Below are positions 1-64,000 of a stretch of 64,000 nucleotides of DNA, piece by piece (positions within the stretch are counted from its first letter, which is position 1; each line of letters starts with the position of its first letter). Under the pieces are notes generated by a model. It had not been told where the DNA came from and searched no databases. It saw only the letters and a list, made by a program, of their open reading frames with translations. Source of the stretch: Patescibacteria group bacterium. GTDB taxonomy: Bacteria > Patescibacteriota > Patescibacteriia > Patescibacteriales > Patescibacteriaceae. The stretch covers positions 50,506 to 114,505 of the forward strand of contig CP129471.1 of NCBI GenBank assembly GCA_030583705.1, in the 5' to 3' direction. The translations under genes were made by a program, and so were the position numbers.

Positions 1-18
1 AAACATTGATTATAATAA

Positions 19-48
19 AAAGCCGGGTATTTATCCGGCTTTGTTTAC
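19..48. terminator. GC-rich hairpin (aagccgggtatttatccggcttt) followed by T-run; probable intrinsic terminator
   Basis: Inverted repeat ccggg-N-cccgg flanked by A/T runs, seen directly. Confidence 0.4.
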
Positions 49-72
49 TTAGAATCTTTGAACCTTTTCATT

Positions 73-387
73 TTATAAGATTCTAAAAATTATTTCATCT
101 TGCTCTTCTCTCATCCATTGGTTTATCTTACGCCTCACATATCTTGCTAATACAGCAGTTGAGAAAATATCAACCTTTGCTTTAAGAGCTCTGCTCATTT
201 TTATTGGTGCTTGGTGGCTTATGCTTCTTAGCGTTGTCTTTACCGCTTTGCCGGGTATTTCTTTGGTATTTTCAAGCTTATCCAATAAATCTTCAACCCT
301 AAAAGGATTACGACTGAAAAAGCTATCCTGTATTGGCAAATTTTTTTCTAATTTTTCTAATTTTTTTAATTCTGATAAATACTCCAT
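73..387 (-). CDS. hypothetical small basic protein (104 aa)
   Basis: ORF with good upstream spacing; no motif recognised. Confidence 0.35.
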   Translation of the reverse strand: MEYLSELKKLEKLEKNLPIQDSFFSRNPFRVEDLLDKLENTKEIPGKAVKTTLRSISHQAPIKMSRALKAKVDIFSTAVLARYVRRKINQWMREEQDEIIFRIL

Positions 388-413
388 TGTAATCTCCTTT
401 TTATTTTTATTTT

Positions 414-1598
414 TTGAAGGAAAATTCTCTTTTTTTATACTCTAACGGAAATCTTAAAATATTTCAAGACCTTATGGTAATGTTTACACACGTATTGCAC
501 TTTCTCGCCATTTTACCTTATTTTATTCTTTATGCTATAATGAAATCATATTATTATTTAAAACCTATGCTTAATCTTCATCGAGTTAAATTTTCAGACG
601 CTTTTAGGCTGGCCTCCGCTTTTGGGCTAGTTGCCTTGATTCTTTTGTTTATTTTCTCTATTAGCGATATTTTACTGATCTTTTTAACCGCCCTTATTTT
701 AGCTATCGCCCTAGATCGTCCGATTGATAAACTGGTTAAAAGAGGAATACCCCATGCGGCATCCGTTATTTTTATCTACCTTACCTTATTACTGGTTCTT
801 AGTCTTTCTCTATATCTTATCCTTCCGCCTTTGGCTTATGAAATAAGGAGTTTTGCTATTAATTTCCCAGTCCATCTGGAAAAACTATCTGTCTTTAGTG
901 ATGACTATTTGGCTTATTCGGATGATGATGTTTCGCAACTCTCTGTTTATATTAAAAATATGTCCGATGTTATGGTTTCCAGTTCTCATACCATCTTTGG
1001 GACAGTCTTTAAGATTTTTGGTGGCGCTGCTTCTTTCCTGGCGTTATTCTTTATCGCTTTATTTCTTAACATACAAAGAGACGGTGTAAGGCATTTTATT
1101 TATAAGTTACTTTCAGGTAAGCGCAGAGCGTTTGCTTCGCAGTTTTTTGATAAAATACAGAGCAGGGTTAGTAGTTGGCTTTGGGGAAAGACGGTTAGTT
1201 CTTTAATTGTTGGTGTTATAATCTTTTTCGGTCTTTTAATAATGGGTACTCCTTACGCTGTTACTTTGGCTATTTTAGCAGTGCTACTTAACTTCATACC
1301 TTTTGCCGGTCCGGCAGTAGCTGCCATTCCCGCTATTTTATTATCCTTTATTATTTCTCCTTTTCACGCTTTAGCCGCTGCCCTTTTATATTTTGTGGCT
1401 AACGGGATTATTGAGAGCTTTGTAATAGTCCCGCTCTTTATGAAAAAGGCGATTAAGATGAATCCCGCTCTTTTGATTCTGTTTGTTCTGATTGGTGGGA
1501 AGTTGGGTGGTTTACTTGGTATTATAATTTCCATACCATTAGCGGCTATTGTTTTTCTGATTATTGAAGAATATCTCGGGAAAGATGTTAGTGATTAA
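414..1598 (+). CDS. AI-2E family (PerM/UPF0118) transporter
   Basis: 8-TM protein; central 'ILAIALDRPIDKLVKRGIPHAASVIF' and C-terminal 'IISIPLAAIVFLIIEEY' resemble AI-2E family signatures. Confidence 0.65.
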   Translation: MKENSLFLYSNGNLKIFQDLMVMFTHVLHFLAILPYFILYAIMKSYYYLKPMLNLHRVKFSDAFRLASAFGLVALILLFIFSISDILLIFLTALILAIALDRPIDKLVKRGIPHAASVIFIYLTLLLVLSLSLYLILPPLAYEIRSFAINFPVHLEKLSVFSDDYLAYSDDDVSQLSVYIKNMSDVMVSSSHTIFGTVFKIFGGAASFLALFFIALFLNIQRDGVRHFIYKLLSGKRRAFASQFFDKIQSRVSSWLWGKTVSSLIVGVIIFFGLLIMGTPYAVTLAILAVLLNFIPFAGPAVAAIPAILLSFIISPFHALAAALLYFVANGIIESFVIVPLFMKKAIKMNPALLILFVLIGGKLGGLLGIIISIPLAAIVFLIIEEYLGKDVSD

Positions 1599-1652
1599 TT
1601 TAAGTCTTATAATATAATTATAATTATAATTTAATGTTTAGTGTTTTAAAAA

Positions 1653-1680
1653 AATCGGATTAATGATCCGATTTTTTTAA
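1653..1680. terminator. bidirectional hairpin terminator (atcggat..atccgat + T/A runs)
   Basis: Perfect inverted repeat flanked by A-run and T-run. Confidence 0.4.
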
Positions 1681-1969
1681 CCTTGTTTAATTTTTACTTC
1701 TTACTGCTTAAGAGCAATATCAAATAGGGAAAGCATAACTATAGCAGTTACGATAATCCCTGCTAAAAAACCAGACAAGGAAGATGCAATAACTTTACCC
1801 AACTTATGTCTGAACTTTCTGCTCTCGTTAGAGTAGAAGTCAGCGGCAATTTTTGCTACGACCATATATTTAAAATTAATAAAAATTATACCCTTATTAT
1901 ATCATTTTTAATTTAGACACGCAAGAGCCTTGGCTGATTTTTAGAAAAATGGTATAATTTGTTATATAA

Positions 1970-2977
1970 TTGATGTATTTTATGAATCATATTAAGCCTC
2001 TAAGAAAAAAGTATCATGGACAAACAGCCGGCTCTCTTATGACCTTAAGAGTTCCGATTTTTGACGTTGATTACAAGATAGCAGATATTCATAGCTTCTT
2101 GTCTAAACATTGGAAAAAATACGATAGCTTAGTCTATGTCTATTTTATTGATAATAACCATTACCTTAAAGGCGTTATGTCGGTTAAAGAAATTTTCCGT
2201 CATAACCTCTCTCGTTCGGTGGAGTCGGTGATGAATAAAAATACTAAGGGCGTTTTACCTACTACTAATAAAGAACAAGTTGCCCTTATGGCCTTATCTC
2301 ATGGTATTAAAGCCGTACCAGTGGTTGATGGGCAAAAGAAACTATTAGGCGTAGTTACGATTGATGCCCTTCTAGAAACATTACACGCCGAAGGAGTGGA
2401 GAATCTTTTAAGAGTTGGAGGTGTGGATCATCAAAATATTTATGATAACATTTTTCGTTTATCCATCTGGACTTCGGTTAAGCATCGCCTACCTTGGTTG
2501 TTAATTGGTTTAATGGGAGGTATTGGGGCAGCGGGAATTATTGGCTCTTTTGAGGAAACCTTGGTTAACAATCTAGTTTTAGCCTCTTTTATTCCTTTGG
2601 TAGTCTATATCTCCGCAGCCGTGGGTGCGCAAATGCAGACTTTAATGATTAGAGATATGTCAGTTAATCATAAGCTTAAGTTTTTTAAATATTTCTTTAG
2701 ACAAGGACTAGTGGTTTTAATAATGGGAATAATAATTTCTTTGGTTATGTATTTTTTTGGGAATCTTTGGTATGGACAAGCAATGATTATGGCAGTGATT
2801 AGTGCGGCTATCTTTTGTGCCATGATTTCTTCCTTGTTTATGGGTTTAATCATTCCCTACCTTTTCGGCAAGTTCCGTTTTGATCCCGCTAACGCCAGTG
2901 GCCCGATAGGTACGATTATCCAAGACATCTTAAGTGTAGTGATTTATCTTAGTATTGCTTCAGCGCTTTTGAACTAA
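1970..2977 (+). CDS. mgtE: magnesium transporter MgtE (short form: CBS pair + MgtE membrane domain)
   Basis: CBS-domain region followed by 'RLPWLLIGLMGGIGAAGIIGSFEETL' and a C-terminal TM bundle typical of MgtE. Confidence 0.75.
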   Translation: MMYFMNHIKPLRKKYHGQTAGSLMTLRVPIFDVDYKIADIHSFLSKHWKKYDSLVYVYFIDNNHYLKGVMSVKEIFRHNLSRSVESVMNKNTKGVLPTTNKEQVALMALSHGIKAVPVVDGQKKLLGVVTIDALLETLHAEGVENLLRVGGVDHQNIYDNIFRLSIWTSVKHRLPWLLIGLMGGIGAAGIIGSFEETLVNNLVLASFIPLVVYISAAVGAQMQTLMIRDMSVNHKLKFFKYFFRQGLVVLIMGIIISLVMYFFGNLWYGQAMIMAVISAAIFCAMISSLFMGLIIPYLFGKFRFDPANASGPIGTIIQDILSVVIYLSIASALLN

Positions 2978-3075
2978 AGAGATTAGATTAAGAGCTAATT
3001 AGGTTGGGAACAATTAAATCAAGAAAAATTAAATCAGGAGTAATTAAATTAAAGATAATAAATTAAGAATATAAA

Positions 3076-4296
3076 TTAATTAGAATCTACACCAATCGCC
3101 TCTGAGACGGATTTATAACCGTCTTTTTTAATAAGGTAAGCTAATTCTCGGTTAATTTGAGAAACTACTTGTGGTCCCTGATAGATCATACCGGTTATCA
3201 TCTGCAATAAAGAAGCGCCTGCTCGTATTTTTTCATAAGCGTCTTGTCCGGAAAAAATTCCCCCACAACCGATTATTATAAATTTTTTGCCAGCTAGCTT
3301 ATATATCCTGGCGATTAGCTCGGTGGAAAGTTTAGCTAGAGGCTTGCCACTAAGCCCTCCAACCTCTGGAATAGCTGATGAACCGTTTTTTAACCCCTCT
3401 CTGTTCTTTAGTAGATTAGAACAAATAAAACCGGTTAGGTTATAGTCTTCGGCTATTTTAATTATTCCTCTAAGATCATCTTCGTCTATTTGGGCGGATA
3501 GTTTTAAGAAAATTGGTTTTTTGAAATTATTATTGTTATTATTATTTTCTTGTGTTTTTGTTCTTTCTCCAAATAAGGCGAACATAAGTTTTTCAAGTCT
3601 TTGAGGTTTTAAGAAACTTTCTCCACCAAAGGCATTAGGACAACTTAGATTAATGGTAAGGTAGTCGCCTAGCTGTGTAGTCATTATTTTCTCATAACTT
3701 ATTTTAAAATCATTTATGGCTTCTTGAGTTTCAGCGTTAGCCTGACAATTAGTAGCTGCTAAACTTAAGCCAATCGGCAAAGAAGATTTTTTGTTCTTTA
3801 TATTTCCAAGAACTCGATCAACGCCTTGTCCATTAAGACCTAAGTTTACAACTAAGCTTTTTAATTTTTTAAGTCGCCAAAGTCTTTTACCGGGATTGCC
3901 GGTACAAGCTTGGGCGGTGATGGAACCTATTTCCGCAAAACCAAAACCAACACTTTGAAGTAAATTAACAAGTACACCGTTTTTATCAAAACCGGCAGCC
4001 AAGCCGATCGGATTTTTAAAGTTTATTCCGCCAATATTTTGTTCAAGGGTTTTATTATGAAAGACAAGAAATTTTGATAATATCTTTTTGGCAATTTTTG
4101 AATTACCTAAAAAGGTCCCAAAGGACATCATAAAATTATGTACCTTTTCTTCGTCAAAAAGAAAGAAGATTGGTTTTATAACTCTAGAGTAAAGCCAAGA
4201 TAAGATAATAATTTTAAGAGGTTGTTGGTATGGGGTTTTCATATAAGGTTTACAAAGATTTAAATAATCTTTGGGGCTATTTGAATAAAAAATCAA
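3076..4296 (-). CDS. pyrD: dihydroorotate dehydrogenase, family-2-like architecture
   Basis: Collinear with E. coli PyrD motifs: NPIGLAAGFDKNG, FGFAEIGSIT, GNPGKRLWRL, GLNGQGVD, GGLSGKPL, IGCGGI; N-terminal hydrophobic extension; active-site motif reads LSCPN (Cys) rather than ISSPN; 7-Asn insertion. Confidence 0.8.
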   Translation of the reverse strand: MIFYSNSPKDYLNLCKPYMKTPYQQPLKIIILSWLYSRVIKPIFFLFDEEKVHNFMMSFGTFLGNSKIAKKILSKFLVFHNKTLEQNIGGINFKNPIGLAAGFDKNGVLVNLLQSVGFGFAEIGSITAQACTGNPGKRLWRLKKLKSLVVNLGLNGQGVDRVLGNIKNKKSSLPIGLSLAATNCQANAETQEAINDFKISYEKIMTTQLGDYLTINLSCPNAFGGESFLKPQRLEKLMFALFGERTKTQENNNNNNNFKKPIFLKLSAQIDEDDLRGIIKIAEDYNLTGFICSNLLKNREGLKNGSSAIPEVGGLSGKPLAKLSTELIARIYKLAGKKFIIIGCGGIFSGQDAYEKIRAGASLLQMITGMIYQGPQVVSQINRELAYLIKKDGYKSVSEAIGVDSN

Positions 4297-4335
4297 GGAA
4301 TTATTATTAAGAGATTTTTACTTTTTTGTCTATAT

Positions 4336-5508
4336 ATGTTAGTATATATTTGTTATTTAATCAACTATTTTAATTATATGCCATTTTTTAAAAAATCCTC
4401 TATTAAAACTATTATTAACCCTAAAAGAGGATTTACTTTAATAGAGTTATTGGTAGTTATAGCCGTTATCGGGATTGTTTCAACTCTGGCTGTGGTGGCT
4501 TTAAATAATTCAAGAGCTAGTGCCAGAGACGCTAAGAGAATTTCCGACTTAAGACAAATTTCCTCAGCCCTTGAGCTTTATTATGCTAATAACCAACAAT
4601 ACCCGGCCTCTCTTAATTTTGGTGAGCCTTTGTCTGATGGAGAATTTGTCTACATGGAAAGCTTACCCAGTAACCCAACTCCTCGTACAGACGGTAATTG
4701 CCCTGATCTTGATTATTCCTACTATTCTTTGGGTAATGATTATTCCATTACGACTTGTTTGGGTTCACCTACACAACAAGCCAGTGTTTCAGCTTCACCT
4801 AGCTTTTCTTTGTCTTCTGCCGGAGATTTTCTTTGCGGGCAAATGATTTTTGATAGAGATGGTTATAATTATCCAACAGTACAGATTGGAGGGCAATGTT
4901 GGTTGGCCGAGAACTTAAAAACCAAAACCAAGGCTAATGGTGTTGCTTTAAGTAATCTATATAACGGTTCGGAAAGAGATTGTATAGCCTTGGGTGATGT
5001 AAGGGGTACGGAAGAAGATTGTTCGGCCGGTTATACTCTTTATTCTTGGGCAGCGTCTATGGACTTTGCTCCTTCTTGTAATTTAAACGATTGCCAAGCC
5101 AGTATTACTAGTCCGCACCAAGGTATTTGTCCAGATGGTTGGCATCTGCCGACAGATGATGAATGGCATACCTTGGAAATGTTTTTAAAGGATCCTGCTT
5201 CTACTTGTAACCCAACTCGTCCTGCTCATTGGCAATGTGGACCAGCTGGCGATAAGATGAAAGTTGGCGGTTCCGCTGGTTTTAACGGTATTATGGCTGG
5301 CAAAAGAGATACATTAGGGGATACTTTTGCTGCCAGACGAGAAGGAGCTCATTTTTGGTCTGCCAGCCAAAAACCAGATGATCCGCAAAACGGTGCTTTT
5401 CTTCGTTTAATGTGGCGTTCGGAAACCGGTGGTTGGGTTACTAATACGGTTGGTAGGACTGGTTTTGAAAAAAGAGACGGCTTATCTGTTCGTTGTGTTA
5501 AAAACTAG
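4336..5508 (+). CDS. secreted prepilin-type N-terminal domain fused to Cys-rich FISUMP-like domain (likely start at M 4378)
   Basis: Class III signal 'KRG|FTLIELLVVIAVIG', pilin alpha-1 helix and D-region 'DGNCPD..TCLGSP', then 'GGQCWLAENL', 'YSW', 'CPDGWHLPTDDEW', 'VRCVKN' (Fibrobacter succinogenes major paralogous domain pattern). Confidence 0.7.
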   Translation: MLVYICYLINYFNYMPFFKKSSIKTIINPKRGFTLIELLVVIAVIGIVSTLAVVALNNSRASARDAKRISDLRQISSALELYYANNQQYPASLNFGEPLSDGEFVYMESLPSNPTPRTDGNCPDLDYSYYSLGNDYSITTCLGSPTQQASVSASPSFSLSSAGDFLCGQMIFDRDGYNYPTVQIGGQCWLAENLKTKTKANGVALSNLYNGSERDCIALGDVRGTEEDCSAGYTLYSWAASMDFAPSCNLNDCQASITSPHQGICPDGWHLPTDDEWHTLEMFLKDPASTCNPTRPAHWQCGPAGDKMKVGGSAGFNGIMAGKRDTLGDTFAARREGAHFWSASQKPDDPQNGAFLRLMWRSETGGWVTNTVGRTGFEKRDGLSVRCVKN

Positions 5509-5527
5509 AGATTATTTTCTTTAGAGA

Positions 5528-5953
5528 TTATTTCCTACTATTTTGATTAATTAAAACTCCCAAGAAAGTTATTACCAAAATAATATTTTTTATAATATAC
5601 TGCCCGAAAAAGCTAGGTACTAAAGGAGCGTCCCAAGCGCTTTTTGGCAAAAGAACAAGAGGTCCGGTGGTGGTAATAATGTGAATTATAAAAAGGTAGG
5701 TTACAAACTTCGTCATTTTTGGTATTAAGAACAATATACCAATAATAACTTCAAAAAAACCATAAAGGATAAGAAAGAGGTTAAAGTCCATTATGTTTAT
5801 AGTGGCGTAAAAAAGCTCTTCTACTGCTCCCTCGGCCGGGGATACTCCAAAGATCTTTAAGGCTCCAAACCAAATATAAATCAGAGCCAAACCAACCCTA
5901 GCGGCTTTTTCATAATGAGAAAAATTAAGTTTTTTAATTATTTTTTCCAGCAT
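5528..5953 (-). CDS. DoxX/YkgB (DUF417)-like small membrane protein
   Basis: 4 TM; 'RVGLALIYIWFGALKIFG' resembles DUF417/DoxX N-terminal motif. Confidence 0.4.
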   Translation of the reverse strand: MLEKIIKKLNFSHYEKAARVGLALIYIWFGALKIFGVSPAEGAVEELFYATINIMDFNLFLILYGFFEVIIGILFLIPKMTKFVTYLFIIHIITTTGPLVLLPKSAWDAPLVPSFFGQYIIKNIILVITFLGVLINQNSRK

Positions 5954-6117
5954 ATTTTTAACATCTTAGTTTAGTATTATTAGCTACTGTCTATTATACA
6001 ACAAACTTTTGTTTGGAGCTATTTTTTAAAAGATATATTAAAGATATATTTATGCGCTTATCTAAGGCTTATTTTTGCTCTGTTTTTTTATTTTAGGCTG
6101 TGCTATAATGGCTTTAT

Positions 6118-6870
6118 ATGAAAACTGCTTATTCTCTTATTACCAAAGACATTATTCTTGATGAGCGGACAGTTAGGCCGCTTAAAGAATATATCTTAAA
6201 GATTAAGGACATGCCGTCCGATGACCGACCTAGGGAGAGGTTGGCTAAGCATGGCCCGTCTTCTTTATCTATTGCCGAATTAATGGCAATTATTTTAGGT
6301 AATGGCACTAAAAAAGAAGAGGTTATGGCGATGACCGCCAGAATAGTTAAAGAATATGGAGAGAAAGCTTTATCTAATCAGCAAAAGCCTAAGGTTTTGG
6401 CTGAAGAGTTGGATATACCCCTTGGTAAAGCTATGCAAATAGTAGCTTGTGCTGAACTTGGACGACGCTTTTTTGATAAACCGAGCCATGGTCCGGTGGT
6501 AATAAGAACTGCTAAGGATGTTTATGACTATTTAATAGATCTTCGTAATTTACCAAAAGAACATTTACGAGGTCTTTATCTTAACACTCACCATCGTTTA
6601 ATCCATGATGAAATTATTTCCATTGGTACAATTAACAGTAATCTAATTCATCCAAGAGAAGTCTTTAAACCGGCAGTGGAGTACGGGGCAGCGGCAGTGG
6701 TTTTAGCACATAACCATCCTTCCGGTATAGTAACTCCCAGTAAGGCGGATATAGAGATAACCAATCATGTAATTGCTGCTGGGGAGATTATTGGTATACC
6801 ATTAGTTGATCATGTTATTATTGGTCCAGATTCCTTTGCCAGTATAGAGGCGGATTATCGTCAAGCCTAA
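6118..6870 (+). CDS. radC: RadC-like JAB/MPN domain protein (UPF0758)
   Basis: JAMM motif 'HNHPSG..PS..D' (AVVLAHNHPSGIVTPSKADIEIT) and HhH-like N-terminal region. Confidence 0.75.
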   Translation: MKTAYSLITKDIILDERTVRPLKEYILKIKDMPSDDRPRERLAKHGPSSLSIAELMAIILGNGTKKEEVMAMTARIVKEYGEKALSNQQKPKVLAEELDIPLGKAMQIVACAELGRRFFDKPSHGPVVIRTAKDVYDYLIDLRNLPKEHLRGLYLNTHHRLIHDEIISIGTINSNLIHPREVFKPAVEYGAAAVVLAHNHPSGIVTPSKADIEITNHVIAAGEIIGIPLVDHVIIGPDSFASIEADYRQA

Positions 6871-6935
6871 AATAAACTTAAAGTACTATTGTTATTTTAA
6901 ACTCTCCAAAGCTTATTTAATTTAAAATTAAAATT

Positions 6936-7184
6936 ATGCGCCAGTATCTAATACAAGCGCCCTTCACCTCCATACCTACTAGTTTTACCCAAGGTCTTTT
7001 ATTAAGAGACGATCCTTCAGATATTTCTTCAAATGAAAGACATTTTTATGATCTTTATCATTTGTTTTTAAATAAGTTTGCACGTTTAACCTATAATGCC
7101 TCCTTAAAAGACGAAGAAGCCGAAATCTTAAAAGAAATGCTTAAAGATGTTCTTGAAGCCAAGAAGAGATTAGAAAGAGATTAA
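6936..7184 (+). CDS. hypothetical protein (82 aa)
   Basis: ORF only. Confidence 0.25.
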   Translation: MRQYLIQAPFTSIPTSFTQGLLLRDDPSDISSNERHFYDLYHLFLNKFARLTYNASLKDEEAEILKEMLKDVLEAKKRLERD

Positions 7185-7289
7185 GAAAGGCAGTTAAACT
7201 ATAATTTACTTTAAAATATATTGCCTAAAAAAATATTTTCATATATAATTGAATTTGTTTATTTTTAATATAGTTATTTTTTAAAACAT

Positions 7290-7769
7290 ATGAATGAAGA
7301 AAAAGAAGTAAAAGAAGTTTCAAATCCTGATTCTTCGTCTCGTTTTTTAATGTGGTTATTTGTGGCTTTAGTGCCAGCGGTGGTTATTGTCTATGCCGTT
7401 ATGAATCGTCCCAAACCGCAAGATCAGCTTTTGGTTGCAAATAGCAATGAACAAAATGTTATTACTGAAGAAAAATATCGGGATGGTAGATATGAGGTAA
7501 TTGGTGAATACATTGCTCCAAGCGGACTTGAACAAATTAATGTTTCTGTAGTGTTAAATGATGGAGTTATTACTGAGTCTGAAGTAGGGGCTTTATCCGG
7601 TCATCCGGTTTCTCTTAAATTACAAGAAGCTTTTATCGGTGGACATAATGAAGAAGTGGTTGGTAGAAACATTGATGAAGTTAATTTGGGTGTTATTGCC
7701 GGTTCTTCCTTAACTCCTCGTGGTTTTAATGATGCTTTGGAAAAGATTAAAGCTGAAGCTGCTTTGTAA
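7290..7769 (+). CDS. membrane-anchored FMN-binding (NqrC/RnfG-like FMN_bind) domain protein; candidate flavinylation site Thr in 'AGSSLTP'
   Basis: N-terminal single TM; 'RYEVIGEYIAPSGLEQINVSVVLNDGVITESEV' matches FMN_bind core pattern; C-terminal 'VNLGVIAGSSLTPRGF' aligns with the 'VDAVSGATxTS' flavinylation segment; sits immediately upstream of apbE. Confidence 0.45.
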   Translation: MNEEKEVKEVSNPDSSSRFLMWLFVALVPAVVIVYAVMNRPKPQDQLLVANSNEQNVITEEKYRDGRYEVIGEYIAPSGLEQINVSVVLNDGVITESEVGALSGHPVSLKLQEAFIGGHNEEVVGRNIDEVNLGVIAGSSLTPRGFNDALEKIKAEAAL

Positions 7770-7819
7770 TCATTATTTTTGTATTATTTTTTGCTTATTG
7801 ATTTTTATCTTTTTACTTA

Positions 7820-8701
7820 ATGGAATATTCTTCACATAATTTCTCTGCTATCGGTACTGACTGGACTATTGATCTGCCTTCTAATCTTTCTGCGGCTGAA
7901 CAAAGTTCTTTAGTGGAAAAATTAAAAGACAGACTTGAGCTTTTTGATTTTACTTATTCTCGTTTTAGGGCAGATTCAATTATTACTCTTTGGTCCAAAA
8001 AGGCCGGGCAATATCCTTTACCAGATGATGCCGGGCCTCTTTTGGCTTTATATGAAAAAGTATATTCTTTAACGGATGGCTTAGTTAATCCTTTAATTGG
8101 CAAAACCATTGCTTCGGCCGGTTATGACGCTAATTATTCTTTACGTGCATCTTCTGTTTTAGAAGAAACCCCTTCTTGGGAAGATGTTTTATCTATTGAT
8201 AAAGACTCCATTACTTTTAAAAAACCGGCGATACTTGATTTAGGGGCAGCTGGCAAAGGCTATGCCATTGATCTTTTGTCTGACATATTGACTGAACATG
8301 GGCTTGAATCTTTTATGATTAACGCCGGTGGAGATATTTTTCGTAAGGAAGAAACCGATAGTGTGGTACGGGTTGGCTTAGAAGATCCCCAAGATTCTTC
8401 CAAGGTAATTGGGGTAGCATCTTTACATAACGGCAGTCTTTGTGCCTCAGCCGGTAATCGTCGGGCCTGGCCAGGTTTTCATCATATTATTAACCCGAAA
8501 ACTAAAAAGTCTCCCCAAGATATTATAGCGGTTTGGGTTTCGGCCGAAACAGCCGCTTTAGCGGATATTTTAGCTACTGCTCTTTTCTTTTGTCCCCCAG
8601 AAAAACTTAAGACGACATATGATTTTGAATATGTTATAATTGGAAAAGATCGCTCGGTAAAATATTCCACTAATTTTAAGGGTGAGTTGTTTTTAAAATA
8701 G
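7820..8701 (+). CDS. apbE: FAD:protein FMN transferase ApbE (Ftp)
   Basis: 'YSRFRADSII' N-terminal motif and 'LDLGAAGKGYAIDLL' (GxxGKGYAxD) characteristic of ApbE. Confidence 0.75.
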   Translation: MEYSSHNFSAIGTDWTIDLPSNLSAAEQSSLVEKLKDRLELFDFTYSRFRADSIITLWSKKAGQYPLPDDAGPLLALYEKVYSLTDGLVNPLIGKTIASAGYDANYSLRASSVLEETPSWEDVLSIDKDSITFKKPAILDLGAAGKGYAIDLLSDILTEHGLESFMINAGGDIFRKEETDSVVRVGLEDPQDSSKVIGVASLHNGSLCASAGNRRAWPGFHHIINPKTKKSPQDIIAVWVSAETAALADILATALFFCPPEKLKTTYDFEYVIIGKDRSVKYSTNFKGELFLK

Positions 8702-8767
8702 TTATAATAGTCATAATTTTAAGATTAAGATATTGGTATTCTTAAGGTAATTTCTTAAAAGGTTTTT

Positions 8768-10240
8768 ATGTTAAAGGCCATAGATTCTTTTGTTAACCAA
8801 ATAACCATGTATCGCCTGGTTTTGTATGGACTGGTTATTTTAGCTACCTTATCTGTTATTCTCGGTTTTCTTAATGTGTTGCCTTACTCCGGTTTTGAAC
8901 TTTTAACTTCTTTACTTATTCTTTCTTTAGTTTGTTTTCTTGCCACCAAGATCCTTTCTCGTTTTTATAATGTTGAATCTTCAGTCATTACGGCTTTAAT
9001 CCTCTTTTTTATTTTTGAACCATCCATTGAAAAAACCGGACTTTTAACTTTGGCAGCTATTGGTTTAACGGCTGTTTTAAGTCGTTATATTTTAGCTTGG
9101 CGCGGAAAACATATCTTTAATCCGGCAGCTTTAGCGGCGGTAATTTTTGGTTTAACTGGTAGCGGTTTGGCAGTTTGGTGGGTTGGTAGCGAATTTTTAT
9201 TATTGCCTTCTCTTATTTTGGGCTTTTTGGTAACTAAAAAGATTAGACGAGCTTCTTTGGTTTCATCTTTCATTATTACCGCTACGGTTGTTATGTTAGT
9301 CATTACTTACTTCTCCGGTTATTCTCTAGTTGAAGCTCTAAGGGTTATCTTGTTCTCTTGGCCTCTTATTTTCTTTGCGACCATTATGTTAACTGAACCT
9401 CTAACTACACCGCCTCGTAAAGAAACTCAGTTAGCCTACGGGGTAATTGTTGGTTCGCTTTTTTCCGCCCAGTTTCATTTTGGTCCGATTTATCCGACAC
9501 CGGAGTTAGCTTTGGTTATAGGTAATATTTTTTCTTTTATTGTAAGCAATAAGGGACGATTTAATTTAAGATTGCGTCAAATAGTTAACCTAACACCCTC
9601 CATTAAAGAGTTTGTTTTTAGCCCAGATAAGCCTTTGGTTTTTTTATCGGGGCAATACATGGAATTTACGGTTCAGCCCAAGGGAGCAGATAACCGCGGT
9701 AATCGTCGTTATTTTACCTTAGCCTCTTCCCCAACCGAACAAGAAGCCAGGCTAGGTATTCGCTATAATCAACCCAGTAGTTCTTTTAAGGAAAAATTAA
9801 AATCTCTTAAACCAGGAGACAGAGTAGTGGCTACCCAGGCAATGGGTGATTTTATTTTACCAAAAGATTTATCCACCCCAATGATCTGGCTGGCTGGTGG
9901 TATAGGGATTACTCCTTTTCGTAGTATGGCTAAGTTTGTTTGTGATAATAAACAAACTCTGGATTGCTACCTTTTTTATCTGGCAGCTCAGCAAGAAGAT
10001 TTTGTTTATAGGGAAATTTTTGAAGAAGCGGCTAGTTATGGTCTTAAAACTTTTTACCTTGAAAGTACTAAGGACAAGCCTTTTGATTTTTCTCATTTAA
10101 GCGATTATGTTAAAGATTATGAAAAAAGGTTATTCTATATTTCCGGGCCTAATGGTTTAGTAGAGAGTTTTTCATCAGCGATTATTAAGAATGGTGTGTC
10201 CGGCAAACAAGTTATTAAGGATTATTTCCCTGGTTTTTAA
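8768..10240 (+). CDS. fusion of RnfD/NqrB-like membrane domain and ferredoxin-NADP reductase-like FAD/NAD(P)H-binding domain
   Basis: N-terminal ~260 aa polytopic domain with 'GKHIFNPAAL' (RnfD NPFNPA motif) and 'IMLTEPLTTPP' (cf. RnfD ILTDPVTASTT flavinylation site). C-terminal domain with 'RRYFTLASSP' (RxYS FAD motif) and 'GGIGITPFRSM' (NAD(P) binding). Confidence 0.6.
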   Translation: MLKAIDSFVNQITMYRLVLYGLVILATLSVILGFLNVLPYSGFELLTSLLILSLVCFLATKILSRFYNVESSVITALILFFIFEPSIEKTGLLTLAAIGLTAVLSRYILAWRGKHIFNPAALAAVIFGLTGSGLAVWWVGSEFLLLPSLILGFLVTKKIRRASLVSSFIITATVVMLVITYFSGYSLVEALRVILFSWPLIFFATIMLTEPLTTPPRKETQLAYGVIVGSLFSAQFHFGPIYPTPELALVIGNIFSFIVSNKGRFNLRLRQIVNLTPSIKEFVFSPDKPLVFLSGQYMEFTVQPKGADNRGNRRYFTLASSPTEQEARLGIRYNQPSSSFKEKLKSLKPGDRVVATQAMGDFILPKDLSTPMIWLAGGIGITPFRSMAKFVCDNKQTLDCYLFYLAAQQEDFVYREIFEEAASYGLKTFYLESTKDKPFDFSHLSDYVKDYEKRLFYISGPNGLVESFSSAIIKNGVSGKQVIKDYFPGF

Positions 10241-10254
10241 TTACCTTAAATATT

Positions 10255-11463
10255 ATGTCTACTGCGGCTAAACAGATAAAAGACAACTGTCTTTATTGCG
10301 GTAATAATCCGGTATCTCATCACTGGACTTGGTTTAATGAAACAATGGCTGTAATCTTTAATCCCCTTATTGCCTTCTTAACGGATAATTTTTTAATGCA
10401 AAGATTTAATCGTCTTTTTGATCATATTTTTTCTTTAGTTGGGAAAATTTTAGAAAAAGCCGGCTTTCTTTCTTACGTAAAAGAAAGACCAAATAAATTA
10501 AGTCATAGAACAGAAGTTTTATGGGATGAAGCGGATAGTCGCGGCTGGCGTTTTGAGCGGTTAATTTTTTTTGGGAAAGACCTAGACTATTACCGAGTTT
10601 TTGTTAAAAACGATCATCCAATTCTTTTTTCCGGATTACCAAGACCGCATTATATGCCGGGACTAGGAGATTGGTGGATAGATGATAAATACCTTGTTAA
10701 GAAGGTATTATCAGCTAAAGGCCTACCAATACCAAAAGGTGGAGGGTTTAGTAACTATAATTCATTGTTAAGAGTTTTTAAGAAATTAGATAAGCCAGTA
10801 ATTATTAAACCAAGATTGGGATCAAGGGGTAGACATACTACGACTTTTATAAATTCTGAAGAAGAGTTGTTTAAGGCCTATAAAAGAGCTAAACAACTTT
10901 GTTATTGGGTAATTATGGAAGAACACCTAATAGGTGATGTCTATCGCGGTACTATGATAGGTAGTAAGTTAGTTGGAGTATTAAGTGGTAATCCACCAAG
11001 AATCACCGGAGATGGCCAAAGCACTATCCTACAACTAATTGATCTTAAAAACCAAAACAGACACGAGGGAGTTAGTGTTTTTGTTCCCTCAGATTATACT
11101 AAAGAGTTTTTAAAAAAAATCGGTTATAATCTTAATTCAGTTTTACCTATGGGTACAACCATTGACCTAACCGAAAAGATAGGTGTTTCATATGGAGGCT
11201 CAAGTGCTGAAGTAACACAACAAACGCATCCTAAGATTAAAGATATTCTAGAACAGGCGGCTAAAGCTATTGGTGACCCGATGATTGGCTTTGATTTTAT
11301 TATAAAAGACATTAGCGCTGACCCGGATAACCAAAAATGGGGAATTATTGAATGTAATGGATTGCCCTTTATAAACCTACATCATGACCCAATAGAAGGA
11401 CCACCCATTAACGCAGCCGCTGCAGTCTGGGATTTTGTAGAAAACAATCTTAATTATTATTAA
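10255..11463 (+). CDS. ATP-grasp family protein (RimK/cyanophycin-synthetase-N-terminal-like) with Cys/His-rich N-terminus
   Basis: 'DDKYLVKKVLSAKGLPIPKG', 'VIIKPRLGSRGRHTTTF', 'EEHLIGDVYRG', 'GIIECNGLPF' consistent with ATP-grasp fold; N-terminal 'CLYCGNNPVSHHW'. Confidence 0.5.
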   Translation: MSTAAKQIKDNCLYCGNNPVSHHWTWFNETMAVIFNPLIAFLTDNFLMQRFNRLFDHIFSLVGKILEKAGFLSYVKERPNKLSHRTEVLWDEADSRGWRFERLIFFGKDLDYYRVFVKNDHPILFSGLPRPHYMPGLGDWWIDDKYLVKKVLSAKGLPIPKGGGFSNYNSLLRVFKKLDKPVIIKPRLGSRGRHTTTFINSEEELFKAYKRAKQLCYWVIMEEHLIGDVYRGTMIGSKLVGVLSGNPPRITGDGQSTILQLIDLKNQNRHEGVSVFVPSDYTKEFLKKIGYNLNSVLPMGTTIDLTEKIGVSYGGSSAEVTQQTHPKIKDILEQAAKAIGDPMIGFDFIIKDISADPDNQKWGIIECNGLPFINLHHDPIEGPPINAAAAVWDFVENNLNYY

Positions 11464-11556
11464 TATAATTGCTTAAAACAACCCTAAATGGTATCATAAT
11501 AATATAGATAAATTGCCTTTTAAAAGAGTATTTTTAGCTTCAATTTTAGTCATACT

Positions 11557-12831
11557 GTGATGCTATATAAAAATAAAGAGAATCAAGAAAAAAAGAAAAC
11601 ACCTCAACCATTTGAGGTGTTTAATAGTGGGTTAAATATTGAGTTAAATAGTATGTTAAATAGAAACTTAAACACTAGATTATACAGCAGCAAAGCCTTT
11701 ACTACACAATATAATAAAACAGCAAAAGCCTTCACCCTCATTGAACTATTAGTAGTTATAGCCATCATAGGTATATTATCCACTCTAGTAATAGTAGCTC
11801 TAGGCAATTCACGAGCAGGTGCCAGAGACGCTAAAAGACTAAATGATCTAAAAGCCATGGCTAATGCTCTAGAGCTATATTATGCAGATAATAACTCATA
11901 CCCTGAAGCAGATAACTTTTCTCCTGGAGCTACTTTTGAAGCCGGTGGAGTAGTTTATATGGGCAAAGTACCCAATAACCCTACTCCTCATACAGACGGA
12001 GGTTGTCCAGATAATGATTATACTTATACTCAAATAGAATCAGGACAAAGTTACATTATCTCAACTTGTCTTGGTACTCCAGCAGATAATTCTCCTTATC
12101 CTTCCTCAACTGCTGTTTCATACTCTCCCTCAGGTATGTTTCAATGTGGACAGAACATGGAAGACTTAAGAGATAATAAAACTTATCAAACTGTCCAAAT
12201 TGGTAACCAATGTTGGATGAAAGAAAACTTAGCTTATCTACCATCAGTTAGTCCATCCACTGCGGGTGACGCTTCAATTCCTTATTACTATGTTTATAAT
12301 TATCAGGGTACAGATGTTCAGGCAGCTAAAGTCACCGCTAATTACACTACTCATGGGGCTCTCTATAACTGGCCAGCGGCTACCACCGCTTGTCCTATCG
12401 GCTGGAAACTTCCTACTGATGAAGAATTTAATGTCTTGGAACAATATACTGTAGCGACGATTGCTAGCACTGCCACCCAATATGCTTGTAATACTTCAGT
12501 TACTAGTTGGCCAAGATGTGCGGATAATCTTAATGGAGATCAGGGTGGAACTTTTGGGGTTGGTAAATCTCTAAAGAAAGCTGGACAAGGATCAGGTATT
12601 GGAGCTGGCGATGATTTAGTTGGTTTTTCCGCTATGTTATCTGGCTCTCGTGCCACCTCTTCTGGAGGTATTTTTGCTAATATGCCTGTTTACGGCCTTT
12701 TTTGGTCAGCCCCGCAGTCTACCTCGACTGAAGCTTGGAGTCGGCTTCTGCTCTCCACTTATTCGACAATCTATCGAGGTGCGCTTAATAAAGCTAGTGG
12801 TTATACAGTCCGTTGCCTCAAAGATTCTTAA
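11557..12831 (+). CDS. secreted prepilin-type N-terminal domain fused to FISUMP-like domain, paralog of 4336..5508 (likely start at M 11653)
   Basis: 'AKA|FTLIELLVVIAIIG', 'DGGCPDNDYTYT..STCLGTP', 'GNQCWMKENLAY', 'ALYNWPAA', 'CPIGWKLPTDEEF', 'YTVRCLKDS'. Confidence 0.7.
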   Translation: MMLYKNKENQEKKKTPQPFEVFNSGLNIELNSMLNRNLNTRLYSSKAFTTQYNKTAKAFTLIELLVVIAIIGILSTLVIVALGNSRAGARDAKRLNDLKAMANALELYYADNNSYPEADNFSPGATFEAGGVVYMGKVPNNPTPHTDGGCPDNDYTYTQIESGQSYIISTCLGTPADNSPYPSSTAVSYSPSGMFQCGQNMEDLRDNKTYQTVQIGNQCWMKENLAYLPSVSPSTAGDASIPYYYVYNYQGTDVQAAKVTANYTTHGALYNWPAATTACPIGWKLPTDEEFNVLEQYTVATIASTATQYACNTSVTSWPRCADNLNGDQGGTFGVGKSLKKAGQGSGIGAGDDLVGFSAMLSGSRATSSGGIFANMPVYGLFWSAPQSTSTEAWSRLLLSTYSTIYRGALNKASGYTVRCLKDS

Positions 12832-12945
12832 TTATAATTATTTATCATATCCATATTTACTTGGTACGGTAAAGGTGTTTTTATTTAATTGATATAATCT
12901 CTTTTAAATGCTATACTTTCTTTGTATTAATTTTATTTCTAAGTT

Positions 12946-15522
12946 ATGGCCAGACGTCGTAAGAAAAAAAGCAGTCCGCTAGATTATATAGCCTTTTCCG
13001 GGTTAACCTCTTTAAGTCCTGAAGCTAAAAAGAGCCTCTGGACAGTCTTGTTATTGGCTTTGGGTTTAATCTCTCTTTTAAGTCTTTTTGGTCTTGGGGG
13101 TGAGGTTGGTCTTTATTTTGTTAAAATAATGACTTGGTTATCTGGATGGGGTAAGTGGCTTATCCCTTTTCTTTTGTTTTTATCTGCCTGGTTTGTTTAC
13201 CAAAAAGATACCTACGAGATTACCGCCTTTAACTATCTTGGTATGTTTATTTTCCTTTGGTCTTTCCAAGGTTTATTGCATATCTTTATTGAAGTAGAAC
13301 AATGGTCTAGTTCTTTGGAAAGCGGTGTTGGTGGGGGAAGATTGGGTTGGTCTTTAGCTGCACTGGTTATTCATTTTTTTGATTTTTGGGTTGGTTTAAT
13401 CGCTATTATGACTTTGTTTGTTATAGGTTTAATTTTAATGTTCAATACCAATCTATCTACACTCTTTAAGAAAGGTGCTTGGCCGGCTAAAATACTTTTA
13501 GCGCCCTTCGGTCTTTTTAGAAGACGCTTAGATAATGACAAAGATGAAGAATCCGAAGATGATGAGGAAGAGATTGAAGATGAACAGCCAGAAATTGAAG
13601 AATTAGATGAGAAACAAAGCTTAGATGATTCTTTTAGTTTACGTAGTTTAAGAGATATTATTTCTCCCAGACAAGCGGCGATTGAAAAAGGTAAGGGCGA
13701 GAAAGTTAACGAAGGTCGTTGGAAGCCTTCGCATGTTTCCATAGACTTACCTTTAGATCTTTTAGATAGCCGAAACTCTAAACCAACAGCTGGAGATATA
13801 AAAAGCAACACTGAGATAATTAAAAGTACTTTAGAGAAGTTTGGTATTCCAGTGGAGATGGGAGATGTTAGTGTTGGTCCAACTGTTACCCAATATACTC
13901 TTAAGCCTGATGAAGGAATTAAATTATCAAGGATTACCGCCCTAAACAATGACCTTTCCATGTCCTTAGCCGCCCACCCCGTCCGTATTGAAGCCCCTAT
14001 TCCGGGTAAGTCTTTAGTTGGTATAGAGGTGCCCAATCGCACAGTGGCGACTGTCGGTTTAAGAGAAATTCTTGAAGCTAAAGAGTTTAAGACTCGTTCC
14101 AATAATTTAATGATGGCTCTTGGTAAAGACGTGTCCGGCGAGGTTTGGCTTGATAGTGTTTCTAAAATGCCTCATTTATTGGTAGCTGGTGCCACAGGTT
14201 CTGGTAAGTCGGTGATGTTAAATACTATTATAGTAACTCTCCTTTACCAAAATAACCCAGATGATTTAAGGTTTATCATGGTTGACCCTAAAAGAGTGGA
14301 ATTAACCGTCTATAACGGTCTACCTCATCTTTTAACTCCGGTTATTACTGAAGTTTCAAAAACCATTAACGCCTTAAAGTGGTGTCTTAATGAAATGGAC
14401 AGGCGTTTTGAAACTTTAGCAGCAGCTCATAAAAGAGATATTGCCGGTTATAATCAGAATGCCAAAGAGAAGATGCCCTACATTGTTTTTATTATAGACG
14501 AGTTAGCAGATCTAATGGTAGTAGCCGCTAAAGACATGGAAGCTGGCATCGTTCGTTTATCTCAGATGGCCAGAGCTGTGGGTATTCATTTGGTTTTAGC
14601 TACTCAAAGACCCAGCGTTAATGTTATTACTGGTACGATTAAAGCTAACATGTCGGCTCGTATCGCCTTTTCGGTAACTTCGGGTATTGATTCCAGAACT
14701 ATTCTAGACTCTTTAGGTGCAGAAAAACTTCTAGGTAGAGGAGATATGCTTTTTTCCAACACTTCATTAACTAAACCCAAACGTATCCAGGGTGCTTTAA
14801 TTAGTGATAAAGAAATTAAAAAGATAGTTGATTACATTAAAGAAAGATCTGGTGAACCTTCATATATTAGCGAAATTGTTGAAAGACAAAAAGTTAAAGG
14901 AATGGCCGGTGTTGGTATTGATGGTGGCTCTGACGATGACGATGAATTATTCCAAGAAGCCAAAGAGCTAATTATTAACTCAGGTAAAGCTTCAGCTTCA
15001 TATCTGCAAAGAAGGTTATCTATTGGTTATGCTCGCGCGGCTAGACTTTTGGACTTACTAGAAGAGTCCGGTATTATTGGGCCATCTAATGGTGCTAAAG
15101 CCAGAGAGATAATGGTTAGTAAGGAGGAGTATGAAGCCATAGTAGATCAAGGGGTAGCCGGTGCTAGACTCCATGACCAGGCAAGTTTTAAAGCGCCGGA
15201 TAACTACTTAGAAGATGATGAAGAATCTAATGAAGACGAGGAAGACGAAGAAGAGGATGAAGAAGAGGATAAAGAAGATGAAGAACAAGAAGAGGAAGAG
15301 AAAGAAATTAGTATTAAAAAAGCTGACGTAGAAATAAATGAAGATGACTCTCAATTTGAAGATGATCAAGAAGAAGAGGAAGTTGAAGAGGTTGAGGATG
15401 AACAGCCAGAAGAAGATGATTTAGAAGATCTAGAGCAAGAAGTAGATAATAACAAGACTAAAAACAAAGGAAAGGACTCATCTAATAATTCTCCTGATTT
15501 TAATAAATACTATTCCAGATAG
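12946..15522 (+). CDS. ftsK: DNA translocase FtsK with long acidic C-terminal tail
   Basis: N-terminal TM domain, Walker A 'GATGSGKS', 'FIIDELADLM', gamma domain 'ASASYLQRRLSIGYARAARLLDLLEESGII', then ~140 aa Asp/Glu-rich tail. Confidence 0.85.
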   Translation: MARRRKKKSSPLDYIAFSGLTSLSPEAKKSLWTVLLLALGLISLLSLFGLGGEVGLYFVKIMTWLSGWGKWLIPFLLFLSAWFVYQKDTYEITAFNYLGMFIFLWSFQGLLHIFIEVEQWSSSLESGVGGGRLGWSLAALVIHFFDFWVGLIAIMTLFVIGLILMFNTNLSTLFKKGAWPAKILLAPFGLFRRRLDNDKDEESEDDEEEIEDEQPEIEELDEKQSLDDSFSLRSLRDIISPRQAAIEKGKGEKVNEGRWKPSHVSIDLPLDLLDSRNSKPTAGDIKSNTEIIKSTLEKFGIPVEMGDVSVGPTVTQYTLKPDEGIKLSRITALNNDLSMSLAAHPVRIEAPIPGKSLVGIEVPNRTVATVGLREILEAKEFKTRSNNLMMALGKDVSGEVWLDSVSKMPHLLVAGATGSGKSVMLNTIIVTLLYQNNPDDLRFIMVDPKRVELTVYNGLPHLLTPVITEVSKTINALKWCLNEMDRRFETLAAAHKRDIAGYNQNAKEKMPYIVFIIDELADLMVVAAKDMEAGIVRLSQMARAVGIHLVLATQRPSVNVITGTIKANMSARIAFSVTSGIDSRTILDSLGAEKLLGRGDMLFSNTSLTKPKRIQGALISDKEIKKIVDYIKERSGEPSYISEIVERQKVKGMAGVGIDGGSDDDDELFQEAKELIINSGKASASYLQRRLSIGYARAARLLDLLEESGIIGPSNGAKAREIMVSKEEYEAIVDQGVAGARLHDQASFKAPDNYLEDDEESNEDEEDEEEDEEEDKEDEEQEEEEKEISIKKADVEINEDDSQFEDDQEEEEVEEVEDEQPEEDDLEDLEQEVDNNKTKNKGKDSSNNSPDFNKYYSR

Positions 15523-15616
15523 TTATTGTAGGATAGATAGTGAGATATTGTTAGTTATTAAGATATTGAATGATAAAGGATTAAGAAGATATTAAATTTT
15601 ATTTTCATATAAAAAA

Positions 15617-15658
15617 ACAATTCCCGAGTTGATCTCAAGAATTGTTTTTTTTGATTCC
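15617..15658. terminator. bidirectional hairpin terminator (aacaattc..gaattgtt + T8)
   Basis: 8-bp stem with 14-nt loop followed by T-run, between convergent ftsK and DUF378 genes. Confidence 0.4.
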
Positions 15659-15897
15659 TAATCTTTTTTACCCCAAGTAAACAGAGCGTAAAGGGCCGAC
15701 AAACCTACTAGGATGTAGATTACTCTAGCTACAGCTTCGGTTAGAAAGCTTGCAAGATCCCAGCCGGTAAAAAGTCCAACTAGAAGCCAGTTAAGACCTC
15801 CGATAATCAATAGGACTTGGGCTAGTCTATTTAAATTCATATGTGTGTTTATTACATTAGTAAAGTATCTGAAATGGCTTCGACCTTTATATCTCAA
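15658..15897 (-). CDS. DUF378-like small membrane protein
   Basis: 'IIGGLNWLLVGLF' matches DUF378 'IGALNWGLVG' signature; 2 TM. Confidence 0.55.
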   Translation of the reverse strand: MRYKGRSHFRYFTNVINTHMNLNRLAQVLLIIGGLNWLLVGLFTGWDLASFLTEAVARVIYILVGLSALYALFTWGKKD

Positions 15898-16225
15898 TTA
15901 TATCACTTTTTTAGACTTTTAGCTACTATCTAGAATAGCTGGAATATTTTATATATTAAGGATAAAATAACTTGGTAATGTATAAAAATTTGTAAAAAGT
16001 TATTATATAATTTGGCATTCTTTGATGCTTATAATAAAAAATAACCAATTTACTAAGTAAATCGGTTATTTTTAGGTATTTTTATTAGATTTGGAAGAGC
16101 TTTATCCTATGGATTATTTATAGATTATTTTAGAATAATCATACTTTAATTATATCATTTATTTACTATGTTGTCAATAGATAGTTGGTGTTTTTACTTA
16201 CCCACTGTTTATTCACAGTTTAGTC

Positions 16226-16253
16226 TTGACACTTTTTTTTATTACTGTATAAT
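16226..16253 (+). promoter_or_regulatory. consensus sigma70-type promoter (TTGACA-16 nt-TATAAT) upstream of 23S rRNA
   Basis: Exact TTGACA at 16226-16231 and TATAAT at 16248-16253, ~270 nt upstream of the 23S 5' end. Confidence 0.5.
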
Positions 16254-17146
16254 AACTCTCATATCTCTATGATGTATTTAAGCAACATATTAAATCCTAT
16301 AAGTGGCTAGCGCTTTCTTGTTTGTTTGCGTAGAGGCCGCTTAACAAGCGGTTTTTTTGTTCCCTTAAAAGTATTTTGTCCGCTCGCGGAATTGTTACTT
16401 CGGTAATAATTCCACGACCGTATAAAATACGGTTACCTTAAAAATTGAACACGCGAATAAAGTAACTGTAATTTTGTAAGTTAAGAGTCCAATTAATGAT
16501 GATCTGCATTTTTGAAAACAAAGATGTAGGAAAATCTCGTAAGGGTGTATGGTGGATGCCTTGACTCAAGAAGACGATGAAGGACGTAGCAGTCTGCGAT
16601 AAGCCTCGGTTAGGTGACAAGCAACCTTTGACCCGGGGATTTCCGAATGGGGAAACCTATCCTGTTGAAGACAGGATGTCCGCATGCTGAACACATAGGC
16701 ATGTGAGACGAGTACTCGGTGAACTGAAACATCTTAGTAGCCGAAGGAAAAGAAAACAAATTTAATCTTTTATCAAGATTGACGATTTTTCGTCTGTTTT
16801 GATAAGAGATTGCGATTCCCTGAGTAGTGGCGAGCGAAAGGGGAGCAGCCTAAACCGTTTAGACCATATATACTGGACTCACTTCGGTGAGAAAAGTATG
16901 TTGAAGGAATTAGGTCCATATGTTTTTACGGTGTTGTAAGAGTGCCATGATTGCTACCTAATGCGGCAAGACGGCGCTATTGAATTATTAGTCGAAGGAG
17001 CTGGAAAGCTCGGCCAAAGACGGTGATAGCCCGGTAGACGAAAATAAGACAGGCGTTGTGATGGCAAATCTTAAGTACTGCGGGACTCGTGAAATTCCGT
17101 GGGAAGCAGGGTCGACTATGACCCAAGGCTAAATACTTCTTGAGAT

Positions 17147-17183
<37 letters not shown>

Positions 17184-18692
17184 CATCCCGGTGAGGGAGA
17201 TGAAATAGTATCTGAAACCATATACTTACAAGCAGTCGGAGCCTGTTACCTTCGGGTAATCGGGTGACGGCGTGCCTATTGAAGAATGAGCCAACGAGTT
17301 TGTTGTATGCGGCTTGATTAATTCCGTTAAACGGAAGCAGTCATAGTGAAAGCGAGGGTTAACCGCCCGTACTCTTATTTATTAGAAGTGGCAATAATTT
17401 GTCCTTACGCAAGTAAGGCTTTGTTGTTCTTCTATTAGATAAGAAGGTCGCATGCACAAGACCCGAAGCCGGGTGATCTAACCATGGCCAGGTTGAACCT
17501 TGACGAAAGTCAAGGGGAGGACCGAACCCGTAAGTCGTGCAACACTTTGGGATGAGCTGTGGTTAGCGGAGAAATTCCAATCGAACTCGGCAATAGCTGG
17601 TTCTCCTCGAAATAGCTTTAGGGCTAGCCTCGAGCGCTGAACATGGGGGGTAGAGCACTGAATGGGGGTGGGCCGCAAGGTACCTTCTCCAACCAAACTC
17701 CGAATACCCATGCGTGTAGCTCGGGAGTCAGACTATGGGCGCTAAGGTCCATCAGTCGAAAGGGAAACAGCCCAGATCGCCATCTAAGGTCCCTAAATAT
17801 AAACTAAGTGTAAAAGGTGGTGTCGTGACCGCGACAACTAGGAGGTTGGCTTAGAAGCAGCCATCCTTTAAAGATAGCGTAATAGCTCACTAGTCTAGTC
17901 GTCTCGCGCCGAAAATGTACCGGGGCTAAGTTTATTACCGAAGATGCGAACTTGTTACTTAGGTAACAAGTGGTAGAGGAGCATTCCAACGCCGCTGAAG
18001 TCGTGATGTGAGTCACGGTGGAGGTTTTGGAAGAGAGAATGTTGGCATAAGTAGCATAAAGGCGGGTGAAAACCCCGCCCACCGAAAATCTAAGGGTTCC
18101 TGGGCAACGTAAATCGTCCCAGGGTTAGTCGGCCCTAAGGCGAGGCTGCTGTAGTGGCAGCGTAGTCGATGGATGAGCTGGTTAATACTCCAGCACTACT
18201 GTAATTTTCCGATGGGGGGACGAAGTCTCAAGGTTCAAGCGTTTCTATGGTATGAACGTTGTTGTCCGCAAGAGCTGATCCAGGCAAATCCGGATCACCA
18301 AGCTCAAGCGGTTGACTGAAGACAAAGCTTTCGGGCGGCGTCAATTTGAGCTGAGAGATTTTCCAGAAAAGCCTCTAGGGTTAAGATTATAGTATCCGTA
18401 CCGTAAACCGACACAGGTAGATGAGGCGAGAAGCCTAAGGTGAACGAGAGAACCCTCGTTAAGGAACTCGGCAAAACAGCGGGCGTAAGTTAGCAATAAG
18501 CCCTGCCCCGCGCAAGCGGGGCCGCAGCGAAAGATTTCAAGTGACTGTTTACCAAAAACACAGCTCCCTGCTAACTCGTAAGAGGATGTATAGGGGGTGA
18601 TGCCTGGCCAGTGTCCGAACGTTAAGAGGAGAGGTTAGCACTTCGGTGCGAAGCTTTGAATCGAAGCGCGGATGAACGCCGGCCGTAACTAT

Positions 18693-19408
18693 AGAAGCTT
18701 AGGACGACCCTTTGGGTTTAAGCGTTGTAGTTACGTTAAAAAATCTGACTATATGCTGGAAACTCCCGTTAGACAAGCGGTACTCGGTTAAACACCAGTG
18801 AAAATCCGTTTGGTAGGGACAATCAGCAGGAAAGCTAATACTATGTTAAATATACAAAATATTCCGGACCGTATAGGCTATTATTTAGCCGGTTTTACGG
18901 ACGGAGAAGGTAGTTTTATGGTAGTGGTTCGTAATCGCCCGGATTTTCGGGCCGGTTATAAAGTTTCTCTTTGTTTTAATGTTTCTCAGAAAGAAAGTTA
19001 TATTCTTTCTCAGTTTAAAAAACATTTAGCTTGCGGAACTTTAAGATCACGACCTGATGGAGTCTGGTATTTTGAAGTTAATAACTTCAAGGCTATCAGT
19101 GAAAACATCATTCCTTTTTTTGATCGATTTGGTTTTTTGTCGCAAAACAAGAAAAAGCAATACGCTTTATTTAAGCGAGCGGCTTATATTATAAAAACTG
19201 AAACTCATTTGACCTTAGAGGGTTTTCAAAAAATTCTCTTAATACGAAGTCAAATGAATCGTGGTGGAAAAAGAAAAAACTTAGCATCCTCAGAGACTAT
19301 ACGTCAGACCCGTTTACGGGAAGATATAGTCCGACCTTCAGTGAAAGCTGAAGAGCTCAGCAGAAATGTTTGAGCCACTTAACGGCAACGTTAAGGAGTA
19401 ACAAGATG
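18693..19408 (+). mobile_element. group I intron in 23S rRNA (near E. coli position ~1917) carrying a LAGLIDADG homing endonuclease ORF
   Basis: Exon sequence GTAACTAT^AACGGTCC interrupted; 5' exon ends in U, intron ends in G; contains 'gactatatgctggaaactc' core also seen in the 16S intron 1. Confidence 0.7.
18798..19373 (+). CDS. LAGLIDADG homing endonuclease (intron-encoded; probable true start M 18843)
   Basis: 'YLAGFTDGEGSFMVVV' LAGLIDADG motif; located wholly within 23S intron. Confidence 0.75.
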   Translation: MKIRLVGTISRKANTMLNIQNIPDRIGYYLAGFTDGEGSFMVVVRNRPDFRAGYKVSLCFNVSQKESYILSQFKKHLACGTLRSRPDGVWYFEVNNFKAISENIIPFFDRFGFLSQNKKKQYALFKRAAYIIKTETHLTLEGFQKILLIRSQMNRGGKRKNLASSETIRQTRLREDIVRPSVKAEELSRNV

Positions 19409-19422
19409 AACGGTCCTAAGGT

Positions 19423-19749
19423 TGTGTAATTTTACGAAGGTAAGATTATACAAGGACTGGGACCGTTATCTTAAAGTTCGTTACCTGGCTATAATGAAAG
19501 TTGTAGTTGTCCTAAAACACCCAGTAAAATGCGCTAAAATCTTCAAAAGATTTTTGGTACCACTCTCTTTTATGAGACATGGTAAAAATCCGGAAATACA
19601 CGGAGGCAAGGCGCAGGATTAATTAAATATTAATCCCCAGAGACTTAACACTGGGGTCCTAAGATGTAAGACTAGTATCTGAAGTTAACTAGATTATATT
19701 ATGGATAAGATAAAGTCCGGGCTTAATAGATAATATTAAGAAGGACCAG
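19423..19749 (+). mobile_element. second, ORF-less intron in 23S rRNA (near E. coli ~1931), 14 nt downstream of intron 1
   Basis: Exon AACGGTCCTAAGGT^AGCGAAATTCC interrupted by 327 nt; 5' exon ends U, intron ends G. Confidence 0.55.
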
Positions 19750-19797
<48 letters not shown>

Positions 19798-20289
19798 AAC
19801 TTGAAAACTGTCTCAACGAGGGACTCGGCGAAATTACAGGACCGGTAAAGATGCCGGTTAACCATAGCTAGACGAAAAGACCCCGTGAAGCTTTACTACA
19901 GCTTGATATTGGGTTAGGGATATATCTGTTCAGAATAGGTGGGAGCCTTCGGGCGCCAGTGAGATACCACCCTGGTATATTTTTAATCCTCACTTCGATC
20001 CGTGAATCCGGATAAAGGACAGTATCTGGTGGGTAGTTTGTCTGGGGCGGATGCCTCCTAAAAGGTAACGGAGGCGTTTACAAAGGTTGGCTATCTCGGG
20101 ATGGAAACCCGGGAGATAGTGTAAAGGCATAAGCCAGCTTTACTGCAAGACCTACAAGTCGCGCAGTTGCGAAAGCAGAACTTAGTGATCCGACCGTGCG
20201 AAATAGAACGGCGGAAGCTCATCGGATAAAAGCTACTCCGGGGATAACAGGCTAGTCACGCCCAAGCGTCCACAGCGACGGCGTGGTTC

Positions 20290-20322
<33 letters not shown>

Positions 20323-20332
20323 GTGGAGAAGC

Positions 20333-20385
<53 letters not shown>

Positions 20386-20732
20386 CCGTCGTAAGACAGG
20401 TCGGTCTCCTCTCTACTATGGTCGCGGAAATTTGAGAAGGCTCTTCCCTAGTACGAGAGGACCGGGAAGAACGAAGCTCTAGTGTGCCAGTTGTCCTACC
20501 AAGGGCATTGCTGGGTAGCTACCTTCGGTTTAGATAAACGCTGAAAGCATCTAAGCGTGAAGCTGTCTTCAAGATTAGATTTCATAGGTTGGTCAGAGAC
20601 TATGACCTTGATAGGCTCCAGGTGTAAGTCCGGTAACGGATTGAGCCGAGGAGTACTAATAAACCATTAGATTTTCCTACAATTTTGTTTTTAAATCACA
20701 GTCTTTATTCGTGTGTCAATTTATAAGAGTTT

Positions 20733-20861
20733 GATGGCGCCGTCTTGGTGGTTCTTGCGAAGGGGTCACACCTGTTCTCATCTCGAACACAGAAGTTAAG
20801 CCCTTCAGCGCCGATGATACTTGGGCCGCCCAAGCCCTGGGAAAGTAGGTCGCCGCCAGGA
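20733..20861 (+). rRNA. rrf: 5S rRNA
   Basis: 'ggcgccgtcttggtgg..cctgttctcatctcgaacacagaagttaagc..gccgatgatacttggg..gtaggtcgccgccagg' matches 5S consensus. Confidence 0.85.
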
Positions 20862-20883
20862 CAGCGCTATTAAACAAAGAAAA

Positions 20884-20909
20884 ACCGCCCAATATGGGTG
20901 GTTTTTTTG
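20884..20909 (+). terminator. intrinsic terminator after 5S rRNA (accgccca atat gggtggt + T7)
   Basis: Hairpin plus T-run seen directly. Confidence 0.5.
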
Positions 20910-21012
20910 ATTTTATTAAACTTTTTATTGACTTTTTTAGGGAGTGGGTTAGAATTAAATTAAATAAGAACTGGTTTATTTTAAGGATTAAATCTATTTT
21001 TAATATTAGTAT

Positions 21013-21435
21013 ATGGAGGATACAAAAAATATAAGTCAAGAAGAGAAAACTATCTATCGCAAACACTTCAATGCACGAATGTGGGTAGCTTTTACTATTA
21101 CGTTATTGTTAGTTATAGCTACAATCCCATTTTCATTTGCTAACAATGCTGATTACCCGGATTATCCGGTAATAATATTCCCTGCCTTATTTATTGGTTT
21201 GGGTATTTGGAGCTTATTGTTGTGGGGATATGTGCCTCGAATTTTCTCTCTTTCTGAATATCTTTATAAAAGATCATACCGAATATTTAGATATAGATTT
21301 CTACCACTTACTGAAGATGCTGAAATTATAGCTAAACAAAGAATTTATAAAAAAGTAAATCCAATCTGGAATATTCTTATTGCTTTAGGGCTCTTCTTTT
21401 GGGGTTATTTACTATATTTATCTGTGATGATATAA
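21013..21435 (+). CDS. hypothetical 4-TM membrane protein
   Basis: Hydrophobic segments; no motif recognised. Confidence 0.3.
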   Translation: MEDTKNISQEEKTIYRKHFNARMWVAFTITLLLVIATIPFSFANNADYPDYPVIIFPALFIGLGIWSLLLWGYVPRIFSLSEYLYKRSYRIFRYRFLPLTEDAEIIAKQRIYKKVNPIWNILIALGLFFWGYLLYLSVMI

Positions 21436-21518
21436 TCGACTTAACTAAGATATTTAAACGTGCTACCTTGTAACTATTTTTGGGAGATCCCCCTGATCCG
21501 GAGTTTTACTTCGGTGAT

Positions 21519-21548
21519 TATAAGAAAACTCGAGTCATGACTCGAGTT
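21519..21548. terminator. palindromic hairpin (aaaactcgagtcatgactcgagttttt), bidirectional terminator
   Basis: Perfect 9-bp palindrome flanked by A/T runs between convergent genes. Confidence 0.4.
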
Positions 21549-21581
21549 TTTCTTTTATTAGATATTGGGAAAAGACTATTT

Positions 21582-24578
21582 TTAGTTATTCTTAATATTC
21601 TCTTCGGTTTGTTTTTTCCAGAGTAGATATCCTGCCAATCCACTGGTCATGATTATTCCAATAATAATGTATTGAATCATTTTTTTCTTGTTATCTCTGG
21701 TTTGAGCTAGTAGATTTTTTTGTAGTTCATCATTTTCTACAGTATTATTTATAGCATCTTGGCTATCTGGTCTTTTTATATCTTCCTTATTTCTTGGAGT
21801 AAGCCTTATTTTATCTCCTTCGGGTATGGTTAATCCTGTAACAGATAATTTATCTCCCACTTTAAATCCCCCAACAGTTAAACCACTACCCTTGGTTAGA
21901 TAAACCTCCACCTCGCCTTGTTCATCGATTAAAGTGAGTCTTGGACTTTTCTTGGCCGCTACTTCTCCATTAAAGATTACCAATTTTGGATGAGGAGGGT
22001 TTTGTATGCTTTGTGAATTTTCTTCTTGTGGTTGTATGATGTCTCCTTGTCCGATCTTGATAATATCTTTTAGATCCGAGGTTTTAATTCTTGGGCCAAC
22101 TTGTGTTTCAGATAATGTTCCGGTTATTGATATCCTATCTCCAATAGACATTTCAGGGAAAAGCTTTTTTGAATTATATACCTGATAGATTTCCTTAGCG
22201 GTATCCGGCTTAAAATGAAAGTACTGGACACTAAAAGAACCTGGTAGGGCCACTACTGTGCCAGTCATGAGATTTTGGCCGTTTTTGGTGGTCGTCTTAG
22301 GGTCTGCAGTCGTGCTTAGGGCATTAGCTTTTCCCGGGGTTGGCGTTTTAGTCCAAGTCCAGCCTGAACCGATAATTATGTAAGATTGTTCTTCTGGGGC
22401 ATTACTATATGAAACACTGTCTATAATCTCTTGCCCGTATCTTAAAGTTATTGTTTCATTGGCATTACCCAAGGGGATGGGTAGATATTGCGAGGTTAAG
22501 ACAAAATAAGCACCAGGAGCTATCTCCAGATTTTCGTTAAAACTTTGTCCTTGTTTGTTTTTAGTTGAGATAGACCAACCTAAGAGGTTAACTGTTTGTT
22601 CTCCAATATTTTTTAATTCCAACCATTCTTTATCTCCATCCGCCCCCTTGGGGTTGGGAAATATTTCACTTAAACGCAGAGAGGTTGGACCGGTTAAGTT
22701 AAGATTTTGCGTATCAGGTCCTCCAGTATGGTTTTGCCCTTTGGCTATATTAATTTTTTTACTAATCATGGACACTCCATATTCTGTCCCAACTGTTAAA
22801 ATTACCGTATAATTACCAGCTTTAACATAGACATGTTCAGGATGTTTTTCTTCACTAATACTACCGTCTCCGAAGTTCCAGACATAAGATAATTTTCCTC
22901 CACCAGAGATAGTGTCTGAGCTATCGAAAGTAATTATTTCTCCATCTTCAATAATCCCAGACCAATTAAAGCCGGCGGTTGGGGGAGTGATAAAGACATT
23001 TCTTTTGTTGGGAGTTTGAATCATAGTCCACTGCCAGCTTAGGTTTACTTGTTCCCCGCCTTCGTTTACCATAGCATAACTAAAACCTTCAGCTGTTTCT
23101 TTATATGAGACAGTGTGTAGGGCGGTAGATCTCAAGGGTTGATGAAGTTTAATGGTGGCTCCTGAGTTATTTAAATTAAATCCAACGCTTGAGTTAATGG
23201 TTAAATAATCTCTGGCTTTAATGGTTTGTCCTTGCTTAAATTCATAGGTAAAGATTCCGCCGATGTCTAGTCGCCAGCCGTTTAAGTTAACAGTTGTTTC
23301 TCCTCTGTTATATAGTTCAATAAACTCTTGTCCAGGTAGCTCACTGTCTATACCTATCGGGTTAGGGAATATTTCGCTGATTACTATATCCTTTGTGTAG
23401 TCATAGCCTCCAGTTTTTTCTCCTTCGTTTATTTTGGTTATAAGGTTAGGGCCGTTTTTGGTGGGGGTTGAGGTTAGAAAAAAACTTTCTTTATCTGAAG
23501 AAGCCTTAAAGCCATCTTCTTGCCTGGCTGTACTAAAACCTTTACCAGCTGCCGGAGCGTTGTCTTCTACTAGGCCGTCATTCCAGTCTCCATAAGTAAC
23601 CTGATCAATTATCTGGTTAAGTTGATTACGTAAAATAATAATATCTCCACTATTGTTAAGAGCACCTTTTGGTTTATTAATAATATAATAACGATTATTT
23701 TCTTCCGCACCGATTAGACCGGTAAGTTTTGTTTTAGCACCAGAGCCGTCTTCAATCGTCCAGTCTGTTAAGTTAACAGGCTCTTGTGTAATGTTATAAA
23801 GTTCAATCCACTCATCTTGTCCACTTGGCGGATCGGAGACAAACTCGTTAATAACAATATCTGTTAGTCCGTTATTATTATTAGACTCTTCTTCGTTGTT
23901 GCTTTGCTCATTTTCTTCTTCTTGATTTTCTTGCTCATTTTCTTCTTCTTGCTCCTCCTCATTTTCTTCATTTTCACTCTCCTCTTCCTCGTTATTTTCT
24001 TCATTAATAATATGAAAATCTAGGCTGTTGTTGTTTGTGTCTTGATAGTTTATTCTCTCTAGCCATTGGTTAGCTCCCGGGTTGATGGGGTAAGCTGAGC
24101 CCTCAACTAAGGCGTTTAAAGCTTCTCCCCAACCGACAGCGTCAATAATCGCACCGGTGTTATTGGAGCCAAAGCGCAGAGCTATGGCATTATCATTGGC
24201 AATGGTCTGATTTGAAGAAATATCTGCCCCTAGCGATTCGGCAAAACCGTTATTGGCATTTGCCCAAGTGTAGATACCACCCGGTAAAAGCAGCGTCGCT
24301 TCGCTCCAGCTAATAATCATTGTGTCGGTTATACCGTTTTTGGTTCGTTTAACCAATCTAAGGCCATTTAAATCCAAGGTTTCGTTAGTGTTATTATAAA
24401 AAACCACCGCATCCTGATCTGTTTTACCAGGCCCTCCGGTAATGCGTACTCGGTTAATTAAGAGATCGCCGGGTGAAATGGCTCTAACGATCGGGACAAC
24501 GATTAAAAGAGCTATGGCAGCTAAGGCTACATAACCCAATAGACGACCAAGAGGTCGTTTCTCTCCAAAATAAAACAT
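21582..24578 (-). CDS. large surface protein: N-terminal signal/TM, four lamin-tail domains (LTD), acidic low-complexity linker, PKD domain, C-terminal TM anchor (start likely at M 24578 rather than 24686)
   Basis: LTD-like repeats 'IVINEFVSDP..DEWIELYNITQEPVNLTDWTIEDGSG', 'IVISEIFPNP..QEFIELYNRGETTVNLNGWRLD', 'LRLSEIFPNP..EWLELKNIGEQTVNLLGWSIS'; PKD 'LSYVWNFGDGS..HVYVKAGNYTVILTV'; C-terminal 'IIIGIIMTSGLAGYLLWKK'. Confidence 0.65.
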   Translation of the reverse strand: MFYFGEKRPLGRLLGYVALAAIALLIVVPIVRAISPGDLLINRVRITGGPGKTDQDAVVFYNNTNETLDLNGLRLVKRTKNGITDTMIISWSEATLLLPGGIYTWANANNGFAESLGADISSNQTIANDNAIALRFGSNNTGAIIDAVGWGEALNALVEGSAYPINPGANQWLERINYQDTNNNSLDFHIINEENNEEEESENEENEEEQEEENEQENQEEENEQSNNEEESNNNNGLTDIVINEFVSDPPSGQDEWIELYNITQEPVNLTDWTIEDGSGAKTKLTGLIGAEENNRYYIINKPKGALNNSGDIIILRNQLNQIIDQVTYGDWNDGLVEDNAPAAGKGFSTARQEDGFKASSDKESFFLTSTPTKNGPNLITKINEGEKTGGYDYTKDIVISEIFPNPIGIDSELPGQEFIELYNRGETTVNLNGWRLDIGGIFTYEFKQGQTIKARDYLTINSSVGFNLNNSGATIKLHQPLRSTALHTVSYKETAEGFSYAMVNEGGEQVNLSWQWTMIQTPNKRNVFITPPTAGFNWSGIIEDGEIITFDSSDTISGGGKLSYVWNFGDGSISEEKHPEHVYVKAGNYTVILTVGTEYGVSMISKKINIAKGQNHTGGPDTQNLNLTGPTSLRLSEIFPNPKGADGDKEWLELKNIGEQTVNLLGWSISTKNKQGQSFNENLEIAPGAYFVLTSQYLPIPLGNANETITLRYGQEIIDSVSYSNAPEEQSYIIIGSGWTWTKTPTPGKANALSTTADPKTTTKNGQNLMTGTVVALPGSFSVQYFHFKPDTAKEIYQVYNSKKLFPEMSIGDRISITGTLSETQVGPRIKTSDLKDIIKIGQGDIIQPQEENSQSIQNPPHPKLVIFNGEVAAKKSPRLTLIDEQGEVEVYLTKGSGLTVGGFKVGDKLSVTGLTIPEGDKIRLTPRNKEDIKRPDSQDAINNTVENDELQKNLLAQTRDNKKKMIQYIIIGIIMTSGLAGYLLWKKQTEENIKNN

Positions 24579-24618
24579 AAGATTAATGTTAATGAACGGA
24601 GAGATTTTTGGAGAGGTT

Positions 24619-25671
24619 TTAAGAGGAGAGTTTGTTTTTAAACCAATTAACCCAAGGTATTTCCATGGGGTTAACTTTGTTTTCAAGAGCTAAATAGTAT
24701 GTTAGCCAACCACCTAATTGCAACATAACCAGGGCTTGGATTAAAGCGTTTGAGCCAACAAGGCTATATGAACAAACAGTAATATTTTGTTTCTTAATAA
24801 CTTCTTTAGTTAAATCAAGTCGTTTATTGATTCTTTTGTCATTAAGGCTTGATTCAAAAAACAAAGCAGCCAGTCTTTTTTTATTGGAGGACGGATACTT
24901 AAGACCTTCCATGGCAAAATGGTTCATTTCGGATAAGACCAAGTAAGAGGCGTAGTTTTTGGCGTTTTCGCACCATTGGTTACGTAGAGTCTTAAGATTA
25001 CCTTCAAATAATGGACCACCGATTAAAATAGTTTCTTTATCTGATAGCTTTTTTGCCAATTTTTTAATTGAAGAGCTATTATTTTTTAGATCTTTGTTAC
25101 TTTTTTTAACTTGTTTGATTAAATCTTTTATTTCTTTGTCTGGTAATTTAATTACTCCGAGTTTTTTAAGTATAAGCAAGAAAGAAGCTAAGGAAAGACC
25201 AAGTCCGGCACGGGGTTGATTAGATGGATTGGTTTTGGTACTAAAACAAAAACGGGAAATATTGTCTTTTTCGGCTTTTTTAAATAAGGTACTGTTTTTA
25301 TCTCCGGTTAAAGCCAGTAGTTGAGCACCTCTTTTTTTAGCTTTGTCATAAGCGACTAAGACTTCTTCGGTAGTTCCGGAATAAGAAGAAAGGATGTAGA
25401 GAGTTTTTTTATTAACATGACCATTAAGTTCATAACCTGGTTCAATAATTAAGGGGATTTTAAGTTTATTTTGCCAAATTGATTTAATAATCTCCGCTCC
25501 AAGATTGGAACCACCCATACCGTTAACAACTATTTTATCTATGTTTTTAACAGAGGGTTTTATGATAAGGTTTTTTTCATCACTAAAAACCGCTGCCATT
25601 TGATCCGGCAACTTACTTAAAGATTCTTCAAAGACTGGGAAACGCATTGAGCGCTTGAGAGCGAGAAACAT
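24619..25671 (-). CDS. bifunctional phosphoglucose/phosphomannose isomerase (SIS domain, archaeal-type PGI/PMI family)
   Basis: 'IVVNGMGGSNLGAEII' SIS motif and overall ~330 aa two-SIS layout. Confidence 0.55.
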   Translation of the reverse strand: MFLALKRSMRFPVFEESLSKLPDQMAAVFSDEKNLIIKPSVKNIDKIVVNGMGGSNLGAEIIKSIWQNKLKIPLIIEPGYELNGHVNKKTLYILSSYSGTTEEVLVAYDKAKKRGAQLLALTGDKNSTLFKKAEKDNISRFCFSTKTNPSNQPRAGLGLSLASFLLILKKLGVIKLPDKEIKDLIKQVKKSNKDLKNNSSSIKKLAKKLSDKETILIGGPLFEGNLKTLRNQWCENAKNYASYLVLSEMNHFAMEGLKYPSSNKKRLAALFFESSLNDKRINKRLDLTKEVIKKQNITVCSYSLVGSNALIQALVMLQLGGWLTYYLALENKVNPMEIPWVNWFKNKLSS

Positions 25672-25764
25672 AATATAGATAGTGTAGCGGATTTTAGGAA
25701 AGAAATCAAGCTTAGTTGCCTACTTAGATGATTTGTTTTTTTAGGGCTTTATCAAGCTCAACTT

Positions 25765-27084
25765 CTAAAACAATTTTCTCCCCCTTTCTTCCTTTTCTTT
25801 ATCAGTAAAAATTCTAACTGTACCATACTCTCCGTCATAGCCGGGTTTAATAGTTAATTTACCCTCTCTTACTCTCTTAATACCTTCGGTAATCTGGGGA
25901 AAAGTTTTATTTATAGTTTTAAGATCAGTGTCTAGGAGTATGGTTAGTTCTGATCCTAGCTCTTTCGTCATTGCCTCATAAATCTGTTGAACCTTTTTAG
26001 AGAAGCGACTTTTAATATTTAATGATTCAGCGATTATCTTATCCAACTCCACAATTTTTACAAAAGGCGATACCTTTTCTGGTCTTTCTCCTTCTTTTCT
26101 GTCTGCTAGTTCTTCAACTCTGTTTAATACCCCAATAACCAACGGCTTATTGCATTTTGGACAAAGATTTTGGTGTTTTTTAGATTCTTTAGGTTCAAAA
26201 CTTATATTACAAGCCCGATGTCCGTCGTAATGGTACATGCCTTCTTCCGGATAGAACTCTATGGTTTTAATAATTTTTTCTGTTTTTTTGTAGCGGATAA
26301 TATCATAAATTTCTTGGTAGCTTGGTTCTTTACTTAAAGAAAAAACACTAGCTTCTCTAGCCAAATTAGCTAAAGAGTGGGCGTCTGAAGAAGAAAGCAG
26401 GGTAAGGTTATCTAAACCAAAGATTCGCCAATTCATGTCGGGGTCACTGGAAATACCGGTTTCATAGGCATAGATATGTTCAGTTTGTTCATGAAAACAT
26501 TCTTCTACTGAGTTAAAGCCGGATTTTGAACCAAACATAGAAAACCAAGGAGTCCAGATATGGGCGGGGTAGATTAAGAAATTGGGATCAATGGATAAAC
26601 AAAGTTTAACTAGAGCAGGGCAGCTCATACCGAGAATAGGTCTTCCGTCTGAACGGATATTGTAGTGTTTATCCAGATAGTCGTTTAAAGTTTTAACCGC
26701 TTTAAGGTTAGGAGCGGTAACCATAATGTGTACTCTTCGGGCTTTTCCGCCATCTTTGTATATTAAAGATAATTCGGTAGAGAGAATAAATTTAATGGAG
26801 TTGTCTTGAGAGGTTTTTAGCCTATATAATCCCGAAGAGTTAATTTCTTCAAGTTGGTTATTAATATCTCTAAACCAAGCCGGATAGGTAAAGTCACCGG
26901 TAGCAATAATATCGATACCCTTAACCCTACAATTAGCTTCAATATTAGGTAGAGTAAGCCTAGGACTGCAGGCCCGGGAATATTTGGAATGGATATGGAG
27001 ATCTAGAATGTGGTTCATGGGGTTATTGTAGCAAAAAAAGAGGTCAGAGGAAAGGTTTTTATTTAGGGCGATAATCATAAACAC
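25765..27084 (-). CDS. PHP-domain phosphoesterase with C-terminal Zn-ribbon, endonuclease Q-like (possible start M 27018)
   Basis: 'ILDLHIHSKYSRACS' PHP metal-binding motif near N-terminus, 'CPKCNKPLVIGV' Zn-ribbon; ~420 aa as EndoQ family. Confidence 0.45.
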   Translation of the reverse strand: MFMIIALNKNLSSDLFFCYNNPMNHILDLHIHSKYSRACSPRLTLPNIEANCRVKGIDIIATGDFTYPAWFRDINNQLEEINSSGLYRLKTSQDNSIKFILSTELSLIYKDGGKARRVHIMVTAPNLKAVKTLNDYLDKHYNIRSDGRPILGMSCPALVKLCLSIDPNFLIYPAHIWTPWFSMFGSKSGFNSVEECFHEQTEHIYAYETGISSDPDMNWRIFGLDNLTLLSSSDAHSLANLAREASVFSLSKEPSYQEIYDIIRYKKTEKIIKTIEFYPEEGMYHYDGHRACNISFEPKESKKHQNLCPKCNKPLVIGVLNRVEELADRKEGERPEKVSPFVKIVELDKIIAESLNIKSRFSKKVQQIYEAMTKELGSELTILLDTDLKTINKTFPQITEGIKRVREGKLTIKPGYDGEYGTVRIFTDKEKEERGRKLF

Positions 27085-27138
27085 CTCAATAGGTTGAGGT
27101 GTTTAAGTATTTACCAGGTTATTAATATGGCTTATTAA

Positions 27139-27540
27139 TTATTTCCTATGTTTCTCGCACCGGCAGTTTTTTCCAATAAAAGCTTCAAAATATTCTTTAC
27201 CGTAATTATAGAAAAGTTCTTCCCCGACTTTAATATTTCGTGTAGCCCTAAATCTTATTCGTTTGGCGTATTGAATTGGTTCGCAGTTGGTTTTAATGCA
27301 AGCATGATTAATATAGCGGGCGAGGTTTGAGGGGTTATTACCGTCAATCGTCCAGGTCTTGCCTAAAGCGAACAAGTATTTGCCTTGTTTCTTTTGGGCC
27401 TGTTCATCGGTTAACAGAGGTCCTGTATATTCAATGATAAAAGAACCTTTTTTAATGGGTTCTATAACAAATAAACCAAGGCCGGAAGTGCCTCGTTTAA
27501 CACATAATTTAGCACGTTGATCATTATTAATTGATTTCAT
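27139..27540 (-). CDS. SET-domain protein (putative protein-lysine methyltransferase) with post-SET Cys cluster
   Basis: 'GLFVIEPIKKGSFIIEYTG', 'YINHAC..NCEP' (NHSC motif), 'ELFYNYG', C-terminal 'CRCEKH'. Confidence 0.7.
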   Translation of the reverse strand: MKSINNDQRAKLCVKRGTSGLGLFVIEPIKKGSFIIEYTGPLLTDEQAQKKQGKYLFALGKTWTIDGNNPSNLARYINHACIKTNCEPIQYAKRIRFRATRNIKVGEELFYNYGKEYFEAFIGKNCRCEKHRK

Positions 27541-27542
27541 AG

Positions 27543-27971
27543 CTAGCTTTTTTCGTAGTTAAATTTTTTCCTTTTTAATTTCTTTAGTTTTTTGACCTCA
27601 ACAAATTCTGCTGTTTCATATTTAATTAAGACTCCTTGTGCTAACTTAGCTCCCTTTTTTATACTTATAGATTTATTAGTTGTATTTTTAAATATTAATT
27701 GTATTTCATCGTCATCACCACAAAAGAAGGGATCAATGATACCAACAGAATGAGGCATAACTAAACCTGTATGAGTTGGAGTGCTACTACGTGAAACAAC
27801 TAATAATACATATCCTTTGGGTATAACTAAGGCAACATTGGATGGTATGCTTCGTATTTCATTGGGCTTAATAACTATGTTGGTTCTGCATAAAAAATCA
27901 AAGCCAGCTGCCCTTTTTTCGTATTCTGGGAGTGATATATTTTCATCAAAGCGTTTTATTTTAATTTTCAT
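27543..27971 (-). CDS. dut: dUTP diphosphatase / dCTP deaminase-family protein
   Basis: 'VVSRSSTPTHTGLVMPHSVGIIDPFFCGDDDEIQLIF' matches trimeric dUTPase motifs 3-4. Confidence 0.55.
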   Translation of the reverse strand: MKIKIKRFDENISLPEYEKRAAGFDFLCRTNIVIKPNEIRSIPSNVALVIPKGYVLLVVSRSSTPTHTGLVMPHSVGIIDPFFCGDDDEIQLIFKNTTNKSISIKKGAKLAQGVLIKYETAEFVEVKKLKKLKRKKFNYEKS

Positions 27972-28009
27972 ATATCTTCTACTATTATTTTTTAATGGTG
28001 TAATGAGCC

Positions 28010-28207
28010 TTACTCTTTCTTTTTAGTTATAAACATTACAACTAAGGAAGCAATAAATATTGCGATAAAGGTGTAAAGAACCTTCATGAAGGCTTCTTTA
28101 GCCATTTCATTGGTAATAACCTCCCAAATTGTTAAGATCGCAATGAATAAGGTAACCAAGGAGAATAGGATCAATAAGATCCCTATAAATTGCTTAATTT
28201 TTGACAT
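28010..28207 (-). CDS. small 2-TM membrane protein (65 aa)
   Basis: ORF with hydrophobic helices; promoter-like motif upstream. Confidence 0.3.
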   Translation of the reverse strand: MSKIKQFIGILLILFSLVTLFIAILTIWEVITNEMAKEAFMKVLYTFIAIFIASLVVMFITKKKE

Positions 28208-28388
28208 AGAGTTAAATTAATTATTAATAAATAAATTTTATAGATAACATAAAAACTAACTAAATTTTATCAATATTTAGCTAATTTTACAAGGACATTT
28301 ATATATTTCTTTAAAAACACTAAGTCTCTTCTCTAAATAAAGGAATTATTTATTTTTATTTACAACCAGCTTCTTCATATATTTTCCC

Positions 28389-28916
28389 CTAAAGTGATTC
28401 ACTCCTCTTAATAATTTCTTGTGCTATTTTTCTAAGTGAACGATTTGCATCTATAATGATTACACCTTTTTGTTTTAAATTATTTTCCCATTTGGTTTTC
28501 TGACTAAATATCCATTTTTGAACCTCAGTTGTTCGTCCAAATTCATTTATTTCACGAGCTTTAAGTCTTTCACGAAGTATATTTTGGTTTGTTTTTAATA
28601 AAAATACTTTATTAAATAATGGGAGTAAATCATCTAGATTTGAGGCGGTTCCACAGTAGAATATGATTCCTTCTGAATTTTTACGAATAAGGCTTTGTAG
28701 TCTTTTTTTATTACAGATCCAATCGCTTTGTTTTACATTTTCAAGATTATCATTGTCATAATTTTTAAATGGTTTATTTGTTCCTTTGTGAGTTATGGTA
28801 AATAAACCGTTAATATCTTCAATTCCAAATGCTTTGTGGCCAAGTTTATTTAGTTCGTTACAAATGGTAGATTTACCTGTACCAGCAATACCTGTTATTA
28901 ATATTTGTTTGGCCAT
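28389..28916 (-). CDS. P-loop NTPase / small-molecule kinase (AAA_33-like)
   Basis: Walker A 'GIAGTGKST' at N-terminus; 175 aa kinase-like size. Confidence 0.5.
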   Translation of the reverse strand: MAKQILITGIAGTGKSTICNELNKLGHKAFGIEDINGLFTITHKGTNKPFKNYDNDNLENVKQSDWICNKKRLQSLIRKNSEGIIFYCGTASNLDDLLPLFNKVFLLKTNQNILRERLKAREINEFGRTTEVQKWIFSQKTKWENNLKQKGVIIIDANRSLRKIAQEIIKRSESL

Positions 28917-28971
28917 ATACTATTTATTATTTTAATTTTCATGTTAGGTTTTTTGGTCTTCTGGTTTATTT

Positions 28972-29490
28972 TCAGCGTTGGTCGTTATTAAAATAATAAT
29001 CCAGAACTCCCAGCTGTAGGGTAAATATTTTTTCAGGTGATTTTTCAAATATATTTTTTAGTTCAGATTTCTTAATCCACTTAATATCTTTACATTCTTC
29101 TTGCTGCGCAATCGGTTCTTTATTTTCAACCCTACAAATAAAAACAAATCCAATCCAAGGTTCCCCGCCTTTTATTTGCTGTTGACAACAGAATGGTTGA
29201 AAGGCAAAAGAGCCATCATTTTTTGGAGAATGTGTTTTGGTTTTTATATTAGGAAATATTTCTAAAATTTTTAATCCGGTTTCTTCCAATACCTCTCTAT
29301 AAAGAGCATCATAAACATTTTCGTATTTATCAATCCAACCAGCCGGAATTTCTAAAGTTCCGGAATACTCAGGATCTTTTTCCGGCTTCCATCTGGTTTG
29401 CATCAAAATTTCAGTTTCACCGTTATGCTCTCTTTCTATTATAGCCGAAACAACAGGGAAACAAGTGTTAATTGTATTTATTTCAGTCAT
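28972..29490 (-). CDS. NUDIX hydrolase
   Basis: Nudix box 'ALYREVLEETGLKI'. Confidence 0.7.
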   Translation of the reverse strand: MTEINTINTCFPVVSAIIEREHNGETEILMQTRWKPEKDPEYSGTLEIPAGWIDKYENVYDALYREVLEETGLKILEIFPNIKTKTHSPKNDGSFAFQPFCCQQQIKGGEPWIGFVFICRVENKEPIAQQEECKDIKWIKKSELKNIFEKSPEKIFTLQLGVLDYYFNNDQR

Positions 29491-29623
29491 ATTACTGATT
29501 AGTTAATAGTCTGGTAATTAAATATTTTTTAAGATAGTAGCTAAATTTTATCAATATTTAGCCAATTATGCAAATAAAATAGGCTTGTTTTGCTTCTCTT
29601 GGTTTTTCTGCTACACTGAAGCT

Positions 29624-30697
29624 ATGATTATTTTTTTATACGGTCCGGACGATTTTCGGGCAAGACGAAAAATTATTGAGCTTAAAGCTAAATTTGTAAC
29701 CGAAGTGGATTCGGAGGGTTTAAGCGTTTCTTATTTGGACGGGCAGACTGCTACGCTTGAGGTATTTAACGAAATAATCACCCCCAAGTCTTTATTCTCA
29801 GATAAGCGCTTAGTGGTTATTGATAATTTACTTCGTAATAAGAATAAAGAGTTTATAACTGAAGCAGCAGATTTTTTTATTAAGGAAAAAGATAGTGAAA
29901 ATATTTTGGTTGTATATGAAGAAAGTTTTATTGAGAAAAAAACCGGTGGTAAGGTTTCTATTATGAAACCGGGGGCAGGAGATCGTTTATCTCCTCTTAA
30001 CAAAGCCGAGAAAAAGCTTTTTGATAGCCTTTCCAAAGGACCCTTTGTCCAGCCCTTTATGAAATTATCTGGTAGTGACTTAACTAAGTATCTGGCGGTT
30101 TTAGCTAAAGAACAAAAGGTTTCCTTAACCGTACCGGCCGCTAATCTCTTAGTGCGTTTTTTGGGTGATGATCTTTGGCTTTTATCTAATGAACTCTCTA
30201 AGTTGTCTGCTTATGTCTTGGCTCAATATAATAAAAAAGAGAAACAAAAGGAGAAACAGACTACGGAAAAAAACCCTTCTTCCCCAATTATCTCCGAAGC
30301 TGAAGTTAAAGAACAAACTGGCAAAACTTCTTCTGAAAGTATTTTTTCCCTAACAGATGCTTTAGCTAATCGGCAAAACGCTTTGGCACTAGAGTTTCTT
30401 AACCAACAGTTTAAGGCTGGTGTACATCCCCAGTATTTAGTTACTATGATGCTTTGGCAATTTAAGACCTTAGCGATGGTTAGAGAAGCCCTAGATAACG
30501 GAGTTTCACAAACCGAGCTTAAAAAGGCTTTAAAGCTTCATCCTTATGTTATTGAAAAAAGTATTAACCAGGTAAGGCGCTTTAGTCTATCTGCTATTAA
30601 AAAGGTTATTAACGAATTACTTGAACTTGATCTTAAAAATAAAACCGGCCAAGGAGAACTAAACGTTCTTTTGCCGGTAACGGTAGCTAAGTTTTAG
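29624..30697 (+). CDS. holA: DNA polymerase III delta subunit (ORF opens at 29585; likely start 'MIIFLYGPDD')
   Basis: N-terminal 'IIFLYGPDDFRARRKIIELKAKF' typical HolA start; ~340 aa. Confidence 0.6.
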   Translation: MIIFLYGPDDFRARRKIIELKAKFVTEVDSEGLSVSYLDGQTATLEVFNEIITPKSLFSDKRLVVIDNLLRNKNKEFITEAADFFIKEKDSENILVVYEESFIEKKTGGKVSIMKPGAGDRLSPLNKAEKKLFDSLSKGPFVQPFMKLSGSDLTKYLAVLAKEQKVSLTVPAANLLVRFLGDDLWLLSNELSKLSAYVLAQYNKKEKQKEKQTTEKNPSSPIISEAEVKEQTGKTSSESIFSLTDALANRQNALALEFLNQQFKAGVHPQYLVTMMLWQFKTLAMVREALDNGVSQTELKKALKLHPYVIEKSINQVRRFSLSAIKKVINELLELDLKNKTGQGELNVLLPVTVAKF

Positions 30698-30739
30698 GTA
30701 AGAAAAAGTAGTTAATAAACAGTGGTTAATGATAAAAAA

Positions 30740-30765
30740 ATAAGGGCTAAGCCCTTATTTTTATT
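30740..30765. terminator. bidirectional hairpin terminator (taagggcttagccctta)
   Basis: Inverted repeat between convergent holA and rpsT. Confidence 0.4.
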
Positions 30766-31030
30766 TCTTACCTAAAGCGGCGTTAAGTTTTTTGTGAAGA
30801 CGAGACTTCTTCCTGCCGGCTGTATTCTTTTTGATCAAACCGGTTTTAGCGGCTTTATCTAAAGTCTTGGCGGTTTGTCTTAGAAGCTCTTTAGCTCCTT
30901 CTTCTCCGGCGGCAATGGCCTTTTTGGTTTTCTTGGTTAAAAGATTAATTTTATCTTTTACCTCAAGGTTAGCGGCCGCTCTTTTCAAACCCTTACGCAG
31001 CTCTTTCTTGGCTGATGGTTTATTTGGCAT
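30761..31030 (-). CDS. rpsT: 30S ribosomal protein S20
   Basis: 'MPNKPSAKKELRKGLKRAAANLEVK' and overall Lys/Ala-rich 89 aa matches S20. Confidence 0.8.
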   Translation of the reverse strand: MPNKPSAKKELRKGLKRAAANLEVKDKINLLTKKTKKAIAAGEEGAKELLRQTAKTLDKAAKTGLIKKNTAGRKKSRLHKKLNAALGKK

Positions 31031-31310
31031 ATTATATGATAATAATTAAGCAATACCAGGATTCTAGTATACATAGCAATATTCAGCTGAATATTGAGAC
31101 TTAAGTTAATAAATTTGTCTAAATTTCTATACTTAGCTTATTTTAACTATATTATAGTTAACTTTTTTTGTCAATATTTCTTGGTCTTATATAGTAAGAG
31201 ATAAAGTATTTTTAAGTAATTTACGGACTAATTCTGGGTATTGACAGTATTAAAATTATATGTAATAATGATTAATTCTTTAAAAACCAAAAAAACAAAG
31301 GAGAATCATC

Positions 31311-32690
31311 ATGGACATTTTAGTGTATTTAATTTCTATTTTGCCGTTTATATTGGTAATACTACTTGTTCTTATAGTAGTTCGTCTTGCGGCTAAATAC
31401 CGCGTTGTTGTACCAACCAATATGGTTGACATAGTGCAGTCAAGAAGAAATACCACTTCATATGGCACTGGACAAGAAGGTAAGAATGTGTATTTTGCTT
31501 GGCCAAGCTGGATACCTCGTATAGGTGTCACAGTTATTAAACTTCCTGTTTCAAACTTCGATCTTTCCCTAAAGGACTACGAAGCATATGATAAGGACAG
31601 AGTACCTTTTATGGTTGACGTGACAGCGTTCTTTCGTATTACAGATACAAGAATTGCTGCGCAAAGAGTAAAAAGCGTGGAAGATCTTACTCACCAATTA
31701 CGCTTAATAGTTCAAGGTGCTGTTCGAAAGGTTCTTGCTTCGGACGTTATTGATGAAGTTATGACACAGCGTTCAAAATTTGGCGAACAGTTTACTGCAG
31801 AAGTTAAGGATCAGCTTGTAGAATGGGGAGTTGAATCAGTAAAATTCATGGAATTAATGGATATACGTGACTCCCATGAAAGTAGAGTTATCGCTAATAT
31901 TATGGCAAAAAAAATATCTCATGTTGAGATGGAGAGCCGTCAAGAAGTAGCGAAAAACAACAAGCAAGCTAGAACTGCAGAAATTGAAGCCGAACAGGTT
32001 GTGGACATAAGGAAGCAGGAAGCAGAACAGGCTGTTGGAGAAAGAACAGCTGATAAAGATAAGGCGGTTGGGATTGCTAAAGAAACTTCTAAGCAAGAAG
32101 TTTTATCGGCAGAAAAAGTTACCAAAGAAAAGGAGATGCAAGTCAAGAAAGTTGATGAAGTGCAATCTGCAGAGATTAAGAAGGAGAGAGAAATTGTTGC
32201 TGCTGAAGAAGACAAGAAGACAAATGTGATTAGAGCTGAAGGACAACTTGAAGCTAAGCGTCATGAAGCTTCCGGTATTCAAGCTGAGGGTACGGCCAGA
32301 GCTGAATCTGAAAAATTAATGCAACTTGCTTCAGTTGAAGCCATGATTACGTTGGCGAAAGAAATTGGTGCTAACCCCAATTATCAAACCTACCTTGCTA
32401 CCCTCGAAGCAATTAAAGCCTACATAGCTGTTGGTAGTAAGCAGGCAGAGGCTTTAAAAAATGCTGACGTTAAAGTCATATCAAATGCAGGTAAGCCAAC
32501 TGAAGGTTTTAAGGGTGTTATGGATATTTTTTCAAGCCAGGGAGGAGCAGAGCTTGGAGCCATGGTTGAGGCTTTTGCTCAAACACCAACAGGAGAAAAA
32601 TTCCTTCATAAGTTAGGTGTTGATATGCCAAAACAACCGGTGAGTCAAGAAGAAAAAGATGTTAAAGTTGTTAAAAATTCAACAGAATAA
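31311..32690 (+). CDS. flotillin-like SPFH/Band-7 domain protein
   Basis: N-terminal TM, SPFH region 'NVYFAWPSWIPRIGVTVIKLPVS', long Glu/Ala/Lys coiled coil (flotillin repeats), GGAGG-type RBS upstream. Confidence 0.7.
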   Translation: MDILVYLISILPFILVILLVLIVVRLAAKYRVVVPTNMVDIVQSRRNTTSYGTGQEGKNVYFAWPSWIPRIGVTVIKLPVSNFDLSLKDYEAYDKDRVPFMVDVTAFFRITDTRIAAQRVKSVEDLTHQLRLIVQGAVRKVLASDVIDEVMTQRSKFGEQFTAEVKDQLVEWGVESVKFMELMDIRDSHESRVIANIMAKKISHVEMESRQEVAKNNKQARTAEIEAEQVVDIRKQEAEQAVGERTADKDKAVGIAKETSKQEVLSAEKVTKEKEMQVKKVDEVQSAEIKKEREIVAAEEDKKTNVIRAEGQLEAKRHEASGIQAEGTARAESEKLMQLASVEAMITLAKEIGANPNYQTYLATLEAIKAYIAVGSKQAEALKNADVKVISNAGKPTEGFKGVMDIFSSQGGAELGAMVEAFAQTPTGEKFLHKLGVDMPKQPVSQEEKDVKVVKNSTE

Positions 32691-32764
32691 ATAGCAATTT
32701 TTTAATTTTAAATAAGTATAAAATAAACCATTTGACACGATAAGTACGTCAAATGGTTTTTTAT

Positions 32765-33298
32765 TTATAAAAGTTTAAGATAATCCAGCCCAAGATAGCC
32801 AACTTCAACATCTGTCATTTTTCCACTTCGTAGAAGTTCTCTGAATTCCTTAAGAGGCATTATAGTAACTTCGGCAAATTCTTGGTCGTCCAGTGTTTGT
32901 TCCTCAGTTTTTTTACAATCTCTAACCACAACACAATACCGGCGCCTGGTGGAATAAGCGCAGTCTAATACTTCCGTCACTAGTTCGGCTTGGCCTGTAT
33001 AACCGGTTTCTTCTTTTAGTTCCCTTAGAGCCGCTTCCTCGGGTGTTTCTCCTTCATCCATACCTCCTCCGGGCAGTTCGTTGAGAATTTCCTTGGGCCC
33101 TGGTCTGAATTGTTTAGCGAGAATAATCTTTTGATCTTCAGTTACTGCTACAATAGCAACGGCTTGACCTTCTTTTTTAATATAAAAATCAACTTCTTGT
33201 TCATTAGGCATTTTAAAGATAACTTTTTCAATTTCTTTACCATACTTACTTTTAAAAACAGTTTCCCGAGAGATTTCTTCCCATTCTTTAATTTCCAT
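32765..33298 (-). CDS. NUDIX hydrolase (ADP-ribose pyrophosphatase-like)
   Basis: Nudix box 'GGGMDEGETPEEAALRELKEETGY'. Confidence 0.7.
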   Translation of the reverse strand: MEIKEWEEISRETVFKSKYGKEIEKVIFKMPNEQEVDFYIKKEGQAVAIVAVTEDQKIILAKQFRPGPKEILNELPGGGMDEGETPEEAALRELKEETGYTGQAELVTEVLDCAYSTRRRYCVVVRDCKKTEEQTLDDQEFAEVTIMPLKEFRELLRSGKMTDVEVGYLGLDYLKLL

Positions 33299-33402
33299 AT
33301 AATTGTATTTATTATTATTCTTCTAATAGTAGTTAATAAGTATGCTTTTGTAAAGATTGACAAAGCCGTAAATTAAGACTATGATTTAAGTAGTTTTAAG
33401 AC

Positions 33403-33630
33403 TTGTTTAATTCTAAACCTATGGAACCGATAGTGCAAGAAATATTTGAACTAGTAATGATTAAGCTCCGTGAACAGGCAGCTTATACTCGTGATGCTTA
33501 TAAAGAAGTTGTTATTGAAACCATTGATTATTTTACTGAACGCGGTAAGATCTCTGATGACGATAATCTGGAATTTATTGAAGATCAATTAATGGAGATG
33601 TGGGAAAGAGTGGAAGCTAATTTGGATTAA
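33403..33630 (+). CDS. hypothetical small acidic protein (75 aa)
   Basis: ORF only. Confidence 0.3.
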   Translation: MFNSKPMEPIVQEIFELVMIKLREQAAYTRDAYKEVVIETIDYFTERGKISDDDNLEFIEDQLMEMWERVEANLD

Positions 33631-33649
33631 GTATTTTATTTTAAAAATA

Positions 33650-33677
33650 AAAAACGACCAAAAGGTCGTTTTTTTGT
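33650..33677. terminator. bidirectional hairpin terminator (aacgacc aaaa ggtcgtt + T7)
   Basis: Seen directly between convergent genes. Confidence 0.45.
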
Positions 33678-33704
33678 TTGCTTGTATTTATGTTATTTCT
33701 GATT

Positions 33705-35516
33705 CTATTTAATACCCAGATCTTTCTTTCTTTGTACTAATTTATCTAGTATCCCTTTACGGATGCGGATGTTAAGTGGTGTTACTTCTACTAGCTCATC
33801 GTCTGAGATGTATTCTAGACTTTCTTCAAGATCCATGGTTTTTGGTGCTTTAAAGTGTTCGCTTACACCGTCTCCTTTGGAGCGCATATTGGTTAGCTGT
33901 TTGGCTTTACAAACATTAATCTCTAAATCTCCGCTTCTTGAATGTTGTCCCACTACTTGTCCTTTATAGACAGGGATACCTGGTCCAAAGAAAAGTATGC
34001 CTCTGTCTTGGATGTTGAGTAGACCATAGAGGTTGGTAGTACCGTTTTCAAAAGCCACTAAAGAACCTCTTTCTCTTTCCGGCCAAGGAGCAGAATCTTG
34101 TTCGTATTTAAGAAAACTGGCGTTAATAATTCCCAAACCTCTGGTGTCGGATAAAAACTCTGAGCGATAGCCGAAAAGACCTCTGGTTGGGATAGTGAAT
34201 TCCAAGAAAGTAATATTATTCTCCGTACGCATATCTTTCATTTCGCCATGACGACTGCCCAGTTTTTGAATTACCGAGCCGGCATATTCTTCAGGTACTT
34301 CCACTAAGACTTGTTCAAAAGGTACCAGGGTTTTATTATCTTGTTTCTTCACAATTACTTGCGGACGTGAAACTTGGAATTCAAAACCTTCTCTACGTAA
34401 TCTTTCGATTAGGATAGCTAAGTGCAATTCTCCTCTACCGGAAACTGTCCAGCCTTCTCCACTTTTTTCATCAACTCGCAAGGCCATATCGTTCTCCAAC
34501 TCTTTCATTAATCTTTCTTGGATTTGTCTTGAGGTACTGAACTTACCTTCTTTACCAGCAAAGGGTGAGTCATTAACGGAAAAAACCATTTGAACAGTTG
34601 GTTCCTCAATAGTTAAAACCGGTAAGGCTTGGGGATTGTCTGCATCGGCAATAGTTTCCCCGATCATAATGTCTTCCATCCCTGAAATAGCTACGATGTC
34701 GCCAGCCAAAGCTTCGGTAGCGTCGTTTCTTTCAAGACCCTGGTAGGTCATTAAAGAAACCAGACGATGGAAACTTGTCTTACCCTCTCTATTTATTCTG
34801 GCGATTTTTTGTCCGGCCTTAAGGGTACCGTTATATATTCTGCCGGTAGCTACTCTGCCTTTAAAAGCATCGCCGGTAATGGCGGTGATTAAAAGTTGAA
34901 GCGGAGCATCTGGTTGAACTTTTGGTGCGGGAATATTTTTTAAGATAGTTTCAAAAATCGGTGTAATGTCCTTCATCTCGGCTAGATTATCGTCATTGCC
35001 AGCCAAACCGTTTTTGGCGGAAGCATAGACAATGGGGAAGTCAATAATCTCATCCGAGGCTCCTAGCTCAACAAAAAGATCAAAGGTTTTATTTAAGGCA
35101 TAATCAACACGAGCACCAGGTTTATCTATCTTATTAACCACTACGATAATTCGCAGGTTAAGTTCCAAAGCTTTTTTTAAAACAAAACGAGTTTGTGGCA
35201 TAGGGCCTTCTTTGGCGTCAATTAACAAAAGACAGCCGTCTGCCATTTTTAAGACACGTTCAACTTCACCACCAAAGTCAGCGTGACCAGGGGTGTCAAT
35301 AATATTTATCTTAGTTTCTTTGTAGATAACTGAAGCGTTTTTAGAAAAAATGGTAATACCACGTTCTTTTTCCAATTCATTGGAATCCATGATCAGTTCA
35401 CGATCTGCAGTTTCCTTATTAAGACGAGTCTCGGACTGTTTTAATAAAGCATCCACCAAGGTGGTCTTACCGTGGTCTACGTGAGCGATAATGGCGATAT
35501 TGCGAATAGAGTTCAT
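33705..35516 (-). CDS. typA: translational GTPase TypA/BipA
   Basis: '[19 protein letters not shown]', '[14 protein letters not shown]', 603 aa. Confidence 0.9.
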
Positions 35517-35656
35517 AGGATTAAAAAAGACTTAAACAAAACATATAAAAAAGCCGCTTTTAAGCGACAGAAGATTTAATGCTTAATATACTTATTACTT
35601 TAATTATAGCTTATATTTTAGGGGTTGTCAATGTTATTTGCTATTGACTTTTTTAA

Positions 35657-35872
35657 GTGTTTTATAGTAGTATGATTTTAAATCAAAAAGGAGTTATTTT
35701 GAATTTATTATCAGTTCTTTATTTAGTTCTTTATCAACCCCAACTTGATCCTGGCGTTGACGGTGACATTCAACTTTGCGGATTGATTTTTTTGGTAATA
35801 GCTGCTTTGTTGGTAATGGTGGCTTTTGCAGGAAGCTCAGATGATGGTGGCTCAGATGGATGGGGTGATTAA
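35657..35872 (+). CDS. hypothetical small membrane protein (71 aa)
   Basis: ORF with two hydrophobic segments; weak. Confidence 0.2.
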   Translation: MFYSSMILNQKGVILNLLSVLYLVLYQPQLDPGVDGDIQLCGLIFLVIAALLVMVAFAGSSDDGGSDGWGD

Positions 35873-35924
35873 TTTATTAAATTTAATGAAGATGAAGGCA
35901 GCGCATTCTTATGAGTTGCCTTTT

Positions 35925-36692
35925 TTATTTCCCCAAAATAAACGCTAACAAAATAAGTCCCATTGCTATTCTGTACCAACCAAAGACGGTAAAGTCATGT
36001 TTTTGTATGTAGTTTAATAGGAATTTAATAGCTATAATAGCTGTTATAAAGGCGGTAATTGCCCCCACGGCTATCATTAACCATTCATTGGAGGAAAAAC
36101 TGAAATCACTTTTATAAAGATCTAAAAAGGTTGCACCCGCCATAGTTGGGACGGCTAAAAGAAAAGAAAACTCCACTATGGTTTTTCTGTTTATTCCTAA
36201 AAGTAACCCTCCGATAATCGTAGCCCCTGATCTTGAAACTCCGGGAATAATCGCCAAGGCTTGAAAAAGACCTATCCCAATAGCAGTTTTAGGTTTAATT
36301 TCATCGTTATCTTTTTTTCTTTTAAGATGCCATTTTTCAAAAACTATAAGAGCTAGACCTCCGATAATTAAAGCCCAAGCCACTACGGTTAGGTTTTCTA
36401 AAAAGACATTTTTAATAATCGGGTAAGCCGCTAATCCGATAAGGGCGGTTGGTATAAAAGCGGTTAAGACTCTTAGGTTGGTTTTTTTATCTTTTAAAAA
36501 TCTTTTACCATATAAAAACAAAACCGCCAAGATAGCGCCTAACTGGATATAGACCGTAAAGCTTTTAACAAAGTCGGTCATGGTTAAACCCAGGATCTCG
36601 GAAGTTATCATTAAATGCCCAGTTGAAGAAATAGGTAAGAACTCGGTAAAGCCCTCAACAATTCCCAAAATAATAGCTTCAAATAGTGTCAT
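35925..36692 (-). CDS. uppP: undecaprenyl-diphosphatase
   Basis: 'GIVEGFTEFLPISSTGHL' BacA/UppP signature. Confidence 0.85.
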   Translation of the reverse strand: MTLFEAIILGIVEGFTEFLPISSTGHLMITSEILGLTMTDFVKSFTVYIQLGAILAVLFLYGKRFLKDKKTNLRVLTAFIPTALIGLAAYPIIKNVFLENLTVVAWALIIGGLALIVFEKWHLKRKKDNDEIKPKTAIGIGLFQALAIIPGVSRSGATIIGGLLLGINRKTIVEFSFLLAVPTMAGATFLDLYKSDFSFSSNEWLMIAVGAITAFITAIIAIKFLLNYIQKHDFTVFGWYRIAMGLILLAFILGK

Positions 36693-36747
36693 ATTTTTCT
36701 TCTTAGGTATTTATGTTATACTAGCAGTATAACAATTATTAAACAAT

Positions 36748-38244
36748 ATGCCAAAACTTACTTTTTTAAAACGTTTCGATCTTGAGGTTATCGCCTTTAC
36801 GTCCGGTGCTTCGGTTATGACCGTTGAATTGGTTGGATCACGCTTAGTAGCACCATTTTTGGGAGGTTCTTTAGTTGTCTGGACAACTTTAATCGGGGTA
36901 ATTTTAGCTTGTTTGTCTTTAGGTTATACTATAGGTGGACGTTTGGCAGATAAACAACCCAGTCGTTTAATACTGGCGGTTGTTATGGCCGGAGCGGGCT
37001 TGTTAATTGCCGCCGTTAATTGGCAAATAGCTTTAGTGGCGTCTTTTTCTTCTTTAATGATTGACTCTTTCGGCTTAGAATTTGCTTCAATCCTCTCAGC
37101 CTTATTCTTATTCGCTCTTCCTAGTATCCTATTGGGCATGATACCCCCTTATGCTATTAAATTAAGACTTACCTCAACTGGACAAACCGGGAAAGTAGCC
37201 GGTAATCTATATGCTATCTCAACAGTTGGAAGTATTGTCGGAACCTTTTTAACCGGTTTTTGGTGGGTACCGACTTTCGGTAGTTCAGCTACTTTGTTTG
37301 GTGTTAGCTTAGCTCTTTTAATTATTGGCTTCTTATTCTTAGCCTCCTCTCGTTTTTTGCCATATTCTTTAATGATTATCCTGGTCGCTTCAGCTGCCTT
37401 TTTCTATGAACCTAACTTTTATTTTAACCGAGACTCCATTAAAAATTTCTATGAAAGTCGTTACAGTACCTTTTTCCTACTGGAAGGTACAGACAGTGAA
37501 ACAAATAGGCCTGTTTTACAAATTTTAACTTCTCGTTATGTGGCCCAGTCTGGACGTTTTTTAGACGGGGATGATTTACTTTTCCCCTATACTCGTTTTT
37601 TTGATCATATTTTTGATCTTAATCCCGAGACAGATAAAGTGTTAATGATAGGTGGTGGAGCTTTTACTTATCCAAATCGTTTTGCCGCCATACATCCGGA
37701 TAAAGTTATTGAGGTGGTGGAAATAGACCCGTTTTTAACTGAGTTGGCTCAGAAACACTTTAATTTGGAACTAAGAGATAATTTAATTATTCATAATCAA
37801 GATGGGAGATTGTTTTTAAATAATAATGAGAAGAAATATGACGCTGTTTTGTTAGACGCTTTTAGTTCCGCGGGTTCAGTACCATTTCAATTAGCTACTA
37901 CAGAAGCGGTTGAAATGATCTATGATTCTCTTAATGATAACGGAGTGGTAATAGTTAATGTTATAGGTGCCACAGAAGGTAAGTATGCCCGTTTTGTAGA
38001 GGCTCAGTTTGCTGTTTATCAAGAAGTTTTTGGGCAGGCCATAGCTTATCCCCTTAAAACAAAAATTAAAGAAAACGAAGGAGAGGGTAAGGATTTAATT
38101 AACATTATGATTGTAGCTATTAAGAATCCAGATGAAGCCAATAAGGAACAAAGCCTTGAGCAAGAAAGTTACACTCCAAACCCAGCTCGTGTCTTAACCG
38201 ATGACTGGGCACCGGTGGATTATTATGTGTCAGGGATATTATAA
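36748..38244 (+). CDS. polytopic membrane domain fused to spermidine-synthase-like (PABS) aminopropyltransferase domain
   Basis: ~6 N-terminal TMs, then 'VLMIGGGAFTYP', 'VVEIDP', 'AVLLDAFSS' resembling SpeE fold motifs. Confidence 0.55.
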   Translation: MPKLTFLKRFDLEVIAFTSGASVMTVELVGSRLVAPFLGGSLVVWTTLIGVILACLSLGYTIGGRLADKQPSRLILAVVMAGAGLLIAAVNWQIALVASFSSLMIDSFGLEFASILSALFLFALPSILLGMIPPYAIKLRLTSTGQTGKVAGNLYAISTVGSIVGTFLTGFWWVPTFGSSATLFGVSLALLIIGFLFLASSRFLPYSLMIILVASAAFFYEPNFYFNRDSIKNFYESRYSTFFLLEGTDSETNRPVLQILTSRYVAQSGRFLDGDDLLFPYTRFFDHIFDLNPETDKVLMIGGGAFTYPNRFAAIHPDKVIEVVEIDPFLTELAQKHFNLELRDNLIIHNQDGRLFLNNNEKKYDAVLLDAFSSAGSVPFQLATTEAVEMIYDSLNDNGVVIVNVIGATEGKYARFVEAQFAVYQEVFGQAIAYPLKTKIKENEGEGKDLINIMIVAIKNPDEANKEQSLEQESYTPNPARVLTDDWAPVDYYVSGIL

Positions 38245-38398
38245 TAATTGGATGATTGTAGTGTTGTAAAAAGTAATTTTTATTTAATTATTAATCTTGC
38301 TTTATTACTGATTTTCAGATATAATTTTTTTTACTTTGTTTCATTGTTTTAACCCTTCTGCTTTTATTTAAATATATATTAATCACTCTCTTAACCCT

Positions 38399-39121
38399 AT
38401 GTCCGGACACTCCAAATGGGCCACCACCAAACGAGCTAAGGCAGTAGTTGATGCCAAACGCGGTGCGGCTTTTACTAAATTTAGTCGTTTAATTTCTTTA
38501 GCTGCTAAGGCGGGCGGTGATCCTGAAACCAATTTTCAGTTGCGTGATGCCATAGATAAGGCTAGGGGAATTAATATGCCCAAAGATAATATAGAAAGAG
38601 CCATTAAGCGAGGTACTGGTGAAGACGGTGGTGATACTATTGAAGAGTTGGTTTATGAGGGAATGGGACCTTTGGGAATACAATTTGTTATTAGGGTTTT
38701 AACCGACAACCGTAATCGTTCGGCAGCTAATATTCGTCATCTTCTTGCTAAACACGGCGGTTCCCTAGGGGCTGTCTTATGGAACTTTGAACAAAAAAGT
38801 GTCTTTTTGATCAGCCGAGAAGCTTTTAGTGCTTTAAAAAAAGACTATGAAGAGTTCTTTTTGGAGGCTATTGAAGCCGGTTTTGATGATATTATTAACG
38901 AAGAAGACGGTTTAACGTTATATGGTTCTTCGGCTGATTTTGCTAAACTTAAACAATGGTTAGTGGACATTAATTTAAGTCTTGAATCTTCGGAAATTGA
39001 ATTTATTGCCAAAGAAAAGATTAAATTAAATGAAGCAGATAAGAAGAAAATTGAGGCTTTTATTGAAGCCCTTGAGGAGGATGACGATATTAGAGATTAT
39101 GCGAGTAATTTAGATGATTAG
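38399..39121 (+). CDS. yebC: YebC/PmpR family DNA-binding transcriptional regulator
   Basis: 'MSGHSKWATTKRAKAVVDAKRG' canonical N-terminus. Confidence 0.85.
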   Translation: MSGHSKWATTKRAKAVVDAKRGAAFTKFSRLISLAAKAGGDPETNFQLRDAIDKARGINMPKDNIERAIKRGTGEDGGDTIEELVYEGMGPLGIQFVIRVLTDNRNRSAANIRHLLAKHGGSLGAVLWNFEQKSVFLISREAFSALKKDYEEFFLEAIEAGFDDIINEEDGLTLYGSSADFAKLKQWLVDINLSLESSEIEFIAKEKIKLNEADKKKIEAFIEALEEDDDIRDYASNLDD

Positions 39122-39177
39122 ATACCTAGTATTTAATTGATTATACATTAATTAAAATTAAGATTAAATTTTTTAAA

Positions 39178-39672
39178 ATGTCTTCAAGAATTATCATGGG
39201 CTTTGATCCTGGCTTAGCCGATACCGGTTACGGGATAATTAAAGAAGAGGGCAACAAGCTTACTTGTCTGGCCTATGGCTCTATTATTACTAAGGCTAAA
39301 ACTTCTTTATCTGAACGTCTAGAAATTATTTACCAAGAAACTTCCAAGCTTTTAAAAAAACATAAGCCGGAATTAGTGGCTGTTGAACAACTGTTTTTTT
39401 CTAGAAACGTTTCCACTGCTTTAATTGTTGGACATGCCAGAGGAGTAGTACTCTTAGCCATTGAACAAGCTAACTTGCCTATGATTGAATTTACCCCCAA
39501 TCAGGTTAAGCAGTCGGTTTCCGCTTATGGTTCGGCTGGTAAGACCCAGGTACAGAAAATGGTTAAAACTCTTTTGGGACTTAAAGAAATACCTAAACCG
39601 GACGACGCGGCCGACGCTTTAGCCGTAGCTATTTGCGGACTTAATTCTAGGGAGTACTTAAAAAAGAAATAA
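39178..39672 (+). CDS. ruvC: crossover junction endodeoxyribonuclease RuvC
   Basis: 'IIMGFDPGLADTGYGII', 'AVEQLFF', 'DDAADALAVAIC'. Confidence 0.85.
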   Translation: MSSRIIMGFDPGLADTGYGIIKEEGNKLTCLAYGSIITKAKTSLSERLEIIYQETSKLLKKHKPELVAVEQLFFSRNVSTALIVGHARGVVLLAIEQANLPMIEFTPNQVKQSVSAYGSAGKTQVQKMVKTLLGLKEIPKPDDAADALAVAICGLNSREYLKKK

Positions 39673-39775
39673 GAAGAAAAGAAATAAGAAGATATTTAAA
39701 AAATAAATAAGGAAAAGAAAAAGATAAAAAAGATCTCTAAAGCCTTTAGCTGTACACAAAAAGTGTTCAATGACC

Positions 39776-39804
39776 TTGACTTTTGTTTTTAGGTATGCTA
39801 TACT
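39776..39804 (+). promoter_or_regulatory. putative promoter TTGACT-17-TATACT
   Basis: Seen directly ~80 nt upstream of 39882 ORF. Confidence 0.3.
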
Positions 39805-39881
39805 TAAAATATATCAGTAAAAGACTTGTGTATAAAATAAAAACAAGTTTTAGATAACTAAACTAAAATAAAAACAAAAAA

Positions 39882-40187
39882 ATGAATAACTCTTTACAAG
39901 GTACTCAAGCCCTTACTTGGCGTTCGTACCAATTAATAAGAAAGAAAGCAATGGATCAGGAGCGCAGCTTAGCTGGGCTTGTGATAAGTCTGTCCATTGC
40001 TTTTTTTCTTGTCATTACCAGCTCAATGGTGGTCAACAGCTTTATCTCCTCATGGGAGAATAAGCAAACAATACAAGAGAACAGAAGAGAGAACTTGGTG
40101 GAAAGTCGTTCTTTGGTTTTAAATATTCAAGAGACTAAATCTCTGGAGTTTTTTTATTTGAATAATAAAAAAGACCTAGTCTCTTAG
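39882..40187 (+). CDS. hypothetical single-TM protein (101 aa)
   Basis: ORF; one hydrophobic helix. Confidence 0.3.
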   Translation: MNNSLQGTQALTWRSYQLIRKKAMDQERSLAGLVISLSIAFFLVITSSMVVNSFISSWENKQTIQENRRENLVESRSLVLNIQETKSLEFFYLNNKKDLVS

Positions 40188-40216
40188 TATTAAGTTATTT
40201 TTAATATATTAAACAT

Positions 40217-41983
40217 ATGAGTATTGAGAATATAGAATCAAATTCCTCAACTTTATCTGCCGAGCAGATTAAAGAAAAAACTGAGGCTTTAAAAATGAAA
40301 ATTAAAGAATTTGATAAAAAGAAAAAAGAGGATGTTAAGAAGCAGATGAATAAAAGAGAAGACGTTATACAAGAAATTAAAGATAATGAATCTTTAATTG
40401 AAGAGATGAAGATAAATATGGCTTATTTTGAAGATCTGCAGAAAAACCCAGAATTAGTTAGTGAGGATATTTTAAAAGAATACGAAGAGATTAAAGGCAT
40501 CTTTAATGATTTAAGTAAGCGCAAAGATGATTTGCAAGGTATGATCAACACCATTGAGGCTAATGATGAAATTATGGGATCGGTTAGAGAAGAAGCTGGA
40601 GAGATTAACGAACAAAGGAGTAAAAACGAGAAAATGGGCTTTAAAAGCGAATTTGCGCCGGTTGAGGCTCTTAATGAAATAGAAATTGTTGAGGTTAAAA
40701 ATGAAGAAGAGTTTGATCAAAACCATTATGAAGCATGGATTAACGGAAAAAAATTACCTGATCTTCCTTCTAGATTTCTTAACTTAAGAAAAGGTTTTTC
40801 TAAATACCCTACGGAAATTCAGATTGGTCAAAAATTCATATTTATAGATCCAGATAAACCTGAGGTTAAGTATCCCGAGATTGTTAATGAAAGGGATGAT
40901 TCAGTTTTATTAAATGGTAGAAAAATTAGAGGTAATGATATTTTATTTAGCGATGGTCATAATATAAGGTTTGATTTGGAAAATGATAAATTCGCTTATT
41001 TTAATAAGGAAGGTGATTTTTATGTTAATGATCATCAATGGAGCAAAGGGGCAGATCGTTATGCTAAGTTTGATGCTAAATACAACAATGTTGCTCTTTT
41101 CAGATCCAGAGAAGTAATTGTTAATGATAAGCTATGGCAAATGCCTAATAGTGATAAATTTAATAATCTTAATGAACCAACTAGCACCGAATTAAGGATT
41201 ATTAGTGGTGATTTTAATAAAAACACGGTAGCCGCAGTCATAGATGCAAGACGTAATGTTTTTTCTCTTGATCCTTTAGATAAGGAAGACGAACATAGAA
41301 GTGGACAGACAGTTTTAATGGGAGATCTTCATGGTGCCAAGAAACAATGGAATAATAACTGGGACTCAATCAAAAAAATTGTTGTTGATTCCAAAACAGA
41401 CAGTGTAGCGGTGGTAGCTAACAGAGACAAAATAGAGAATATTATTGTCATTAATGATGTTGAAGTTTCCACTCAAAAACCGATTGCAGAAATAGAGCGC
41501 TTTAGGATGGAAGACGGCTCTTTATATATTCAATATAAAACTTCTTTGTCTGGCGAAGTTGTGGCTGAAAAGATAACTTTAACACCAAATGCTCAGGAAG
41601 CTTTTAATAATAGAATTAAAGAACAACAAGACGAAGAACTTTTAAAATCTTTAAGAACAGAGATATTGTCCAAGAATGTTAACTTGGAGGATCTTTTAAA
41701 GGCTTTACCTGAAAATGAAAAATTAAAAGAAGAATTAAAAAATGCAGAGTCTTCTTCTAATCTTTATTATGAAAAATCCAGTGAGTATAAAGAGAGCAAG
41801 GAGCAATTGGAAAAAGATTTAGAAAAAGAAAGAAAGGAAAAGAAAAACAATATGGACGTTTATCAAGAAAAAGTCAGTAATTTACTTTCCATTATTTCTA
41901 ATTTACCTGAGAAGAAAATCGGTTCAGGCTATTCTTTATCTAAAGAAGACCATGATAAGCTAATTAAGTTATTAAAAGAATAA
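40217..41983 (+). CDS. hypothetical 588-aa Glu/Lys-rich coiled-coil protein with central globular domain
   Basis: Long ORF, coiled-coil-like N- and C-termini; no catalytic motif recognised. Confidence 0.45.
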   Translation: MSIENIESNSSTLSAEQIKEKTEALKMKIKEFDKKKKEDVKKQMNKREDVIQEIKDNESLIEEMKINMAYFEDLQKNPELVSEDILKEYEEIKGIFNDLSKRKDDLQGMINTIEANDEIMGSVREEAGEINEQRSKNEKMGFKSEFAPVEALNEIEIVEVKNEEEFDQNHYEAWINGKKLPDLPSRFLNLRKGFSKYPTEIQIGQKFIFIDPDKPEVKYPEIVNERDDSVLLNGRKIRGNDILFSDGHNIRFDLENDKFAYFNKEGDFYVNDHQWSKGADRYAKFDAKYNNVALFRSREVIVNDKLWQMPNSDKFNNLNEPTSTELRIISGDFNKNTVAAVIDARRNVFSLDPLDKEDEHRSGQTVLMGDLHGAKKQWNNNWDSIKKIVVDSKTDSVAVVANRDKIENIIVINDVEVSTQKPIAEIERFRMEDGSLYIQYKTSLSGEVVAEKITLTPNAQEAFNNRIKEQQDEELLKSLRTEILSKNVNLEDLLKALPENEKLKEELKNAESSSNLYYEKSSEYKESKEQLEKDLEKERKEKKNNMDVYQEKVSNLLSIISNLPEKKIGSGYSLSKEDHDKLIKLLKE

Positions 41984-41987
41984 AGGT

Positions 41988-42254
41988 ATGTTTGGCATTT
42001 TCCCTAAAACCATGGATCATTATTTTGGAAATAAAAAGAATGATGATGACAAAGAAAAGATTAAAGAAGAGTCTAAAGAAAGCTCCCAAGATGAAGATAA
42101 GAAAGCCTTGTCTGTAGATTCGGATAGTCCAAAAAATTTAAAAAAAGATTCTCAACCTTTTGGTTATCATCCTGGTTCACGTCGTGAACGTGACGAAGAT
42201 GATACTATGGATTATAGGGATCTTAGCGGTTTATCTGAAAGCAAAGAGGATTAA
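41988..42254 (+). CDS. small acidic low-complexity protein (88 aa)
   Basis: ORF immediately downstream, D/E/K/S-rich. Confidence 0.3.
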   Translation: MFGIFPKTMDHYFGNKKNDDDKEKIKEESKESSQDEDKKALSVDSDSPKNLKKDSQPFGYHPGSRRERDEDDTMDYRDLSGLSESKED

Positions 42255-42286
42255 ATAAACTTTATTTATTATTTTATTATATTAAT

Positions 42287-42475
42287 ATGATAATTAATGA
42301 TTTTCAAAATTTAGCCGGTTCTGAAAAATTGAACCCTTATCCTTCATATAATTCTCCAAAGGAGGAGCAAGATCAAGCTCAAAATCAAGATAAAGGTCAA
42401 AATAAAGACCGAGGAGATGATTATGAAATGGAAATGCCTTTTGAGCCTAATTATAATGAAGAGCTGGAGGAATAG
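42287..42475 (+). CDS. small acidic low-complexity protein (62 aa)
   Basis: ORF, D/E/Q/N-rich. Confidence 0.25.
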   Translation: MIINDFQNLAGSEKLNPYPSYNSPKEEQDQAQNQDKGQNKDRGDDYEMEMPFEPNYNEELEE

Positions 42476-42663
42476 TAATATATAGCTAGATTCAGACAGA
42501 GAGGAAAAATAATTTTAATCCCGCTTCCGTATAACAACTCCCCTTGGGGGGTTGTTTTGCTTTAGGTAAATAGGTTATACTAAGAGAGTTAATTATTTAA
42601 GCTTTATAATAGTGATTTTTAGTTTTCAGGTTTTCAGGTTTACTCTAACTTTATTAGTCTTAT

Positions 42664-45327
42664 ATGTTTTTGGAAAAATTGGAAATTCATGGTTTTAAAT
42701 CTTTTGCCGGGAAATATAGTTTAGTTTTCCCGGGAGTTGTTAATGGTAGTGCCCAGGGCATGACGGCTATTGTTGGCCCTAATGGTTCCGGGAAATCAAA
42801 CATTGCCGATGCTGTGCGTTGGGCCTTGGGCGAACAGAGTATGAAGTCTTTACGAGGTAAGAAATCCGAAGATATTATCTTTTCCGGTTCTGGCAAAAAG
42901 GCTCGTTTAAGTTTGGCTGAGGTGACCATGCATTTTAATAACGAAGACGGTCGTGCACCCATAGACTACCGACAATTTACCATTACTCGCCGGCTTTATC
43001 GGGATGGAGAAAGTGAATATCTTCTAAACGGACAACGGGTTCGTTTAATGGATATTGAGCTTCTTTTAGCTAAAGCCAATGTCGGACAAAAAACTTACAG
43101 TGTAGTCGGACAAGGTACGGTGGAGGGTTTTTTAAGCACCTCTTTAGCAGATAGAAAAGAGTTCTTTGATGAAGCAACCGGTGTTAAGCAGTTTCAGATT
43201 AAAAGAGATGATTCTTTAAATAAGTTGCGTTTAAGCCTTGAGCATCTTGGGCAGGCTGAGATGTTAGTGGCTGAAGTTGAACCAAGATTACAACAGCTAA
43301 CCAGACAAGTGGGACGTTTACGTAAACGGGGTCAGCTGGAGGTTGAACTTAAAGATCTGCAATTGGCTTATTACCGTTCGGTTTGGCATGAACTTAACGA
43401 TCATTTTACCGAAGGTAATAAAAAACTTTTAGAGCTGGATAAAGCCAAGCAAGTTAAGGATAAAAAACTGGCTGCTGTTACTGCTGAGTTGGTTAGTGCC
43501 CAAAGACAGGCCGGGGCTGGTCGTACTTTTGATAAACTTCAACAGGAATTAAGTTCTTGTCAGGCAGAAAAAGAACGTCTTGGCTCGGAGTTGGCTACGG
43601 TTAACGCTCGTTTGGAATTATCTTTGGAAAAAGCTGGTAAATTTGACTTGGCCTTTTTCCGTCGCCGCCAAACCGAGTTAACCAGAGAAGAAGCGAGATT
43701 AGGCGAAGAAGTTGAAGTTCTATCCAGACAGTTTAGCTCTGAAGAAAAAGAAGTTTTAAATTTGGAAAAAGAACGCCAAAGCTTATCTTCGGCTATTGCG
43801 GAAGCTCATAATAAACTAGGAGAGGATGATGTTTCTGGAGGCAATGATTATTTTGTTAATTTAAAAAATCGTCTTAAAAAGACTTTGGAGATATTATACT
43901 TAGCTGAGAATGCAAATGATACCGAAGGTATTAAATCCGCTTTGCGAGACTTGCGCCAAGAGTTAACCGAACTTCATGATTTAGCTGATAGAGGTGGTTC
44001 TTCGGTTGTTCAGCGTTCTCGAGCCGGTTTAATGGCTTTAACCGATTCCAAAGAAGAAATACTTGAAAAATTACGTTTAGCTAATCGTTCTTTAGCTGTT
44101 AGTGGAGAAAGGTTAAGGCTTTTAAAAGAAAGTCGGCAATCTGTAGTTAAAGAGTTGACCTCGGTTTCATCTCGTTTAAAAGAAGACTCAGGACTTGAGC
44201 CAGCTTCCTTGGAGGTTAAAAAAGAGCTTGAAAGAGCCATGGCTGAGTCAGATAAGGTTTTAGCCGAGATAAGGACTAAATTAAACGCTTATACAGCTGA
44301 ACAAGAGAATGAAAGACAACAGCTTTTTACTCTCCAAAACAGTCAGCAAGCCTTGCAAGGTGAGGTTAATGAATTATCTTCTGAATTAAATGAAGCTCGA
44401 GTAGACTCAGCTCGTTATGAAACCAAGCTTGAGGATTTGGAGGTTGAGATTAGACAGCAGTTGGGTGGCCTTAAAGAAGTTCGTGAAACAAGACTAAAAG
44501 AAGATGTAGACAGGCAAGCCGCTCGTGATAAGATAGCCTCACTTAAGCGACAACTTGAACTGATCGGGGGGCTTGATCCAGAAATTGAGAATGAATACTT
44601 AACCACTAAAGAACGTTACGACTTTTTAACCGGACAGATTAATGATTTAATGGAAACTGGCCAATCTTTGGAAAAAGTTGTTGAGGAGCTTGATATGGTA
44701 ATTAAAGAGCGTTTTGATAAAGCCTTTGCTATTATTGCCAAGAAGTTTCAGGAATACTTTAAAATACTTTTTGATGGTGGGCAGGCTGGTATAGTTAAGG
44801 TTATGGTGGACGACCCGTCTTTGGAAGAAAATAATGAAGAAATGAAAAAGGAAGGTGAGGTAACTCATTTGGATGAGACTTTAGCCGCAGTAGCCGAAAG
44901 TGAAGTTTCCACTTTATCTGCTAAGAAACTTAAGAGGATTAAGTTCTTACAAAAACATAATGCCACCGGTTTGGCTGGTATTGAAATTACCGCTTGTCCG
45001 CCCGGTAAAAAGATTATGTCTATTAGTATGTTATCTGGTGGTGAAAGAGCCTTAACGGCCATTGCTTTAATCGCGGCGATTATTAGTGCCAATCCTTCGC
45101 CTTTTGTAGTGTTGGATGAAGTTGACGCTGCTTTGGATGAAGCGAACTCAGAAAGACTGGCCAAGGTCTTGGATGATCTTTCACATAAGACGCAATTTAT
45201 TGTTATTACTCACAACCGAGCTTCCATGGTACGGGCTTCGGTTTTATATGGAGTTTCCATGCAGGATGATGGAGTCTCTAAATTGCTTAGTATTACCTTA
45301 GAAGAAGCCAAATTTAGGAACGCTTAG
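42664..45327 (+). CDS. smc: SMC-like chromosome segregation ATPase (short, 887 aa, no obvious canonical hinge)
   Basis: N-terminal 'FLEKLEIHGFKSFAG..IVGPNGSGKSNIADAVRWALGEQS', C-terminal 'LSGGERALTAIALIAAI..VLDEVDAALDEAN..ITHNRASM'. Confidence 0.75.
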   Translation: MFLEKLEIHGFKSFAGKYSLVFPGVVNGSAQGMTAIVGPNGSGKSNIADAVRWALGEQSMKSLRGKKSEDIIFSGSGKKARLSLAEVTMHFNNEDGRAPIDYRQFTITRRLYRDGESEYLLNGQRVRLMDIELLLAKANVGQKTYSVVGQGTVEGFLSTSLADRKEFFDEATGVKQFQIKRDDSLNKLRLSLEHLGQAEMLVAEVEPRLQQLTRQVGRLRKRGQLEVELKDLQLAYYRSVWHELNDHFTEGNKKLLELDKAKQVKDKKLAAVTAELVSAQRQAGAGRTFDKLQQELSSCQAEKERLGSELATVNARLELSLEKAGKFDLAFFRRRQTELTREEARLGEEVEVLSRQFSSEEKEVLNLEKERQSLSSAIAEAHNKLGEDDVSGGNDYFVNLKNRLKKTLEILYLAENANDTEGIKSALRDLRQELTELHDLADRGGSSVVQRSRAGLMALTDSKEEILEKLRLANRSLAVSGERLRLLKESRQSVVKELTSVSSRLKEDSGLEPASLEVKKELERAMAESDKVLAEIRTKLNAYTAEQENERQQLFTLQNSQQALQGEVNELSSELNEARVDSARYETKLEDLEVEIRQQLGGLKEVRETRLKEDVDRQAARDKIASLKRQLELIGGLDPEIENEYLTTKERYDFLTGQINDLMETGQSLEKVVEELDMVIKERFDKAFAIIAKKFQEYFKILFDGGQAGIVKVMVDDPSLEENNEEMKKEGEVTHLDETLAAVAESEVSTLSAKKLKRIKFLQKHNATGLAGIEITACPPGKKIMSISMLSGGERALTAIALIAAIISANPSPFVVLDEVDAALDEANSERLAKVLDDLSHKTQFIVITHNRASMVRASVLYGVSMQDDGVSKLLSITLEEAKFRNA

Positions 45328-45402
45328 TTTTGTCTTTATTTTTTCTAATTTTAGCCATATTTTTAGTAATTTTGTTAACTTTTATTTTAGTCTTTTAAAA
45401 AG

Positions 45403-45437
45403 CTTGACATGATTTTAAAAATAACATATTATTATTC
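45403..45437 (+). promoter_or_regulatory. putative promoter TTGACA-17-TATTAT upstream of 16S rRNA
   Basis: Seen directly ~300 nt upstream of 16S 5' end. Confidence 0.3.
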
Positions 45438-45738
45438 TTACTGATTATCTAAATAAGTATATCGCCCATGGCTGAGCTGATATAAACTATTAGAGACAAT
45501 TTGAAAACACGTTAAAGAAAAAACAGTGATGTGCAGCAGACAAGCTCGTATCCCTGTTTTTTCTTTCACGCTTGGAAGAAAAAAGAACTTTAAAAATTAA
45601 GATTTTTGTGCGAACAGGCGCCGATTCTAAATTCGGAAAATTCTATTTTCTATTCCTAACGCTTTTTAAGCGTTACTTGTTATGGACGGTCAAGTAAAAA
45701 ACCGCCGTTGGAAACCAACCAACTAAAAAATTACATCA

Positions 45739-45773
<35 letters not shown>

Positions 45774-46214
45774 ATGTGTCTAAGGCATGCAAGTCGAACG
45801 CGCGTAGCAATACGCGAGTGGCAAACGGGAGAGTAACACATTGGTAACTTACCTTGAAGACGGGTATAGCTCGGAGAAATCCGAGGTAATCCCCGATAGT
45901 CATGGGGGGACATAAGTCATTCCCATGTAAATGGTCCGCCGCTTCAAGAGAGGCCTATGTTCTATCAGCTTGTTGGTAAGGTAACGGCTTACCAAGGCTA
46001 CGACGGATAGCGGGTGTGAGAGCATGACCCGCCTCACTGGGACTGAGAAACTGCCCAGACTCCTACGGGAGGCTGCAGTCAAGAATCTTCCTCAATGGCC
46101 GCAAGGCTGAAGGAGCGACATCGCGTGCAGGAGGAAGCCCTTCGGGGTGTAAACTGCTTTTCTCTGGGAAGAAACAATGACGGTACCAGAGGAATAAGGG
46201 GTTGCTAAACTCGT

Positions 46215-47112
46215 AAAATAAAATTTAGCAGTAAACCTTGTATTATCGGAGTGCGACTCTTAACGGTAACGTTAAGATGCATAACTCGGCTTATATGCTG
46301 GGAACTCTAACCACGTTAATAATCTGCTGTTTAGTGGTTAGACAATCAGCAGGGAAGTTGTTATGATTCAGTTATGAATATTAGTTTAACACAAAGACAA
46401 AGATCAATTGTCATCGGCAATATTTTAGGTGATGGTTATTTGGATTTTAATGGTTTTCGCGGAACCAGGCTTCAAATGAAGCAGTCTAAAAATTATAAAA
46501 TGTATATTTTTTGGCTTTATCGTGAATTCTTTAATATATGCAAAGATCATCCCAAAGCAAGACCTGATGGTAGTCAATGGTTTTTCGGTACAAGATACCT
46601 AGATGAGCTAACAGAATTAAGGCAACGATTTTATAACATTTCAGGTAAAAAAATCGTTCCCAATGAGATCGGTAAAATTTTAACCGACCCTCTTTCTTTA
46701 GCTGTTTGGTATATGGACGACGGAACATTGGACTGGAGACTTAAAGATCATTATGCTTTCAGTTTAGCCATCAATTGCTTTTCTCTATCGGAAGCGGCAA
46801 TGTTATCCAATACATTGCTCTGTAATTTTGATATTAAAACAACTGTGCAAAATCCTTTGTGCAGAGGTAAAAGATATCCAAGATTATACATAGGCAAAAC
46901 CGGCAGAGATAAATTTTTGTCTTTAATAAAACCTTATATGGTTTCTTGTTTTAACTATAAATTACCTCCTCATAATTAACCCCTCAGAGACTGATCCTTA
47001 AGTGGAGAGATAGCGGTACTTCAACTATGTTGAAAATCAATCTGCCGCTATAAAACGCCGGGCATCCTATTTTTATAGGATGGTGATATAGTCCAATTGG
47101 CAATATTTATTG
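46215..47112 (+). mobile_element. group I-type intron in 16S rRNA inserted inside the universal 515F site (after E. coli ~516), carrying a LAGLIDADG ORF
   Basis: Exon GCTAAACTCGT^GCCAGCAGCAGCGGTAATAC; 5' exon ends U, intron ends G; shares 'atatgctgggaactc' and 'acaatcagcagg' elements with 23S intron 1. Confidence 0.65.
46374..46979 (+). CDS. double-motif LAGLIDADG homing endonuclease (intron-encoded)
   Basis: 'IGNILGDGYLD' and 'LAVWYMDDGTLD' motifs. Confidence 0.75.
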   Translation: MNISLTQRQRSIVIGNILGDGYLDFNGFRGTRLQMKQSKNYKMYIFWLYREFFNICKDHPKARPDGSQWFFGTRYLDELTELRQRFYNISGKKIVPNEIGKILTDPLSLAVWYMDDGTLDWRLKDHYAFSLAINCFSLSEAAMLSNTLLCNFDIKTTVQNPLCRGKRYPRLYIGKTGRDKFLSLIKPYMVSCFNYKLPPHN

Positions 47113-47372
47113 GCCAGCAGCAGCGGTAATACGAGTACCCCAAGCGTTATCCGGATTTATTGGGCGTAAAGCGTGCGTAGGCGGTTTATAACATCTCTTG
47201 TTAAATCCCAAGGCTCAACCTTGGGGCTGCGGGAGATATGGATAAACTAGAGACTGGGAGAGGCAAGCGGAATTGCTGGTGTAGGGGTTAAATCCGTTAA
47301 TATCAGCAGGAACACCAAAAGCGAAGGCAGCTTGCTAGAACAGTTCTGACGCTCAGGCACGAAAGCGTGGGG

Positions 47373-47403
<31 letters not shown>

Positions 47404-47482
47404 CGCCGTAAACGATGGATGCTGAGCATTGGGAGTTTCGACCCTCTCAGTGCTGTCTATCTAAGTTAACACCTTAAGCATC

Positions 47483-47524
<42 letters not shown>

Positions 47525-47525
47525 A

Positions 47526-47569
<44 letters not shown>

Positions 47570-47989
47570 ATTAAGCGAGGAACCTCACCAAGGTTTGACA
47601 TATAGCTGCAGACCCCTGGAAACAGGGGAGCCTTCGAGGGTGCTATACAGATGCTGCATGGTTGTCGTCAGCTCGTGTTGTGAAATGTACCGTTAAGTCG
47701 GGAAACGAGCGCAACCCCTACCCTATGTTTTACGTGTCATAGGGGACTGTCTGCTTTAAGCAGGAGGAAGGTGGGGATGACGTCAAATCAGCATGGTTCT
47801 TACACCTTGGGCGACACACGTGCTACAATGGGAAGTACAAAGGGACGCCAAACCGTAAGGTGGAGCAAATCCCAAAAAACTTCTCTCAGTTCGGATTGAG
47901 GGCTGCAACTCGCCCTCATGAAGCTGGAATCGCTAGTAAACGCGGATCAGCCATGCCGCGTTGAATACGTTCTCGGGTCTTGTACTCAC

Positions 47990-48878
47990 AATAAAAGCGC
48001 CGGGCAGTTTAATGGAGAAGATTGTTTATAACATATCTTCTTATAATCCAAGGAGTTAAAATCTCCTCCTCCGTATCGTCTACGGAGAGTAGTTGAAGGA
48101 TAGTCGTCAATCGTGAGGTTGGCGGTGAAGGATCCGGAAACAAATTTTAGTCCGACATAAAAACGGTCGCATCGACTTTTGAATAGGTGGTGAGCAAAAG
48201 GAAGATGCCAAGCCAAGACCGGTTGGAATGAAAGGAATGGAACATTAAATGACCCCGGGAGATCTTGCGCTGTCTTATTTGTATGTTATTATATAAATAA
48301 GTAAAGAAACTTACGCAGCGTAAGAAGTCAGCTGAATCATAGTACCTCGTTTTTCGAGGGAAGGATTCACTCAGTGCATATGGAATTAGAGACAAATTAC
48401 ATTGTCGGTTTGGTTGACGGAGAAGGAAGTTTTACGGTTTACGTAAAAGATCCGGATTCCGTTAAGCAAGTTAAGAGGCGAACAAAAGTTGAGCCGAGAT
48501 TTTTTATTAAGCTAATTGAGAAAGATAAAGAAATTCTTTTTCAGCTTAAAAAATATTTTGGTTGCGGTAATGTTTATTTTCAAAAAGACAACCGCTTAAA
48601 TCATCGTAATTGTTATCGCTATGAAGTATCGAATAGACAAGATTTGTTTAATATTATAATTCCTTTTTTCGAAAGTAACGTTTTGAAGTTACGCTCAAAA
48701 CGTGGTGACTTCGAAATTTTTTGCAGAATTATGAAGATGATACAGAATAAAGATCATCTAACAGATTCTGGCTGGTATAAAATATACCGGCTTAAGCAAA
48801 AAATGCATTAGAGCTCGCGTAGTGCGGGAAATCCGCTCGCTACGTGGGAACATCAATTTACAGTTTCGTAAAGATAAT
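47990..48878 (+). mobile_element. second intervening sequence in 16S rRNA at ~E. coli 1397-1400 (inside 1392/1406 universal region), carrying LAGLIDADG ORF; boundaries approximate
   Basis: 'cttgtactcac' and 'cgcccgtcacacca' separated by ~890 nt; boundary does not obey simple U/G group I rule so exact ends uncertain. Confidence 0.5.
48374..48811 (+). CDS. single-motif LAGLIDADG homing endonuclease (intron-encoded)
   Basis: 'IVGLVDGEGSFTVYV' motif; 145 aa (I-CreI-like size). Confidence 0.7.
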   Translation: MHMELETNYIVGLVDGEGSFTVYVKDPDSVKQVKRRTKVEPRFFIKLIEKDKEILFQLKKYFGCGNVYFQKDNRLNHRNCYRYEVSNRQDLFNIIIPFFESNVLKLRSKRGDFEIFCRIMKMIQNKDHLTDSGWYKIYRLKQKMH

Positions 48879-49253
48879 CGCCCGTCACACCAAGAGAGTC
48901 GGAGGCACCCGAACCCGCTATTGGAGCGGGGAAGGTGAAATCGATGATAAGGGTGAAGTCGTAACAAGGCATCCGTAGCGGAAGCTGTGGATGGATCACC
49001 TCCTTTCTAGGGAGAATTGTCCGCCTTAATTTAAGGTATGGACATGGTCGGCTAATCAACGCTCCGGTTACCGGAGATAGATTGGCAGAGAAACTTGAAT
49101 TGGCGCCTGTTCGCACTGAAATTAAAGCCAGCTGTTTTGTTTTACAAGACAGTCTTTTGGCTTACAAATAGTTTATGGGCCTATTTGTTTTTCAACAAAA
49201 AAAGACCGGCTTGTAAGAAAGGTCTTTTTTTGTTAGAATAAAAATTGCTTTTT

Positions 49254-49330
49254 CGGGCATATAGCTCAGTTGGTTAGAGCGCAACACTGATAATGTTGAG
49301 GTCCATGGTTCGAATCCATGTATGCCCACC
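49254..49330 (+). tRNA. tRNA-Ile (anticodon GAT), CCA encoded
   Basis: Cloverleaf folded by eye: acceptor gggcata/tatgccc, anticodon loop 'ctGATaa', T-arm 'ggttcgaatcc'. Confidence 0.85.
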
Positions 49331-49351
49331 AAGAAGCTTAGCTTCTTTTTG

Positions 49352-49424
49352 TCGCGGGGTAGAGCAGCTGGCAGCTCGCCAGGCCCATAACCTGGAGGTC
49401 GCGGGTTCGAATCCCGCCCCCGCA
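49352..49424 (+). tRNA. tRNA-Met (anticodon CAT), probable initiator (C1:A72 mismatch); no encoded CCA
   Basis: Acceptor cgcgggg/ccccgca with C1-A72 mismatch, anticodon loop 'ccCATaa', T-arm 'gcgggttcgaatcccgc'. Confidence 0.75.
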
Positions 49425-49431
49425 ACAAGTT

Positions 49432-49503
49432 CGCCTTGGTAGCTCAGTGGTAGAGCAGTGGCCTGAAGAGCCTCGTGTCGTCAGTTCGATTCTGACCCAA
49501 GGC
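49432..49503 (+). tRNA. tRNA-Phe (anticodon GAA); no encoded CCA
   Basis: Acceptor gccttgg/ccaaggc, D-arm 'gctcagtggtagagc', anticodon loop 'ctGAAga', T-arm 'gtcagttcgattctgac'. Confidence 0.8.
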
Positions 49504-49516
49504 ACAGTTTTATCTA

Positions 49517-49587
49517 ACGGGGTGTCGTATACCGGTAGTACGCACGCTTTGGGAGCGTGTTGACTGGGTTCAATTCCCAGCACCCCG
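49517..49587 (+). tRNA. tRNA-Pro (anticodon TGG); no encoded CCA
   Basis: Acceptor cggggtg/caccccg, anticodon stem cacgc/gcgtg with loop 'ttTGGga', T-arm 'ctgggttcaattcccag'. Confidence 0.75.
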
Positions 49588-49597
49588 ACAAAGAATA

Positions 49598-49669
49598 AGC
49601 GGGTATAGTATAATGGCTATTATGTTGGCCTTCCAAGCCGAAGATGCGGGTTCGATCCCCGCTACCCGC
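49598..49669 (+). tRNA. tRNA-Gly (anticodon TCC), U73 discriminator; no encoded CCA
   Basis: Acceptor gcgggta/tacccgc, anticodon loop 'ctTCCaa', T-arm 'gcgggttcgatccccgc'. Confidence 0.75.
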
Positions 49670-49693
49670 TCATAGGTTTTTTTGAATTACGAA

Positions 49694-49722
49694 AAATAAC
49701 CCCATAGGGGGTTATTTTTGTA
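49694..49722 (+). terminator. intrinsic terminator after tRNA cluster (aacccc atag ggggtt + T5)
   Basis: Seen directly. Confidence 0.5.
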
Positions 49723-49728
49723 TTTAAA

Positions 49729-49757
49729 AAAGAGATTCTTTTGGAATCTCTTTTAGG
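49729..49757. repeat. palindromic hairpin element 'aaaaaagagattcttttggaatctcttt' (copy 1 of 2)
   Basis: 28-nt identical copy at 52063..52090; 8-bp stem agagattc/gaatctct. Confidence 0.7.
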
Positions 49758-49764
49758 ATGGATT

Positions 49765-50634
49765 TTATTTTAGTTTTGTAAGCCCACTTACCATTGAAGT
49801 TGATTTCGGTATGCTTTCGGTTAGTTTTAGTTGGTATAGGATTTTAGCTATGTATTGCAAGTCTTTTTTGGAGACTTCGTTTGTGTAGCTCCATTCAATA
49901 TCCTTAAACCAACTTTTAACATCTTTTGGTAATAAGCCGTATCTTTTTGATATTTCTTTTATACTGTGATCGCCTTCTTCTTTTGCTATACGGCAGAATT
50001 CTGATACAGTTGAAGAAATTTTTAAGACCGTATTTTTATGCTTCTCAAGGAATTTATTATTAGCCACTAAAACAAAAGATGGCCATGGTGTTGGTCTTAT
50101 TCCCAGTAGCTTAAAATCCCCTGAATCAACATATGGTTTGGTGGTATATTTTTCCCAAAAGAAGACAGAAGATTCTTTTTTCTTAAAAGATTCAACAGCT
50201 CCTAAGAGATTATTTACAACCTTAAATTCAATATTAGCAGTCTCCCAGCCTCTTATTTGAGCATCCACTATAGCCATTAAATGTGATCCAGAACCGTATC
50301 TGCTGATAGCGTAGGTTTGCCCATTAATATCGTTAATTGAGTTTATCTTAGAATCTTTTGGAACATGAATTCCCCACAGTAATGGTGATTGAACGTAAGT
50401 TTTAATGATTCTGAAGTCTGCTTTATGGGCTAGGGCGTTAACCGCTCCTTCGGTTAAGATTACAGCCATATCAAGCTTTCCATTGTTAAGATCACCGCAC
50501 ATGGCACCGGTACCGGTGCCATAATCAGTCCAATCAAGGTCAATACCTTGCTGGCTGAACGCTTTAGATTCAGTAGCAAGGTGCCAAGGATAATTAAAGT
50601 GTTCAGGGACTCCACCTATTTTTACTTTAAGCAT
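49765..50634 (-). CDS. periplasmic-binding-protein-like (type 2 PBP fold) protein, possibly NMT1/THI5- or MqnA/MqnD-like
   Basis: 289 aa; 'KIGGVPEHFNYPWHL' N-terminal motif; assignment by general resemblance only. Confidence 0.35.
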   Translation of the reverse strand: MLKVKIGGVPEHFNYPWHLATESKAFSQQGIDLDWTDYGTGTGAMCGDLNNGKLDMAVILTEGAVNALAHKADFRIIKTYVQSPLLWGIHVPKDSKINSINDINGQTYAISRYGSGSHLMAIVDAQIRGWETANIEFKVVNNLLGAVESFKKKESSVFFWEKYTTKPYVDSGDFKLLGIRPTPWPSFVLVANNKFLEKHKNTVLKISSTVSEFCRIAKEEGDHSIKEISKRYGLLPKDVKSWFKDIEWSYTNEVSKKDLQYIAKILYQLKLTESIPKSTSMVSGLTKLK

Positions 50635-51148
50635 ATTTTTTTACTTTATGTTTATGAATATGGGGGTGATATTTTTCAATGAGATTTATTCCAACTGCCT
50701 CAGCTGCTATCCTTTCTGTTCTGCACCCTAAAGAATCTTTATATTCATGATCGGTTTTAATACAAACCAATCCATTTAAGTTTTTGTTAATAATGGGAAC
50801 ATAAAACTCTTTTATTTTAGAGCTTGTGTTTACTCTGATTTTTGTCCATCTTTTTATTTTTATATCAAGATAAGGAATCTGATTCCAGATGACATAACCC
50901 TCCTGGAGTGTTTTTTGGTAGTATCTTTTGATTACTTTTATATTTTCATCTACGGATCCACTGCCACCAGAAAAAATTGGGGCAGATATCATATATACAT
51001 CTCCAAAGAAAGACAACTTTTCTATTTCCCATTTTGCAACCTGTAGTAAATCAACATAATCCTTTACAGATAGAAATTTGATATTTCTTACAGGCCAAAG
51101 ATAGAATAACATATATAACCTTAGAATTAGTTGTTGAGTTTTTCTCAT
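50627..51148 (-). CDS. hypothetical protein, DUF4406 / nucleoside 2-deoxyribosyltransferase-like fold suspected
   Basis: 'YMISAPIFSGGSGSVDENI' and 'VIWNQIPY' loosely resemble DUF4406; 8-nt overlap with downstream gene suggests operon. Confidence 0.3.
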   Translation of the reverse strand: MRKTQQLILRLYMLFYLWPVRNIKFLSVKDYVDLLQVAKWEIEKLSFFGDVYMISAPIFSGGSGSVDENIKVIKRYYQKTLQEGYVIWNQIPYLDIKIKRWTKIRVNTSSKIKEFYVPIINKNLNGLVCIKTDHEYKDSLGCRTERIAAEAVGINLIEKYHPHIHKHKVKKYA

Positions 51149-51302
51149 ATTGTTTGTTGTTTAATTTTTAATGTTATTTGACATAATATCATTTATGTGT
51201 TATTTTGTCATTAATTATAACTGTGATATAATACAATAGGTATAAAATGTCTGAAAATAAAGGATTATTAATTAATATACTGTTGTCATAAAATATAACA
51301 AT

Positions 51303-52046
51303 ATGGATAAAAACTTAATCAATTCGCTTGTTTATTGTGGGTTCACTAAGAATGAATCAGCTATTTATATTTATTTGTTGAAGAAAATTGAAGCTACGGT
51401 TTTTGATATTTCCAAGGAAACAAGTATTCCTAGGGCTACGGTTTATTTAACTCTTGATAAATTGAAAAAACAAAAAATTGTTTCTTTGTTTAGGAAAAAT
51501 AATGTTCAATATTATACTCCTGAGAATCCCCTGAGATTAAAAGCTATAATTGAAGAGAAAGACAAAGCTATTAAAAATATTTTACCTGAGTTAAACGCGA
51601 TTATTGATACTGATTCGGAAAGACCCGATGTGAGGCTTTATACAGGTGTTGATGGTGTTAAAATAGTCTTGGAAGACATTCTAGACACTATGGTAAGAAA
51701 AAGGCAAAATATGCTCTTGGCCGCTTCTCGAACAGAAATTATTGATAGATTTCCTAAATATTTTCCTGACTGGATTGATCGCAGAGAAAAATTAAAGATA
51801 AAAAGCAGATTGATTCTACCAGAGTCTGAAAGAAAAAAGCATATTTTTGAACAAAATGAATGGAGAGAGGTGAGATATTTACCAGATACTTTTGGTTTTA
51901 AAGCAATGATTGAGATTTATGCAAATAAAATAGCTGTTTTTAATTTAAAAGAGGGAGAGATTTACTCAATAGTGATTGAATCAGAATCAATTGTACAAAC
52001 TTTTATTCAATTTTTTATGTTCTCATGGGAAAATTCTCAACCTTAG
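51303..52046 (+). CDS. TrmB-like winged-helix transcriptional regulator
   Basis: N-terminal 'LVYCGFTKNESAIYIYLLKK..VFDISKETSIPRATVYLTLDKLKKQKIV' HTH typical of TrmB family. Confidence 0.5.
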   Translation: MDKNLINSLVYCGFTKNESAIYIYLLKKIEATVFDISKETSIPRATVYLTLDKLKKQKIVSLFRKNNVQYYTPENPLRLKAIIEEKDKAIKNILPELNAIIDTDSERPDVRLYTGVDGVKIVLEDILDTMVRKRQNMLLAASRTEIIDRFPKYFPDWIDRREKLKIKSRLILPESERKKHIFEQNEWREVRYLPDTFGFKAMIEIYANKIAVFNLKEGEIYSIVIESESIVQTFIQFFMFSWENSQP

Positions 52047-52062
52047 GTTAGTGTATTTTATG

Positions 52063-52090
52063 AATAAAAAAGAGATTCTTTTGGAATCTC
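52063..52090. repeat. palindromic hairpin element 'aaaaaagagattcttttggaatctcttt' (copy 2 of 2)
   Basis: Identical to 49729..49756. Confidence 0.7.
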
Positions 52091-52117
52091 TTTATGGTTT
52101 TTAAAATTATAATTTCT

Positions 52118-53191
52118 TTAATACATGGAGTAGTAGAATCCATAGCATCCTACACTTAGTCCTGCACCAAAGGTGCAGACAATTATTAAGTCTTGGTCTT
52201 TTATTTGTCCTGACTCTATTTTTTTAGAAATTAGAGCCAAGGTTGAGACGCTGCTGGTGTTGCCACCTGCAAAGTCTTGATGAAATGTTCCTTTGTAAGC
52301 CTTCCAGGTGCTTTTTATTTTCTCCTGAAGAAGTGAAACTGTTTTTCCACTTGGTTGATGAGTAAACAAGTGGTTTATGTTTTTTGGGTTAATATCGGCT
52401 GTTTTGACTGCTCGATCAAGATCCTCAATAACTTGTCCTCCAACAAATCTATGAACTTTTGGCCCATCTTGTTGGAAGAGCTCTTCTTTATGTTTGTATA
52501 TTGAGTCAAGATTTCCTTCCTCTGGATATGAGTTCATGTCAAAGAAGGAAAACTGCTCATGTAAAGACGAGCTTAGAACTACGGCTGCTGCTGCGTCACT
52601 GAACAGATTACTGGCTTTCCAGTTATCTGTTTTAGCCAACTCAGTAGCCTTTTCTGCTAAAACTACTAAGACTGTTTTAGCGCTGCCTGATCTGATCATG
52701 CTCCAGCCAATAAAAATCCCTATGCTGCCGACAGTACAAGCTTCTTGAACATCAAAACACACAGCAGATGATTTAATGGTAGAGCCGTTGTGTTTATAAA
52801 GATAATTTTTTACCCGATCAGCTAGTGACGGGTAACCTGGGCCGGTATTTGATGCTCCTATAATCATATCAATCTCCCCATATTTTATCCTTGCTTTTTC
52901 AATTGCTTTAGTGGCCGCAATCCCGGCCATTTCTTCTATCTCGCCGTTGAAAAATAATCTATCCACGACTCCTGTTTGCTTTCGGCATTTTTCTGCCTTA
53001 GCAGTAATTTCCTCATTTGTAAAAGGTGGAGGATGTCCAAACAAGCTTTCTCTACCCTCTGGGGATAGTTTTTCCTCAATAAACCTTTCTTGTGAAAAAA
53101 TTTCAAATTTTTCACTATCTTCTTTTTGTGTATGAGAGAAATTTACTAACCTTACGCGTAAACTTGGGCAATTATTTGTGTTAACGAACAT
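52118..53191 (-). CDS. thiolase-fold condensing enzyme, FabH (KAS III)-like
   Basis: 'AVCFDVQEACTVGS' (active-site Cys region), 'FTHQPSGKTV', C-terminal 'TFGAGLSVGCYGF'. Confidence 0.55.
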   Translation of the reverse strand: MFVNTNNCPSLRVRLVNFSHTQKEDSEKFEIFSQERFIEEKLSPEGRESLFGHPPPFTNEEITAKAEKCRKQTGVVDRLFFNGEIEEMAGIAATKAIEKARIKYGEIDMIIGASNTGPGYPSLADRVKNYLYKHNGSTIKSSAVCFDVQEACTVGSIGIFIGWSMIRSGSAKTVLVVLAEKATELAKTDNWKASNLFSDAAAAVVLSSSLHEQFSFFDMNSYPEEGNLDSIYKHKEELFQQDGPKVHRFVGGQVIEDLDRAVKTADINPKNINHLFTHQPSGKTVSLLQEKIKSTWKAYKGTFHQDFAGGNTSSVSTLALISKKIESGQIKDQDLIIVCTFGAGLSVGCYGFYYSMY

Positions 53192-53406
53192 CTTTTAGCT
53201 CTCCTTTTAATTTAGTTTTTTATTTTATATTTACTCCAACCTTAGTTTATTTTCTTATTTATGTCAATTTTAGCTTAGGCTATATTTAAAGCTCCATTTT
53301 ATGGTTCTTTAGAGGTTTTCTTGCTTCTCTTGACATAAACCCGTCTTTGCCTTAGTATAGAGGTACCGTCTAATGCTCATTTTTGAGTTTTTTTATTTAT
53401 ATAATT

Positions 53407-53703
53407 ATGTTAACTATTCGTTTATCTCGCGTCGGCAAAAAGAGTTATCCAACTTATCGTTTAACGATTGCTGAAAAAAGTCGCGATCCATATGGTAAGG
53501 CTTTGGAGATTCTTGGTTCATATAATCCTCATACTAAAGAATTAGTAGCTAAGGATGAAAGGATCAGGTACTGGATTTCCAAGGGTGCTGGTACTTCTCC
53601 CACGGTTAATAACCTTTTAATCTCCAAGAATGTTATTGAAGGTAAAAAAGTTAAAGCCTCTAAGTCCGGCAAGAAAAAAGCCGGCGAAGCCGAAACCAAA
53701 TAA
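53407..53703 (+). CDS. rpsP: 30S ribosomal protein S16 (ORF opens at 53383; likely start MLTIRL)
   Basis: 'MLTIRLSRVGKKSYPTYRLTIAEKSRDP' canonical S16 N-terminus. Confidence 0.85.
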   Translation: MLTIRLSRVGKKSYPTYRLTIAEKSRDPYGKALEILGSYNPHTKELVAKDERIRYWISKGAGTSPTVNNLLISKNVIEGKKVKASKSGKKKAGEAETK

Positions 53704-53737
53704 TCTTTTTAAATAAAGCTCCCGAATTTCGGGGGCT

Positions 53738-55810
53738 TTATTGTTTTTTTAGTTTGATAATTAGCTCTATGGTTTCTTCAGATATTTCTCCCCTAAATTG
53801 TTCGGTTATTTCTTTAATATTAGCTTGAGGCTCTCTTTGTAGGAAAGTTTGTATGGCTTTTTCTTCTTTGGGTTTAATAATATGTTCAAGTTTGGGTTTA
53901 AGACCTTTGTCCGATAAGAAGACCAGATGATTAATTATTTCTTTTTCTTTAAGCCCTCGGGCTTTGGCCATTTGTTTAATATCTAGACCCTTGTTAACCA
54001 GCTCTAGAGTTTCCAGTTGGGTAAGTTTGGTGGCTAGTTTATTACTCTTATCCTTATTAGTCTCCACTTCAATATTTTCTCCTGCTTGGTTTTTAAAGAC
54101 TTCGGATTTTAGGCAAGTATCGCATCTTTCGCAACGATTCATTTCGTAGTCTCCAAAGTATTCTAAAAGATATTTTTGCCGACAACCTTCGGTGTAGACG
54201 TAATTCTCCATATAGTCAAGCTTGCCATAGGCCTTAGCTGCTTTATTTTTAAGTCTAGTTGTGTCTATGTTTAGTTCTTCTGGTTCAACTCTTTTAAGAA
54301 GTTCTAGCTCCGTACCTCTAAAAGGAGGTAGGTATTCAATCACTTCTTCAGCCGAGAGTTTTTTTAAAAGTTTGGTTAGAGAATCTTTTTTAACTTCCAA
54401 TAAACTAGCCGCTTCTTCAAGGTTAATAGCCCAACCGTTTTTAAGTTTTTCTTCAAAGCGAGCAAAGAGTTTATCAAAAATTTCAAGTTGTTTTTTAGCC
54501 CTACCGCCTAGCGAATCTCTGGCTTCTTCCACTGAAGTTAAAAGTTTTAAACCGGCTTGCCCGACTTTTTCTCTTTCTCTTCTAATATAACCTTCTTGTT
54601 CAAGAATTCTTAAGCAAGTACCAATAGCGGTTTCTGGAGAATCTTCACTTAAGGCTTTTTTAATTTCGCCATAGGTTAAGAGAATACGATTTTCTTTATA
54701 CTCAAGCAGATACTCATAGACGGCAGAAATTAGTGCCGGATCAGGGTTATCTCCTCGGATAAAGAATTCTCGCAAATAACGATCTCTTGGATGATAAAGT
54801 AAAAGACAAACACTGGGTTGCCCATCTCTACCAGCTCTACCCGCTTCTTGGTAATAGGCTTCAATCGTACCAGGTAGGTCGTAGTGTATAACAAAACGAA
54901 TATCCGGTTTGTCTATGCCCATACCAAAAGCGTTGGTGGCAACAATTACTCTGGCTTTACCGCTCATAAAGTTTTCTTGTATCCAGCGGCGTTCTTCAGG
55001 TTGTAGTCCGGCGTGGTAACCTACCGCCTCTACTCCATTGGATAAAAGCATTTCCAGAAGTTGATCGGCCTTGGCCCTGGTACCGGCATAAATTACTCCG
55101 CATTGATCAGATAGTCTAGTGACAATATCAACAATTACAAAAGGCTTTTGTGTCTCATTAGCTTGACTCACACCGAATTGTAAATTAGGTCGGGCAAAAC
55201 CGTTAATTATACAGTGGGGATTAACTAGCCCTAGTTGGGTAATAATATCTTCTCGTACCTCTGGGGTGGCAGTCGCTGTTAGGGCGATAATGGTCGGGGA
55301 TCCTATAAGTTCAACGGCTTTTTTTAATCTAGTGTAACTTGGTCTAAAATCATGACCCCATTGGCTAATACAATGAGCTTCATCTACGGCAAAGAGACTT
55401 ATTTTAGTTTTTTTTAGATTAGTGATAAAGTCTTGGTTATAAAATCTTTCCGGAGCAATATAGACTAGCTTGTAATGCCCTTCGGACATTTTAGCAAGAC
55501 GTTTTTTAGATTCTTCTTCACTTAAGGCGCTGTTAATGTAAGTGGCTGGTATGTTGCGGGCAACTAGAGCGTCTACTTGGTCTTTCATTAAGGCGATTAG
55601 GGGGGAAATAACCAAGGTTACACCCGGTAAAGCCAAGGCTGGTATTTGGTAGCATAAAGACTTACCACCACCGGTTGGCATAATAACTACTGTGTTTTCT
55701 CCGGCTATAACTCTTTGTACTGCCGATAATTGGCCTGGACGAAAATTAGCAAAGCCGTAGTATTTTTGGAGAAGTGCCAGAGGGTCGGAGGGAGATATAG
55801 TTTTATTCAT
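53738..55810 (-). CDS. recQ: ATP-dependent DNA helicase RecQ
   Basis: 'VIMPTGGGKSLCYQIPAL', 'DEAHCISQWGHDFRPSY', Zn-binding Cys cluster 'CERCDTC'. Confidence 0.85.
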   Translation of the reverse strand: MNKTISPSDPLALLQKYYGFANFRPGQLSAVQRVIAGENTVVIMPTGGGKSLCYQIPALALPGVTLVISPLIALMKDQVDALVARNIPATYINSALSEEESKKRLAKMSEGHYKLVYIAPERFYNQDFITNLKKTKISLFAVDEAHCISQWGHDFRPSYTRLKKAVELIGSPTIIALTATATPEVREDIITQLGLVNPHCIINGFARPNLQFGVSQANETQKPFVIVDIVTRLSDQCGVIYAGTRAKADQLLEMLLSNGVEAVGYHAGLQPEERRWIQENFMSGKARVIVATNAFGMGIDKPDIRFVIHYDLPGTIEAYYQEAGRAGRDGQPSVCLLLYHPRDRYLREFFIRGDNPDPALISAVYEYLLEYKENRILLTYGEIKKALSEDSPETAIGTCLRILEQEGYIRREREKVGQAGLKLLTSVEEARDSLGGRAKKQLEIFDKLFARFEEKLKNGWAINLEEAASLLEVKKDSLTKLLKKLSAEEVIEYLPPFRGTELELLKRVEPEELNIDTTRLKNKAAKAYGKLDYMENYVYTEGCRQKYLLEYFGDYEMNRCERCDTCLKSEVFKNQAGENIEVETNKDKSNKLATKLTQLETLELVNKGLDIKQMAKARGLKEKEIINHLVFLSDKGLKPKLEHIIKPKEEKAIQTFLQREPQANIKEITEQFRGEISEETIELIIKLKKQ

Positions 55811-55906
55811 AAAAGTAAGATTCTCCCTGTTTGGGATGATTAAATTAAGGTTATTTTATTTAAAAACAAATTGTTTTAAATAAGATTTATTCAAGTGTTT
55901 AAAAGA

Positions 55907-56758
55907 TTATTTTAGTCTGTATTTTTTAAAAATTTCTAGAGTATTCCAAAAAGCCATGGCAATGGTCATGGGACCAACACCTCCCGGGACGGGAGTAATA
56001 TAGCCTTCTATTTTTTCAGTGTCTGAGAATTTAACATCGCCGGTAATTGAACCGTCTGCCATGGTACTGATTCCGATATCAATAATTACACTGTGGGGTT
56101 TAAGCATTTCCCCGGTTAAATAACCGGCTTGGCCGATGGCGGTAATTATAATGTCTGCATTTAGGGTGGTTGTTTTAAGGTTAGGATCTTTTTTATCTGC
56201 TAAAACAGTTTCAGCGCCTTGTCTTTTGAGTATCTCTGCTAAGTTACCTTCAAAGATTTCTGAATTACCGATGATGACGATTTTTTTGTTTCTTAGGTCT
56301 AATTCAAGACTACTTAGCATGGCAAAAATTACACCATAAACGGGGGGCATAATAGCCGATGAGATTTGTTTTGGATCCATTAGTTTGGCTAAGTTTTTTT
56401 CGGTAAAGCCGTCCACGTCTTTTTCTGGCGCTATAGTGTTAACGATTTTGTTGGTGTTAAGGTTTTTAGGTAAAGGAAGCTGAACTAAAATAGCATCTAC
56501 TTCTTTATCTTTATTTAAGAAATCTATCATCTCAAGCATTTGTTCTTCGGTAATATCCTCATCACAGCGGTAGACATGGGTATCAATACCTACTTCTTTG
56601 GCTTGTTTTTCTTTTAAGCCGACATAAAGAGCGGAATCGGCTCTTTCTCCAACTAGAATAATAGCCAGACCGGGGCGTGGTCCGTTAAGTGATTTTATGT
56701 CCAGGACAATTTTATCTTTTATAACTTTAGCCAAAGCTCGGCCGTCTATGATTTTCAT
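55907..56758 (-). CDS. folD: bifunctional methylenetetrahydrofolate dehydrogenase/cyclohydrolase
   Basis: 'YITPVPGGVGPMTIAM', 'GLKEKQAKEVGI'. Confidence 0.85.
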   Translation of the reverse strand: MKIIDGRALAKVIKDKIVLDIKSLNGPRPGLAIILVGERADSALYVGLKEKQAKEVGIDTHVYRCDEDITEEQMLEMIDFLNKDKEVDAILVQLPLPKNLNTNKIVNTIAPEKDVDGFTEKNLAKLMDPKQISSAIMPPVYGVIFAMLSSLELDLRNKKIVIIGNSEIFEGNLAEILKRQGAETVLADKKDPNLKTTTLNADIIITAIGQAGYLTGEMLKPHSVIIDIGISTMADGSITGDVKFSDTEKIEGYITPVPGGVGPMTIAMAFWNTLEIFKKYRLK

Positions 56759-56795
56759 ATAGTTGACAACATTTCAATATCTATATATACTTAAA

Positions 56796-57503
56796 TTACC
56801 TGCCCGTGGATACGGGATTGCGATCCGCAAGACCTGGCTTATTGCCAGGTTTTTGCTTTATGTTAGTTATGTATTTTTTAATATTTTGTGCATTAATAAT
56901 AAGATTAGAAAGAGATTTTAGCTCATGGGTAATATTACCTCCTTTTACTAAAATGATTTTCTTATCTTTACTTTTTAGATATCTCATAAGAGAAGCAAAG
57001 TCTGCGTCACCCGAAAAAAGACATAAAGAGTCATATTGATCCATCTGTCTTATTGAGTCTACCGCTATTTCTACGTCAAAGTTGCATTTTGGCAAGTTAA
57101 TATATATGCCATCTTTATCTGTTTTTGTCTCTCTTGTGTTGGTAATTATTTCCGAATCGTTTAAATGATGCCTAACCCACTGAATAGGCTTTGTAAATAC
57201 CCTTGATTTACCAAAAGTGGCTCTGACTGATTTTATAAAAGCTAAAGAATTTAATCTCTTTGAGTCATGTCCATAGTAAAATCTTACATGATTTGAAAAA
57301 GTATTTATAAATAATTTTAATAATCTAAAATCTATTATTAACTTTTCATTTTCTTTTAAACTTTGGTTACGTGAATTTTGTTTATCTTTTTCAAACCAAT
57401 AATTTACGTTACCAAAGTCTATATAAGTAAAGATTTTTCCATATTCTTCATTTATACCAACATCTTCTCTTATGAACTCTTCTTTTAATTTATCCAATTT
57501 CAT
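56796..57503 (-). CDS. NYN-domain (LabA-like) protein
   Basis: 'YIDFGNVNYW', 'LFSGDADFASLMRYLKSKDKKIILV' match the PIN-like NYN/LabA pattern. Confidence 0.5.
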   Translation of the reverse strand: MKLDKLKEEFIREDVGINEEYGKIFTYIDFGNVNYWFEKDKQNSRNQSLKENEKLIIDFRLLKLFINTFSNHVRFYYGHDSKRLNSLAFIKSVRATFGKSRVFTKPIQWVRHHLNDSEIITNTRETKTDKDGIYINLPKCNFDVEIAVDSIRQMDQYDSLCLFSGDADFASLMRYLKSKDKKIILVKGGNITHELKSLSNLIINAQNIKKYITNIKQKPGNKPGLADRNPVSTGR

Positions 57504-57517
57504 ATTCTTTTCTTAAA

Positions 57518-58756
57518 TTAATAAGGTAGAGGGTAGCGAAGGCAAAGTTCGGAAATCATTTTTTTGCATTCCATTAGCTCGTCCGTATTTTGTGAGTTTT
57601 GCAGGGCCTTAATTATTATCCTTATTACTTCTTCGGTTTCTTTTTCCCTAAAGCCTCTAGTGGTAATAGCCGGTGTACCTAGTCTTATACCAGAAGGGTT
57701 AAGTGGTGGATTAGGATCGTTTGGTACAGTAGAGCGGGAAACCGATATACCGATTTCTTCTAAAATTCTTTCTGCTTCTTTACCTGAAAGATTTTTGTTT
57801 TGTAGGTCAATAACCAAAAGATGATTATCTGTTCCGCCAGAGACTATAGTGTAGTTATTATCCATAAAGATCTTGGCCATAATTTTGGCGTTAGCTATAA
57901 CCTGCTTGGCGTAAGTTTTAAATTCTGGTTGTAGTGCCTCATTAAAAGCTACGGCTTTAGCGGCTGTAACATGATCATGCGGTCCTCCTTGTATACCTGG
58001 GAAGACGGCACGATCTATAGCTTTGGCGTGTTGTTCTTTGCACATAATAATTGCACCTCTTGGTCCTCGTAGAGTCTTATGGGTGGTGGTCATAACAATA
58101 TCAAAAAAAGGTACTGGATTAGAGAGCTCACCAGCGGCGATTAAACCGGCCGGGTGGGAAATATCTGCCATAGTTAGTGCTCCGACTTCATCCGCTATTT
58201 TTTTAAAGCCTTCCCAATCTATTTCTCTTGAATAGGCGCTAAAGCCGGCTACGATCATTGCTGGCTTATTGGCCAAGGCAATCTCTCTTACTTGTTCCAT
58301 GTCAACCAGGCCGTTTTGACCCAGTCTATATTGTACGAAGTTATAAAGCAGGCCGGAAAAGTTAATCGGGTGTCCATGGGATAAATGTCCGCCGTGATCA
58401 AGACGCAAGCCCATTACGGTATCTCCTGGTTTTAACATGGCCAGATAAATTGCCGCGTTGGCTGGGGAGCCAGAAAGAGGTTGGACGTTAACATGCTCTG
58501 CGCCGAAGAGTTTTTTAGCTCTTTCTTGGGCTAGTTTTTCTACTTCATCAATAACACCGTTGCCACCATAGTATCTTTTACCAGGGTAGCCTTCACTGTA
58601 TTTATTAGCCAAAGGCGAGGATAGGGCTTCTAAAACCGCTGGAGAAACATAGTTTTCCGAAGCAATTAGCTCCAATTCGTTATTCTGGCGAACTGTTTCT
58701 TGTGTAATCAGGTTACCTATCTCCTGATCAGAATCTTTTATTGTATTGTGGATCAT
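57518..58756 (-). CDS. glyA: serine hydroxymethyltransferase
   Basis: 'TTHKTLRGPRGA', 'YSEGYPGKRYYGG', 412 aa. Confidence 0.9.
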   Translation of the reverse strand: MIHNTIKDSDQEIGNLITQETVRQNNELELIASENYVSPAVLEALSSPLANKYSEGYPGKRYYGGNGVIDEVEKLAQERAKKLFGAEHVNVQPLSGSPANAAIYLAMLKPGDTVMGLRLDHGGHLSHGHPINFSGLLYNFVQYRLGQNGLVDMEQVREIALANKPAMIVAGFSAYSREIDWEGFKKIADEVGALTMADISHPAGLIAAGELSNPVPFFDIVMTTTHKTLRGPRGAIIMCKEQHAKAIDRAVFPGIQGGPHDHVTAAKAVAFNEALQPEFKTYAKQVIANAKIMAKIFMDNNYTIVSGGTDNHLLVIDLQNKNLSGKEAERILEEIGISVSRSTVPNDPNPPLNPSGIRLGTPAITTRGFREKETEEVIRIIIKALQNSQNTDELMECKKMISELCLRYPLPY

Positions 58757-58824
58757 GGTAGTTTTTTATGCTATAATTAAAGCATACGCCGTTTGGCGCA
58801 ATATAACTATTTAATCATATAATT

Positions 58825-60021
58825 ATGTTAAAAACAAGACTGTTTTTCTTGGCCTCCTTTGCCCTATCTTTGGTTGCCTTGTTTTATCTGGCACCTTCGG
58901 CCGAGGCTGTTTCGTTTCGTTCGGGCGATATTGTAAATATTGATTCCGGACAAACGGTTAGTGAGAGCCTCTACGTGGTTGCTTCAACTTTAACAGTGGA
59001 TGGTAAAGTAGAGGGAGATTTAATCTGTGCTGCAGATTCATTAACGGTTAATGGAGAGGTAACTGGTGATATTATCTGTGTTGGTTCAACCATAGTAATT
59101 AACGGACAAGTTGGAGGCAATCTTCGTTTGTTTGGTTCAACCCTAACACTTGGTGGACAAATTGAGAAAAATACTTCATTAGGAGCTATGATTTTGTCTT
59201 TTACTTCTAATTCAGAAATTAAAGGAGATTTATTATATTGGGCAGCCACTTCAGATTTACGCGGTAAGGTAGGTAGAGATATAGATGGTTACGGTACGGC
59301 AGTAACTGTTGCTGGAGAAGTAGGTCGTAATCTTTATCTTTTTTCGGACAGAGTAAGAGCTAATAAGAAAAACGATAATACTCCTGGTATAACCCTAGAA
59401 AGCGGCGTGGTTGTTGGAGGAAATTTTGGTTATTCATCTGGTGATGAACCGGTTGTTGAAGAAGGAGTTTCAATAGCCGGTGAAACTATCAGGCATGAGT
59501 TTAAAATGGGAAAAGATAAAGCCCCTAACCCAATGGCTTGGGTTTGGTGGAAAGTTTTATCTATTTTCTCAGCTTTGGTGATTGGTTTAGTTTTGGTAAT
59601 TTGGCTAGATAAGCCTTTACGAAAAATTGATAATCTAATGTTTAGTAAATCAAATCCGGCTTTGGGTTGGGGACTATTTGCTTTAATAATTATTCCTCTA
59701 ATTGCCATTGTTCTCTTGTTTACGATTATCGGTATACCCTTGGCTTTGGTTACGGCCGGACTTTGGTTTTTGGCGGTTTACTTGGCTAAAATAATAACCG
59801 CTATAGTAGTTGGGCAAAGGATTATGAAAAAATATTTAGATAAAGCGGAGAATGATAAGAAAAGCTTACCTTTGTTTTGGCCGATGGTTGTCGGTATAGT
59901 GGTCTGCTATCTAATATTCGCAATCCCGGTAATCGGCTGGGCAGCTTCTTTCCTAGCTACAGTTTGGGGATTGGGAGGTATTTGGATGTACGGCAAGAGC
60001 CTAAGAGAGAAACAACCATAA
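58825..60021 (+). CDS. signal-peptide-bearing beta-helical repeat (bactofilin/polymer-forming-like) domain with C-terminal 4-TM anchor
   Basis: N-terminal 'LFFLASFALSLVALFYLAPSAEA'; repeated 'V.G.V.GD.I..G..I...G.VGG' units; C-terminal hydrophobic helices. Confidence 0.45.
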   Translation: MLKTRLFFLASFALSLVALFYLAPSAEAVSFRSGDIVNIDSGQTVSESLYVVASTLTVDGKVEGDLICAADSLTVNGEVTGDIICVGSTIVINGQVGGNLRLFGSTLTLGGQIEKNTSLGAMILSFTSNSEIKGDLLYWAATSDLRGKVGRDIDGYGTAVTVAGEVGRNLYLFSDRVRANKKNDNTPGITLESGVVVGGNFGYSSGDEPVVEEGVSIAGETIRHEFKMGKDKAPNPMAWVWWKVLSIFSALVIGLVLVIWLDKPLRKIDNLMFSKSNPALGWGLFALIIIPLIAIVLLFTIIGIPLALVTAGLWFLAVYLAKIITAIVVGQRIMKKYLDKAENDKKSLPLFWPMVVGIVVCYLIFAIPVIGWAASFLATVWGLGGIWMYGKSLREKQP

Positions 60022-60044
60022 AAGGAAATTAATCTAAAAAGAAA

Positions 60045-60088
60045 ATCTCCTGGTTATAAACTATATAACTAGGAGATTTTTATTTTCT
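60045..60088 (+). terminator. long hairpin terminator (atctcctggttata..tataactaggagat + T5)
   Basis: 14-bp stem with one mismatch, T-run. Confidence 0.45.
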
Positions 60089-60343
60089 TGGTTTTTTATG
60101 CGGTTAAGATTTATATTGATTTATTATATTATATAAACACCTCAGAGCGTTGAGGTGTTTTAGCTCTTAAAAAAATCAGGCACCATCCGTTTTTCAGCGC
60201 ATAGTATTAATGGTATTTTAAAAATAAATTAGGTGCTCTTCTAAAAACAGGATTGTTGTTTTTTGCCTTGATTTTTTACTGTAAATCAACTATACTGTCC
60301 TTACAGATGACCAATGGTCTTATTTTTTATTATATTATAAAAC

Positions 60344-62119
60344 ATGAAAAACATTCGCAATTTTTGTATTATCGCTCATATTGATCACGGCAAGTCCACT
60401 TTGGCGGATCGGATGCTTGAGGTTACCGGTACGGTTGAGGCTCGTAAAATGAAAGAGCAGCTTTTGGATCGTATGGATATTGAACGAGAGCGTGGTATTA
60501 CCATTAAGTTAACGCCGGTTACCATGAATTATAAAGACCATGTTCTTAACCTAATAGATACCCCCGGACACGTTGATTTTACTTATGAGGTTTCTCGTTC
60601 TTTGGCGGCCGTAGAGGGAGCCGTTCTATTAGTTGATGCTTCCCAAGGCATACAAGCCCAAACTTTAGCTAATTTGTATCTGGCTATGGAGCAAGATTTA
60701 ACCATTATTCCCGTACTTAACAAGATAGACTTACCGGCAGCTGATCCCCAACGAGTTAGCGAAGAAGTTATTAAACTTTTGGGTTGTTCAAAAGATGATA
60801 TAATTTTAGCTTCCGGTAAAACCGGACAGGGAGTTGAAGAAATTTTAGAGGCAGTTATTTCCAAGGTTTCTCCGCCCTTGGGTGAAGAAAAAAAACCGAC
60901 CCGTGCTTTAATCTTTGATTCTAATTTCGACGAATATCGCGGCGTGGTTGCTTATTTGCGAGTCGTGGATGGCTGTATTAAAAAAGGCGATAGAATCGCC
61001 TTATTGGCCAGTAAAGCCAAGAGCGAAGCTTTGGATGTTGGAGTTTTTAAACCAGATTATACTTCAACCGGTTCTCTTAAGGCCGGCGAGATCGGTTACC
61101 TTATTACCGGTTTTAAGAGCGTGGAGGAGTGTCGAGTTGGAGACACGGTTTCTTTAATTGGACAGACCGCTGAACCCTTAAAGGGCTATCATGAAGCTAA
61201 ACCCATGGTTTTTGCCGGACTTTTTCCTAAACAAGGAGATGATTTTGGGAAATTACGTGATGGACTGGAAAAACTTAAACTTAATGACGCTGCCTTGCAA
61301 TATGAAACCGAACAATCTCAGGCTTTAGGCTTGGGTTTTCGTTGCGGTTTTTTGGGGCTTTTGCATTTGGAGATAGTCCAAGAAAGATTGAGTAGAGAAT
61401 ATAATCTTGATTTAATTGTTACCGTACCTAGTGTAGCTTATCGGGTAAAGATTAAGAGTGGAGAGATTTTAATTGTTCGTAGCCCGCAAACCTTGCCGGA
61501 ACAAAACGTTCTTGAAGAAATAGAAGAGCCTTGGGTTAAACTGGACGTGGTAACTCCTAAGAGTTATATTGGCGGTATTATGAATTTGGTACAAGAAAGA
61601 AGAGCTGTTTATTTAACTACTGAGTATCTGGACGCTGAAAGAGTGGTACTGCATTACGAAATACCCATGTCCGCTATTTTAACCAATTTTTATGATAAGA
61701 TAAAAAGTATCTCTTCAGGTTATGCTTCTATTAACTATGAGTATTTTACCTATCGTCCGGCTGAGGTGGTTAAAATGGATATTATGGTGGCCGAGGAAAT
61801 TGTTGAATCTTTATCTATTATTGTCTACCGAGACGAGGCCCATAAACGAGGCAAAGAGATAGTTAATGTTTTAAAAGACAGTTTACCTAAGCAGATGTTT
61901 GTTGTTAAACTACAAGCAGCGGTTGGCGGTTCAGTGGTGGCTGGCGAAAGAATTTCGGCTATGCGCAAAGATGTAACAGCTAAATTATATGGTGGAGACG
62001 TTTCTCGTAAGCGAAAGTTACTGGAAAAACAAAAAAGGGGTAAAAAGAAGATGATGGCCTCCGGGCGAGGTAGTGTGGATATTCCATCAGATACTTTTGT
62101 TAAGTTACTTAAGCAATAA
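60344..62119 (+). CDS. lepA: elongation factor 4
   Basis: 'NFCIIAHIDHGKSTLADRML', 'DTPGHVDFTYEVSRSL', 591 aa. Confidence 0.9.
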   Translation: MKNIRNFCIIAHIDHGKSTLADRMLEVTGTVEARKMKEQLLDRMDIERERGITIKLTPVTMNYKDHVLNLIDTPGHVDFTYEVSRSLAAVEGAVLLVDASQGIQAQTLANLYLAMEQDLTIIPVLNKIDLPAADPQRVSEEVIKLLGCSKDDIILASGKTGQGVEEILEAVISKVSPPLGEEKKPTRALIFDSNFDEYRGVVAYLRVVDGCIKKGDRIALLASKAKSEALDVGVFKPDYTSTGSLKAGEIGYLITGFKSVEECRVGDTVSLIGQTAEPLKGYHEAKPMVFAGLFPKQGDDFGKLRDGLEKLKLNDAALQYETEQSQALGLGFRCGFLGLLHLEIVQERLSREYNLDLIVTVPSVAYRVKIKSGEILIVRSPQTLPEQNVLEEIEEPWVKLDVVTPKSYIGGIMNLVQERRAVYLTTEYLDAERVVLHYEIPMSAILTNFYDKIKSISSGYASINYEYFTYRPAEVVKMDIMVAEEIVESLSIIVYRDEAHKRGKEIVNVLKDSLPKQMFVVKLQAAVGGSVVAGERISAMRKDVTAKLYGGDVSRKRKLLEKQKRGKKKMMASGRGSVDIPSDTFVKLLKQ

Positions 62120-62315
62120 GGAGAGTTTTAGAGGGTTGGTAGGCAGGGTGCTTTAATAAAATATCATTCTTTATTTATTAATAATTAAAAGTAAAAAATA
62201 TGAAAAGAAGACAAATAATGAAAATTCTTTGGGGGATCTTGAGTGTAATTATTATTATTTCTATGGTAGCTTGGGGTTTTGTTGGGATAATGTAAAGACT
62301 TTTTAAAAATATTTA

Positions 62316-64000
62316 ATGGCAATACAAAAACAATGGCAATTAGCTGAAGCGGCACCTGAAGAATTTTTTTCTTTATGTCCAGAGTTGTCTCGCGGTTTAG
62401 TTCAGCTTTTATATAATAAGGGATTTAGGAGTCATGAGGAGATTGAGGAATTTCTTTATCCGGAAAAAGTCGCCTTAGCGGACGATCCTTTTTTGTTTCG
62501 TGATATGGCGGTAGCGGTGGCGGTAATTATTAAACACATTAAACAGGGTAGTAAGATAGTGGTTTGCGGAGACTATGACGCTGATGGTGTTACCTCGTCT
62601 GCTCTTTTAGAACAAGTTTTAAAAACCCTTAAGGCTAAAGTTGAGGTTTGGATTCCTAGTCGTTTTGGTGAGGGCTACGGTCTTAACAAGGAAATCGTTA
62701 AAGAGCTAGTTGAAAATAATTTTAGTTTGATCATTACCGTAGATAACGGTATTAAGGCTCGTGAAGAAATAATTTATGCGCAATCTTTGGGTCTTGAAGT
62801 GGTGGTTACTGATCATCATGAGGGTCCTAAAACTAATGAAGAAATGCCCCCTTGTCCGGTAATTGATCCAATCCTTGAACAAGAAACTTATCCATATAAG
62901 TATCTTTGCGGTGTTGGTGTGGCCTTTAAGTTGTCTCAAGCTTTAATTAAAAAGTCCACCTTAAGTGAAGAAGATAAAACAAGGCTTGAAGAAGCTGTTT
63001 TAGACTTAGTAGCGATTGGGACGATTGCGGATTGTGTTAGTTTAACGGGAGAGAACAGGCGTTTGGTTAAAAAAGGTCTTGAGCTACTTAATAAAAAAAC
63101 TCGTTTAGGCTTAAGAGAATTGATTAATATTTCCCAGTTAAGCCTTGGAGAAATTACTGAATGGAATATTTCTTGGCAAATTACACCTCGTTTAAACGCG
63201 GCTGGTAGAATTGATCATGCCACCTCCGCCTATCGTCTTTTAGCCACTCAAGATACTGAGGAAGCCAAAAAGATTGCCCTAGAGCTTAACCAAAGAAATA
63301 CCGAACGCCAAGCCTTAACTGAGTCAATCGTTAAAGCAGCTGCTGCACAATTTGGAGAAAAAACCTATGGAGAAAAACTTTTAGTAGCAATAGCCGATGA
63401 CGTTTTAGGCGAGGGCGAGAGTTGGTCTGAGGGAGTGGTTGGTTTAGCGGCCGGGCGATTAGCTGAAAGATTTAACCGTCCTTGTTTGGTAATTTGCCAA
63501 AGTGAAGGTAATATTAAGGGTTCTGGAAGAAGTATTGAACAGTTTGATATAGTTAATAGTTTGGACTTTGGCAAGCAATATCTTTCAAGGTACGGTGGAC
63601 ATAAGATGGCTTGCGGTTTTACGATTAAAGACAAAGAGAGTGTTAATCCTTTTGTTGAGGCGGTTAAAAAGCACGCTGAAGAGGTTTTGTCTGGAATTAA
63701 TCTGGCTCCAAAGCTTAAACTTGAAGCCGAACTATCCGCCCTTGATCTAAAACCCAATATTATTAAAGAGCTGGATCTTTTAAGGCCATATGGACAAGAC
63801 AATATAGAGCCTAAGTTTCTTTTGTCTAATATGATTGTAGAAGATATTTTAGTGATGGGTAAAGAAAAAAATCACCTTAAGTTTATGGTAGCCGGTCTTT
63901 GGGCAGTAGCTTTTAATCGGGCAACAGATTGGCAAGACATTAAAATCGGTGATAAAATTGATTTAGCGGCCAATTGCGAATTAAATGTTTTTAACGGTCG
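62316..64000 (+). CDS. recJ: single-stranded-DNA-specific exonuclease RecJ (3' end beyond window)
   Basis: Open frame from ATG 62316 to window end; 'IVVCGDYDADGVTSSALL' DHH motif, 'DHH'-family layout. Confidence 0.8.
   Translation, partial: MAIQKQWQLAEAAPEEFFSLCPELSRGLVQLLYNKGFRSHEEIEEFLYPEKVALADDPFLFRDMAVAVAVIIKHIKQGSKIVVCGDYDADGVTSSALLEQVLKTLKAKVEVWIPSRFGEGYGLNKEIVKELVENNFSLIITVDNGIKAREEIIYAQSLGLEVVVTDHHEGPKTNEEMPPCPVIDPILEQETYPYKYLCGVGVAFKLSQALIKKSTLSEEDKTRLEEAVLDLVAIGTIADCVSLTGENRRLVKKGLELLNKKTRLGLRELINISQLSLGEITEWNISWQITPRLNAAGRIDHATSAYRLLATQDTEEAKKIALELNQRNTERQALTESIVKAAAAQFGEKTYGEKLLVAIADDVLGEGESWSEGVVGLAAGRLAERFNRPCLVICQSEGNIKGSGRSIEQFDIVNSLDFGKQYLSRYGGHKMACGFTIKDKESVNPFVEAVKKHAEEVLSGINLAPKLKLEAELSALDLKPNIIKELDLLRPYGQDNIEPKFLLSNMIVEDILVMGKEKNHLKFMVAGLWAVAFNRATDWQDIKIGDKIDLAANCELNVFNG

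What the first reader, a model, noticed from the sequence alone, without database searches (positions are those of the whole stretch)
4336..12831. Two paralogous prepilin::FISUMP-domain fusion proteins bracketing the flavinylation module
ORFs 4336..5508 and 11557..12831 both begin with a class III prepilin signal ((K/A)[GA]|FTLIELLVVIA), pilin alpha-1 helix and disulfide D-region (DG[NG]CPD..TCLG[ST]P). They then continue into a Cys-rich domain with the hallmarks of the 'Fibrobacter succinogenes major paralogous' domain (GxQCW[LM][AK]ENL, YxW, CP[DI]GW[HK]LPTD[DE]E[WF], [YV]RC[LV]K). This would place a FISUMP-like disulfide-rich module on (or at the tip of) a type IV pilus or pseudopilus, which suggests a host/substrate-binding adhesin for an episymbiotic lifestyle. 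Paralog 2 has Ala rather than Gly at -1 of the cleavage site. This particular fusion may be uncharacterised.
Basis: partly seen in the sequence, partly recalled or inferred. Interest (0 to 1): 0.7.

Follow-up and report, generated by a model that had tools for sequence, protein, structure and literature searches.

The report
Lectin-headed type IV pilins in CPR bacterium
Two genes in this small-genome (CPR/Patescibacteria-type) bacterium encode pilus subunits that carry a disulfide-rich, lectin-like head. They are probably surface adhesins, but hundreds of related bacteria have the same design and it is already listed in a published survey, so this is a clean but ordinary example.

Summary
**Observation: confirmed.** Both ORFs exist at the stated coordinates.
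- TIGR02145/PF09603 (FISUMP): 100–109 bits, well above the cut-offs.
- TIGR02532/PF07963 (prepilin signal): above the cut-offs.
- The two are 38% identical over the whole mature length.

**Not new.**
- More than 100 Patescibacteria homologs carry both domains and are already auto-annotated as such.
- Raynaud et al. 2021 list IPR012902–IPR011871 as the fifth most common "modular pilin" architecture.
- Ala at −1 occurs in 31 of 105 relatives.

**What I add.**
- One relative is a DGR target. Its variable region (VR) differs from the template repeat (TR) at 22 positions, 21 of them TR adenines, and a bAvd gene is adjacent. The VR maps to the last ~60 residues.
- The window has no TR and no reverse transcriptase.
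- ORF1's position beside the RadC–ApbE block is conserved in only one lineage.
- ORF2's N-terminal extension probably reads through a repeated palindrome; its likely start is 11653.

**Verdict:** new member of a known kind; low to moderate interest.

The parts
4336..5508 (+). Paralog 1: prepilin::FISUMP modular pilin. Longest ORF is 390 aa; the probable true start is ATG 4378. The mature protein is 358 aa, 38.8 kDa, pI 4.9, with 12 Cys.
   Evidence: ORF. TIGR02145 102.7 bits and TIGR02532 35.1 bits. PF09603 100 bits and PF07963 34.9 bits. AF2 pLDDT 88.2. Candidate starts and mass.
4378..4431 (+). Paralog 1 class III (prepilin) leader, MPFFKKSSIKTIINPKRG. The predicted PilD cleavage is after Gly32 (numbering of the long ORF). 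The mature N-terminus is FTLIE, with Phe+1 and Glu+5.
   Evidence: Motif scan. N_methyl hit on residues 29–52. Leaders in the family are mostly 5–12 aa. The start choice is inferred: starting at 4336 would leave only 39 bp to the divergent DHODH gene that begins at 4296.
4432..4758 (+). Paralog 1 pilin module: α1 helix (modelled residues 35–86) plus a small β head ending in the conserved Cys122…Cys141 pair (D-region-like).
4759..4833 (+). Paralog 1 Ser/Ala/Pro-rich inter-module linker (LGSPTQQASVSASPSFSLSSAGDFL).
   Evidence: This is the only internal segment with pLDDT <50 (155–162). High column entropy and gaps. Sequence.
4834..5505 (+). Paralog 1 FISUMP (Fib_succ_major) module, residues 167–390, with a C-type-lectin-type fold and 10 Cys.
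5296..5496 (+). Paralog 1 region equivalent to the DGR variable region of relatives (residues 321–387). It is the most variable stretch of the family and the presumed ligand-binding surface.
   Evidence: Alignment to the L085 VR. Highest entropy blocks are 331–340 and 371–380. Identity to the closest homologs is 21–32% here, against 50–58% elsewhere.
11557..12831 (+). Paralog 2: prepilin::FISUMP modular pilin. Longest ORF is 424 aa from GTG; the probable true start is ATG 11653. The mature protein is 366 aa, 39.0 kDa, pI 4.8, with 8 Cys.
11597..11622 (.). 26-nt palindrome AAACACCTCAA-CCAT-TTGAGGTGTTT inside the annotated 5' extension of paralog 2. It is one of three copies in the window and argues that codons 1–32 are not translated.
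   Evidence: 3 matches against 0 expected in 100 shuffles; the other copies are at 27079–27104 and 60135–60160. Terminator-like on the − strand. Sequence context.
11653..11730 (+). Paralog 2 probable leader, MLNRNLNTRLYSSKAFTTQYNKTAKA (26 aa). The predicted cleavage is after Ala58 (long-ORF numbering). The mature N-terminus is FTLIE.
   Evidence: Motif scan. N_methyl hit on residues 54–78. Ala at −1 in 31 of 105 homologs. Start inferred.
11731..12069 (+). Paralog 2 pilin module (α1 helix 61–112, β head, conserved Cys150…Cys171). This is the "constant stalk": 74–94% identical to six of seven paralogs (55% to P0047) of a related genome.
   Evidence: AF2. Region-wise identities. Cys conservation.
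12070..12144 (+). Paralog 2 Ser/Pro-rich linker (LGTPADNSPYPSSTAVSYSPSGMFQ).
   Evidence: Sequence. pLDDT dips to about 80–84 across residues 171–200.
12145..12828 (+). Paralog 2 FISUMP / C-type-lectin-fold module (residues 197–424). This is the "variable head": only 37–57% identical to the same relatives. The VR-equivalent stretch is 12622–12816.

Best explanation
Both genes encode bimodular ("modular") type IV pilins of a Patescibacteria/CPR bacterium.

**Likely mechanism.**
1. Each precursor carries a class III signal peptide. A prepilin peptidase, encoded outside this window, would cut after Gly (paralog 1) or Ala (paralog 2) and N-methylate Phe+1.
2. The hydrophobic α1 helix with Glu+5 first anchors the subunit in the membrane. 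It then docks the subunit into the core of a type IV filament.
3. A ~25-residue Ser/Pro/Ala linker holds a ~225-residue FISUMP module away from the filament. This module is Cys-rich and therefore extracytoplasmic and disulfide-stabilised.
4. The FISUMP module has the C-type-lectin fold of the FGE / DGR-variable-protein subclass. Its last ~60 residues form the variable ligand-binding face.
5. A bulky head fits poorly in the filament body, and relatives encode separate ~147-aa pilins next to PilC. The two proteins are therefore most likely low-abundance, tip-located or sparsely incorporated adhesin subunits. They would bind a glycan or protein on another cell or surface, which is plausibly how the bacterium attaches to a host.

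**Relationship of the two genes.** They are old paralogs (38% identity) from different subfamilies. Paralog 1 is a positional ortholog conserved beside a RadC–ApbE block in one related lineage. Paralog 2 belongs to a subfamily with a conserved stalk and a divergent head.

**Shown:** domain architecture, fold, family distribution, and DGR targeting of one relative.

**Inferred:** cleavage, filament incorporation, minor-pilin status and ligand binding.
For: **Architecture.**
- HMM hits above curated cut-offs for both modules in both proteins.
- Full-length paralogy.
- High-confidence AF2 models with a low-confidence linker.

**Fold.**

**Ligand-binding face.**
- In relative L085/L086 a 412-aa N_methyl+FISUMP protein is followed by bAvd.
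- That locus has a 179-nt VR/TR pair with 22 differences, 21 of them at TR adenines. The TR has 15 AAY codons and 16 residues are changed.
- The VR covers the last ~58 residues up to GFSVRC.
- The homologous stretch is the most variable part of the family.

**Minor, modular pilin.**
- L169 has PilC (T2SSF) plus two 147-aa pilins ~10 kb from a FISUMP pilin.
- L167 has a tandem array of six modular pilins, four with FISUMP and two with LamG modules.
- The pilin module is 74–94% identical to six of seven paralogs of a related genome, while the head is 37–57% identical.

**Precedent.**
- S. sanguinis PilB and PilC are modular pilins. PilC's lectin module binds glycans, and PilA, PilB and PilC are modelled as a tip complex.
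- Saccharibacteria have lectin-like minor pilins PilX1 and PilX2, and PilX2 is needed for efficient host binding.
- Fib_succ_major, DUF1566 and DUF823 are treated as one CLec2 DGR-target class, exemplified by the surface protein LdtA.
Against: - No pilus machinery (PilB/C/D/M/T) and no small major pilin lie in the 64-kb window. Filament assembly therefore cannot be tied to these genes here.
- Only 1 of ~12 contexts in relatives has machinery within 10 kb.
- No solved structure matches the FISUMP module by sequence, even with a family profile. Foldseek found nothing for it.
- No ligand can be named.
- The organism's lifestyle (episymbiont or not) is not established from this window.
Confidence: 0.65

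Rival explanations
1. The class III signal peptide is used only as a membrane anchor or export route. The lectin-headed proteins would sit on the cell surface or in a short pseudopilus, as with the archaeal "bindosome" sugar-binding proteins that carry prepilin-type signals, or with Com/T2SS-like pseudopili. They would not be presented on long type IV pili.
For: - The genes are scattered among housekeeping genes and are usually far from pilus machinery.
- The N-terminal module scores best, though below cut-off, against GspG-type pseudopilin models: TIGR01710 at 40.6 and 43.9 bits.
- It also hits EpsG and PulG structurally.
- Multi-copy repertoires (at least 7 in one genome) resemble families of surface binding proteins.
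- The bindosome analogy rests on my own knowledge, not on a tool result.
Against: - The pilin module is complete: α1, β head and a conserved Cys pair. It is under stronger constraint than the head (74–94% against 37–57%), as expected if it must fit a filament lattice.
- Characterised modular pilins with the same design are filament subunits.
- GspG membership fails the curated cut-off of 88.85 bits.
Confidence: 0.2
2. The two window genes are themselves active DGR targets. A reverse transcriptase, Avd and template repeat located elsewhere in the genome would hypermutate them in trans.
For: - A close architectural relative is a genuine DGR target with the VR in the homologous C-terminal stretch.
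- In that relative no RT lies within 10 kb of the TR, so trans arrangements occur.
- The FISUMP/DUF1566 class is a known DGR target class.
- DGRs are enriched in CPR.
Against: - blastn with word size 7 of both genes against the whole 64-kb window finds no second copy of either 3' end.
- No RT-like ORF was found. The only YxDD hit is in a LAGLIDADG ORF.
- Among 154 FISUMP ORFs in 170 sequences (the window plus 169 fetched loci), only L085/L086 showed an adenine-biased repeat.
- Paralog 1 diverges from its positional ortholog P0010 (46%) at about the same rate as the neighbouring ApbE (50%) and RnfD-FNR (47%), so it is not hypervariable as a whole.
Confidence: 0.08
3. The pilin genes are functionally coupled to the genes they bracket. 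The ApbE-dependent flavinylated RnfD/FNR-type membrane redox module, together with DoxX or DsbD-type proteins, would supply extracytoplasmic redox power for oxidative folding or isomerisation of the Cys-rich pilin heads.
For: - The order pilin – (DoxX or DsbD_TM-thioredoxin) – RadC – small ORF – ~160–180-aa protein – ApbE – RnfD/NAD_binding_1 – ATP-grasp – FtsK is conserved between the window and L084. Neighbour identity is only 38–70%.
- A DsbD–thioredoxin fusion directly follows the pilin in L084, and a DsbA-like gene directly precedes the pilin in L169.
- The mature proteins have 12 and 8 Cys.
Against: - Equally close homologs of paralog 1 (P0002, P0006, P0019) lie in unrelated contexts with no ApbE or Dsb genes.
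- ApbE linkage is seen in one lineage only, so shared descent explains it.
- In the window DoxX is on the opposite strand and scores only 26.7 bits against a cut-off of 23.6.
- RadC, ATP-grasp and FtsK have no obvious link to either function.
Confidence: 0.07

Closest known systems
Modular type IV pilins, architecture IPR012902–IPR011871 (Raynaud et al. 2021, PNAS, PMC8179133)
   Same: Same design: an N-terminal prepilin motif and small pilin module, a short linker, then a grafted module that is not specific to pilus biology. The survey lists this exact InterPro pair as the fifth most frequent modular-pilin architecture (40 proteins). Several of the 15 representative proteins come from CPR lineages.
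   Different: The survey only lists the architecture and calls the extra domain "no clear function". It gives no fold assignment, DGR link or genomic context. That IPR011871 is the Fib_succ_major entry rests on my own knowledge; I could not verify it in the library.
Streptococcus sanguinis PilC (lectin module) and PilB (vWA module) minor pilins
   Same: These are experimentally characterised bimodular pilins whose grafted module mediates adhesion. PilC's lectin module binds glycans. PilA, PilB and PilC are modelled as a tip complex. This is the best working model for how the window proteins would function.
   Different: The grafted folds differ: ConA-like/LamG and vWA there, FISUMP/C-type-lectin fold here. 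The phylum differs. No sequence homology beyond the α1 helix.
Saccharibacteria (Nanosynbacter lyticus TM7x) minor pilins PilX1 and PilX2
   Same: Patescibacteria minor pilins with large lectin-like C-terminal domains. PilX2 is required for efficient host binding and competitive fitness.
   Different: PilX1 has a β-jelly-roll module and PilX2 a β-propeller, not FISUMP. Both lack a predicted PilD signal, whereas the window proteins have canonical G/A|FTLIE sites.
DGR variable proteins of the C-type-lectin fold: TvpA (2y3c), TaqVP (5vf4), Mtd (1yu0), and Legionella LdtA (CLec2, DUF1566/Fib_succ_major class)
   Same: TvpA is the best structural neighbour of both models. The VR sits at the extreme C-terminus and ends in a G-x-S/T-V-R-C-type motif. 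One pilin::FISUMP relative has an adenine-specific VR/TR pair plus bAvd. The FISUMP/DUF1566 class is recognised as a DGR target class.
   Different: The window genes have no TR, RT or Avd nearby. The known proteins are lipoproteins or phage fibre proteins, not pilins. According to Roux et al. 2021, CPR DGR targets usually show no recognisable anchoring domain.
Fibrobacter/Bacteroidota FISUMP (TIGR02145) paralogous lipoproteins
   Same: The same C-terminal domain family, at 28–41% identity to paralog 2 over ~220 residues, with the same Cys pattern and motifs.
   Different: Those proteins use lipoprotein or Sec signals and are often multi-domain or tandem. Here the domain is grafted onto a pilin. 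The function is unknown in both cases.
Legionella Lcl C-terminal domain (8q4e) and Bdellovibrio Bd2740 fibre-tip domain (8oks)
   Different: They are presented on a collagen-like stalk or a trimeric fibre rather than on a pilin, and have about half the size of the FISUMP module. Their biological roles as I describe them rest on my own knowledge.

Membership tests
Type IV pilin / prepilin (TIGR02532, PF07963) | Profile match to the N-terminal cleavage/methylation motif above the curated cut-off | tested here: met
   TIGR02532: 35.1 and 27.6 bits against 16.3. PF07963: 34.9 and 29.8 bits against 21.2.
Type IV pilin / prepilin (TIGR02532, PF07963) | Basic leader ending in Gly (or Ala) at −1, Phe at +1, Glu at +5, and a ~20-residue hydrophobic α1N | tested here: met
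   KRG|FTLIELLVVIAVIGIVSTLAVVAL and AKA|FTLIELLVVIAIIGILSTLVIVAL. Ala at −1 in 31 of 105 relatives.
Type IV pilin / prepilin (TIGR02532, PF07963) | Pilin fold: a long α1 helix packed on a β-sheet head | tested here: met
Type IV pilin / prepilin (TIGR02532, PF07963) | Processing by a prepilin peptidase and assembly by a PilB/PilC-type machine | not testable with these tools
   No such genes lie in the 64-kb window. The rest of the genome is unavailable. One relative (L169) has T2SSF/PilC ~10 kb away.
FISUMP / Fib_succ_major domain (TIGR02145, PF09603) | Profile match above the curated cut-off, covering the whole domain | tested here: met
   TIGR02145: 102.7 and 101.6 bits against 41.65, profile positions 3–176 and 2–176 of 176. 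PF09603: 100 and 109.2 bits against 33.9, positions 1–187 of 187.
FISUMP / Fib_succ_major domain (TIGR02145, PF09603) | Conserved cysteines suggesting extracytoplasmic disulfides | tested here: met
   C167, C188, C216, C229, C265 and C387 are invariant or ≥90% conserved in 108 sequences. The disulfides themselves are inferred.
FISUMP / Fib_succ_major domain (TIGR02145, PF09603) | Lipoprotein signal, typical of the Fibrobacter and Bacteroidota members | tested here: not met
   It is replaced by a prepilin signal. This is a usual accompaniment of the family, not a defining feature of the domain.
Modular pilin (sensu Raynaud et al. 2021) | A pilin module plus an extra, independently folding domain not specific to pilus biology, joined by a short linker | tested here: met
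   Two high-confidence modules separated by a low-pLDDT Ser/Pro linker. Architecture listed.
C-type-lectin fold (FGE / DGR-variable-protein subclass) | Structural similarity of the C-terminal module to solved members | tested here: met
C-type-lectin fold (FGE / DGR-variable-protein subclass) | Demonstrated carbohydrate or other ligand binding | not testable with these tools
   Requires recombinant protein and binding assays.
DGR target (variable protein) | A VR paired with a TR that differs almost only at TR adenines | tested here: not met
   Window: no second copy of either 3' end. Relative L085/L086: met, with 21 of 22 differences at TR adenines.
DGR target (variable protein) | A DGR reverse transcriptase and Avd nearby | tested here: not met
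   No RT-like ORF in the window. In L085 bAvd is present (41.1 bits against a cut-off of 40) but no RT lies within 10 kb.
T2SS major pseudopilin GspG (TIGR01710, PF08334) | Equivalog score above the curated cut-off | tested here: not met
   TIGR01710: 40.6 and 43.9 bits against 88.85, matching only the first ~62 positions. PF08334: 13.7 and 15.3 bits against 21.

The most novel reading that the evidence does not exclude
Pilin::FISUMP proteins could be the pilus-displayed host-recognition repertoire of non-Saccharibacteria CPR bacteria. A conserved pilin "stalk" would carry interchangeable C-type-lectin-fold "heads". These heads would diversify by paralog expansion and module divergence and, in some genomes, by DGR hypermutation. 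That would make a type IV pilus subunit a DGR target and would explain how some CPR DGR targets are anchored. The window's two genes would be the non-mutagenised, vertically inherited members of this repertoire, and they would set which host surface the cell can attach to.
Probability: 0.3. Interest if true: 0.55.

Novelty: new member of a known kind. Interest (0 to 1): 0.3.

Why it matters
How ultrasmall CPR/Patescibacteria cells find and hold on to partner cells is largely unknown outside a few cultivated Saccharibacteria. There, lectin-like minor pilins matter for host binding.

The two genes here are clean, full-length examples of an abundant but experimentally untouched class: a pilin with a C-type-lectin-fold head. 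The by-product findings give concrete handles for experiments:
- the fold assignment;
- the location of the probable binding face, the last ~60 residues;
- the "constant stalk, variable head" pattern;
- a relative in which this face is hypermutated by a DGR.

They also offer one answer to the published puzzle that CPR DGR targets seem to lack any anchoring domain.

None of this makes the window locus itself unusual. The architecture is already catalogued and auto-annotated.

Tried and rejected
1. **DGR in the window: rejected.** No TR-like copy of either gene's 3' end and no RT ORF. A scan of all 170 sequences found an adenine-biased repeat only in L085/L086.
2. **Genome-contig scan with paralog 2.** It was dominated by Bacteroidales FISUMP proteins picked up through the QCWMxEN word. 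Only L005 (Nealsonbacteria) matched from the pilin module onward, and it was not confirmed as a fused ORF in the HMM scan. The close relative on the 869,590-bp contig was not retrieved.
3. **Metagenome-contig scan with the family alignment.** It was not usable as a sample of fused loci.
4. **Exact-protein look-ups** for P0038, P0045 and paralog 2 found nothing on record. The DNA of paralog 2's closest relatives could therefore not be examined.
6. **PDB sequence and profile searches** found no solved FISUMP domain.
7. **Functional meaning of "bracketing": not supported.** Synteny with the RadC–ApbE block holds in one related lineage but not for equally close homologs elsewhere.
8. **Ala at −1 as an anomaly: rejected**.
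9. **The conserved long N-terminal extension of paralog 2 as a real long leader: judged unlikely.** It coincides with a repeated palindrome and models as disorder. The palindrome was not found at exact match in the 169 fetched loci.
10. **Literature gaps.** IPR011871 occurs in no other held paper. Paul et al. 2017 (CPR DGRs) is not held.

Full report
**1. The observation**

The two ORFs are present exactly where stated: 4336..5508 (+, 390 aa) and 11557..12831 (+, 424 aa). A six-frame motif scan finds prepilin-type cleavage motifs only in these two ORFs: KRG|FTLIELLVVIA and AKA|FTLIELLVVIA.

Both tests were run and both favour the finding.
- NCBIfam TIGR02145 (Fib_succ_major/FISUMP) scores 102.7 and 101.6 bits against a cut-off of 41.65 and covers essentially the whole 176-position profile.
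- TIGR02532 (prepilin N-terminal domain) scores 35.1 and 27.6 bits against 16.3.
- Pfam agrees: PF09603 at 100 and 109 bits, PF07963 at 34.9 and 29.8 bits.
- The two proteins align from the cleavage site to the last residue at 38% identity (E = 2e-69). They are true but old paralogs.

**2. Structure**

AlphaFold2 with family alignments gives confident models: paralog 1 has pLDDT 88.2 and pTM 0.70; paralog 2 has pLDDT 85.1 and pTM 0.70. Both show the same anatomy:
- a ~50-residue α1 helix;
- a small β-sheet head ending at a conserved Cys pair (C122/C141 in paralog 1, C150/C171 in paralog 2);
- a Ser/Pro/Ala-rich linker, which includes the only internal low-confidence segment of paralog 1;
- a compact ~225-residue module modelled at pLDDT >90.

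- Then the Bdellovibrio Bd2740 fibre-tip domain, TaqVP, Mtd, invasin/intimin-type domains and dozens of canonical animal C-type lectin domains.

**3. How common is it?**

A search of the 5.8-billion-protein collection returned 746 hits at E ≤ 1e-5 among the 8000 candidates scored. Nearly all of the top 120 carry both PF09603 and PF07963. The sources already name them [quoted passage not shown], "FISUMP domain-containing protein" or "TIGR02145 family/prepilin-type…". The named organisms are Candidatus Falkowbacteria and "Patescibacteria group bacterium". One 869,590-bp contig carries at least seven paralogs and a 621,653-bp contig at least four.

In the literature, Raynaud et al. 2021 surveyed "modular pilins" in InterPro. 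They list IPR012902–IPR011871 as the fifth most frequent architecture (40 proteins) and count IPR011871 among the domains with "no clear function". That IPR011871 is the Fib_succ_major entry is my own recollection; I could not confirm it in the library. The architecture is therefore catalogued. I found no experimental work on it.

**4.

- **Ala at −1.** Among 105 homologs with a recognisable site, 74 have Gly and 31 have Ala. Ala is a normal family variant.
- **ORF1 start.** Beginning at ATG 4336 would leave only 39 bp to the divergently transcribed DHODH gene (start 4296). ATG 4378 gives an 18-residue leader, closer to the 5–12 residues typical of the family.
- **ORF2 start.** The first 32 codons include a perfect 11-bp-stem palindrome (11597–11622). 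It recurs at 27079–27104 and 60135–60160, with conserved stems and different loops. That is 3 matches against 0 expected in 100 shuffles.
- **The "conserved" N-terminal peptide.** The peptide shared with P0038 and P0044 (…KxPQxFEVFN…) is the translation of this palindrome. Residues 1–58 model at pLDDT ~50. ATG 11653 (26-residue leader) is therefore the likelier start.

**5. Surroundings**

Between the two genes lie:
- DoxX (− strand, 26.7 bits);
- RadC;
- an 82-aa ORF;
- a 159-aa protein with no Pfam hit;
- ApbE (139 bits);
- a 490-aa RnfD/NqrB-like plus NAD_binding_1 protein;
- an ATP-grasp protein.

FtsK and DUF378 follow. There is no pilus machinery and no other pilin anywhere in the window.

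The window has CPR hallmarks:
- 16S and 23S rRNA genes about 25 kb apart;
- both interrupted by insertions carrying LAGLIDADG ORFs;
- low GC and a reduced gene set.

**6. Is the "bracketing" meaningful?**

The block pilin – X – RadC – small ORF – ~160–180-aa protein – ApbE – RnfD/NAD_binding – ATP-grasp – … – FtsK recurs in L083/L084 (a 483,745-bp JGI contig). There X is a DsbD_TM–thioredoxin fusion, and paralog 2 is absent. Identities to the window are RadC 70%, ATP-grasp 57%, ApbE 50%, FtsK 49%, RnfD-FNR 47%, pilin 46% and the 159-aa protein 38%. Paralog 1 thus behaves as a positional ortholog evolving at about the pace of its neighbours. Paralog 2 is an insertion relative to that genome.

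Equally close homologs of paralog 1 sit in unrelated places:
- a tandem array of six modular pilins, four FISUMP and two LamG, flanked by glycosyltransferases (L167);
- among assorted small unrelated genes (L170);
- between tmk and gatB (L171).

Other family members lie next to dnaN (L085), next to the S12/S7 operon (L172), or alone (L168).

Tally over about 12 independent contexts:

| Linked feature | Contexts | Loci |
|---|---|---|
| ApbE block | 2 (one lineage) | window, L084 |
| Dsb-type neighbour | 2 | L084, L169 |
| Pilus machinery within 10 kb | 1 | L169: T2SSF, two 147-aa pilins, minor-pilin-like genes |
| DGR | 1 | L085/L086 |
| Other modular-pilin or FISUMP genes adjacent | 3 | L080, L084, L167 |

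The bracketing is a lineage-specific positional fact. A redox or disulfide-folding link is not excluded but is weakly supported.

**7. The DGR lead**

DGR surveys treat Fib_succ_major, DUF1566 and DUF823 as one C-type-lectin "CLec2" target class. They report 43 FISUMP-annotated targets in freshwater and wastewater MAGs, with a GspG-type pilin domain "scarcely represented".

In L085/L086 (a 599,753-bp ENA contig), a 412-aa N_methyl+FISUMP protein (PF09603 113 bits, PF07963 29 bits) is followed by a bAvd gene (41.1 bits against a cut-off of 40). A 179-nt repeat of the gene's 3' end follows that.
- The two copies differ at 22 positions, 21 of them adenines in the downstream copy (A>G 11, A>T 9, A>C 1).
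- The template has 15 AAY codons among 59, and 16 residues are changed.
- The identical 3' end encodes …GFSVRC.
- No reverse transcriptase lies within 10 kb.

So in at least one Patescibacteria genome a pilin::FISUMP protein has been mutagenised by a DGR. Its VR maps onto residues ~321–387 of paralog 1 and ~356–420 of paralog 2.

That stretch is also the most variable in the family. Its identity to paralog 1's closest homologs is 21–32%, against 50–58% for the rest.

In paralog 2's subfamily the pilin module is 74–94% identical to six of seven paralogs of a related genome (55% to P0047). The FISUMP module is only 37–57% identical to the same relatives; for P0048 the figures are 94% and 39%. 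This is a "constant stalk, variable head" pattern.

The window itself has no TR and no RT. A scan of 154 FISUMP ORFs in all 170 sequences found the adenine bias only in L085/L086. DGR targeting is therefore occasional in this family and is not shown for these two genes.

Roux et al. 2021 note that CPR DGR targets typically lack recognisable transmembrane or conserved domains. The L085 case shows one way such a target can be anchored.

**8. Mechanism and rivals**

The best-supported reading is that both genes encode modular type IV pilins. They would be cleaved and methylated at G/A|F and inserted through α1 into a type IV filament. Most likely they are minor, tip-located or sparse subunits that present a disulfide-stabilised C-type-lectin-fold head, whose C-terminal face binds a ligand on another cell or surface.

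Experimental precedent:
- S. sanguinis PilB and PilC are modular pilins. PilC's lectin module binds glycans, and PilA, PilB and PilC are modelled as a tip complex.
- Saccharibacteria have PilX1 and PilX2, and PilX2 is needed for efficient host binding.

Cleavage, filament incorporation, minor-pilin status and ligand binding are all inferred. The architecture, fold and family distribution are shown.

Rivals:
- membrane-anchored or pseudopilus display without long pili (confidence about 0.2);
- trans-acting DGR mutagenesis of these very genes (about 0.08);
- functional coupling with the flanked redox genes (about 0.07).

**9. Verdict**

The fusion is an abundant, already catalogued and auto-annotated architecture, so the locus is a new member of a known kind.

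The added value lies in:
- the fold assignment;
- the mapping of the probable binding face;
- the constant-stalk, variable-head pattern;
- the DGR-targeted relative;
- the corrected start sites.

Interest: 0.3.

Noticed in passing
window 11597-11622, 27079-27104, 60135-60160: A 26-nt palindrome, AAACACCTCAA-N4-TTGAGGTGTTT, occurs three times against 0 expected in 100 shuffles. The stems are conserved and the loops differ (CCAT, TAGG, GAGC). All copies are intergenic or at the 5' edges of genes: pilin 2, a PHP-like gene on the − strand, and upstream of lepA. Its translation (…PQxFEVFN…) also appears in the called N-termini of P0038 and P0044 in a related genome, so the element seems conserved upstream of orthologous pilin genes. 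It could be a terminator/REP-like element or an operator; this is undecided.
   Followed up: partly
L085:17709-19726 (also L086:11583-13611): A DGR cassette in a Patescibacteria contig whose target is a prepilin::FISUMP protein. The VR is 18755-18933 and the TR is 19548-19726. 21 of the 22 differences are at TR adenines. bAvd lies at 19028-19375. No reverse transcriptase lies within 10 kb. This is a pilin-anchored DGR target in CPR, where targets are reported usually to lack recognisable anchoring domains.
   Followed up: yes
window 4336-15897 compared with L084:10001-21059: A ~11-gene block is syntenic between the window and a JGI contig at only 38–70% protein identity: pilin, DoxX or DsbD-thioredoxin, RadC, a small ORF, a ~160–180-aa protein, ApbE, RnfD/NqrB-like+NAD_binding_1, ATP-grasp, FtsK and DUF378. 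Paralog 2 is absent from the other genome.
   Followed up: partly
L084:11065-12705; L169:8890-9630; window 5528-5953 (-): Thiol-redox genes lie directly beside Cys-rich FISUMP pilin genes in several genomes: a DsbD_TM–thioredoxin fusion (L084), a DsbA-like protein (L169), and a weak DoxX match in the window. This may reflect oxidative folding needs of the pilin heads, or it may be chance. No statistics were done.
   Followed up: no
L167:8928-15283: A back-to-back array of six modular pilin genes in a Candidatus Falkowbacteria genome (GCA_026396835.1). Four are N_methyl+FISUMP and two are N_methyl+Laminin_G_3. This suggests interchangeable lectin-type heads on similar stalks. L080–L082 likewise have an N_methyl+Laminin_G_3 pilin ~7 kb from a FISUMP pilin, plus a FISUMP-only gene.
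   Followed up: partly
window 16529-20861 and 45741-49000: The 23S rRNA spans 4151 nt against a 2925-position model. Its insertion carries a LAGLIDADG ORF (18798-19373). The 5S rRNA follows. The 16S rRNA is ~25 kb away and split by insertions with LAGLIDADG ORFs (46374-46979, 48374-48811). Five tRNAs lie at 49255-49670. Unlinked, intron-bearing rRNA genes are typical of CPR bacteria.
   Followed up: partly
window 21582-24686 (-): A 1034-aa predicted surface protein with four Lamin Tail Domains (179 bits), a PKD domain and an acidic low-complexity stretch. From the translation it also has a probable C-terminal membrane anchor. It is another candidate cell-surface or adhesion protein in the same window.
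   Followed up: no
It does have a 38%-identical counterpart at the same position in L084. Its FMN-binding nature is unverified.
   Followed up: partly

What the first reader, a model, noticed from the sequence alone, without database searches (positions are those of the whole stretch)
7290..10240. Compact three-gene flavinylation module: FMN-binding protein + ApbE + RnfD-like::FNR fusion (minimal Nqr/Rnf-like electron conduit)
Three co-directional genes with 50-70 nt spacing encode (i) a single-TM protein whose extracytoplasmic domain matches the NqrC/RnfG FMN_bind pattern with a candidate flavinylated Thr ('AGSSLTP'), (ii) the flavin transferase ApbE, and (iii) one polypeptide joining an RnfD/NqrB-like membrane domain to an FNR-type NAD(P)H/FAD domain. 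The membrane domain carries the FNPA motif and 'LTEPLTTP' at the position of the RnfD flavinylation site. This would give NAD(P)H -> FAD -> membrane FMN -> extracytoplasmic FMN on two proteins, i.e. a stripped-down Nqr/Rnf-like or extracellular-electron-transfer-like system. CPR-type organisms generally lack respiratory chains, so such a module for NAD(P)H re-oxidation would be physiologically significant. ApbE-linked flavinylated systems have been surveyed before; I cannot tell whether this particular fusion architecture has been described.
Basis: partly seen in the sequence, partly recalled or inferred. Interest (0 to 1): 0.85.

Follow-up and report, generated by a model that had tools for sequence, protein, structure and literature searches.

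The report
Minimal Nqr/Rnf-like flavin electron conduit
Three adjacent genes in this candidate-phyla-radiation genome encode a stripped-down relative of the Nqr/Rnf respiratory complexes that probably passes electrons from NAD(P)H across the membrane to a flavin on the cell surface; this design was already described from genome surveys in 2021 and 2024 but has never been tested experimentally.

The parts
7221..7249 (+). Promoter-like site (TTGCCT-17-TATAAT) about 40 nt upstream of the first gene; a weak, consensus-only call
   Evidence: 10 of 12 matches. The number of such sites in the region is not above the shuffled controls, so this is only a candidate.
7290..7769 (+). NqrC/RnfG-like FMN-binding partner (159 aa): N-terminal membrane anchor, short linker, C-terminal FMN_bind domain
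   Evidence: One TM segment (hydropathy 2.64). Domain aa 60-159 has pLDDT above 90. hhalign to SGAT-type partners gives 99.2% probability. Foldseek lists RnfG and FMN-domain structures, though weakly.
7335..7403 (+). Membrane anchor / signal-anchor helix of the partner (aa 16-38)
   Evidence: Family-wide K/R bias is N-flank above C-flank in 45 loci against 16. Actinobacterial orthologs have lipoprotein signal peptides (LAGC/VTGC).
7698..7718 (+). Acceptor motif A-G-S-S-L-T-P (aa 137-143); predicted FMN acceptor is Ser140 (nt 7707-7709)
   Evidence: G138, S139, S140 and L141 are invariant or nearly so. The motif aligns to SGAT of canonical FMN_bind domains.
7820..8701 (+). ApbE-family FAD:protein FMN transferase (293 aa) without a signal peptide or lipobox
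   Evidence: PF02424 scores 139 bits. GKGYA (aa 142-149 region), HHIINP (aa 220-226) and ADILAT (aa 248-253) are retained. The IGTDW motif sits at aa 11-15 against MGTFW at aa 42 in E. coli ApbE. N-terminal hydropathy is 0.13 against 1.99 for the E. coli control.
8768..9553 (+). RnfD/NqrB-fold membrane domain of the fusion (aa 1-262; 10 TM helices, N-in)
9116..9127 (+). FNPA motif (aa 117-120), shared with RnfD (RsxD aa 121-124)
   Evidence: F117, N118 and P119 are invariant in 26 homologs.
9158..9199 (+). Short outward loop GSGLAVWWVGSEFL (aa 131-144), in the place of the ~90-residue RnfD/NqrB loop that carries the covalent FMN-Thr; no acceptor residue is conserved
   Evidence: The distance from the end of FNPA to WW is 16-23 residues in all 67 homologs measured.
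9389..9412 (+). LTEPLTTP (aa 208-215), equivalent to the RnfD/NqrB 'TDPVT' motif on the cytoplasmic face; not a flavinylation site
   Evidence: T209 (or S), E210, P211 and T213 are conserved; T214 is variable.
9554..10240 (+). FNR/NqrF-type FAD + NAD(P)H domain (aa 263-490): RRYFTLAS FAD motif (nt 9704-9727), GGIGITPF nucleotide motif (nt 9896-9919), C-terminal aromatic DYFPGF (nt 10220-10237)

Best explanation
This is a Patescibacteria member of the published 'NQR/RNF-like' flavinylation-associated system: a two-subunit, flavin-only transmembrane electron conduit plus its dedicated flavin transferase. Inferred mechanism: NAD(P)H reduces FAD in the cytoplasmic FNR-type domain of the fusion. 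Electrons then pass through the RnfD/NqrB-fold membrane domain in the direction opposite to that in Rnf/Nqr, via non-covalent flavin site(s) homologous to the riboflavin site (cytoplasmic half) and the FMN site (outer half) of RnfD/NqrB. They reach an FMN covalently attached to Ser140 of the membrane-anchored NqrC/RnfG-like partner on the outer face, and from there an unidentified extracytoplasmic acceptor. ApbE installs that FMN from FAD. What is shown here: gene identities, folds, motifs, topology signals, operon conservation and the loss of the RnfD acceptor loop. What is inferred: cofactor content of the membrane domain, direction of flow, the acceptor, and the physiological role (NAD(P)+ regeneration in an organism with no obvious respiratory chain).
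For: Domain and fold identities come (fusion; partner; ApbE). The operon order partner-ApbE-fusion, usually with overlapping stop and start codons, is found in most of 83 loci from five or more phyla, and no other neighbour is broadly conserved. Topology: the fusion is N-in with 10 TM helices and a cytoplasmic FNR domain, with K+R 10.6 inside against 0.54 outside. The partner has an N-terminal anchor, and its actinobacterial orthologs have lipoprotein signals. The acceptor Ser140 is invariant and aligns with the SGAT acceptor. ApbE subtype follows the partner's motif type: 23/25 and 38/47. It is discordant with fusion similarity: fusion A-A 43.5% against A-B 43.1%, ApbE A-A 44.8% against A-B 24.6%. 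That pattern is what an enzyme-substrate pair would show. No Cys motifs for Fe-S clusters are present. Literature: the same architecture and model are given in PMC8238504 (section 13) and PMC10979944 / PMC11334425. The cofactor layout of RnfD/NqrB (riboflavin near the cytoplasm, FMN-Thr near the periplasm, about 8 Angstrom apart) is in PMC12174285.
Against: No member of this system has been characterised experimentally, and none turned up in the literature searches. The window's own PF03116 and PF04205 scores are below Pfam's cut-offs. The Foldseek hits of the partner are weak, with no E<=0.001. No acceptor or terminal reductase is encoded nearby in the window or recurrently in related loci. 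The operon's ApbE has no export signal in any of 71 loci while its presumed substrate is exported. The standard model of flavinylation on the outer face does not explain this. Flavin occupancy of the membrane domain cannot be read from sequence.
Confidence: 0.78

Rival explanations
1. Same machine, but its job is assimilatory metal reduction: an Fe(III) or chelate reductase on the cell surface, a flavin-based analogue of NOX/FRE ferric reductases, rather than bulk NAD(P)H re-oxidation.
Against: There is no iron transporter, siderophore or VIT1 gene next to the operon in the window, and none among the recurrent neighbours in 83 loci. The PF08030 and siderophore-reductase similarities are generic to the FNR superfamily.
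Confidence: 0.2
2. The module works on the cytoplasmic side. The leaderless ApbE flavinylates a partner domain that stays in the cytoplasm, and the membrane domain serves as an anchor or as a solute channel (it shares the Amt/urea-transporter fold) rather than as an electron path.
Confidence: 0.07
3. One reading: two covalent FMNs, one on the partner and one on a Thr of 'LTEPLTTP' in the fusion.
For: T209 and T213 are conserved. The motif lies on the cytoplasmic face, where this leaderless ApbE would be.
Against: The motif is homologous to the TDPVT motif of RnfD/NqrB, which is not the FMN attachment point in those proteins; that is Thr187 in 'SQAT' of RsxD, on the outer loop. The motif bears no resemblance to [S/T]GA[S/T]. 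It is identical in both operon subtypes, whereas ApbE changes with the partner's motif. T214 is not conserved. The mSystems 2024 paper reports that the membrane subunit has no flavinylation site.
Confidence: 0.03
4. Reverse or ion-coupled operation: the module takes electrons from an external low-potential donor, or uses the ion gradient, to reduce NAD(P)+, as Rnf can run in reverse.
For: The RnfD/NqrB fold belongs to ion-translocating complexes, and Rnf is reversible (PMC12174285).
Against: The subunits that carry out redox-driven ion translocation with the intramembrane 2Fe-2S cluster (RnfA/E, NqrD/E) are absent from the operon and were not detected in the window. FNR-type modules fused to membrane electron carriers normally act as NAD(P)H oxidising inputs.
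Confidence: 0.05

Closest known systems
NQR/RNF-like flavinylation-associated system (Meheust et al. 2021 eLife, PMC8238504; follow-up mSystems 2024, PMC11334425)
   Same: The architecture is identical: an NqrB/RnfD-like membrane domain fused to a PF00175 NAD-binding domain, next to an NqrC/RnfG-like FMN-binding protein and ApbE. It was reported mainly from Actinobacteria and the candidate phyla radiation. The membrane subunit lacks the NqrB/RnfD flavinylation site. The proposed flow is one-way, from NAD(P)H to the outside.
   Different: The window belongs to a subtype in which the partner has 'GSSLT' rather than 'SGAT' and falls below Pfam's FMN_bind cut-off, paired with a distinct ~290-aa ApbE. 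The published model (Ktedonobacter) should belong to the other subtype, because the two Ktedonobacteria loci seen here (L018, L033) do. The papers I read do not mention that the operon's ApbE lacks a signal peptide. The family appears larger than the 127 genomes reported: at least 450 GTDB species hits and 344 clusters at 50% identity.
Na+-NQR (NqrB, NqrC, NqrF) and Rnf (RnfD, RnfG)
   Same: The membrane domain has the RnfD/NqrB 10-TM fold with the FNPA and T(D/E)PxT motifs. The partner has the NqrC/RnfG FMN_bind fold with an ApbE acceptor motif. The FNR domain is closest to the NqrF FAD/NADH domain.
   Different: There are no RnfA/E or NqrD/E, RnfB, RnfC or NqrA subunits and no Fe-S clusters. 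The FMN-Thr loop of NqrB/RnfD is deleted. The FNR domain is fused directly to the RnfD-like domain. Electrons are expected to cross the membrane once, outward, not in a there-and-back loop. No ion pumping is expected.
Listeria-type flavin-based extracellular electron transfer (Ndh2, EetA/B, PplA, FmnB)
   Same: It is a functional analogue: cytoplasmic NADH is oxidised, electrons end on ApbE-flavinylated FMN_bind domains on the cell surface of a monoderm, and NAD+ is regenerated without a classical respiratory chain.
   Different: The Listeria system uses a quinone intermediate and non-homologous membrane proteins. Its flavin transferase FmnB is an exported lipoprotein and depends on FAD export. 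Here there is no quinone step, and ApbE has no export signal.
NOX/FRE ferric-reductase-type NADPH oxidases (e.g. SpNOX, PDB 8qq7)
   Different: The membrane domain is unrelated. NOX/FRE uses a six-helix di-haem domain, whereas this protein has an RnfD/NqrB fold with flavins and needs a separate flavinylated partner.
Cytosolic ApbE of Klebsiella pneumoniae (partner of the cytoplasmic fumarate reductase)
   Same: It is an ApbE-family transferase without a signal peptide.
   Different: Its substrate is a soluble cytoplasmic enzyme. Here the cognate substrate carries a membrane anchor or lipoprotein signal.

Membership tests
NQR/RNF-like system (operational definition of Meheust 2021) | One protein with an N-terminal NqrB/RnfD domain (PF03116) and a C-terminal NqrF-type NAD-binding domain (PF00175) | tested here: met
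NQR/RNF-like system (operational definition of Meheust 2021) | Located in a gene cluster with ApbE and/or an FMN-binding-domain gene | tested here: met
   Both lie immediately upstream on the same strand. The order is conserved in most of 83 loci.
NQR/RNF-like system (operational definition of Meheust 2021) | [quoted passage not shown] | tested here: inconclusive
   SignalP is not available here. The partner has a single N-terminal hydrophobic helix (aa 16-38), more anchor-like than cleavable, and ApbE has none. The window's cluster might have been missed by that pipeline.
NQR/RNF-like system (mSystems 2024 description) | The membrane subunit lacks the flavinylated Thr of NqrB/RnfD | tested here: met
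   The loop is deleted (10 residues against 92 between FNPA and GxG..W). None of 68 homologs has the acceptor motif.
RnfD/NqrB proper (subunit of Rnf or Na+-NQR) | 10-TM RnfD/NqrB fold | tested here: met
RnfD/NqrB proper (subunit of Rnf or Na+-NQR) | Covalent FMN on a Thr in an [S/T]GA[S/T]-type motif on the outer loop | tested here: not met
   The motif and the loop are both absent.
RnfD/NqrB proper (subunit of Rnf or Na+-NQR) | Encoded with RnfA/E (NqrD/E), RnfB/C or NqrA/F subunits | tested here: not met
   None is among the conserved neighbours. phmmer with E. coli RsxA, B, C and E finds nothing in the 64-kb window (single-sequence sensitivity only).
FMN_bind domain (PF04205; NqrC/RnfG/PplA type ApbE substrates) | Sequence or profile membership | tested here: met
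   The window protein alone is sub-threshold: 13.6 bits against 22. Its family matches PF04205 in 21 of 26 members, best E 9e-5. The family is homologous to the SGAT-type partners at hhalign 99.2% probability, E 7e-20, with all 47 hit at E<=5e-11.
FMN_bind domain (PF04205; NqrC/RnfG/PplA type ApbE substrates) | FMN_bind fold | tested here: inconclusive
   The domain model is confident, pLDDT above 90. Foldseek lists RnfG (8rb8_G, 8ahx_G) and FMN domains (8p2a, 8p2b, 3o6u) near the top, but only at E 0.008-0.09 and mixed with IscU and lipoyl folds.
FMN_bind domain (PF04205; NqrC/RnfG/PplA type ApbE substrates) | [S/T]GA[S/T]-like acceptor motif with a Ser/Thr acceptor | tested here: met
   A variant motif, [S/A]-G-[S/A]-S140, with invariant Ser140 aligned to the acceptor position. 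The motif definition is from PMC8238504.
FMN_bind domain (PF04205; NqrC/RnfG/PplA type ApbE substrates) | Covalent FMN actually attached | not testable with these tools
   This needs UV-fluorescent SDS-PAGE or mass spectrometry after co-expression with the cognate ApbE.
ApbE / Ftp flavin transferase (PF02424) | Family membership and conserved FAD/Mg2+ motifs | tested here: met
   PF02424 scores 139 bits. E is 6e-14 to 4xgw/2o18. The GKGYA, HHIINP and ADILAT motifs are aligned.
ApbE / Ftp flavin transferase (PF02424) | N-terminal signal peptide or lipobox, typical of extracytosolic ApbEs | tested here: not met
   There is no hydrophobic N-terminus in the window ApbE or in any of 71 operon ApbEs read from the longest possible start. 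The one flagged case, L024 (hydropathy 1.95), is the first beta-strand and not a signal. The positive control, E. coli ApbE, scores 1.99 against 0.13.

The most novel reading that the evidence does not exclude
In this operon family the flavin transferase is cytoplasmic while its cognate substrate is an exported, membrane-anchored or lipidated FMN-binding domain. FMN would then be attached to Ser140 inside the cell, where FAD is available, before or during export of the partner. That would be a route for building a surface flavoprotein without an FAD exporter, which would suit minimal CPR genomes. If so, the module could be the main membrane NAD(P)H-oxidising device of many Patescibacteria, and it would have been under-counted by surveys that required signal peptides and Pfam-level FMN_bind hits.
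Probability: 0.3. Interest if true: 0.55.

Novelty: new member of a known kind. Interest (0 to 1): 0.3.

Why it matters
Patescibacteria generally lack recognisable respiratory chains, so a compact NAD(P)H-to-outside electron conduit is a plausible answer to how they re-oxidise nicotinamide cofactors, or reduce something on their surface or on their host's. The system is widespread: at least 450 GTDB species genomes carry it, there are several hundred clusters at 50% identity, and it occurs in five or more phyla. It has only two subunits plus ApbE, so it should be easy to reconstitute. That makes it a good minimal model for electron transfer through the RnfD/NqrB fold. However, the architecture and this reading are already published, so the finding adds an instance and some detail rather than a new kind of system. 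The added details are the correct acceptor residue, two ApbE/partner cassette types, and the consistently leaderless ApbE.

Tried and rejected
1. A PDB sequence search with the whole-fusion profile returned only FNR-family hits.
2. The membrane-domain profile alone gave only a marginal RnfD hit at E 0.095, and hhalign against E. coli RsxD gave 56% probability. Both were useful for aligning motifs but not decisive.
5. The eLife supplement sheet that lists SignalP calls for NQR/RNF-like clusters was truncated in the held copy. I could not check whether the authors' table already shows ApbE without a signal.
6. I looked for a second, exported ApbE or another FMN_bind gene in the 64-kb window and found none. 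The rest of the genome is not available.
7. I looked for a conserved acceptor or terminal reductase next to the operon and found none. Only two-component systems (15-17 loci), MacB-type ABC permeases (11 loci), HlyD-like proteins and P-type ATPases (6 loci each) recur.
8. The downstream ATP-grasp gene is not a conserved neighbour.
9. Twin-arginine export would explain cytoplasmic flavinylation, but only 6 of 75 partners have an RR near the hydrophobic region. It is not a general answer.
10. I considered that the co-variation of ApbE and partner subtype merely reflects two ancient operon clades. I rejected this because fusion-protein similarity does not follow the subtypes.
11. I considered a frameshift or misassembly origin for the fusion and rejected it: hundreds of full-length homologs have the same architecture.
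Full report
OBSERVATION. All are on the + strand, with gaps of 50 and 66 nt. The middle protein is an unambiguous ApbE: PF02424 scores 139 bits, E 3e-40, and it matches the solved E. coli FAD:protein FMN transferase at E 6e-14. The C-terminal half of the third protein is an FNR-type FAD/NAD(P)H module. PF00175 gives E 8e-8, many NCBIfam FNR-family models match aa 263-487, and the best PDB profile hits are the NqrF FAD/NADH domain at E 4e-17. NQR2_RnfD_RnfE scores 24.0 bits against 27.7, and FMN_bind scores 13.6 against 22.

For the small protein, 21 of 26 family members match FMN_bind, best E 9e-5. The only sensible PDB sequence hit is an FMN-binding domain, 8p2a. Its family is clearly homologous to the canonical SGAT-type partners found in the same operon elsewhere, at hhalign 99.2% probability and E 7e-20. 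The fold search is only weakly supportive: RnfG and FMN-domain structures are near the top, but E is 0.008-0.09.

OPERON CONSERVATION AND DISTRIBUTION. The 80 loci kept come from Patescibacteria (about 31 by record title), Chloroflexota including Ktedonobacteria (7), Hyphomicrobiales such as Mesorhizobium and Kaistia (11), Actinomycetota (10), Spirochaetota (4) and others. Two metagenome loci were added. In most loci the order is partner, ApbE, fusion on one strand, usually with the ApbE stop overlapping the fusion start. Clustering all neighbouring ORFs shows that only these three families are broadly conserved, at 80, 71 and 64 loci. The next most frequent are histidine kinases (17), response regulators (15) and MacB-type ABC permeases (11). 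The downstream ATP-grasp gene is not a conserved partner. The membrane domain alone finds 344 clusters (50% identity) at E<=1e-30, and nearly all complete hits are about 490-510 aa, so the fusion is the family's normal form.

(a) 'LTEPLTTP' is not at the RnfD flavinylation site. In E. coli RsxD the flavinylated Thr is T187 in 'SQAT' (aa 184-187), on a long outward loop after the FNPA helix. A separate motif, 'LTDPVT', lies at aa 287-292. Both HMMER against A. vinelandii RnfD and hhalign against RsxD align MLTEPLTTP with (A/L)TDPVT. In the fusion, FNPA (aa 117-120) and GSGLAVWW (aa 131-138) are 10 residues apart. In RsxD, FNPA and the corresponding GAGWQW are 92 apart. The loop that carries the FMN-Thr is therefore missing.

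Across 68 homologs the stretch from the end of FNPA to the WW pair is always 16-23 residues. None has D..[ST][GS]A[ST] in the membrane domain, only one has a bare [ST]GA[ST], and the second Thr of 'TT' is not conserved. This agrees with the mSystems 2024 paper, which reports that the membrane subunit lacks the flavinylation site.

Topology from the model's ten helices and the positive-inside rule is very clear: 10.6 K+R on inside loops against 0.54 on outside loops, over 26 homologs. The protein is N-in, the FNR domain is cytoplasmic, the GSG..WW loop faces outward, and LTEPLTTP lies on the cytoplasmic face.

(b) In the partner, the residue aligned with the acceptor of the [S/T]GA[S/T] motif (definition in PMC8238504) is invariant Ser140 of 'A-G-S-S-L-T-P'. 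Thr142 corresponds to the non-acceptor Thr two positions later, as in RsxG 'T-G-A-T-I-T-P' and 8p2a 'S-G-A-T-Y-T'. Ser acceptors are experimentally established for other ApbE substrates.

MECHANISM. The established layout of RnfD/NqrB puts a non-covalent riboflavin near the cytoplasmic side and the covalent FMN near the outer side, about 8 Angstrom apart (PMC12174285). The fusion places an FAD/NAD(P)H module directly on the cytoplasmic end of that fold. It has no Cys motifs for Fe-S clusters and has lost its own FMN-bearing loop. The most economical reading is the one already proposed in the literature. NAD(P)H reduces FAD, electrons cross the membrane domain through non-covalent flavin site(s), and they reach the FMN covalently held by the partner. 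In the published AlphaFold-multimer model the partner docks its acceptor site at the vacated outer flavin pocket. From there electrons leave to an unknown external acceptor.

Shown here: identities, folds, motifs, topology signals and operon conservation. Inferred: cofactor occupancy, direction of flow, the acceptor and the physiological role. Moving electrons outward while leaving the proton of NAD(P)H inside does not build a proton-motive force. The likely role is therefore redox balancing or surface reduction, not energy conservation (inference).

COMPARISON WITH WHAT IS KNOWN. Meheust et al. 2021 (eLife, PMC8238504) define 'NQR/RNF-like systems' as flavinylation gene clusters encoding an NqrB/RnfD (PF03116) plus NqrF (PF00175) fusion. 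[quoted passage not shown] The 2024 follow-up models the Ktedonobacter complex. I found no experimental study. The window's module meets that definition, so it is a member of a known but uncharacterised kind. It is not a member of Rnf or Nqr proper: the FMN-Thr motif and the partner subunits were tested and are absent. In function it resembles the Listeria flavin-based extracellular electron transfer system. In architecture it resembles the NOX/FRE oxidases, but its membrane domain is unrelated to theirs.

WHAT MAY BE NEW. (1) The operon comes in two cassette types. Type A, which includes the window, occurs in many Patescibacteria and in Actinomycetota. Its partner ends in '(S/A)G(S/A)SLT..GFNDA..KIKAEA' and its ApbE is about 290 aa, starting 'FEAIGTxW'. 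Type B occurs in other Patescibacteria and in Chloroflexota, Hyphomicrobiales and Spirochaetota. Its partner has the canonical 'SGAT' motif and its ApbE is about 247 aa, starting 'MGMPITVEI'. The pairing holds in 23 of 25 and 38 of 47 loci. The pairing is not just shared ancestry of whole operons. Within CPR, fusion proteins are as similar across types as within them (43.1% against 43.5%). ApbEs are not (24.6% against 44.8%), and CPR type-A ApbEs are closer to actinobacterial type-A ApbEs (39.0%). This supports ApbE and the partner being an enzyme-substrate pair.

(2) None of the 71 operon ApbEs has an N-terminal hydrophobic segment, even when read from the longest possible start, and in most loci there is no room upstream for one. 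The E. coli lipoprotein ApbE serves as a positive control for this test. Yet the partners carry signal-anchors or, in Actinomycetota, textbook lipoprotein signals. Cytosolic ApbEs are known, but they serve cytosolic substrates (PMC12052999). Possible explanations are flavinylation before export, a second exported ApbE elsewhere in the genome (none in this window), or an unrecognised export route. Twin-arginine motifs occur in only 6 of 75 partners.

[quoted passage not shown] Type-A CPR operons, with a sub-threshold FMN_bind score and a leaderless ApbE, may therefore have been under-counted. That would soften the reported under-representation of flavinylation in CPR.

VERDICT. The system is already described in the literature, so novelty is 'new member of a known kind' and interest is modest at 0.3. 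The leaderless-ApbE puzzle is the one lead worth an experiment.

CONTEXT. The window is typical of a CPR genome. GC is 30-44%. The 16S and 23S-5S genes are unlinked, and both rRNA genes are interrupted by insertions encoding LAGLIDADG endonucleases. The operon is flanked by RadC, a DoxX protein, a dihydroorotate dehydrogenase, two pilin-like Fib_succ_major proteins, an ATP-grasp ligase and FtsK. None of these is a conserved partner of the operon.

Noticed in passing
window 16529-20861 and 45741-48044: The rRNA genes are unlinked and interrupted. The 23S gene spans 4151 nt against a 2925-nt model and contains a LAGLIDADG_1 ORF (18798-19373); 5S follows at 20744-20861. The 16S gene lies about 25 kb away and is split (45741-46248 and 46914-48044) by a ~665-nt insertion carrying a LAGLIDADG_2 ORF (46374-46979). 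This is typical of CPR genomes.
   Followed up: partly
window 49255-49671: A tight cluster of five tRNA genes (Ile-GAT, Met-CAT, Phe-GAA, Pro-TGG, Gly-TCC) lies just downstream of the 16S gene.
   Followed up: no
window 3076-4296 (-) and 5528-5953 (-): A dihydroorotate dehydrogenase whose catalytic domain starts at aa 83. It has a class-2-like N-terminal extension but an 'LSCPN' active-site motif, with a Cys base as in class 1 enzymes. A DoxX membrane protein is nearby. The electron acceptor of this DHODH is unclear in an organism expected to lack quinones. Any link to the flavin module is untested.
   Followed up: no
window 4336-5508 and 11557-12831: Two paralogous pilin-like proteins flank the operon region. 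Each has an N-terminal methylation motif plus a Fib_succ_major domain.
   Followed up: no
window 10255-11463: An ATP-grasp ligase resembling only the core of cyanophycin synthetase (NCBIfam E 1.5e-54 over aa 143-394) starts 14 nt after the fusion's stop. It is probably co-transcribed here but is not a conserved neighbour in other loci.
   Followed up: partly
window 21582-24686 (-): A 1034-aa protein with four lamin-tail domains and PKD domains, presumably a large surface protein.
   Followed up: no
loci L004, L006, L010, L026, L040, L048: GTDB MAG records titled 'uncultured Gammaproteobacteria bacterium' carry CPR-like versions of the fusion at 37-45% identity, and some share the RadC/FtsK context. 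The record titles are probably wrong.
   Followed up: no
loci L002, L005, L035, L039, L041-L043, L055, L057, L058, L063, L075, L083 and others: A histidine kinase and an OmpR-type response regulator sit next to the operon in 15-17 loci from several phyla. This suggests that expression responds to an environmental signal in those lineages. They are absent from the window.
   Followed up: partly
loci L074, L075, L077, L081 (partner N-termini): Some actinobacterial and spirochaetal partners have twin-arginine-like n-regions (e.g. TRRRTLGL, FRRTAAA, HRRALTM) ahead of a lipobox or hydrophobic region. That would fit export of a partner already folded and flavinylated. Most partners lack this motif.
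   Followed up: partly

What the first reader, a model, noticed from the sequence alone, without database searches (positions are those of the whole stretch)
8768..10240. Single-polypeptide RnfD/NqrB-like membrane domain fused to NqrF/FNR-like reductase domain
In canonical Rnf/Nqr complexes the membrane FMN subunit (RnfD/NqrB) and the NADH-oxidising FAD subunit (NqrF, or RnfC in Rnf) are separate proteins within 6-subunit complexes. Here both functions appear on one 490-aa chain: 'GKHIFNPAAL' and 'MLTEPLTTPP' in the membrane part, 'RRYFTLASSP' and 'GGIGITPFRSM' in the soluble part. No other Rnf/Nqr subunits are present in the window.
Basis: partly seen in the sequence, partly recalled or inferred. 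Interest (0 to 1): 0.75.

Follow-up and report, generated by a model that had tools for sequence, protein, structure and literature searches.

The report
Known NQR/RNF-like flavin electron exporter
The gene really does fuse an RnfD/NqrB-type membrane domain to an NAD(P)H-binding reductase domain, but this two-subunit "NQR/RNF-like" system, with its flavin-attaching enzyme next door, was described from genomes in 2021 and 2024 and is common in candidate-phyla-radiation (CPR) bacteria, so it is a new member of a known, still untested kind.

Summary

- The periplasmic loop that carries the flavinylated Thr of RnfD/NqrB is deleted.
- The reductase part lacks NqrF's 2Fe-2S domain.
- The claim that no other Rnf/Nqr subunits are present is wrong. 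A membrane-anchored NqrC/RnfG-like FMN_bind protein (7290..7769, acceptor motif AGSSLT) and the flavin transferase ApbE (7820..8701) lie directly upstream on the same strand.

This three-gene module is the "NQR/RNF-like system" of Méheust et al. 2021 (eLife) and Huang et al. 2024 (mSystems). It is proposed to carry electrons from NAD(P)H across the membrane to an extracytosolic covalent FMN. I found no biochemical study of it.

The family is widespread: 606 clusters at 50% identity, and full-length copies in Patescibacteria, Chloroflexota, Actinomycetota, Alphaproteobacteria and Spirochaetota.

One thing I found is not discussed in those papers. The adjacent ApbE has no export signal in any of about 58 loci, although its presumed target is exported.

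Novelty: new member of a known kind. Interest is modest.

The parts
7221..7249 (+). Promoter-like site (TTGCCT-17-TATAAT, 10 of 12) just upstream of the first gene of the cluster. A weak hint only.
   Evidence: The number of such sites in the region (21) is not above the shuffle expectation (16 +/- 4). No convincing terminator lies between the three genes.
7290..7769 (+). Small subunit, 159 aa. It has an N-terminal membrane anchor (about residues 19-38) and an NqrC/RnfG-like FMN_bind domain.
   Evidence: Pfam FMN_bind is sub-threshold for this protein (E 0.11), but 13 of 14 family members match it (best E 8.7e-5). hhalign to the canonical FMN_bind small subunits of related loci gives probability 96.7%, E 4e-10. 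A homologous small subunit sits next to ApbE and the fusion in related loci.
7698..7715 (+). AGSSLT motif (residues 137-142), the predicted ApbE acceptor site. S140 aligns with the flavinylated Thr of the S-G-A-T motif.
   Evidence: G138, S139, S140 and L141 are invariant in the family. hhalign aligns AGSS with T/SGAT. That it is flavinylated is inferred, not shown.
7820..8701 (+). ApbE-family FAD:protein FMN transferase, 293 aa, with no signal peptide, lipobox or transmembrane helix.
   Evidence: PF02424 E 2.8e-40, with the domain starting at residue 12. The ORF cannot be extended upstream. Leaderless ApbE is also found next to the fusion in about 58 other loci. The E. coli lipoprotein control scores 1.99 in the same hydrophobicity test.
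8768..9553 (+). Residues 1-262 of the fusion: a 10-helix RnfD/NqrB-like membrane domain.
9116..9127 (+). FNPA motif (residues 117-120). N118 probably corresponds to NqrB Asn200, a riboflavin ligand.
   Evidence: N118 and P119 are invariant in 77 of 77 homologues. hhalign aligns the motif with FNPA of RsxD. The NqrB ligand list comes from PMC10643135. The N118-to-Asn200 equivalence is inferred from the shared motif; no NqrB sequence was aligned here.
9158..9190 (+). Short outward loop (residues 131-141, GSGLAVWWVGS) in place of the roughly 80-residue loop that carries the covalent-FMN Thr in RnfD/NqrB.
   Evidence: The A121-to-F142 span is 21-22 residues in 76 of 77 homologues. W137 and W138 are invariant. 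The residue before WW is Val in the window.
9386..9415 (+). MLTEPLTTPP (residues 207-216). It is the counterpart of the T-D-P-V motif of RnfD and NqrB, whose Asp (NqrB D346) hydrogen-bonds riboflavin near the cytoplasmic face.
   Evidence: hhalign aligns LTEPLT with LTDPVT of RsxD. The role of D346 and its sequence context come from PMC10643135. E210, P211, T213 and P215 are invariant in 77 of 77.
9554..10240 (+). Residues 263-490 of the fusion: an FNR-type FAD-binding barrel plus NAD(P)H-binding Rossmann domain, predicted to be cytoplasmic.
   Evidence: PF00175 E 8e-8; NCBIfam flavohaemoprotein, BenC and NqrF matches; PDB sequence hits; Foldseek hits. Motifs: RRYFT 313-317 (nt 9704-9718), GGIGITP 377-383 (nt 9896-9916), SGP 459-461, C-terminal DYFPGF 485-490.
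10255..11463 (+). ATP-grasp ligase, 402 aa, related to the cyanophycin-synthetase and GshAB ligase domain. It starts 14 nt downstream on the same strand. It is a neighbour, not a core part of the system.
   Evidence: It is conserved only in close relatives and absent from most of the 79 loci.

Best explanation
The window carries a complete three-gene 'NQR/RNF-like' flavin-based transmembrane electron-transfer module, probably one operon: small FMN_bind subunit, ApbE, then the fusion.

Proposed mechanism, with each step marked as shown or inferred:
1. NAD(P)H is oxidised by the cytoplasmic FNR-type module of the fusion, residues 263-490, which binds FAD non-covalently. The domain identity and cofactor motifs are shown; the activity is inferred.
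2. Electrons pass to a non-covalent flavin in the site that holds riboflavin in NqrB. That site lies near the cytoplasmic face and is lined by the invariant N118 and E210. The conservation is shown; the presence of a cofactor is inferred.
3. Electrons then reach a covalently bound FMN on Ser140 of the membrane-anchored small subunit. This FMN is proposed to dock in the outward-facing pocket that RnfD/NqrB fill with their own covalent FMN, because the fusion has lost that loop. The loop loss and the acceptor motif are shown. The docking is inferred here and was modelled by Huang et al. 2024 for a homologue.
4. Electrons leave to an unidentified acceptor outside the cytoplasm. This step is inferred.

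ApbE installs the FMN. There are only three Cys and three His, so the wire is all-flavin, with no Fe-S cluster or haem. The net effect would be one-way export of reducing equivalents and regeneration of NAD(P)+, in a CPR bacterium (Patescibacteria, judged from the closest homologues and rRNA features) whose window shows no other Rnf/Nqr subunit. It works like a NOX or ferric reductase, with a flavin membrane domain instead of a haem one.
For: - Domain identities.
- Loss of the flavinylated loop.
- Conservation of the riboflavin-site residues.
- The small subunit is an FMN_bind homologue with an invariant acceptor motif.
- ApbE is adjacent.
- Across 79 loci from at least five phyla, only these three genes are conserved neighbours (fusion 79, ApbE 60, small subunit about 57).
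- The small subunit is exported. It has lipoprotein signals in Actinomycetota and an N-in anchor in CPR.
- A positive-inside reading of the model's loops puts the deleted loop outside and the FNR module inside.
- There are no Fe-S or haem ligands.
- The same architecture and mechanism were proposed in PMC8238504 and PMC11334425.
Against: - I found no experiment on any member in the held literature. The donor (NADH or NADPH), the membrane-domain cofactor, the flavinylation of S140 and the acceptor are all inferred.
- The adjacent ApbE has no export signal here or in about 58 other loci, which is hard to reconcile with flavinylation of an exported domain.
- Pfam matches for the membrane domain (24-26.6 bits against 27.7) and for the small subunit (E 0.11) are sub-threshold in this particular member.
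- No acceptor-related gene is conserved next to the module.
Confidence: 0.7

Rival explanations
1. The covalent flavin is installed in the cytoplasm. One version has the leaderless ApbE flavinylating the linear C-terminal acceptor motif of the small subunit before Sec export. The other has the flavinylated domain actually working at the cytoplasmic face. In both versions the overall NAD(P)H-dependent flavin wire still stands, but the step order or topology differs from the published 'extracytosolic flavinylation' model.
For: ApbE lacks any signal peptide, lipobox or transmembrane helix in the window and in all of about 58 neighbouring ApbE genes, read as maximal ORFs. The N-terminal extension is usually 0-15 residues, and the hydrophobicity score is below 1 in nearly all, with one higher value (1.46, L030) in a probably spurious upstream extension; the E. 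coli ApbE lipoprotein control scores 1.99. Cytosolic ApbEs are known (K. pneumoniae; JBC review PMC12052999). From my own knowledge, not checked here: ApbE can modify short peptide tags.
Against: The small subunit carries lipoprotein signal peptides in Actinomycetota and N-in signal anchors elsewhere, so its domain is outside. Only 3 of 10 actinobacterial signals have a twin-arginine motif, so Tat export of a folded holo-protein is not general. Export of a flavinylated chain through Sec has not been shown. A second, exported ApbE elsewhere in these genomes was not excluded.
Confidence: 0.15
2. The module is an ion pump, or an ion-gradient-driven reverse enzyme. [quoted passage not shown]
Against: Pumping in NQR depends on conformational coupling with NqrD/E and on NqrC movement, and NqrD/E and RnfA/E are absent. 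E210 is better explained as the riboflavin ligand. No Na+-site residues were identified here.
Confidence: 0.08
3. The membrane domain is a channel or transporter of the related urea/ammonium-transporter fold, and the FNR domain plays a regulatory or unrelated role.
Against: Z for RnfD/NqrB is about twice as high. The flavin-site motifs FNPA and TEP are invariant. ApbE and FMN_bind genes are the only conserved neighbours.
Confidence: 0.03
4. The fusion is an artefact: a frameshift or misassembly has joined two separate genes.
For: None.
Against: The identical ORF occurs on independent contigs. Thousands of homologues were reported, and the best 120 listed are near full-length. 77 full-length copies come from diverse genomes, several of them from cultured isolates such as Dictyobacter, Ktedonospora, Mesorhizobium and Agreia.
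Confidence: 0.01

Closest known systems
NQR/RNF-like flavinylation-associated system (Méheust et al. 2021, eLife 10:e66878; Huang et al. 2024, mSystems 9:e00375-24, with an AlphaFold-multimer model of the Ktedonobacter racemifer complex)
   Same: The fusion has the same architecture: an NqrB/RnfD-like membrane domain plus a PF00175 NAD-binding domain. The partner is the same, an NqrC/RnfG-like FMN_bind subunit. ApbE is adjacent. The NqrB/RnfD flavinylated Thr is lost. The reported taxa (CPR and Actinobacteria) match.
   Different: The window belongs to a sub-type whose small subunit has the acceptor motif AGSSLT (Ser acceptor, no upstream Asp) and falls below the Pfam FMN_bind threshold. Its ApbE is about 290 aa. 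The Ktedonobacteria-type loci instead have VDxxSGATxTS and an ApbE of about 247 aa. The window's PF03116 score is just below the gathering cut-off. The family is larger than the 127 genomes reported.
RnfD and NqrB subunits of the Rnf and Na+-NQR complexes (PDB 8ahx_D, 7zc6_D, 7xk3_B)
   Same: The 10-helix fold matches at rmsd 2.6-2.9 Å over 226-235 residues. The FNPA and T-D/E-P motifs that line the riboflavin site of NqrB are present.
   Different: There is no long periplasmic loop and no covalent-FMN Thr. The domain is fused to its own NAD(P)H dehydrogenase. No RnfA/B/C/E or NqrA/D/E partners were found. Sequence identity is 14-23%.
NqrF and other FNR-family reductase modules (flavohaemoglobin, BenC, GcoB)
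   Same: It has the FAD barrel and NAD(P)H Rossmann fold, the R-x-Y/F-T/S and GGxGxxP motifs, and a C-terminal aromatic residue.
   Different: It lacks the N-terminal transmembrane helix and the 2Fe-2S ferredoxin domain of NqrF. The NqrF model scores lower (E 4e-8) than flavohaemoprotein (1e-17) or BenC (1e-16).
NOX and ferric-reductase family, for example Streptococcus pneumoniae SpNOX (PDB 8qq7, 8qt6)
   Same: [quoted passage not shown] The FAD motif RRYFTLASSP resembles the NOX-type HPFTLTSAP motif (recalled from memory, not tested here). SpNOX dehydrogenase domains are among the top structural hits. The function is analogous: NAD(P)H electrons are sent outward.
   Different: The membrane domain has an unrelated fold and no bis-His haem sites; there are only 3 His. 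This is an analogue, not a homologue, in the membrane part.
Listeria-type flavin-based extracellular electron transfer (Ndh2, PplA, FmnB)
   Same: It uses an ApbE-type transferase and an exported protein with covalent FMN as the outward electron carrier.
   Different: In Listeria the membrane step uses a quinone and NDH-2, and FmnB is an exported lipoprotein. Here the membrane step is an NqrB-like flavin domain and ApbE is leaderless.

Membership tests
NQR/RNF-like system (Méheust 2021; Huang 2024) | The N-terminal membrane domain is homologous to NqrB/RnfD (PF03116). | tested here: met
NQR/RNF-like system (Méheust 2021; Huang 2024) | A C-terminal cytosolic NAD-binding domain (PF00175) lies on the same chain. 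| tested here: met
   PF00175 scores 33.3 bits against a cut-off of 22, E 8e-8. The FNR fold is confirmed.
NQR/RNF-like system (Méheust 2021; Huang 2024) | The gene lies in a flavinylation-associated cluster, with ApbE and/or FMN_bind within five genes. | tested here: met
   ApbE is the adjacent upstream gene (E 2.8e-40). The FMN_bind-like gene is the one before it.
NQR/RNF-like system (Méheust 2021; Huang 2024) | A second subunit is a membrane-anchored, extracytosolic NqrC/RnfG-like protein with an ApbE acceptor motif. | tested here: met
   hhalign to canonical FMN_bind subunits gives 96.7%, E 4e-10, aligning AGSS with SGAT. The protein has an N-terminal hydrophobic anchor, and orthologues carry lipoprotein signals. 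Direct comparison with E. coli RsxG was uninformative. The Pfam match of this member alone is sub-threshold.
NQR/RNF-like system (Méheust 2021; Huang 2024) | The flavinylated Thr of NqrB/RnfD is not conserved in the membrane domain. | tested here: met
   The RsxD loop of about residues 135-216, with DGISQAT187, is unmatched. The loop is 21-22 residues in 76 of 77 homologues. The window has Val before WW.
NQR/RNF-like system (Méheust 2021; Huang 2024) | SignalP predicts a signal peptide or lipidation site in at least one target gene (the pipeline criterion of the 2021 paper). | not testable with these tools
   SignalP is not available. The small subunit has an N-terminal hydrophobic segment, and ApbE has none.
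NQR/RNF-like system (Méheust 2021; Huang 2024) | Electrons are transferred one way from NAD(P)H to an extracytosolic acceptor. | not testable with these tools
   This is a proposal in the papers as well. I found no biochemical data.
Canonical RnfD/NqrB subunit of a six-subunit Rnf/Nqr complex | FMN is covalently bound to a Thr (S-G/Q-A-T) in the periplasmic loop. | tested here: not met
Canonical RnfD/NqrB subunit of a six-subunit Rnf/Nqr complex | The gene is encoded with RnfA/B/C/E/G or NqrA/C/D/E/F. | tested here: not met
   phmmer with E. coli RsxA, B, C, E and G found nothing in the window at E <= 10 (sensitivity is low, since RsxD itself did not find the fusion). Across 79 loci no such genes are conserved neighbours. 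Only the NqrC/RnfG-like subunit is present.
Canonical RnfD/NqrB subunit of a six-subunit Rnf/Nqr complex | The 10-helix fold has FNPA and T-D-P motifs at the riboflavin site. | tested here: met
   The Asp is replaced by the invariant Glu210.
NqrF | An N-terminal transmembrane helix and a 2Fe-2S ferredoxin domain precede the FNR module. | tested here: not met
   The NqrF model matches only residues 342-422. The whole protein has three Cys and no cluster motif.
NOX / ferric-reductase family | A six-helix ferric-reductase membrane domain has two bis-His haem sites. | tested here: not met
   The membrane domain has the RnfD/NqrB fold, and the protein has only 3 His. The resemblance is functional only.

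The most novel reading that the evidence does not exclude
In this whole family the cognate ApbE works in the cytoplasm. The covalent FMN would then be put on the small subunit's C-terminal acceptor motif before the chain is exported; alternatively, the system has a topology nobody has considered. This would give cells without flavin exporters, such as CPR bacteria, a way to build an extracytosolic flavin wire. The three-gene module would then be the main membrane route for re-oxidising NAD(P)H in these reduced genomes.
Probability: 0.25. Interest if true: 0.6.

Novelty: new member of a known kind. Interest (0 to 1): 0.33.

Why it matters
As a discovery the fusion is not new. It is the defining protein of a published system, although that system is known only from computation.

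It still matters for three reasons.
1. It is one of the few membrane redox modules seen in CPR/Patescibacteria genomes. It may be how these fermentative, often episymbiotic cells dispose of reducing equivalents or reduce iron or other extracellular substrates.
2. It is a minimal, two-protein, all-flavin version of the NqrB/RnfD electron path. That could make it a tractable model for the flavin-to-flavin steps of Na+-NQR and Rnf.
3. The consistent lack of an export signal on the adjacent ApbE is an unexplained point about where and how the covalent flavin is installed. Simple experiments could address it.

Tried and rejected
- A profile of the small-subunit family against PDB sequences found nothing meaningful.
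- hhalign of that family against E. coli RsxG gave an uninformative alignment. The link to FMN_bind was made instead through per-member Pfam scans and through hhalign to the canonical small subunits of related loci.
- The N-terminal profile against PDB sequences gave only a weak RnfD hit (E 0.037). The structural search was needed.
- Foldseek with the full-length model returned only FNR-type hits, so a separate model of the N-terminal domain was made.
- The afdb50 library was not available.
- The supplementary table of the 2021 paper that lists NQR/RNF-like clusters is truncated in the held copy. I could not check how that paper scored ApbE signal peptides.
- phmmer with E. coli Rsx proteins against the window found nothing, but it is insensitive at this distance.
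- Tat export was considered as an explanation for the leaderless ApbE. Only 3 of 10 actinobacterial small subunits have an RR motif, and no CPR one does, so it is rejected as a general answer.
- A flavinylation site inside the fusion's FNR motif (T-L-A-S-S-P) was considered. It is the ordinary FNR/NOX FAD-binding motif, so the idea was rejected.
- The downstream ATP-grasp gene was considered as part of the system. It is conserved only in close relatives, so it was rejected.
Full report
**1. The observation**

The ORF listing returns a single ATG-initiated ORF at 8768..10240 (+) of 490 aa, exactly as reported. The four quoted peptides are at residues 113-122, 207-216, 313-322 and 377-387.

The protein is not an assembly accident.
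- The identical sequence is encoded on contigs from three independent sequencing runs, with the same neighbours.
- More than 100 full-length homologues at 44-49% identity were listed out of thousands of hits.
- A scan of one genome per GTDB species returned 80 loci. 79 of them carry a recognisable fusion, and 77 are full-length.

**2. What the two halves are**

AlphaFold2 on a 32-sequence alignment gives a confident model (pLDDT 87.5, pTM 0.84). It has a helical domain at residues 1-259 and a beta-barrel plus Rossmann module from residue 264.

C-terminal half:
- It matches PF00175 (E 8e-8).
- It matches many FNR-family NCBIfam models over residues 263-487: flavohaemoprotein 1e-17, BenC 1e-16, NqrF 4e-8.
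- It matches FNR-type PDB chains by sequence and by Foldseek (E about 1e-15; flavohaemoglobins, GcoB, SpNOX, NqrF FAD domains).
- The cofactor motifs are invariant in 77 homologues: R313, R314, G295, Q296, G377, G378, G380, T382 and P383.

N-terminal half:
- It scores just under the Pfam cut-off for NQR2_RnfD_RnfE (24 bits for the whole protein, 26.6 for residues 1-261, cut-off 27.7).

**3.

(a) The flavinylated Thr is absent. hhalign of the N-terminal family against E. coli RsxD aligns 225 columns. It leaves the whole RsxD loop of about residues 135-216, which contains DGISQAT187PLD, without a counterpart. In 76 of 77 homologues the corresponding outward segment is only 21-22 residues. In the window it reads GSGLAVWWVGS, with Val before the invariant WW. 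Huang et al. 2024 reported the same loss.

(b) The reductase part is a bare FNR module. The protein has three Cys and three His in total, so it has neither the 2Fe-2S domain of NqrF nor any haem site.

(c) Other Rnf/Nqr-type parts are present. The gene directly upstream (7820..8701) is an ApbE flavin transferase (E 2.8e-40).

The gene before that (7290..7769) encodes a 159-aa protein with an N-terminal hydrophobic anchor and a C-terminal domain.
- Its family has invariant G138-S139-S140-L141.
- 13 of 14 family members match Pfam FMN_bind (best E 8.7e-5).
- hhalign to the canonical FMN_bind small subunits of related loci gives 96.7% probability (E 4e-10). It aligns AGSSLT with T/SGATxT, which makes S140 the predicted FMN acceptor.

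The classic subunits RnfA/B/C/E were not found, although that search has low sensitivity.

**4. It is a published system**

Méheust et al. 2021 defined 'NQR/RNF-like' systems as flavinylation gene clusters encoding an NqrB/RnfD (PF03116) plus NqrF-type NAD-binding (PF00175) fusion. They found 127 clusters, mainly in Actinobacteria and the candidate phyla radiation. [quoted passage not shown]

Huang et al. 2024 described the system as two subunits: an NqrC/RnfG-like subunit and the fusion. They modelled the Ktedonobacter racemifer complex with AlphaFold-multimer. They noted that the flavinylation site of NqrB/RnfD is not conserved, and that the small subunit's FMN may occupy a flavin site of the membrane domain.

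Full-text searches found no other paper on the system and no biochemistry.

**5. The family and its neighbourhood**

A profile of the N-terminal domain finds 606 clusters (50% identity) at E <= 1e-30 and 1413 at E <= 1e-10 among 1.84 billion representatives. Most are about 500 aa.

Full-length loci come from many Patescibacteria lineages and from four other phyla:
- Chloroflexota (Dictyobacter, Ktedonospora, Anaerolineae);
- Actinomycetota (Agreia, Herbiconiux, Arthrobacter, Cellulomonas and others);
- Alphaproteobacteria (Mesorhizobium, Kaistia, Phyllobacterium, Methylocapsa);
- Spirochaetota.

Clustering all neighbouring ORFs of 79 loci shows that only three genes are conserved: the fusion (79 loci), ApbE (60) and a small subunit (about 57). 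A two-component system and a MacB/HlyD-type exporter recur in a minority of loci.

There are two sub-types.
- The window type has an ApbE of about 290 aa and an AGSSLT small subunit. It occurs in CPR and Actinomycetota.
- The second type has an ApbE of about 247 aa starting MKQTRILMGMPI and a canonical VDxxSGATxTS small subunit (PF04205, E 1e-10). It includes the Ktedonobacteria modelled in the literature.

**6. How it most likely works**

Reading the model's loops by the positive-inside rule gives this topology (sequence, helices):
- the N-terminus, the KKIRR loop and the TEPLTTPPRK loop face the cytoplasm;
- the shortened loop 131-141 faces outward;
- the last helix ends in the cytoplasm, where the FNR module must be to meet NAD(P)H.

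In V. cholerae NqrB, the covalent FMN lies near the periplasmic face and riboflavin lies nearer the cytoplasmic face. Riboflavin is hydrogen-bonded by Asp346 (in the sequence F-F-M-A-T-D-P-V-S) and by Asn200, among others (PMC10643135). In the fusion the corresponding M-L-T-E-P-L-T and F-N-P-A motifs are the most conserved parts of the membrane domain. E210 and N118 are invariant in 77 of 77.

The best-supported path is therefore NAD(P)H, then FAD in the FNR module, then a non-covalent flavin in the riboflavin-type site, then covalent FMN on S140 of the small subunit docked at the outward pocket vacated by the lost loop, and finally an unknown external acceptor.

Shown here are the domain identities, the motif conservation, the loop loss, the gene linkage and the export signals. 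The cofactors, activities, docking and acceptor are inferred.

Functionally this resembles NOX and ferric reductases. SpNOX dehydrogenase domains are among the best structural matches, but the membrane domain is unrelated to theirs.

**7. An unexplained point**

The window's ApbE begins its Pfam domain at residue 12 and cannot be extended upstream. I analysed the ApbE genes next to the fusion in about 58 loci, taking the longest possible ORF for each.
- None has a signal peptide, lipobox or transmembrane helix.
- The extension before the domain is usually 0-15 residues.
- The maximal 15-residue hydrophobicity is below 1 in nearly all, with one higher value (1.46, L030) in a probably spurious upstream extension. 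The E. coli ApbE lipoprotein control scores 1.99.

Yet the small subunit is clearly exported. Ten actinobacterial orthologues have lipoprotein signal peptides with a lipobox Cys. The CPR and Chloroflexota ones have N-terminal anchors with Lys or Arg on the N side. Only 3 of 10 actinobacterial signals contain a twin-arginine motif, so Tat export of a pre-flavinylated folded protein is not a general answer.

The two papers do not discuss this. The 2021 pipeline kept only clusters with a predicted signal peptide in at least one target gene. That may also explain why it counted only 127 genomes.

Possible explanations:
- the linear acceptor motif is flavinylated in the cytoplasm before Sec export;
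- a second, exported ApbE is encoded elsewhere in these genomes;
- ApbE is exported by an unrecognised route.

I could not distinguish between these.

**8. Verdict**

The architecture is a member of a known, computationally described and experimentally untested kind, and it is common.

Interest is modest (0.33). What remains of value is the lack of any biochemistry, the possible role in CPR redox balance, and the ApbE localisation puzzle.

Noticed in passing
window 7820..8701; loci L001-L085, the ApbE gene immediately upstream of the fusion: The ApbE next to the fusion has no signal peptide, lipobox or transmembrane helix in the window or in any of about 58 related loci from five phyla. Its presumed target, the small subunit, is exported: it has lipoprotein signals in Actinomycetota and N-in anchors elsewhere. 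The two papers on the system do not discuss this.
   Followed up: partly
loci L007-L084 compared with window 7290..8701: The family has two sub-types. The window type has an ApbE of about 290 aa and a small subunit with AGSSLT, which is sub-threshold for Pfam FMN_bind. The second type has an ApbE of about 247 aa starting MKQTRILMGMPI and a small subunit with canonical VDxxSGATxTS.
   Followed up: yes
window 9167..9181 (residues 134-138, LAVWW) and the same columns in 77 homologues: In 50 of 77 homologues, mostly the second sub-type, the residue just before the invariant WW of the outward loop is Ser or Thr preceded by Ala ([S/P]-A-[S/T]-W-W). This is reminiscent of the ApbE acceptor motif. The window has Val there. 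By the hhalign to RsxD this position is not the counterpart of Thr187.
   Followed up: partly
window 16529..20861 and 45741..48044: The rRNA genes are unlinked and interrupted. The 23S spans 4151 nt against a 2925-nt model and contains a LAGLIDADG_1 ORF (18798..19373), followed by 5S. The 16S is split into two matches around a LAGLIDADG_2 ORF (46374..46979). From my own knowledge, this is typical of CPR/Patescibacteria.
   Followed up: partly
window 10255..11463: An ATP-grasp ligase related to the cyanophycin-synthetase and GshAB ligase domain (E 1.5e-54) starts 14 nt after the fusion on the same strand. It is conserved only in close relatives.
   Followed up: partly
window 4336..5508 and 11557..12831: Two pilin-like proteins, each with an N-terminal methylation motif and a Fibrobacter succinogenes major domain, flank the cluster region.
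   Followed up: no
window 3076..4296 (-) and 5528..5953 (-): A dihydroorotate dehydrogenase has an N-terminal extension of about 83 residues, which might make it a membrane-associated type that needs an electron acceptor. A DoxX-family membrane protein lies a few kb upstream of the flavin module.
   Followed up: no
window about 10070..10110 (residues about 435-448 of the fusion): The window protein lacks a segment of about 10 residues in the NAD-binding domain that most homologues have (alignment columns 454-463). A few other homologues (P0016, P0031, P0055, P0110) also have a gap in this region, not always the same length.
   Followed up: no
loci L041, L060, L022 and others: In a minority of loci of the second sub-type, a histidine kinase and OmpR-type response regulator pair (15-17 loci) and a MacB-type ABC exporter with a HlyD-type adaptor (9-14 loci) lie near the module. 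Neither is present in the window.
   Followed up: partly
window 21582..24686 (-): A 1034-aa protein with four lamin-tail domains and a PKD domain, probably a surface protein.
   Followed up: no
loci L006, L008, L011, L028: Several MAGs titled 'uncultured Gammaproteobacteria bacterium' carry clusters closest to the window's CPR-type cluster (L006 also has the RadC gene in synteny). The taxonomic labels of these records look doubtful.
   Followed up: no
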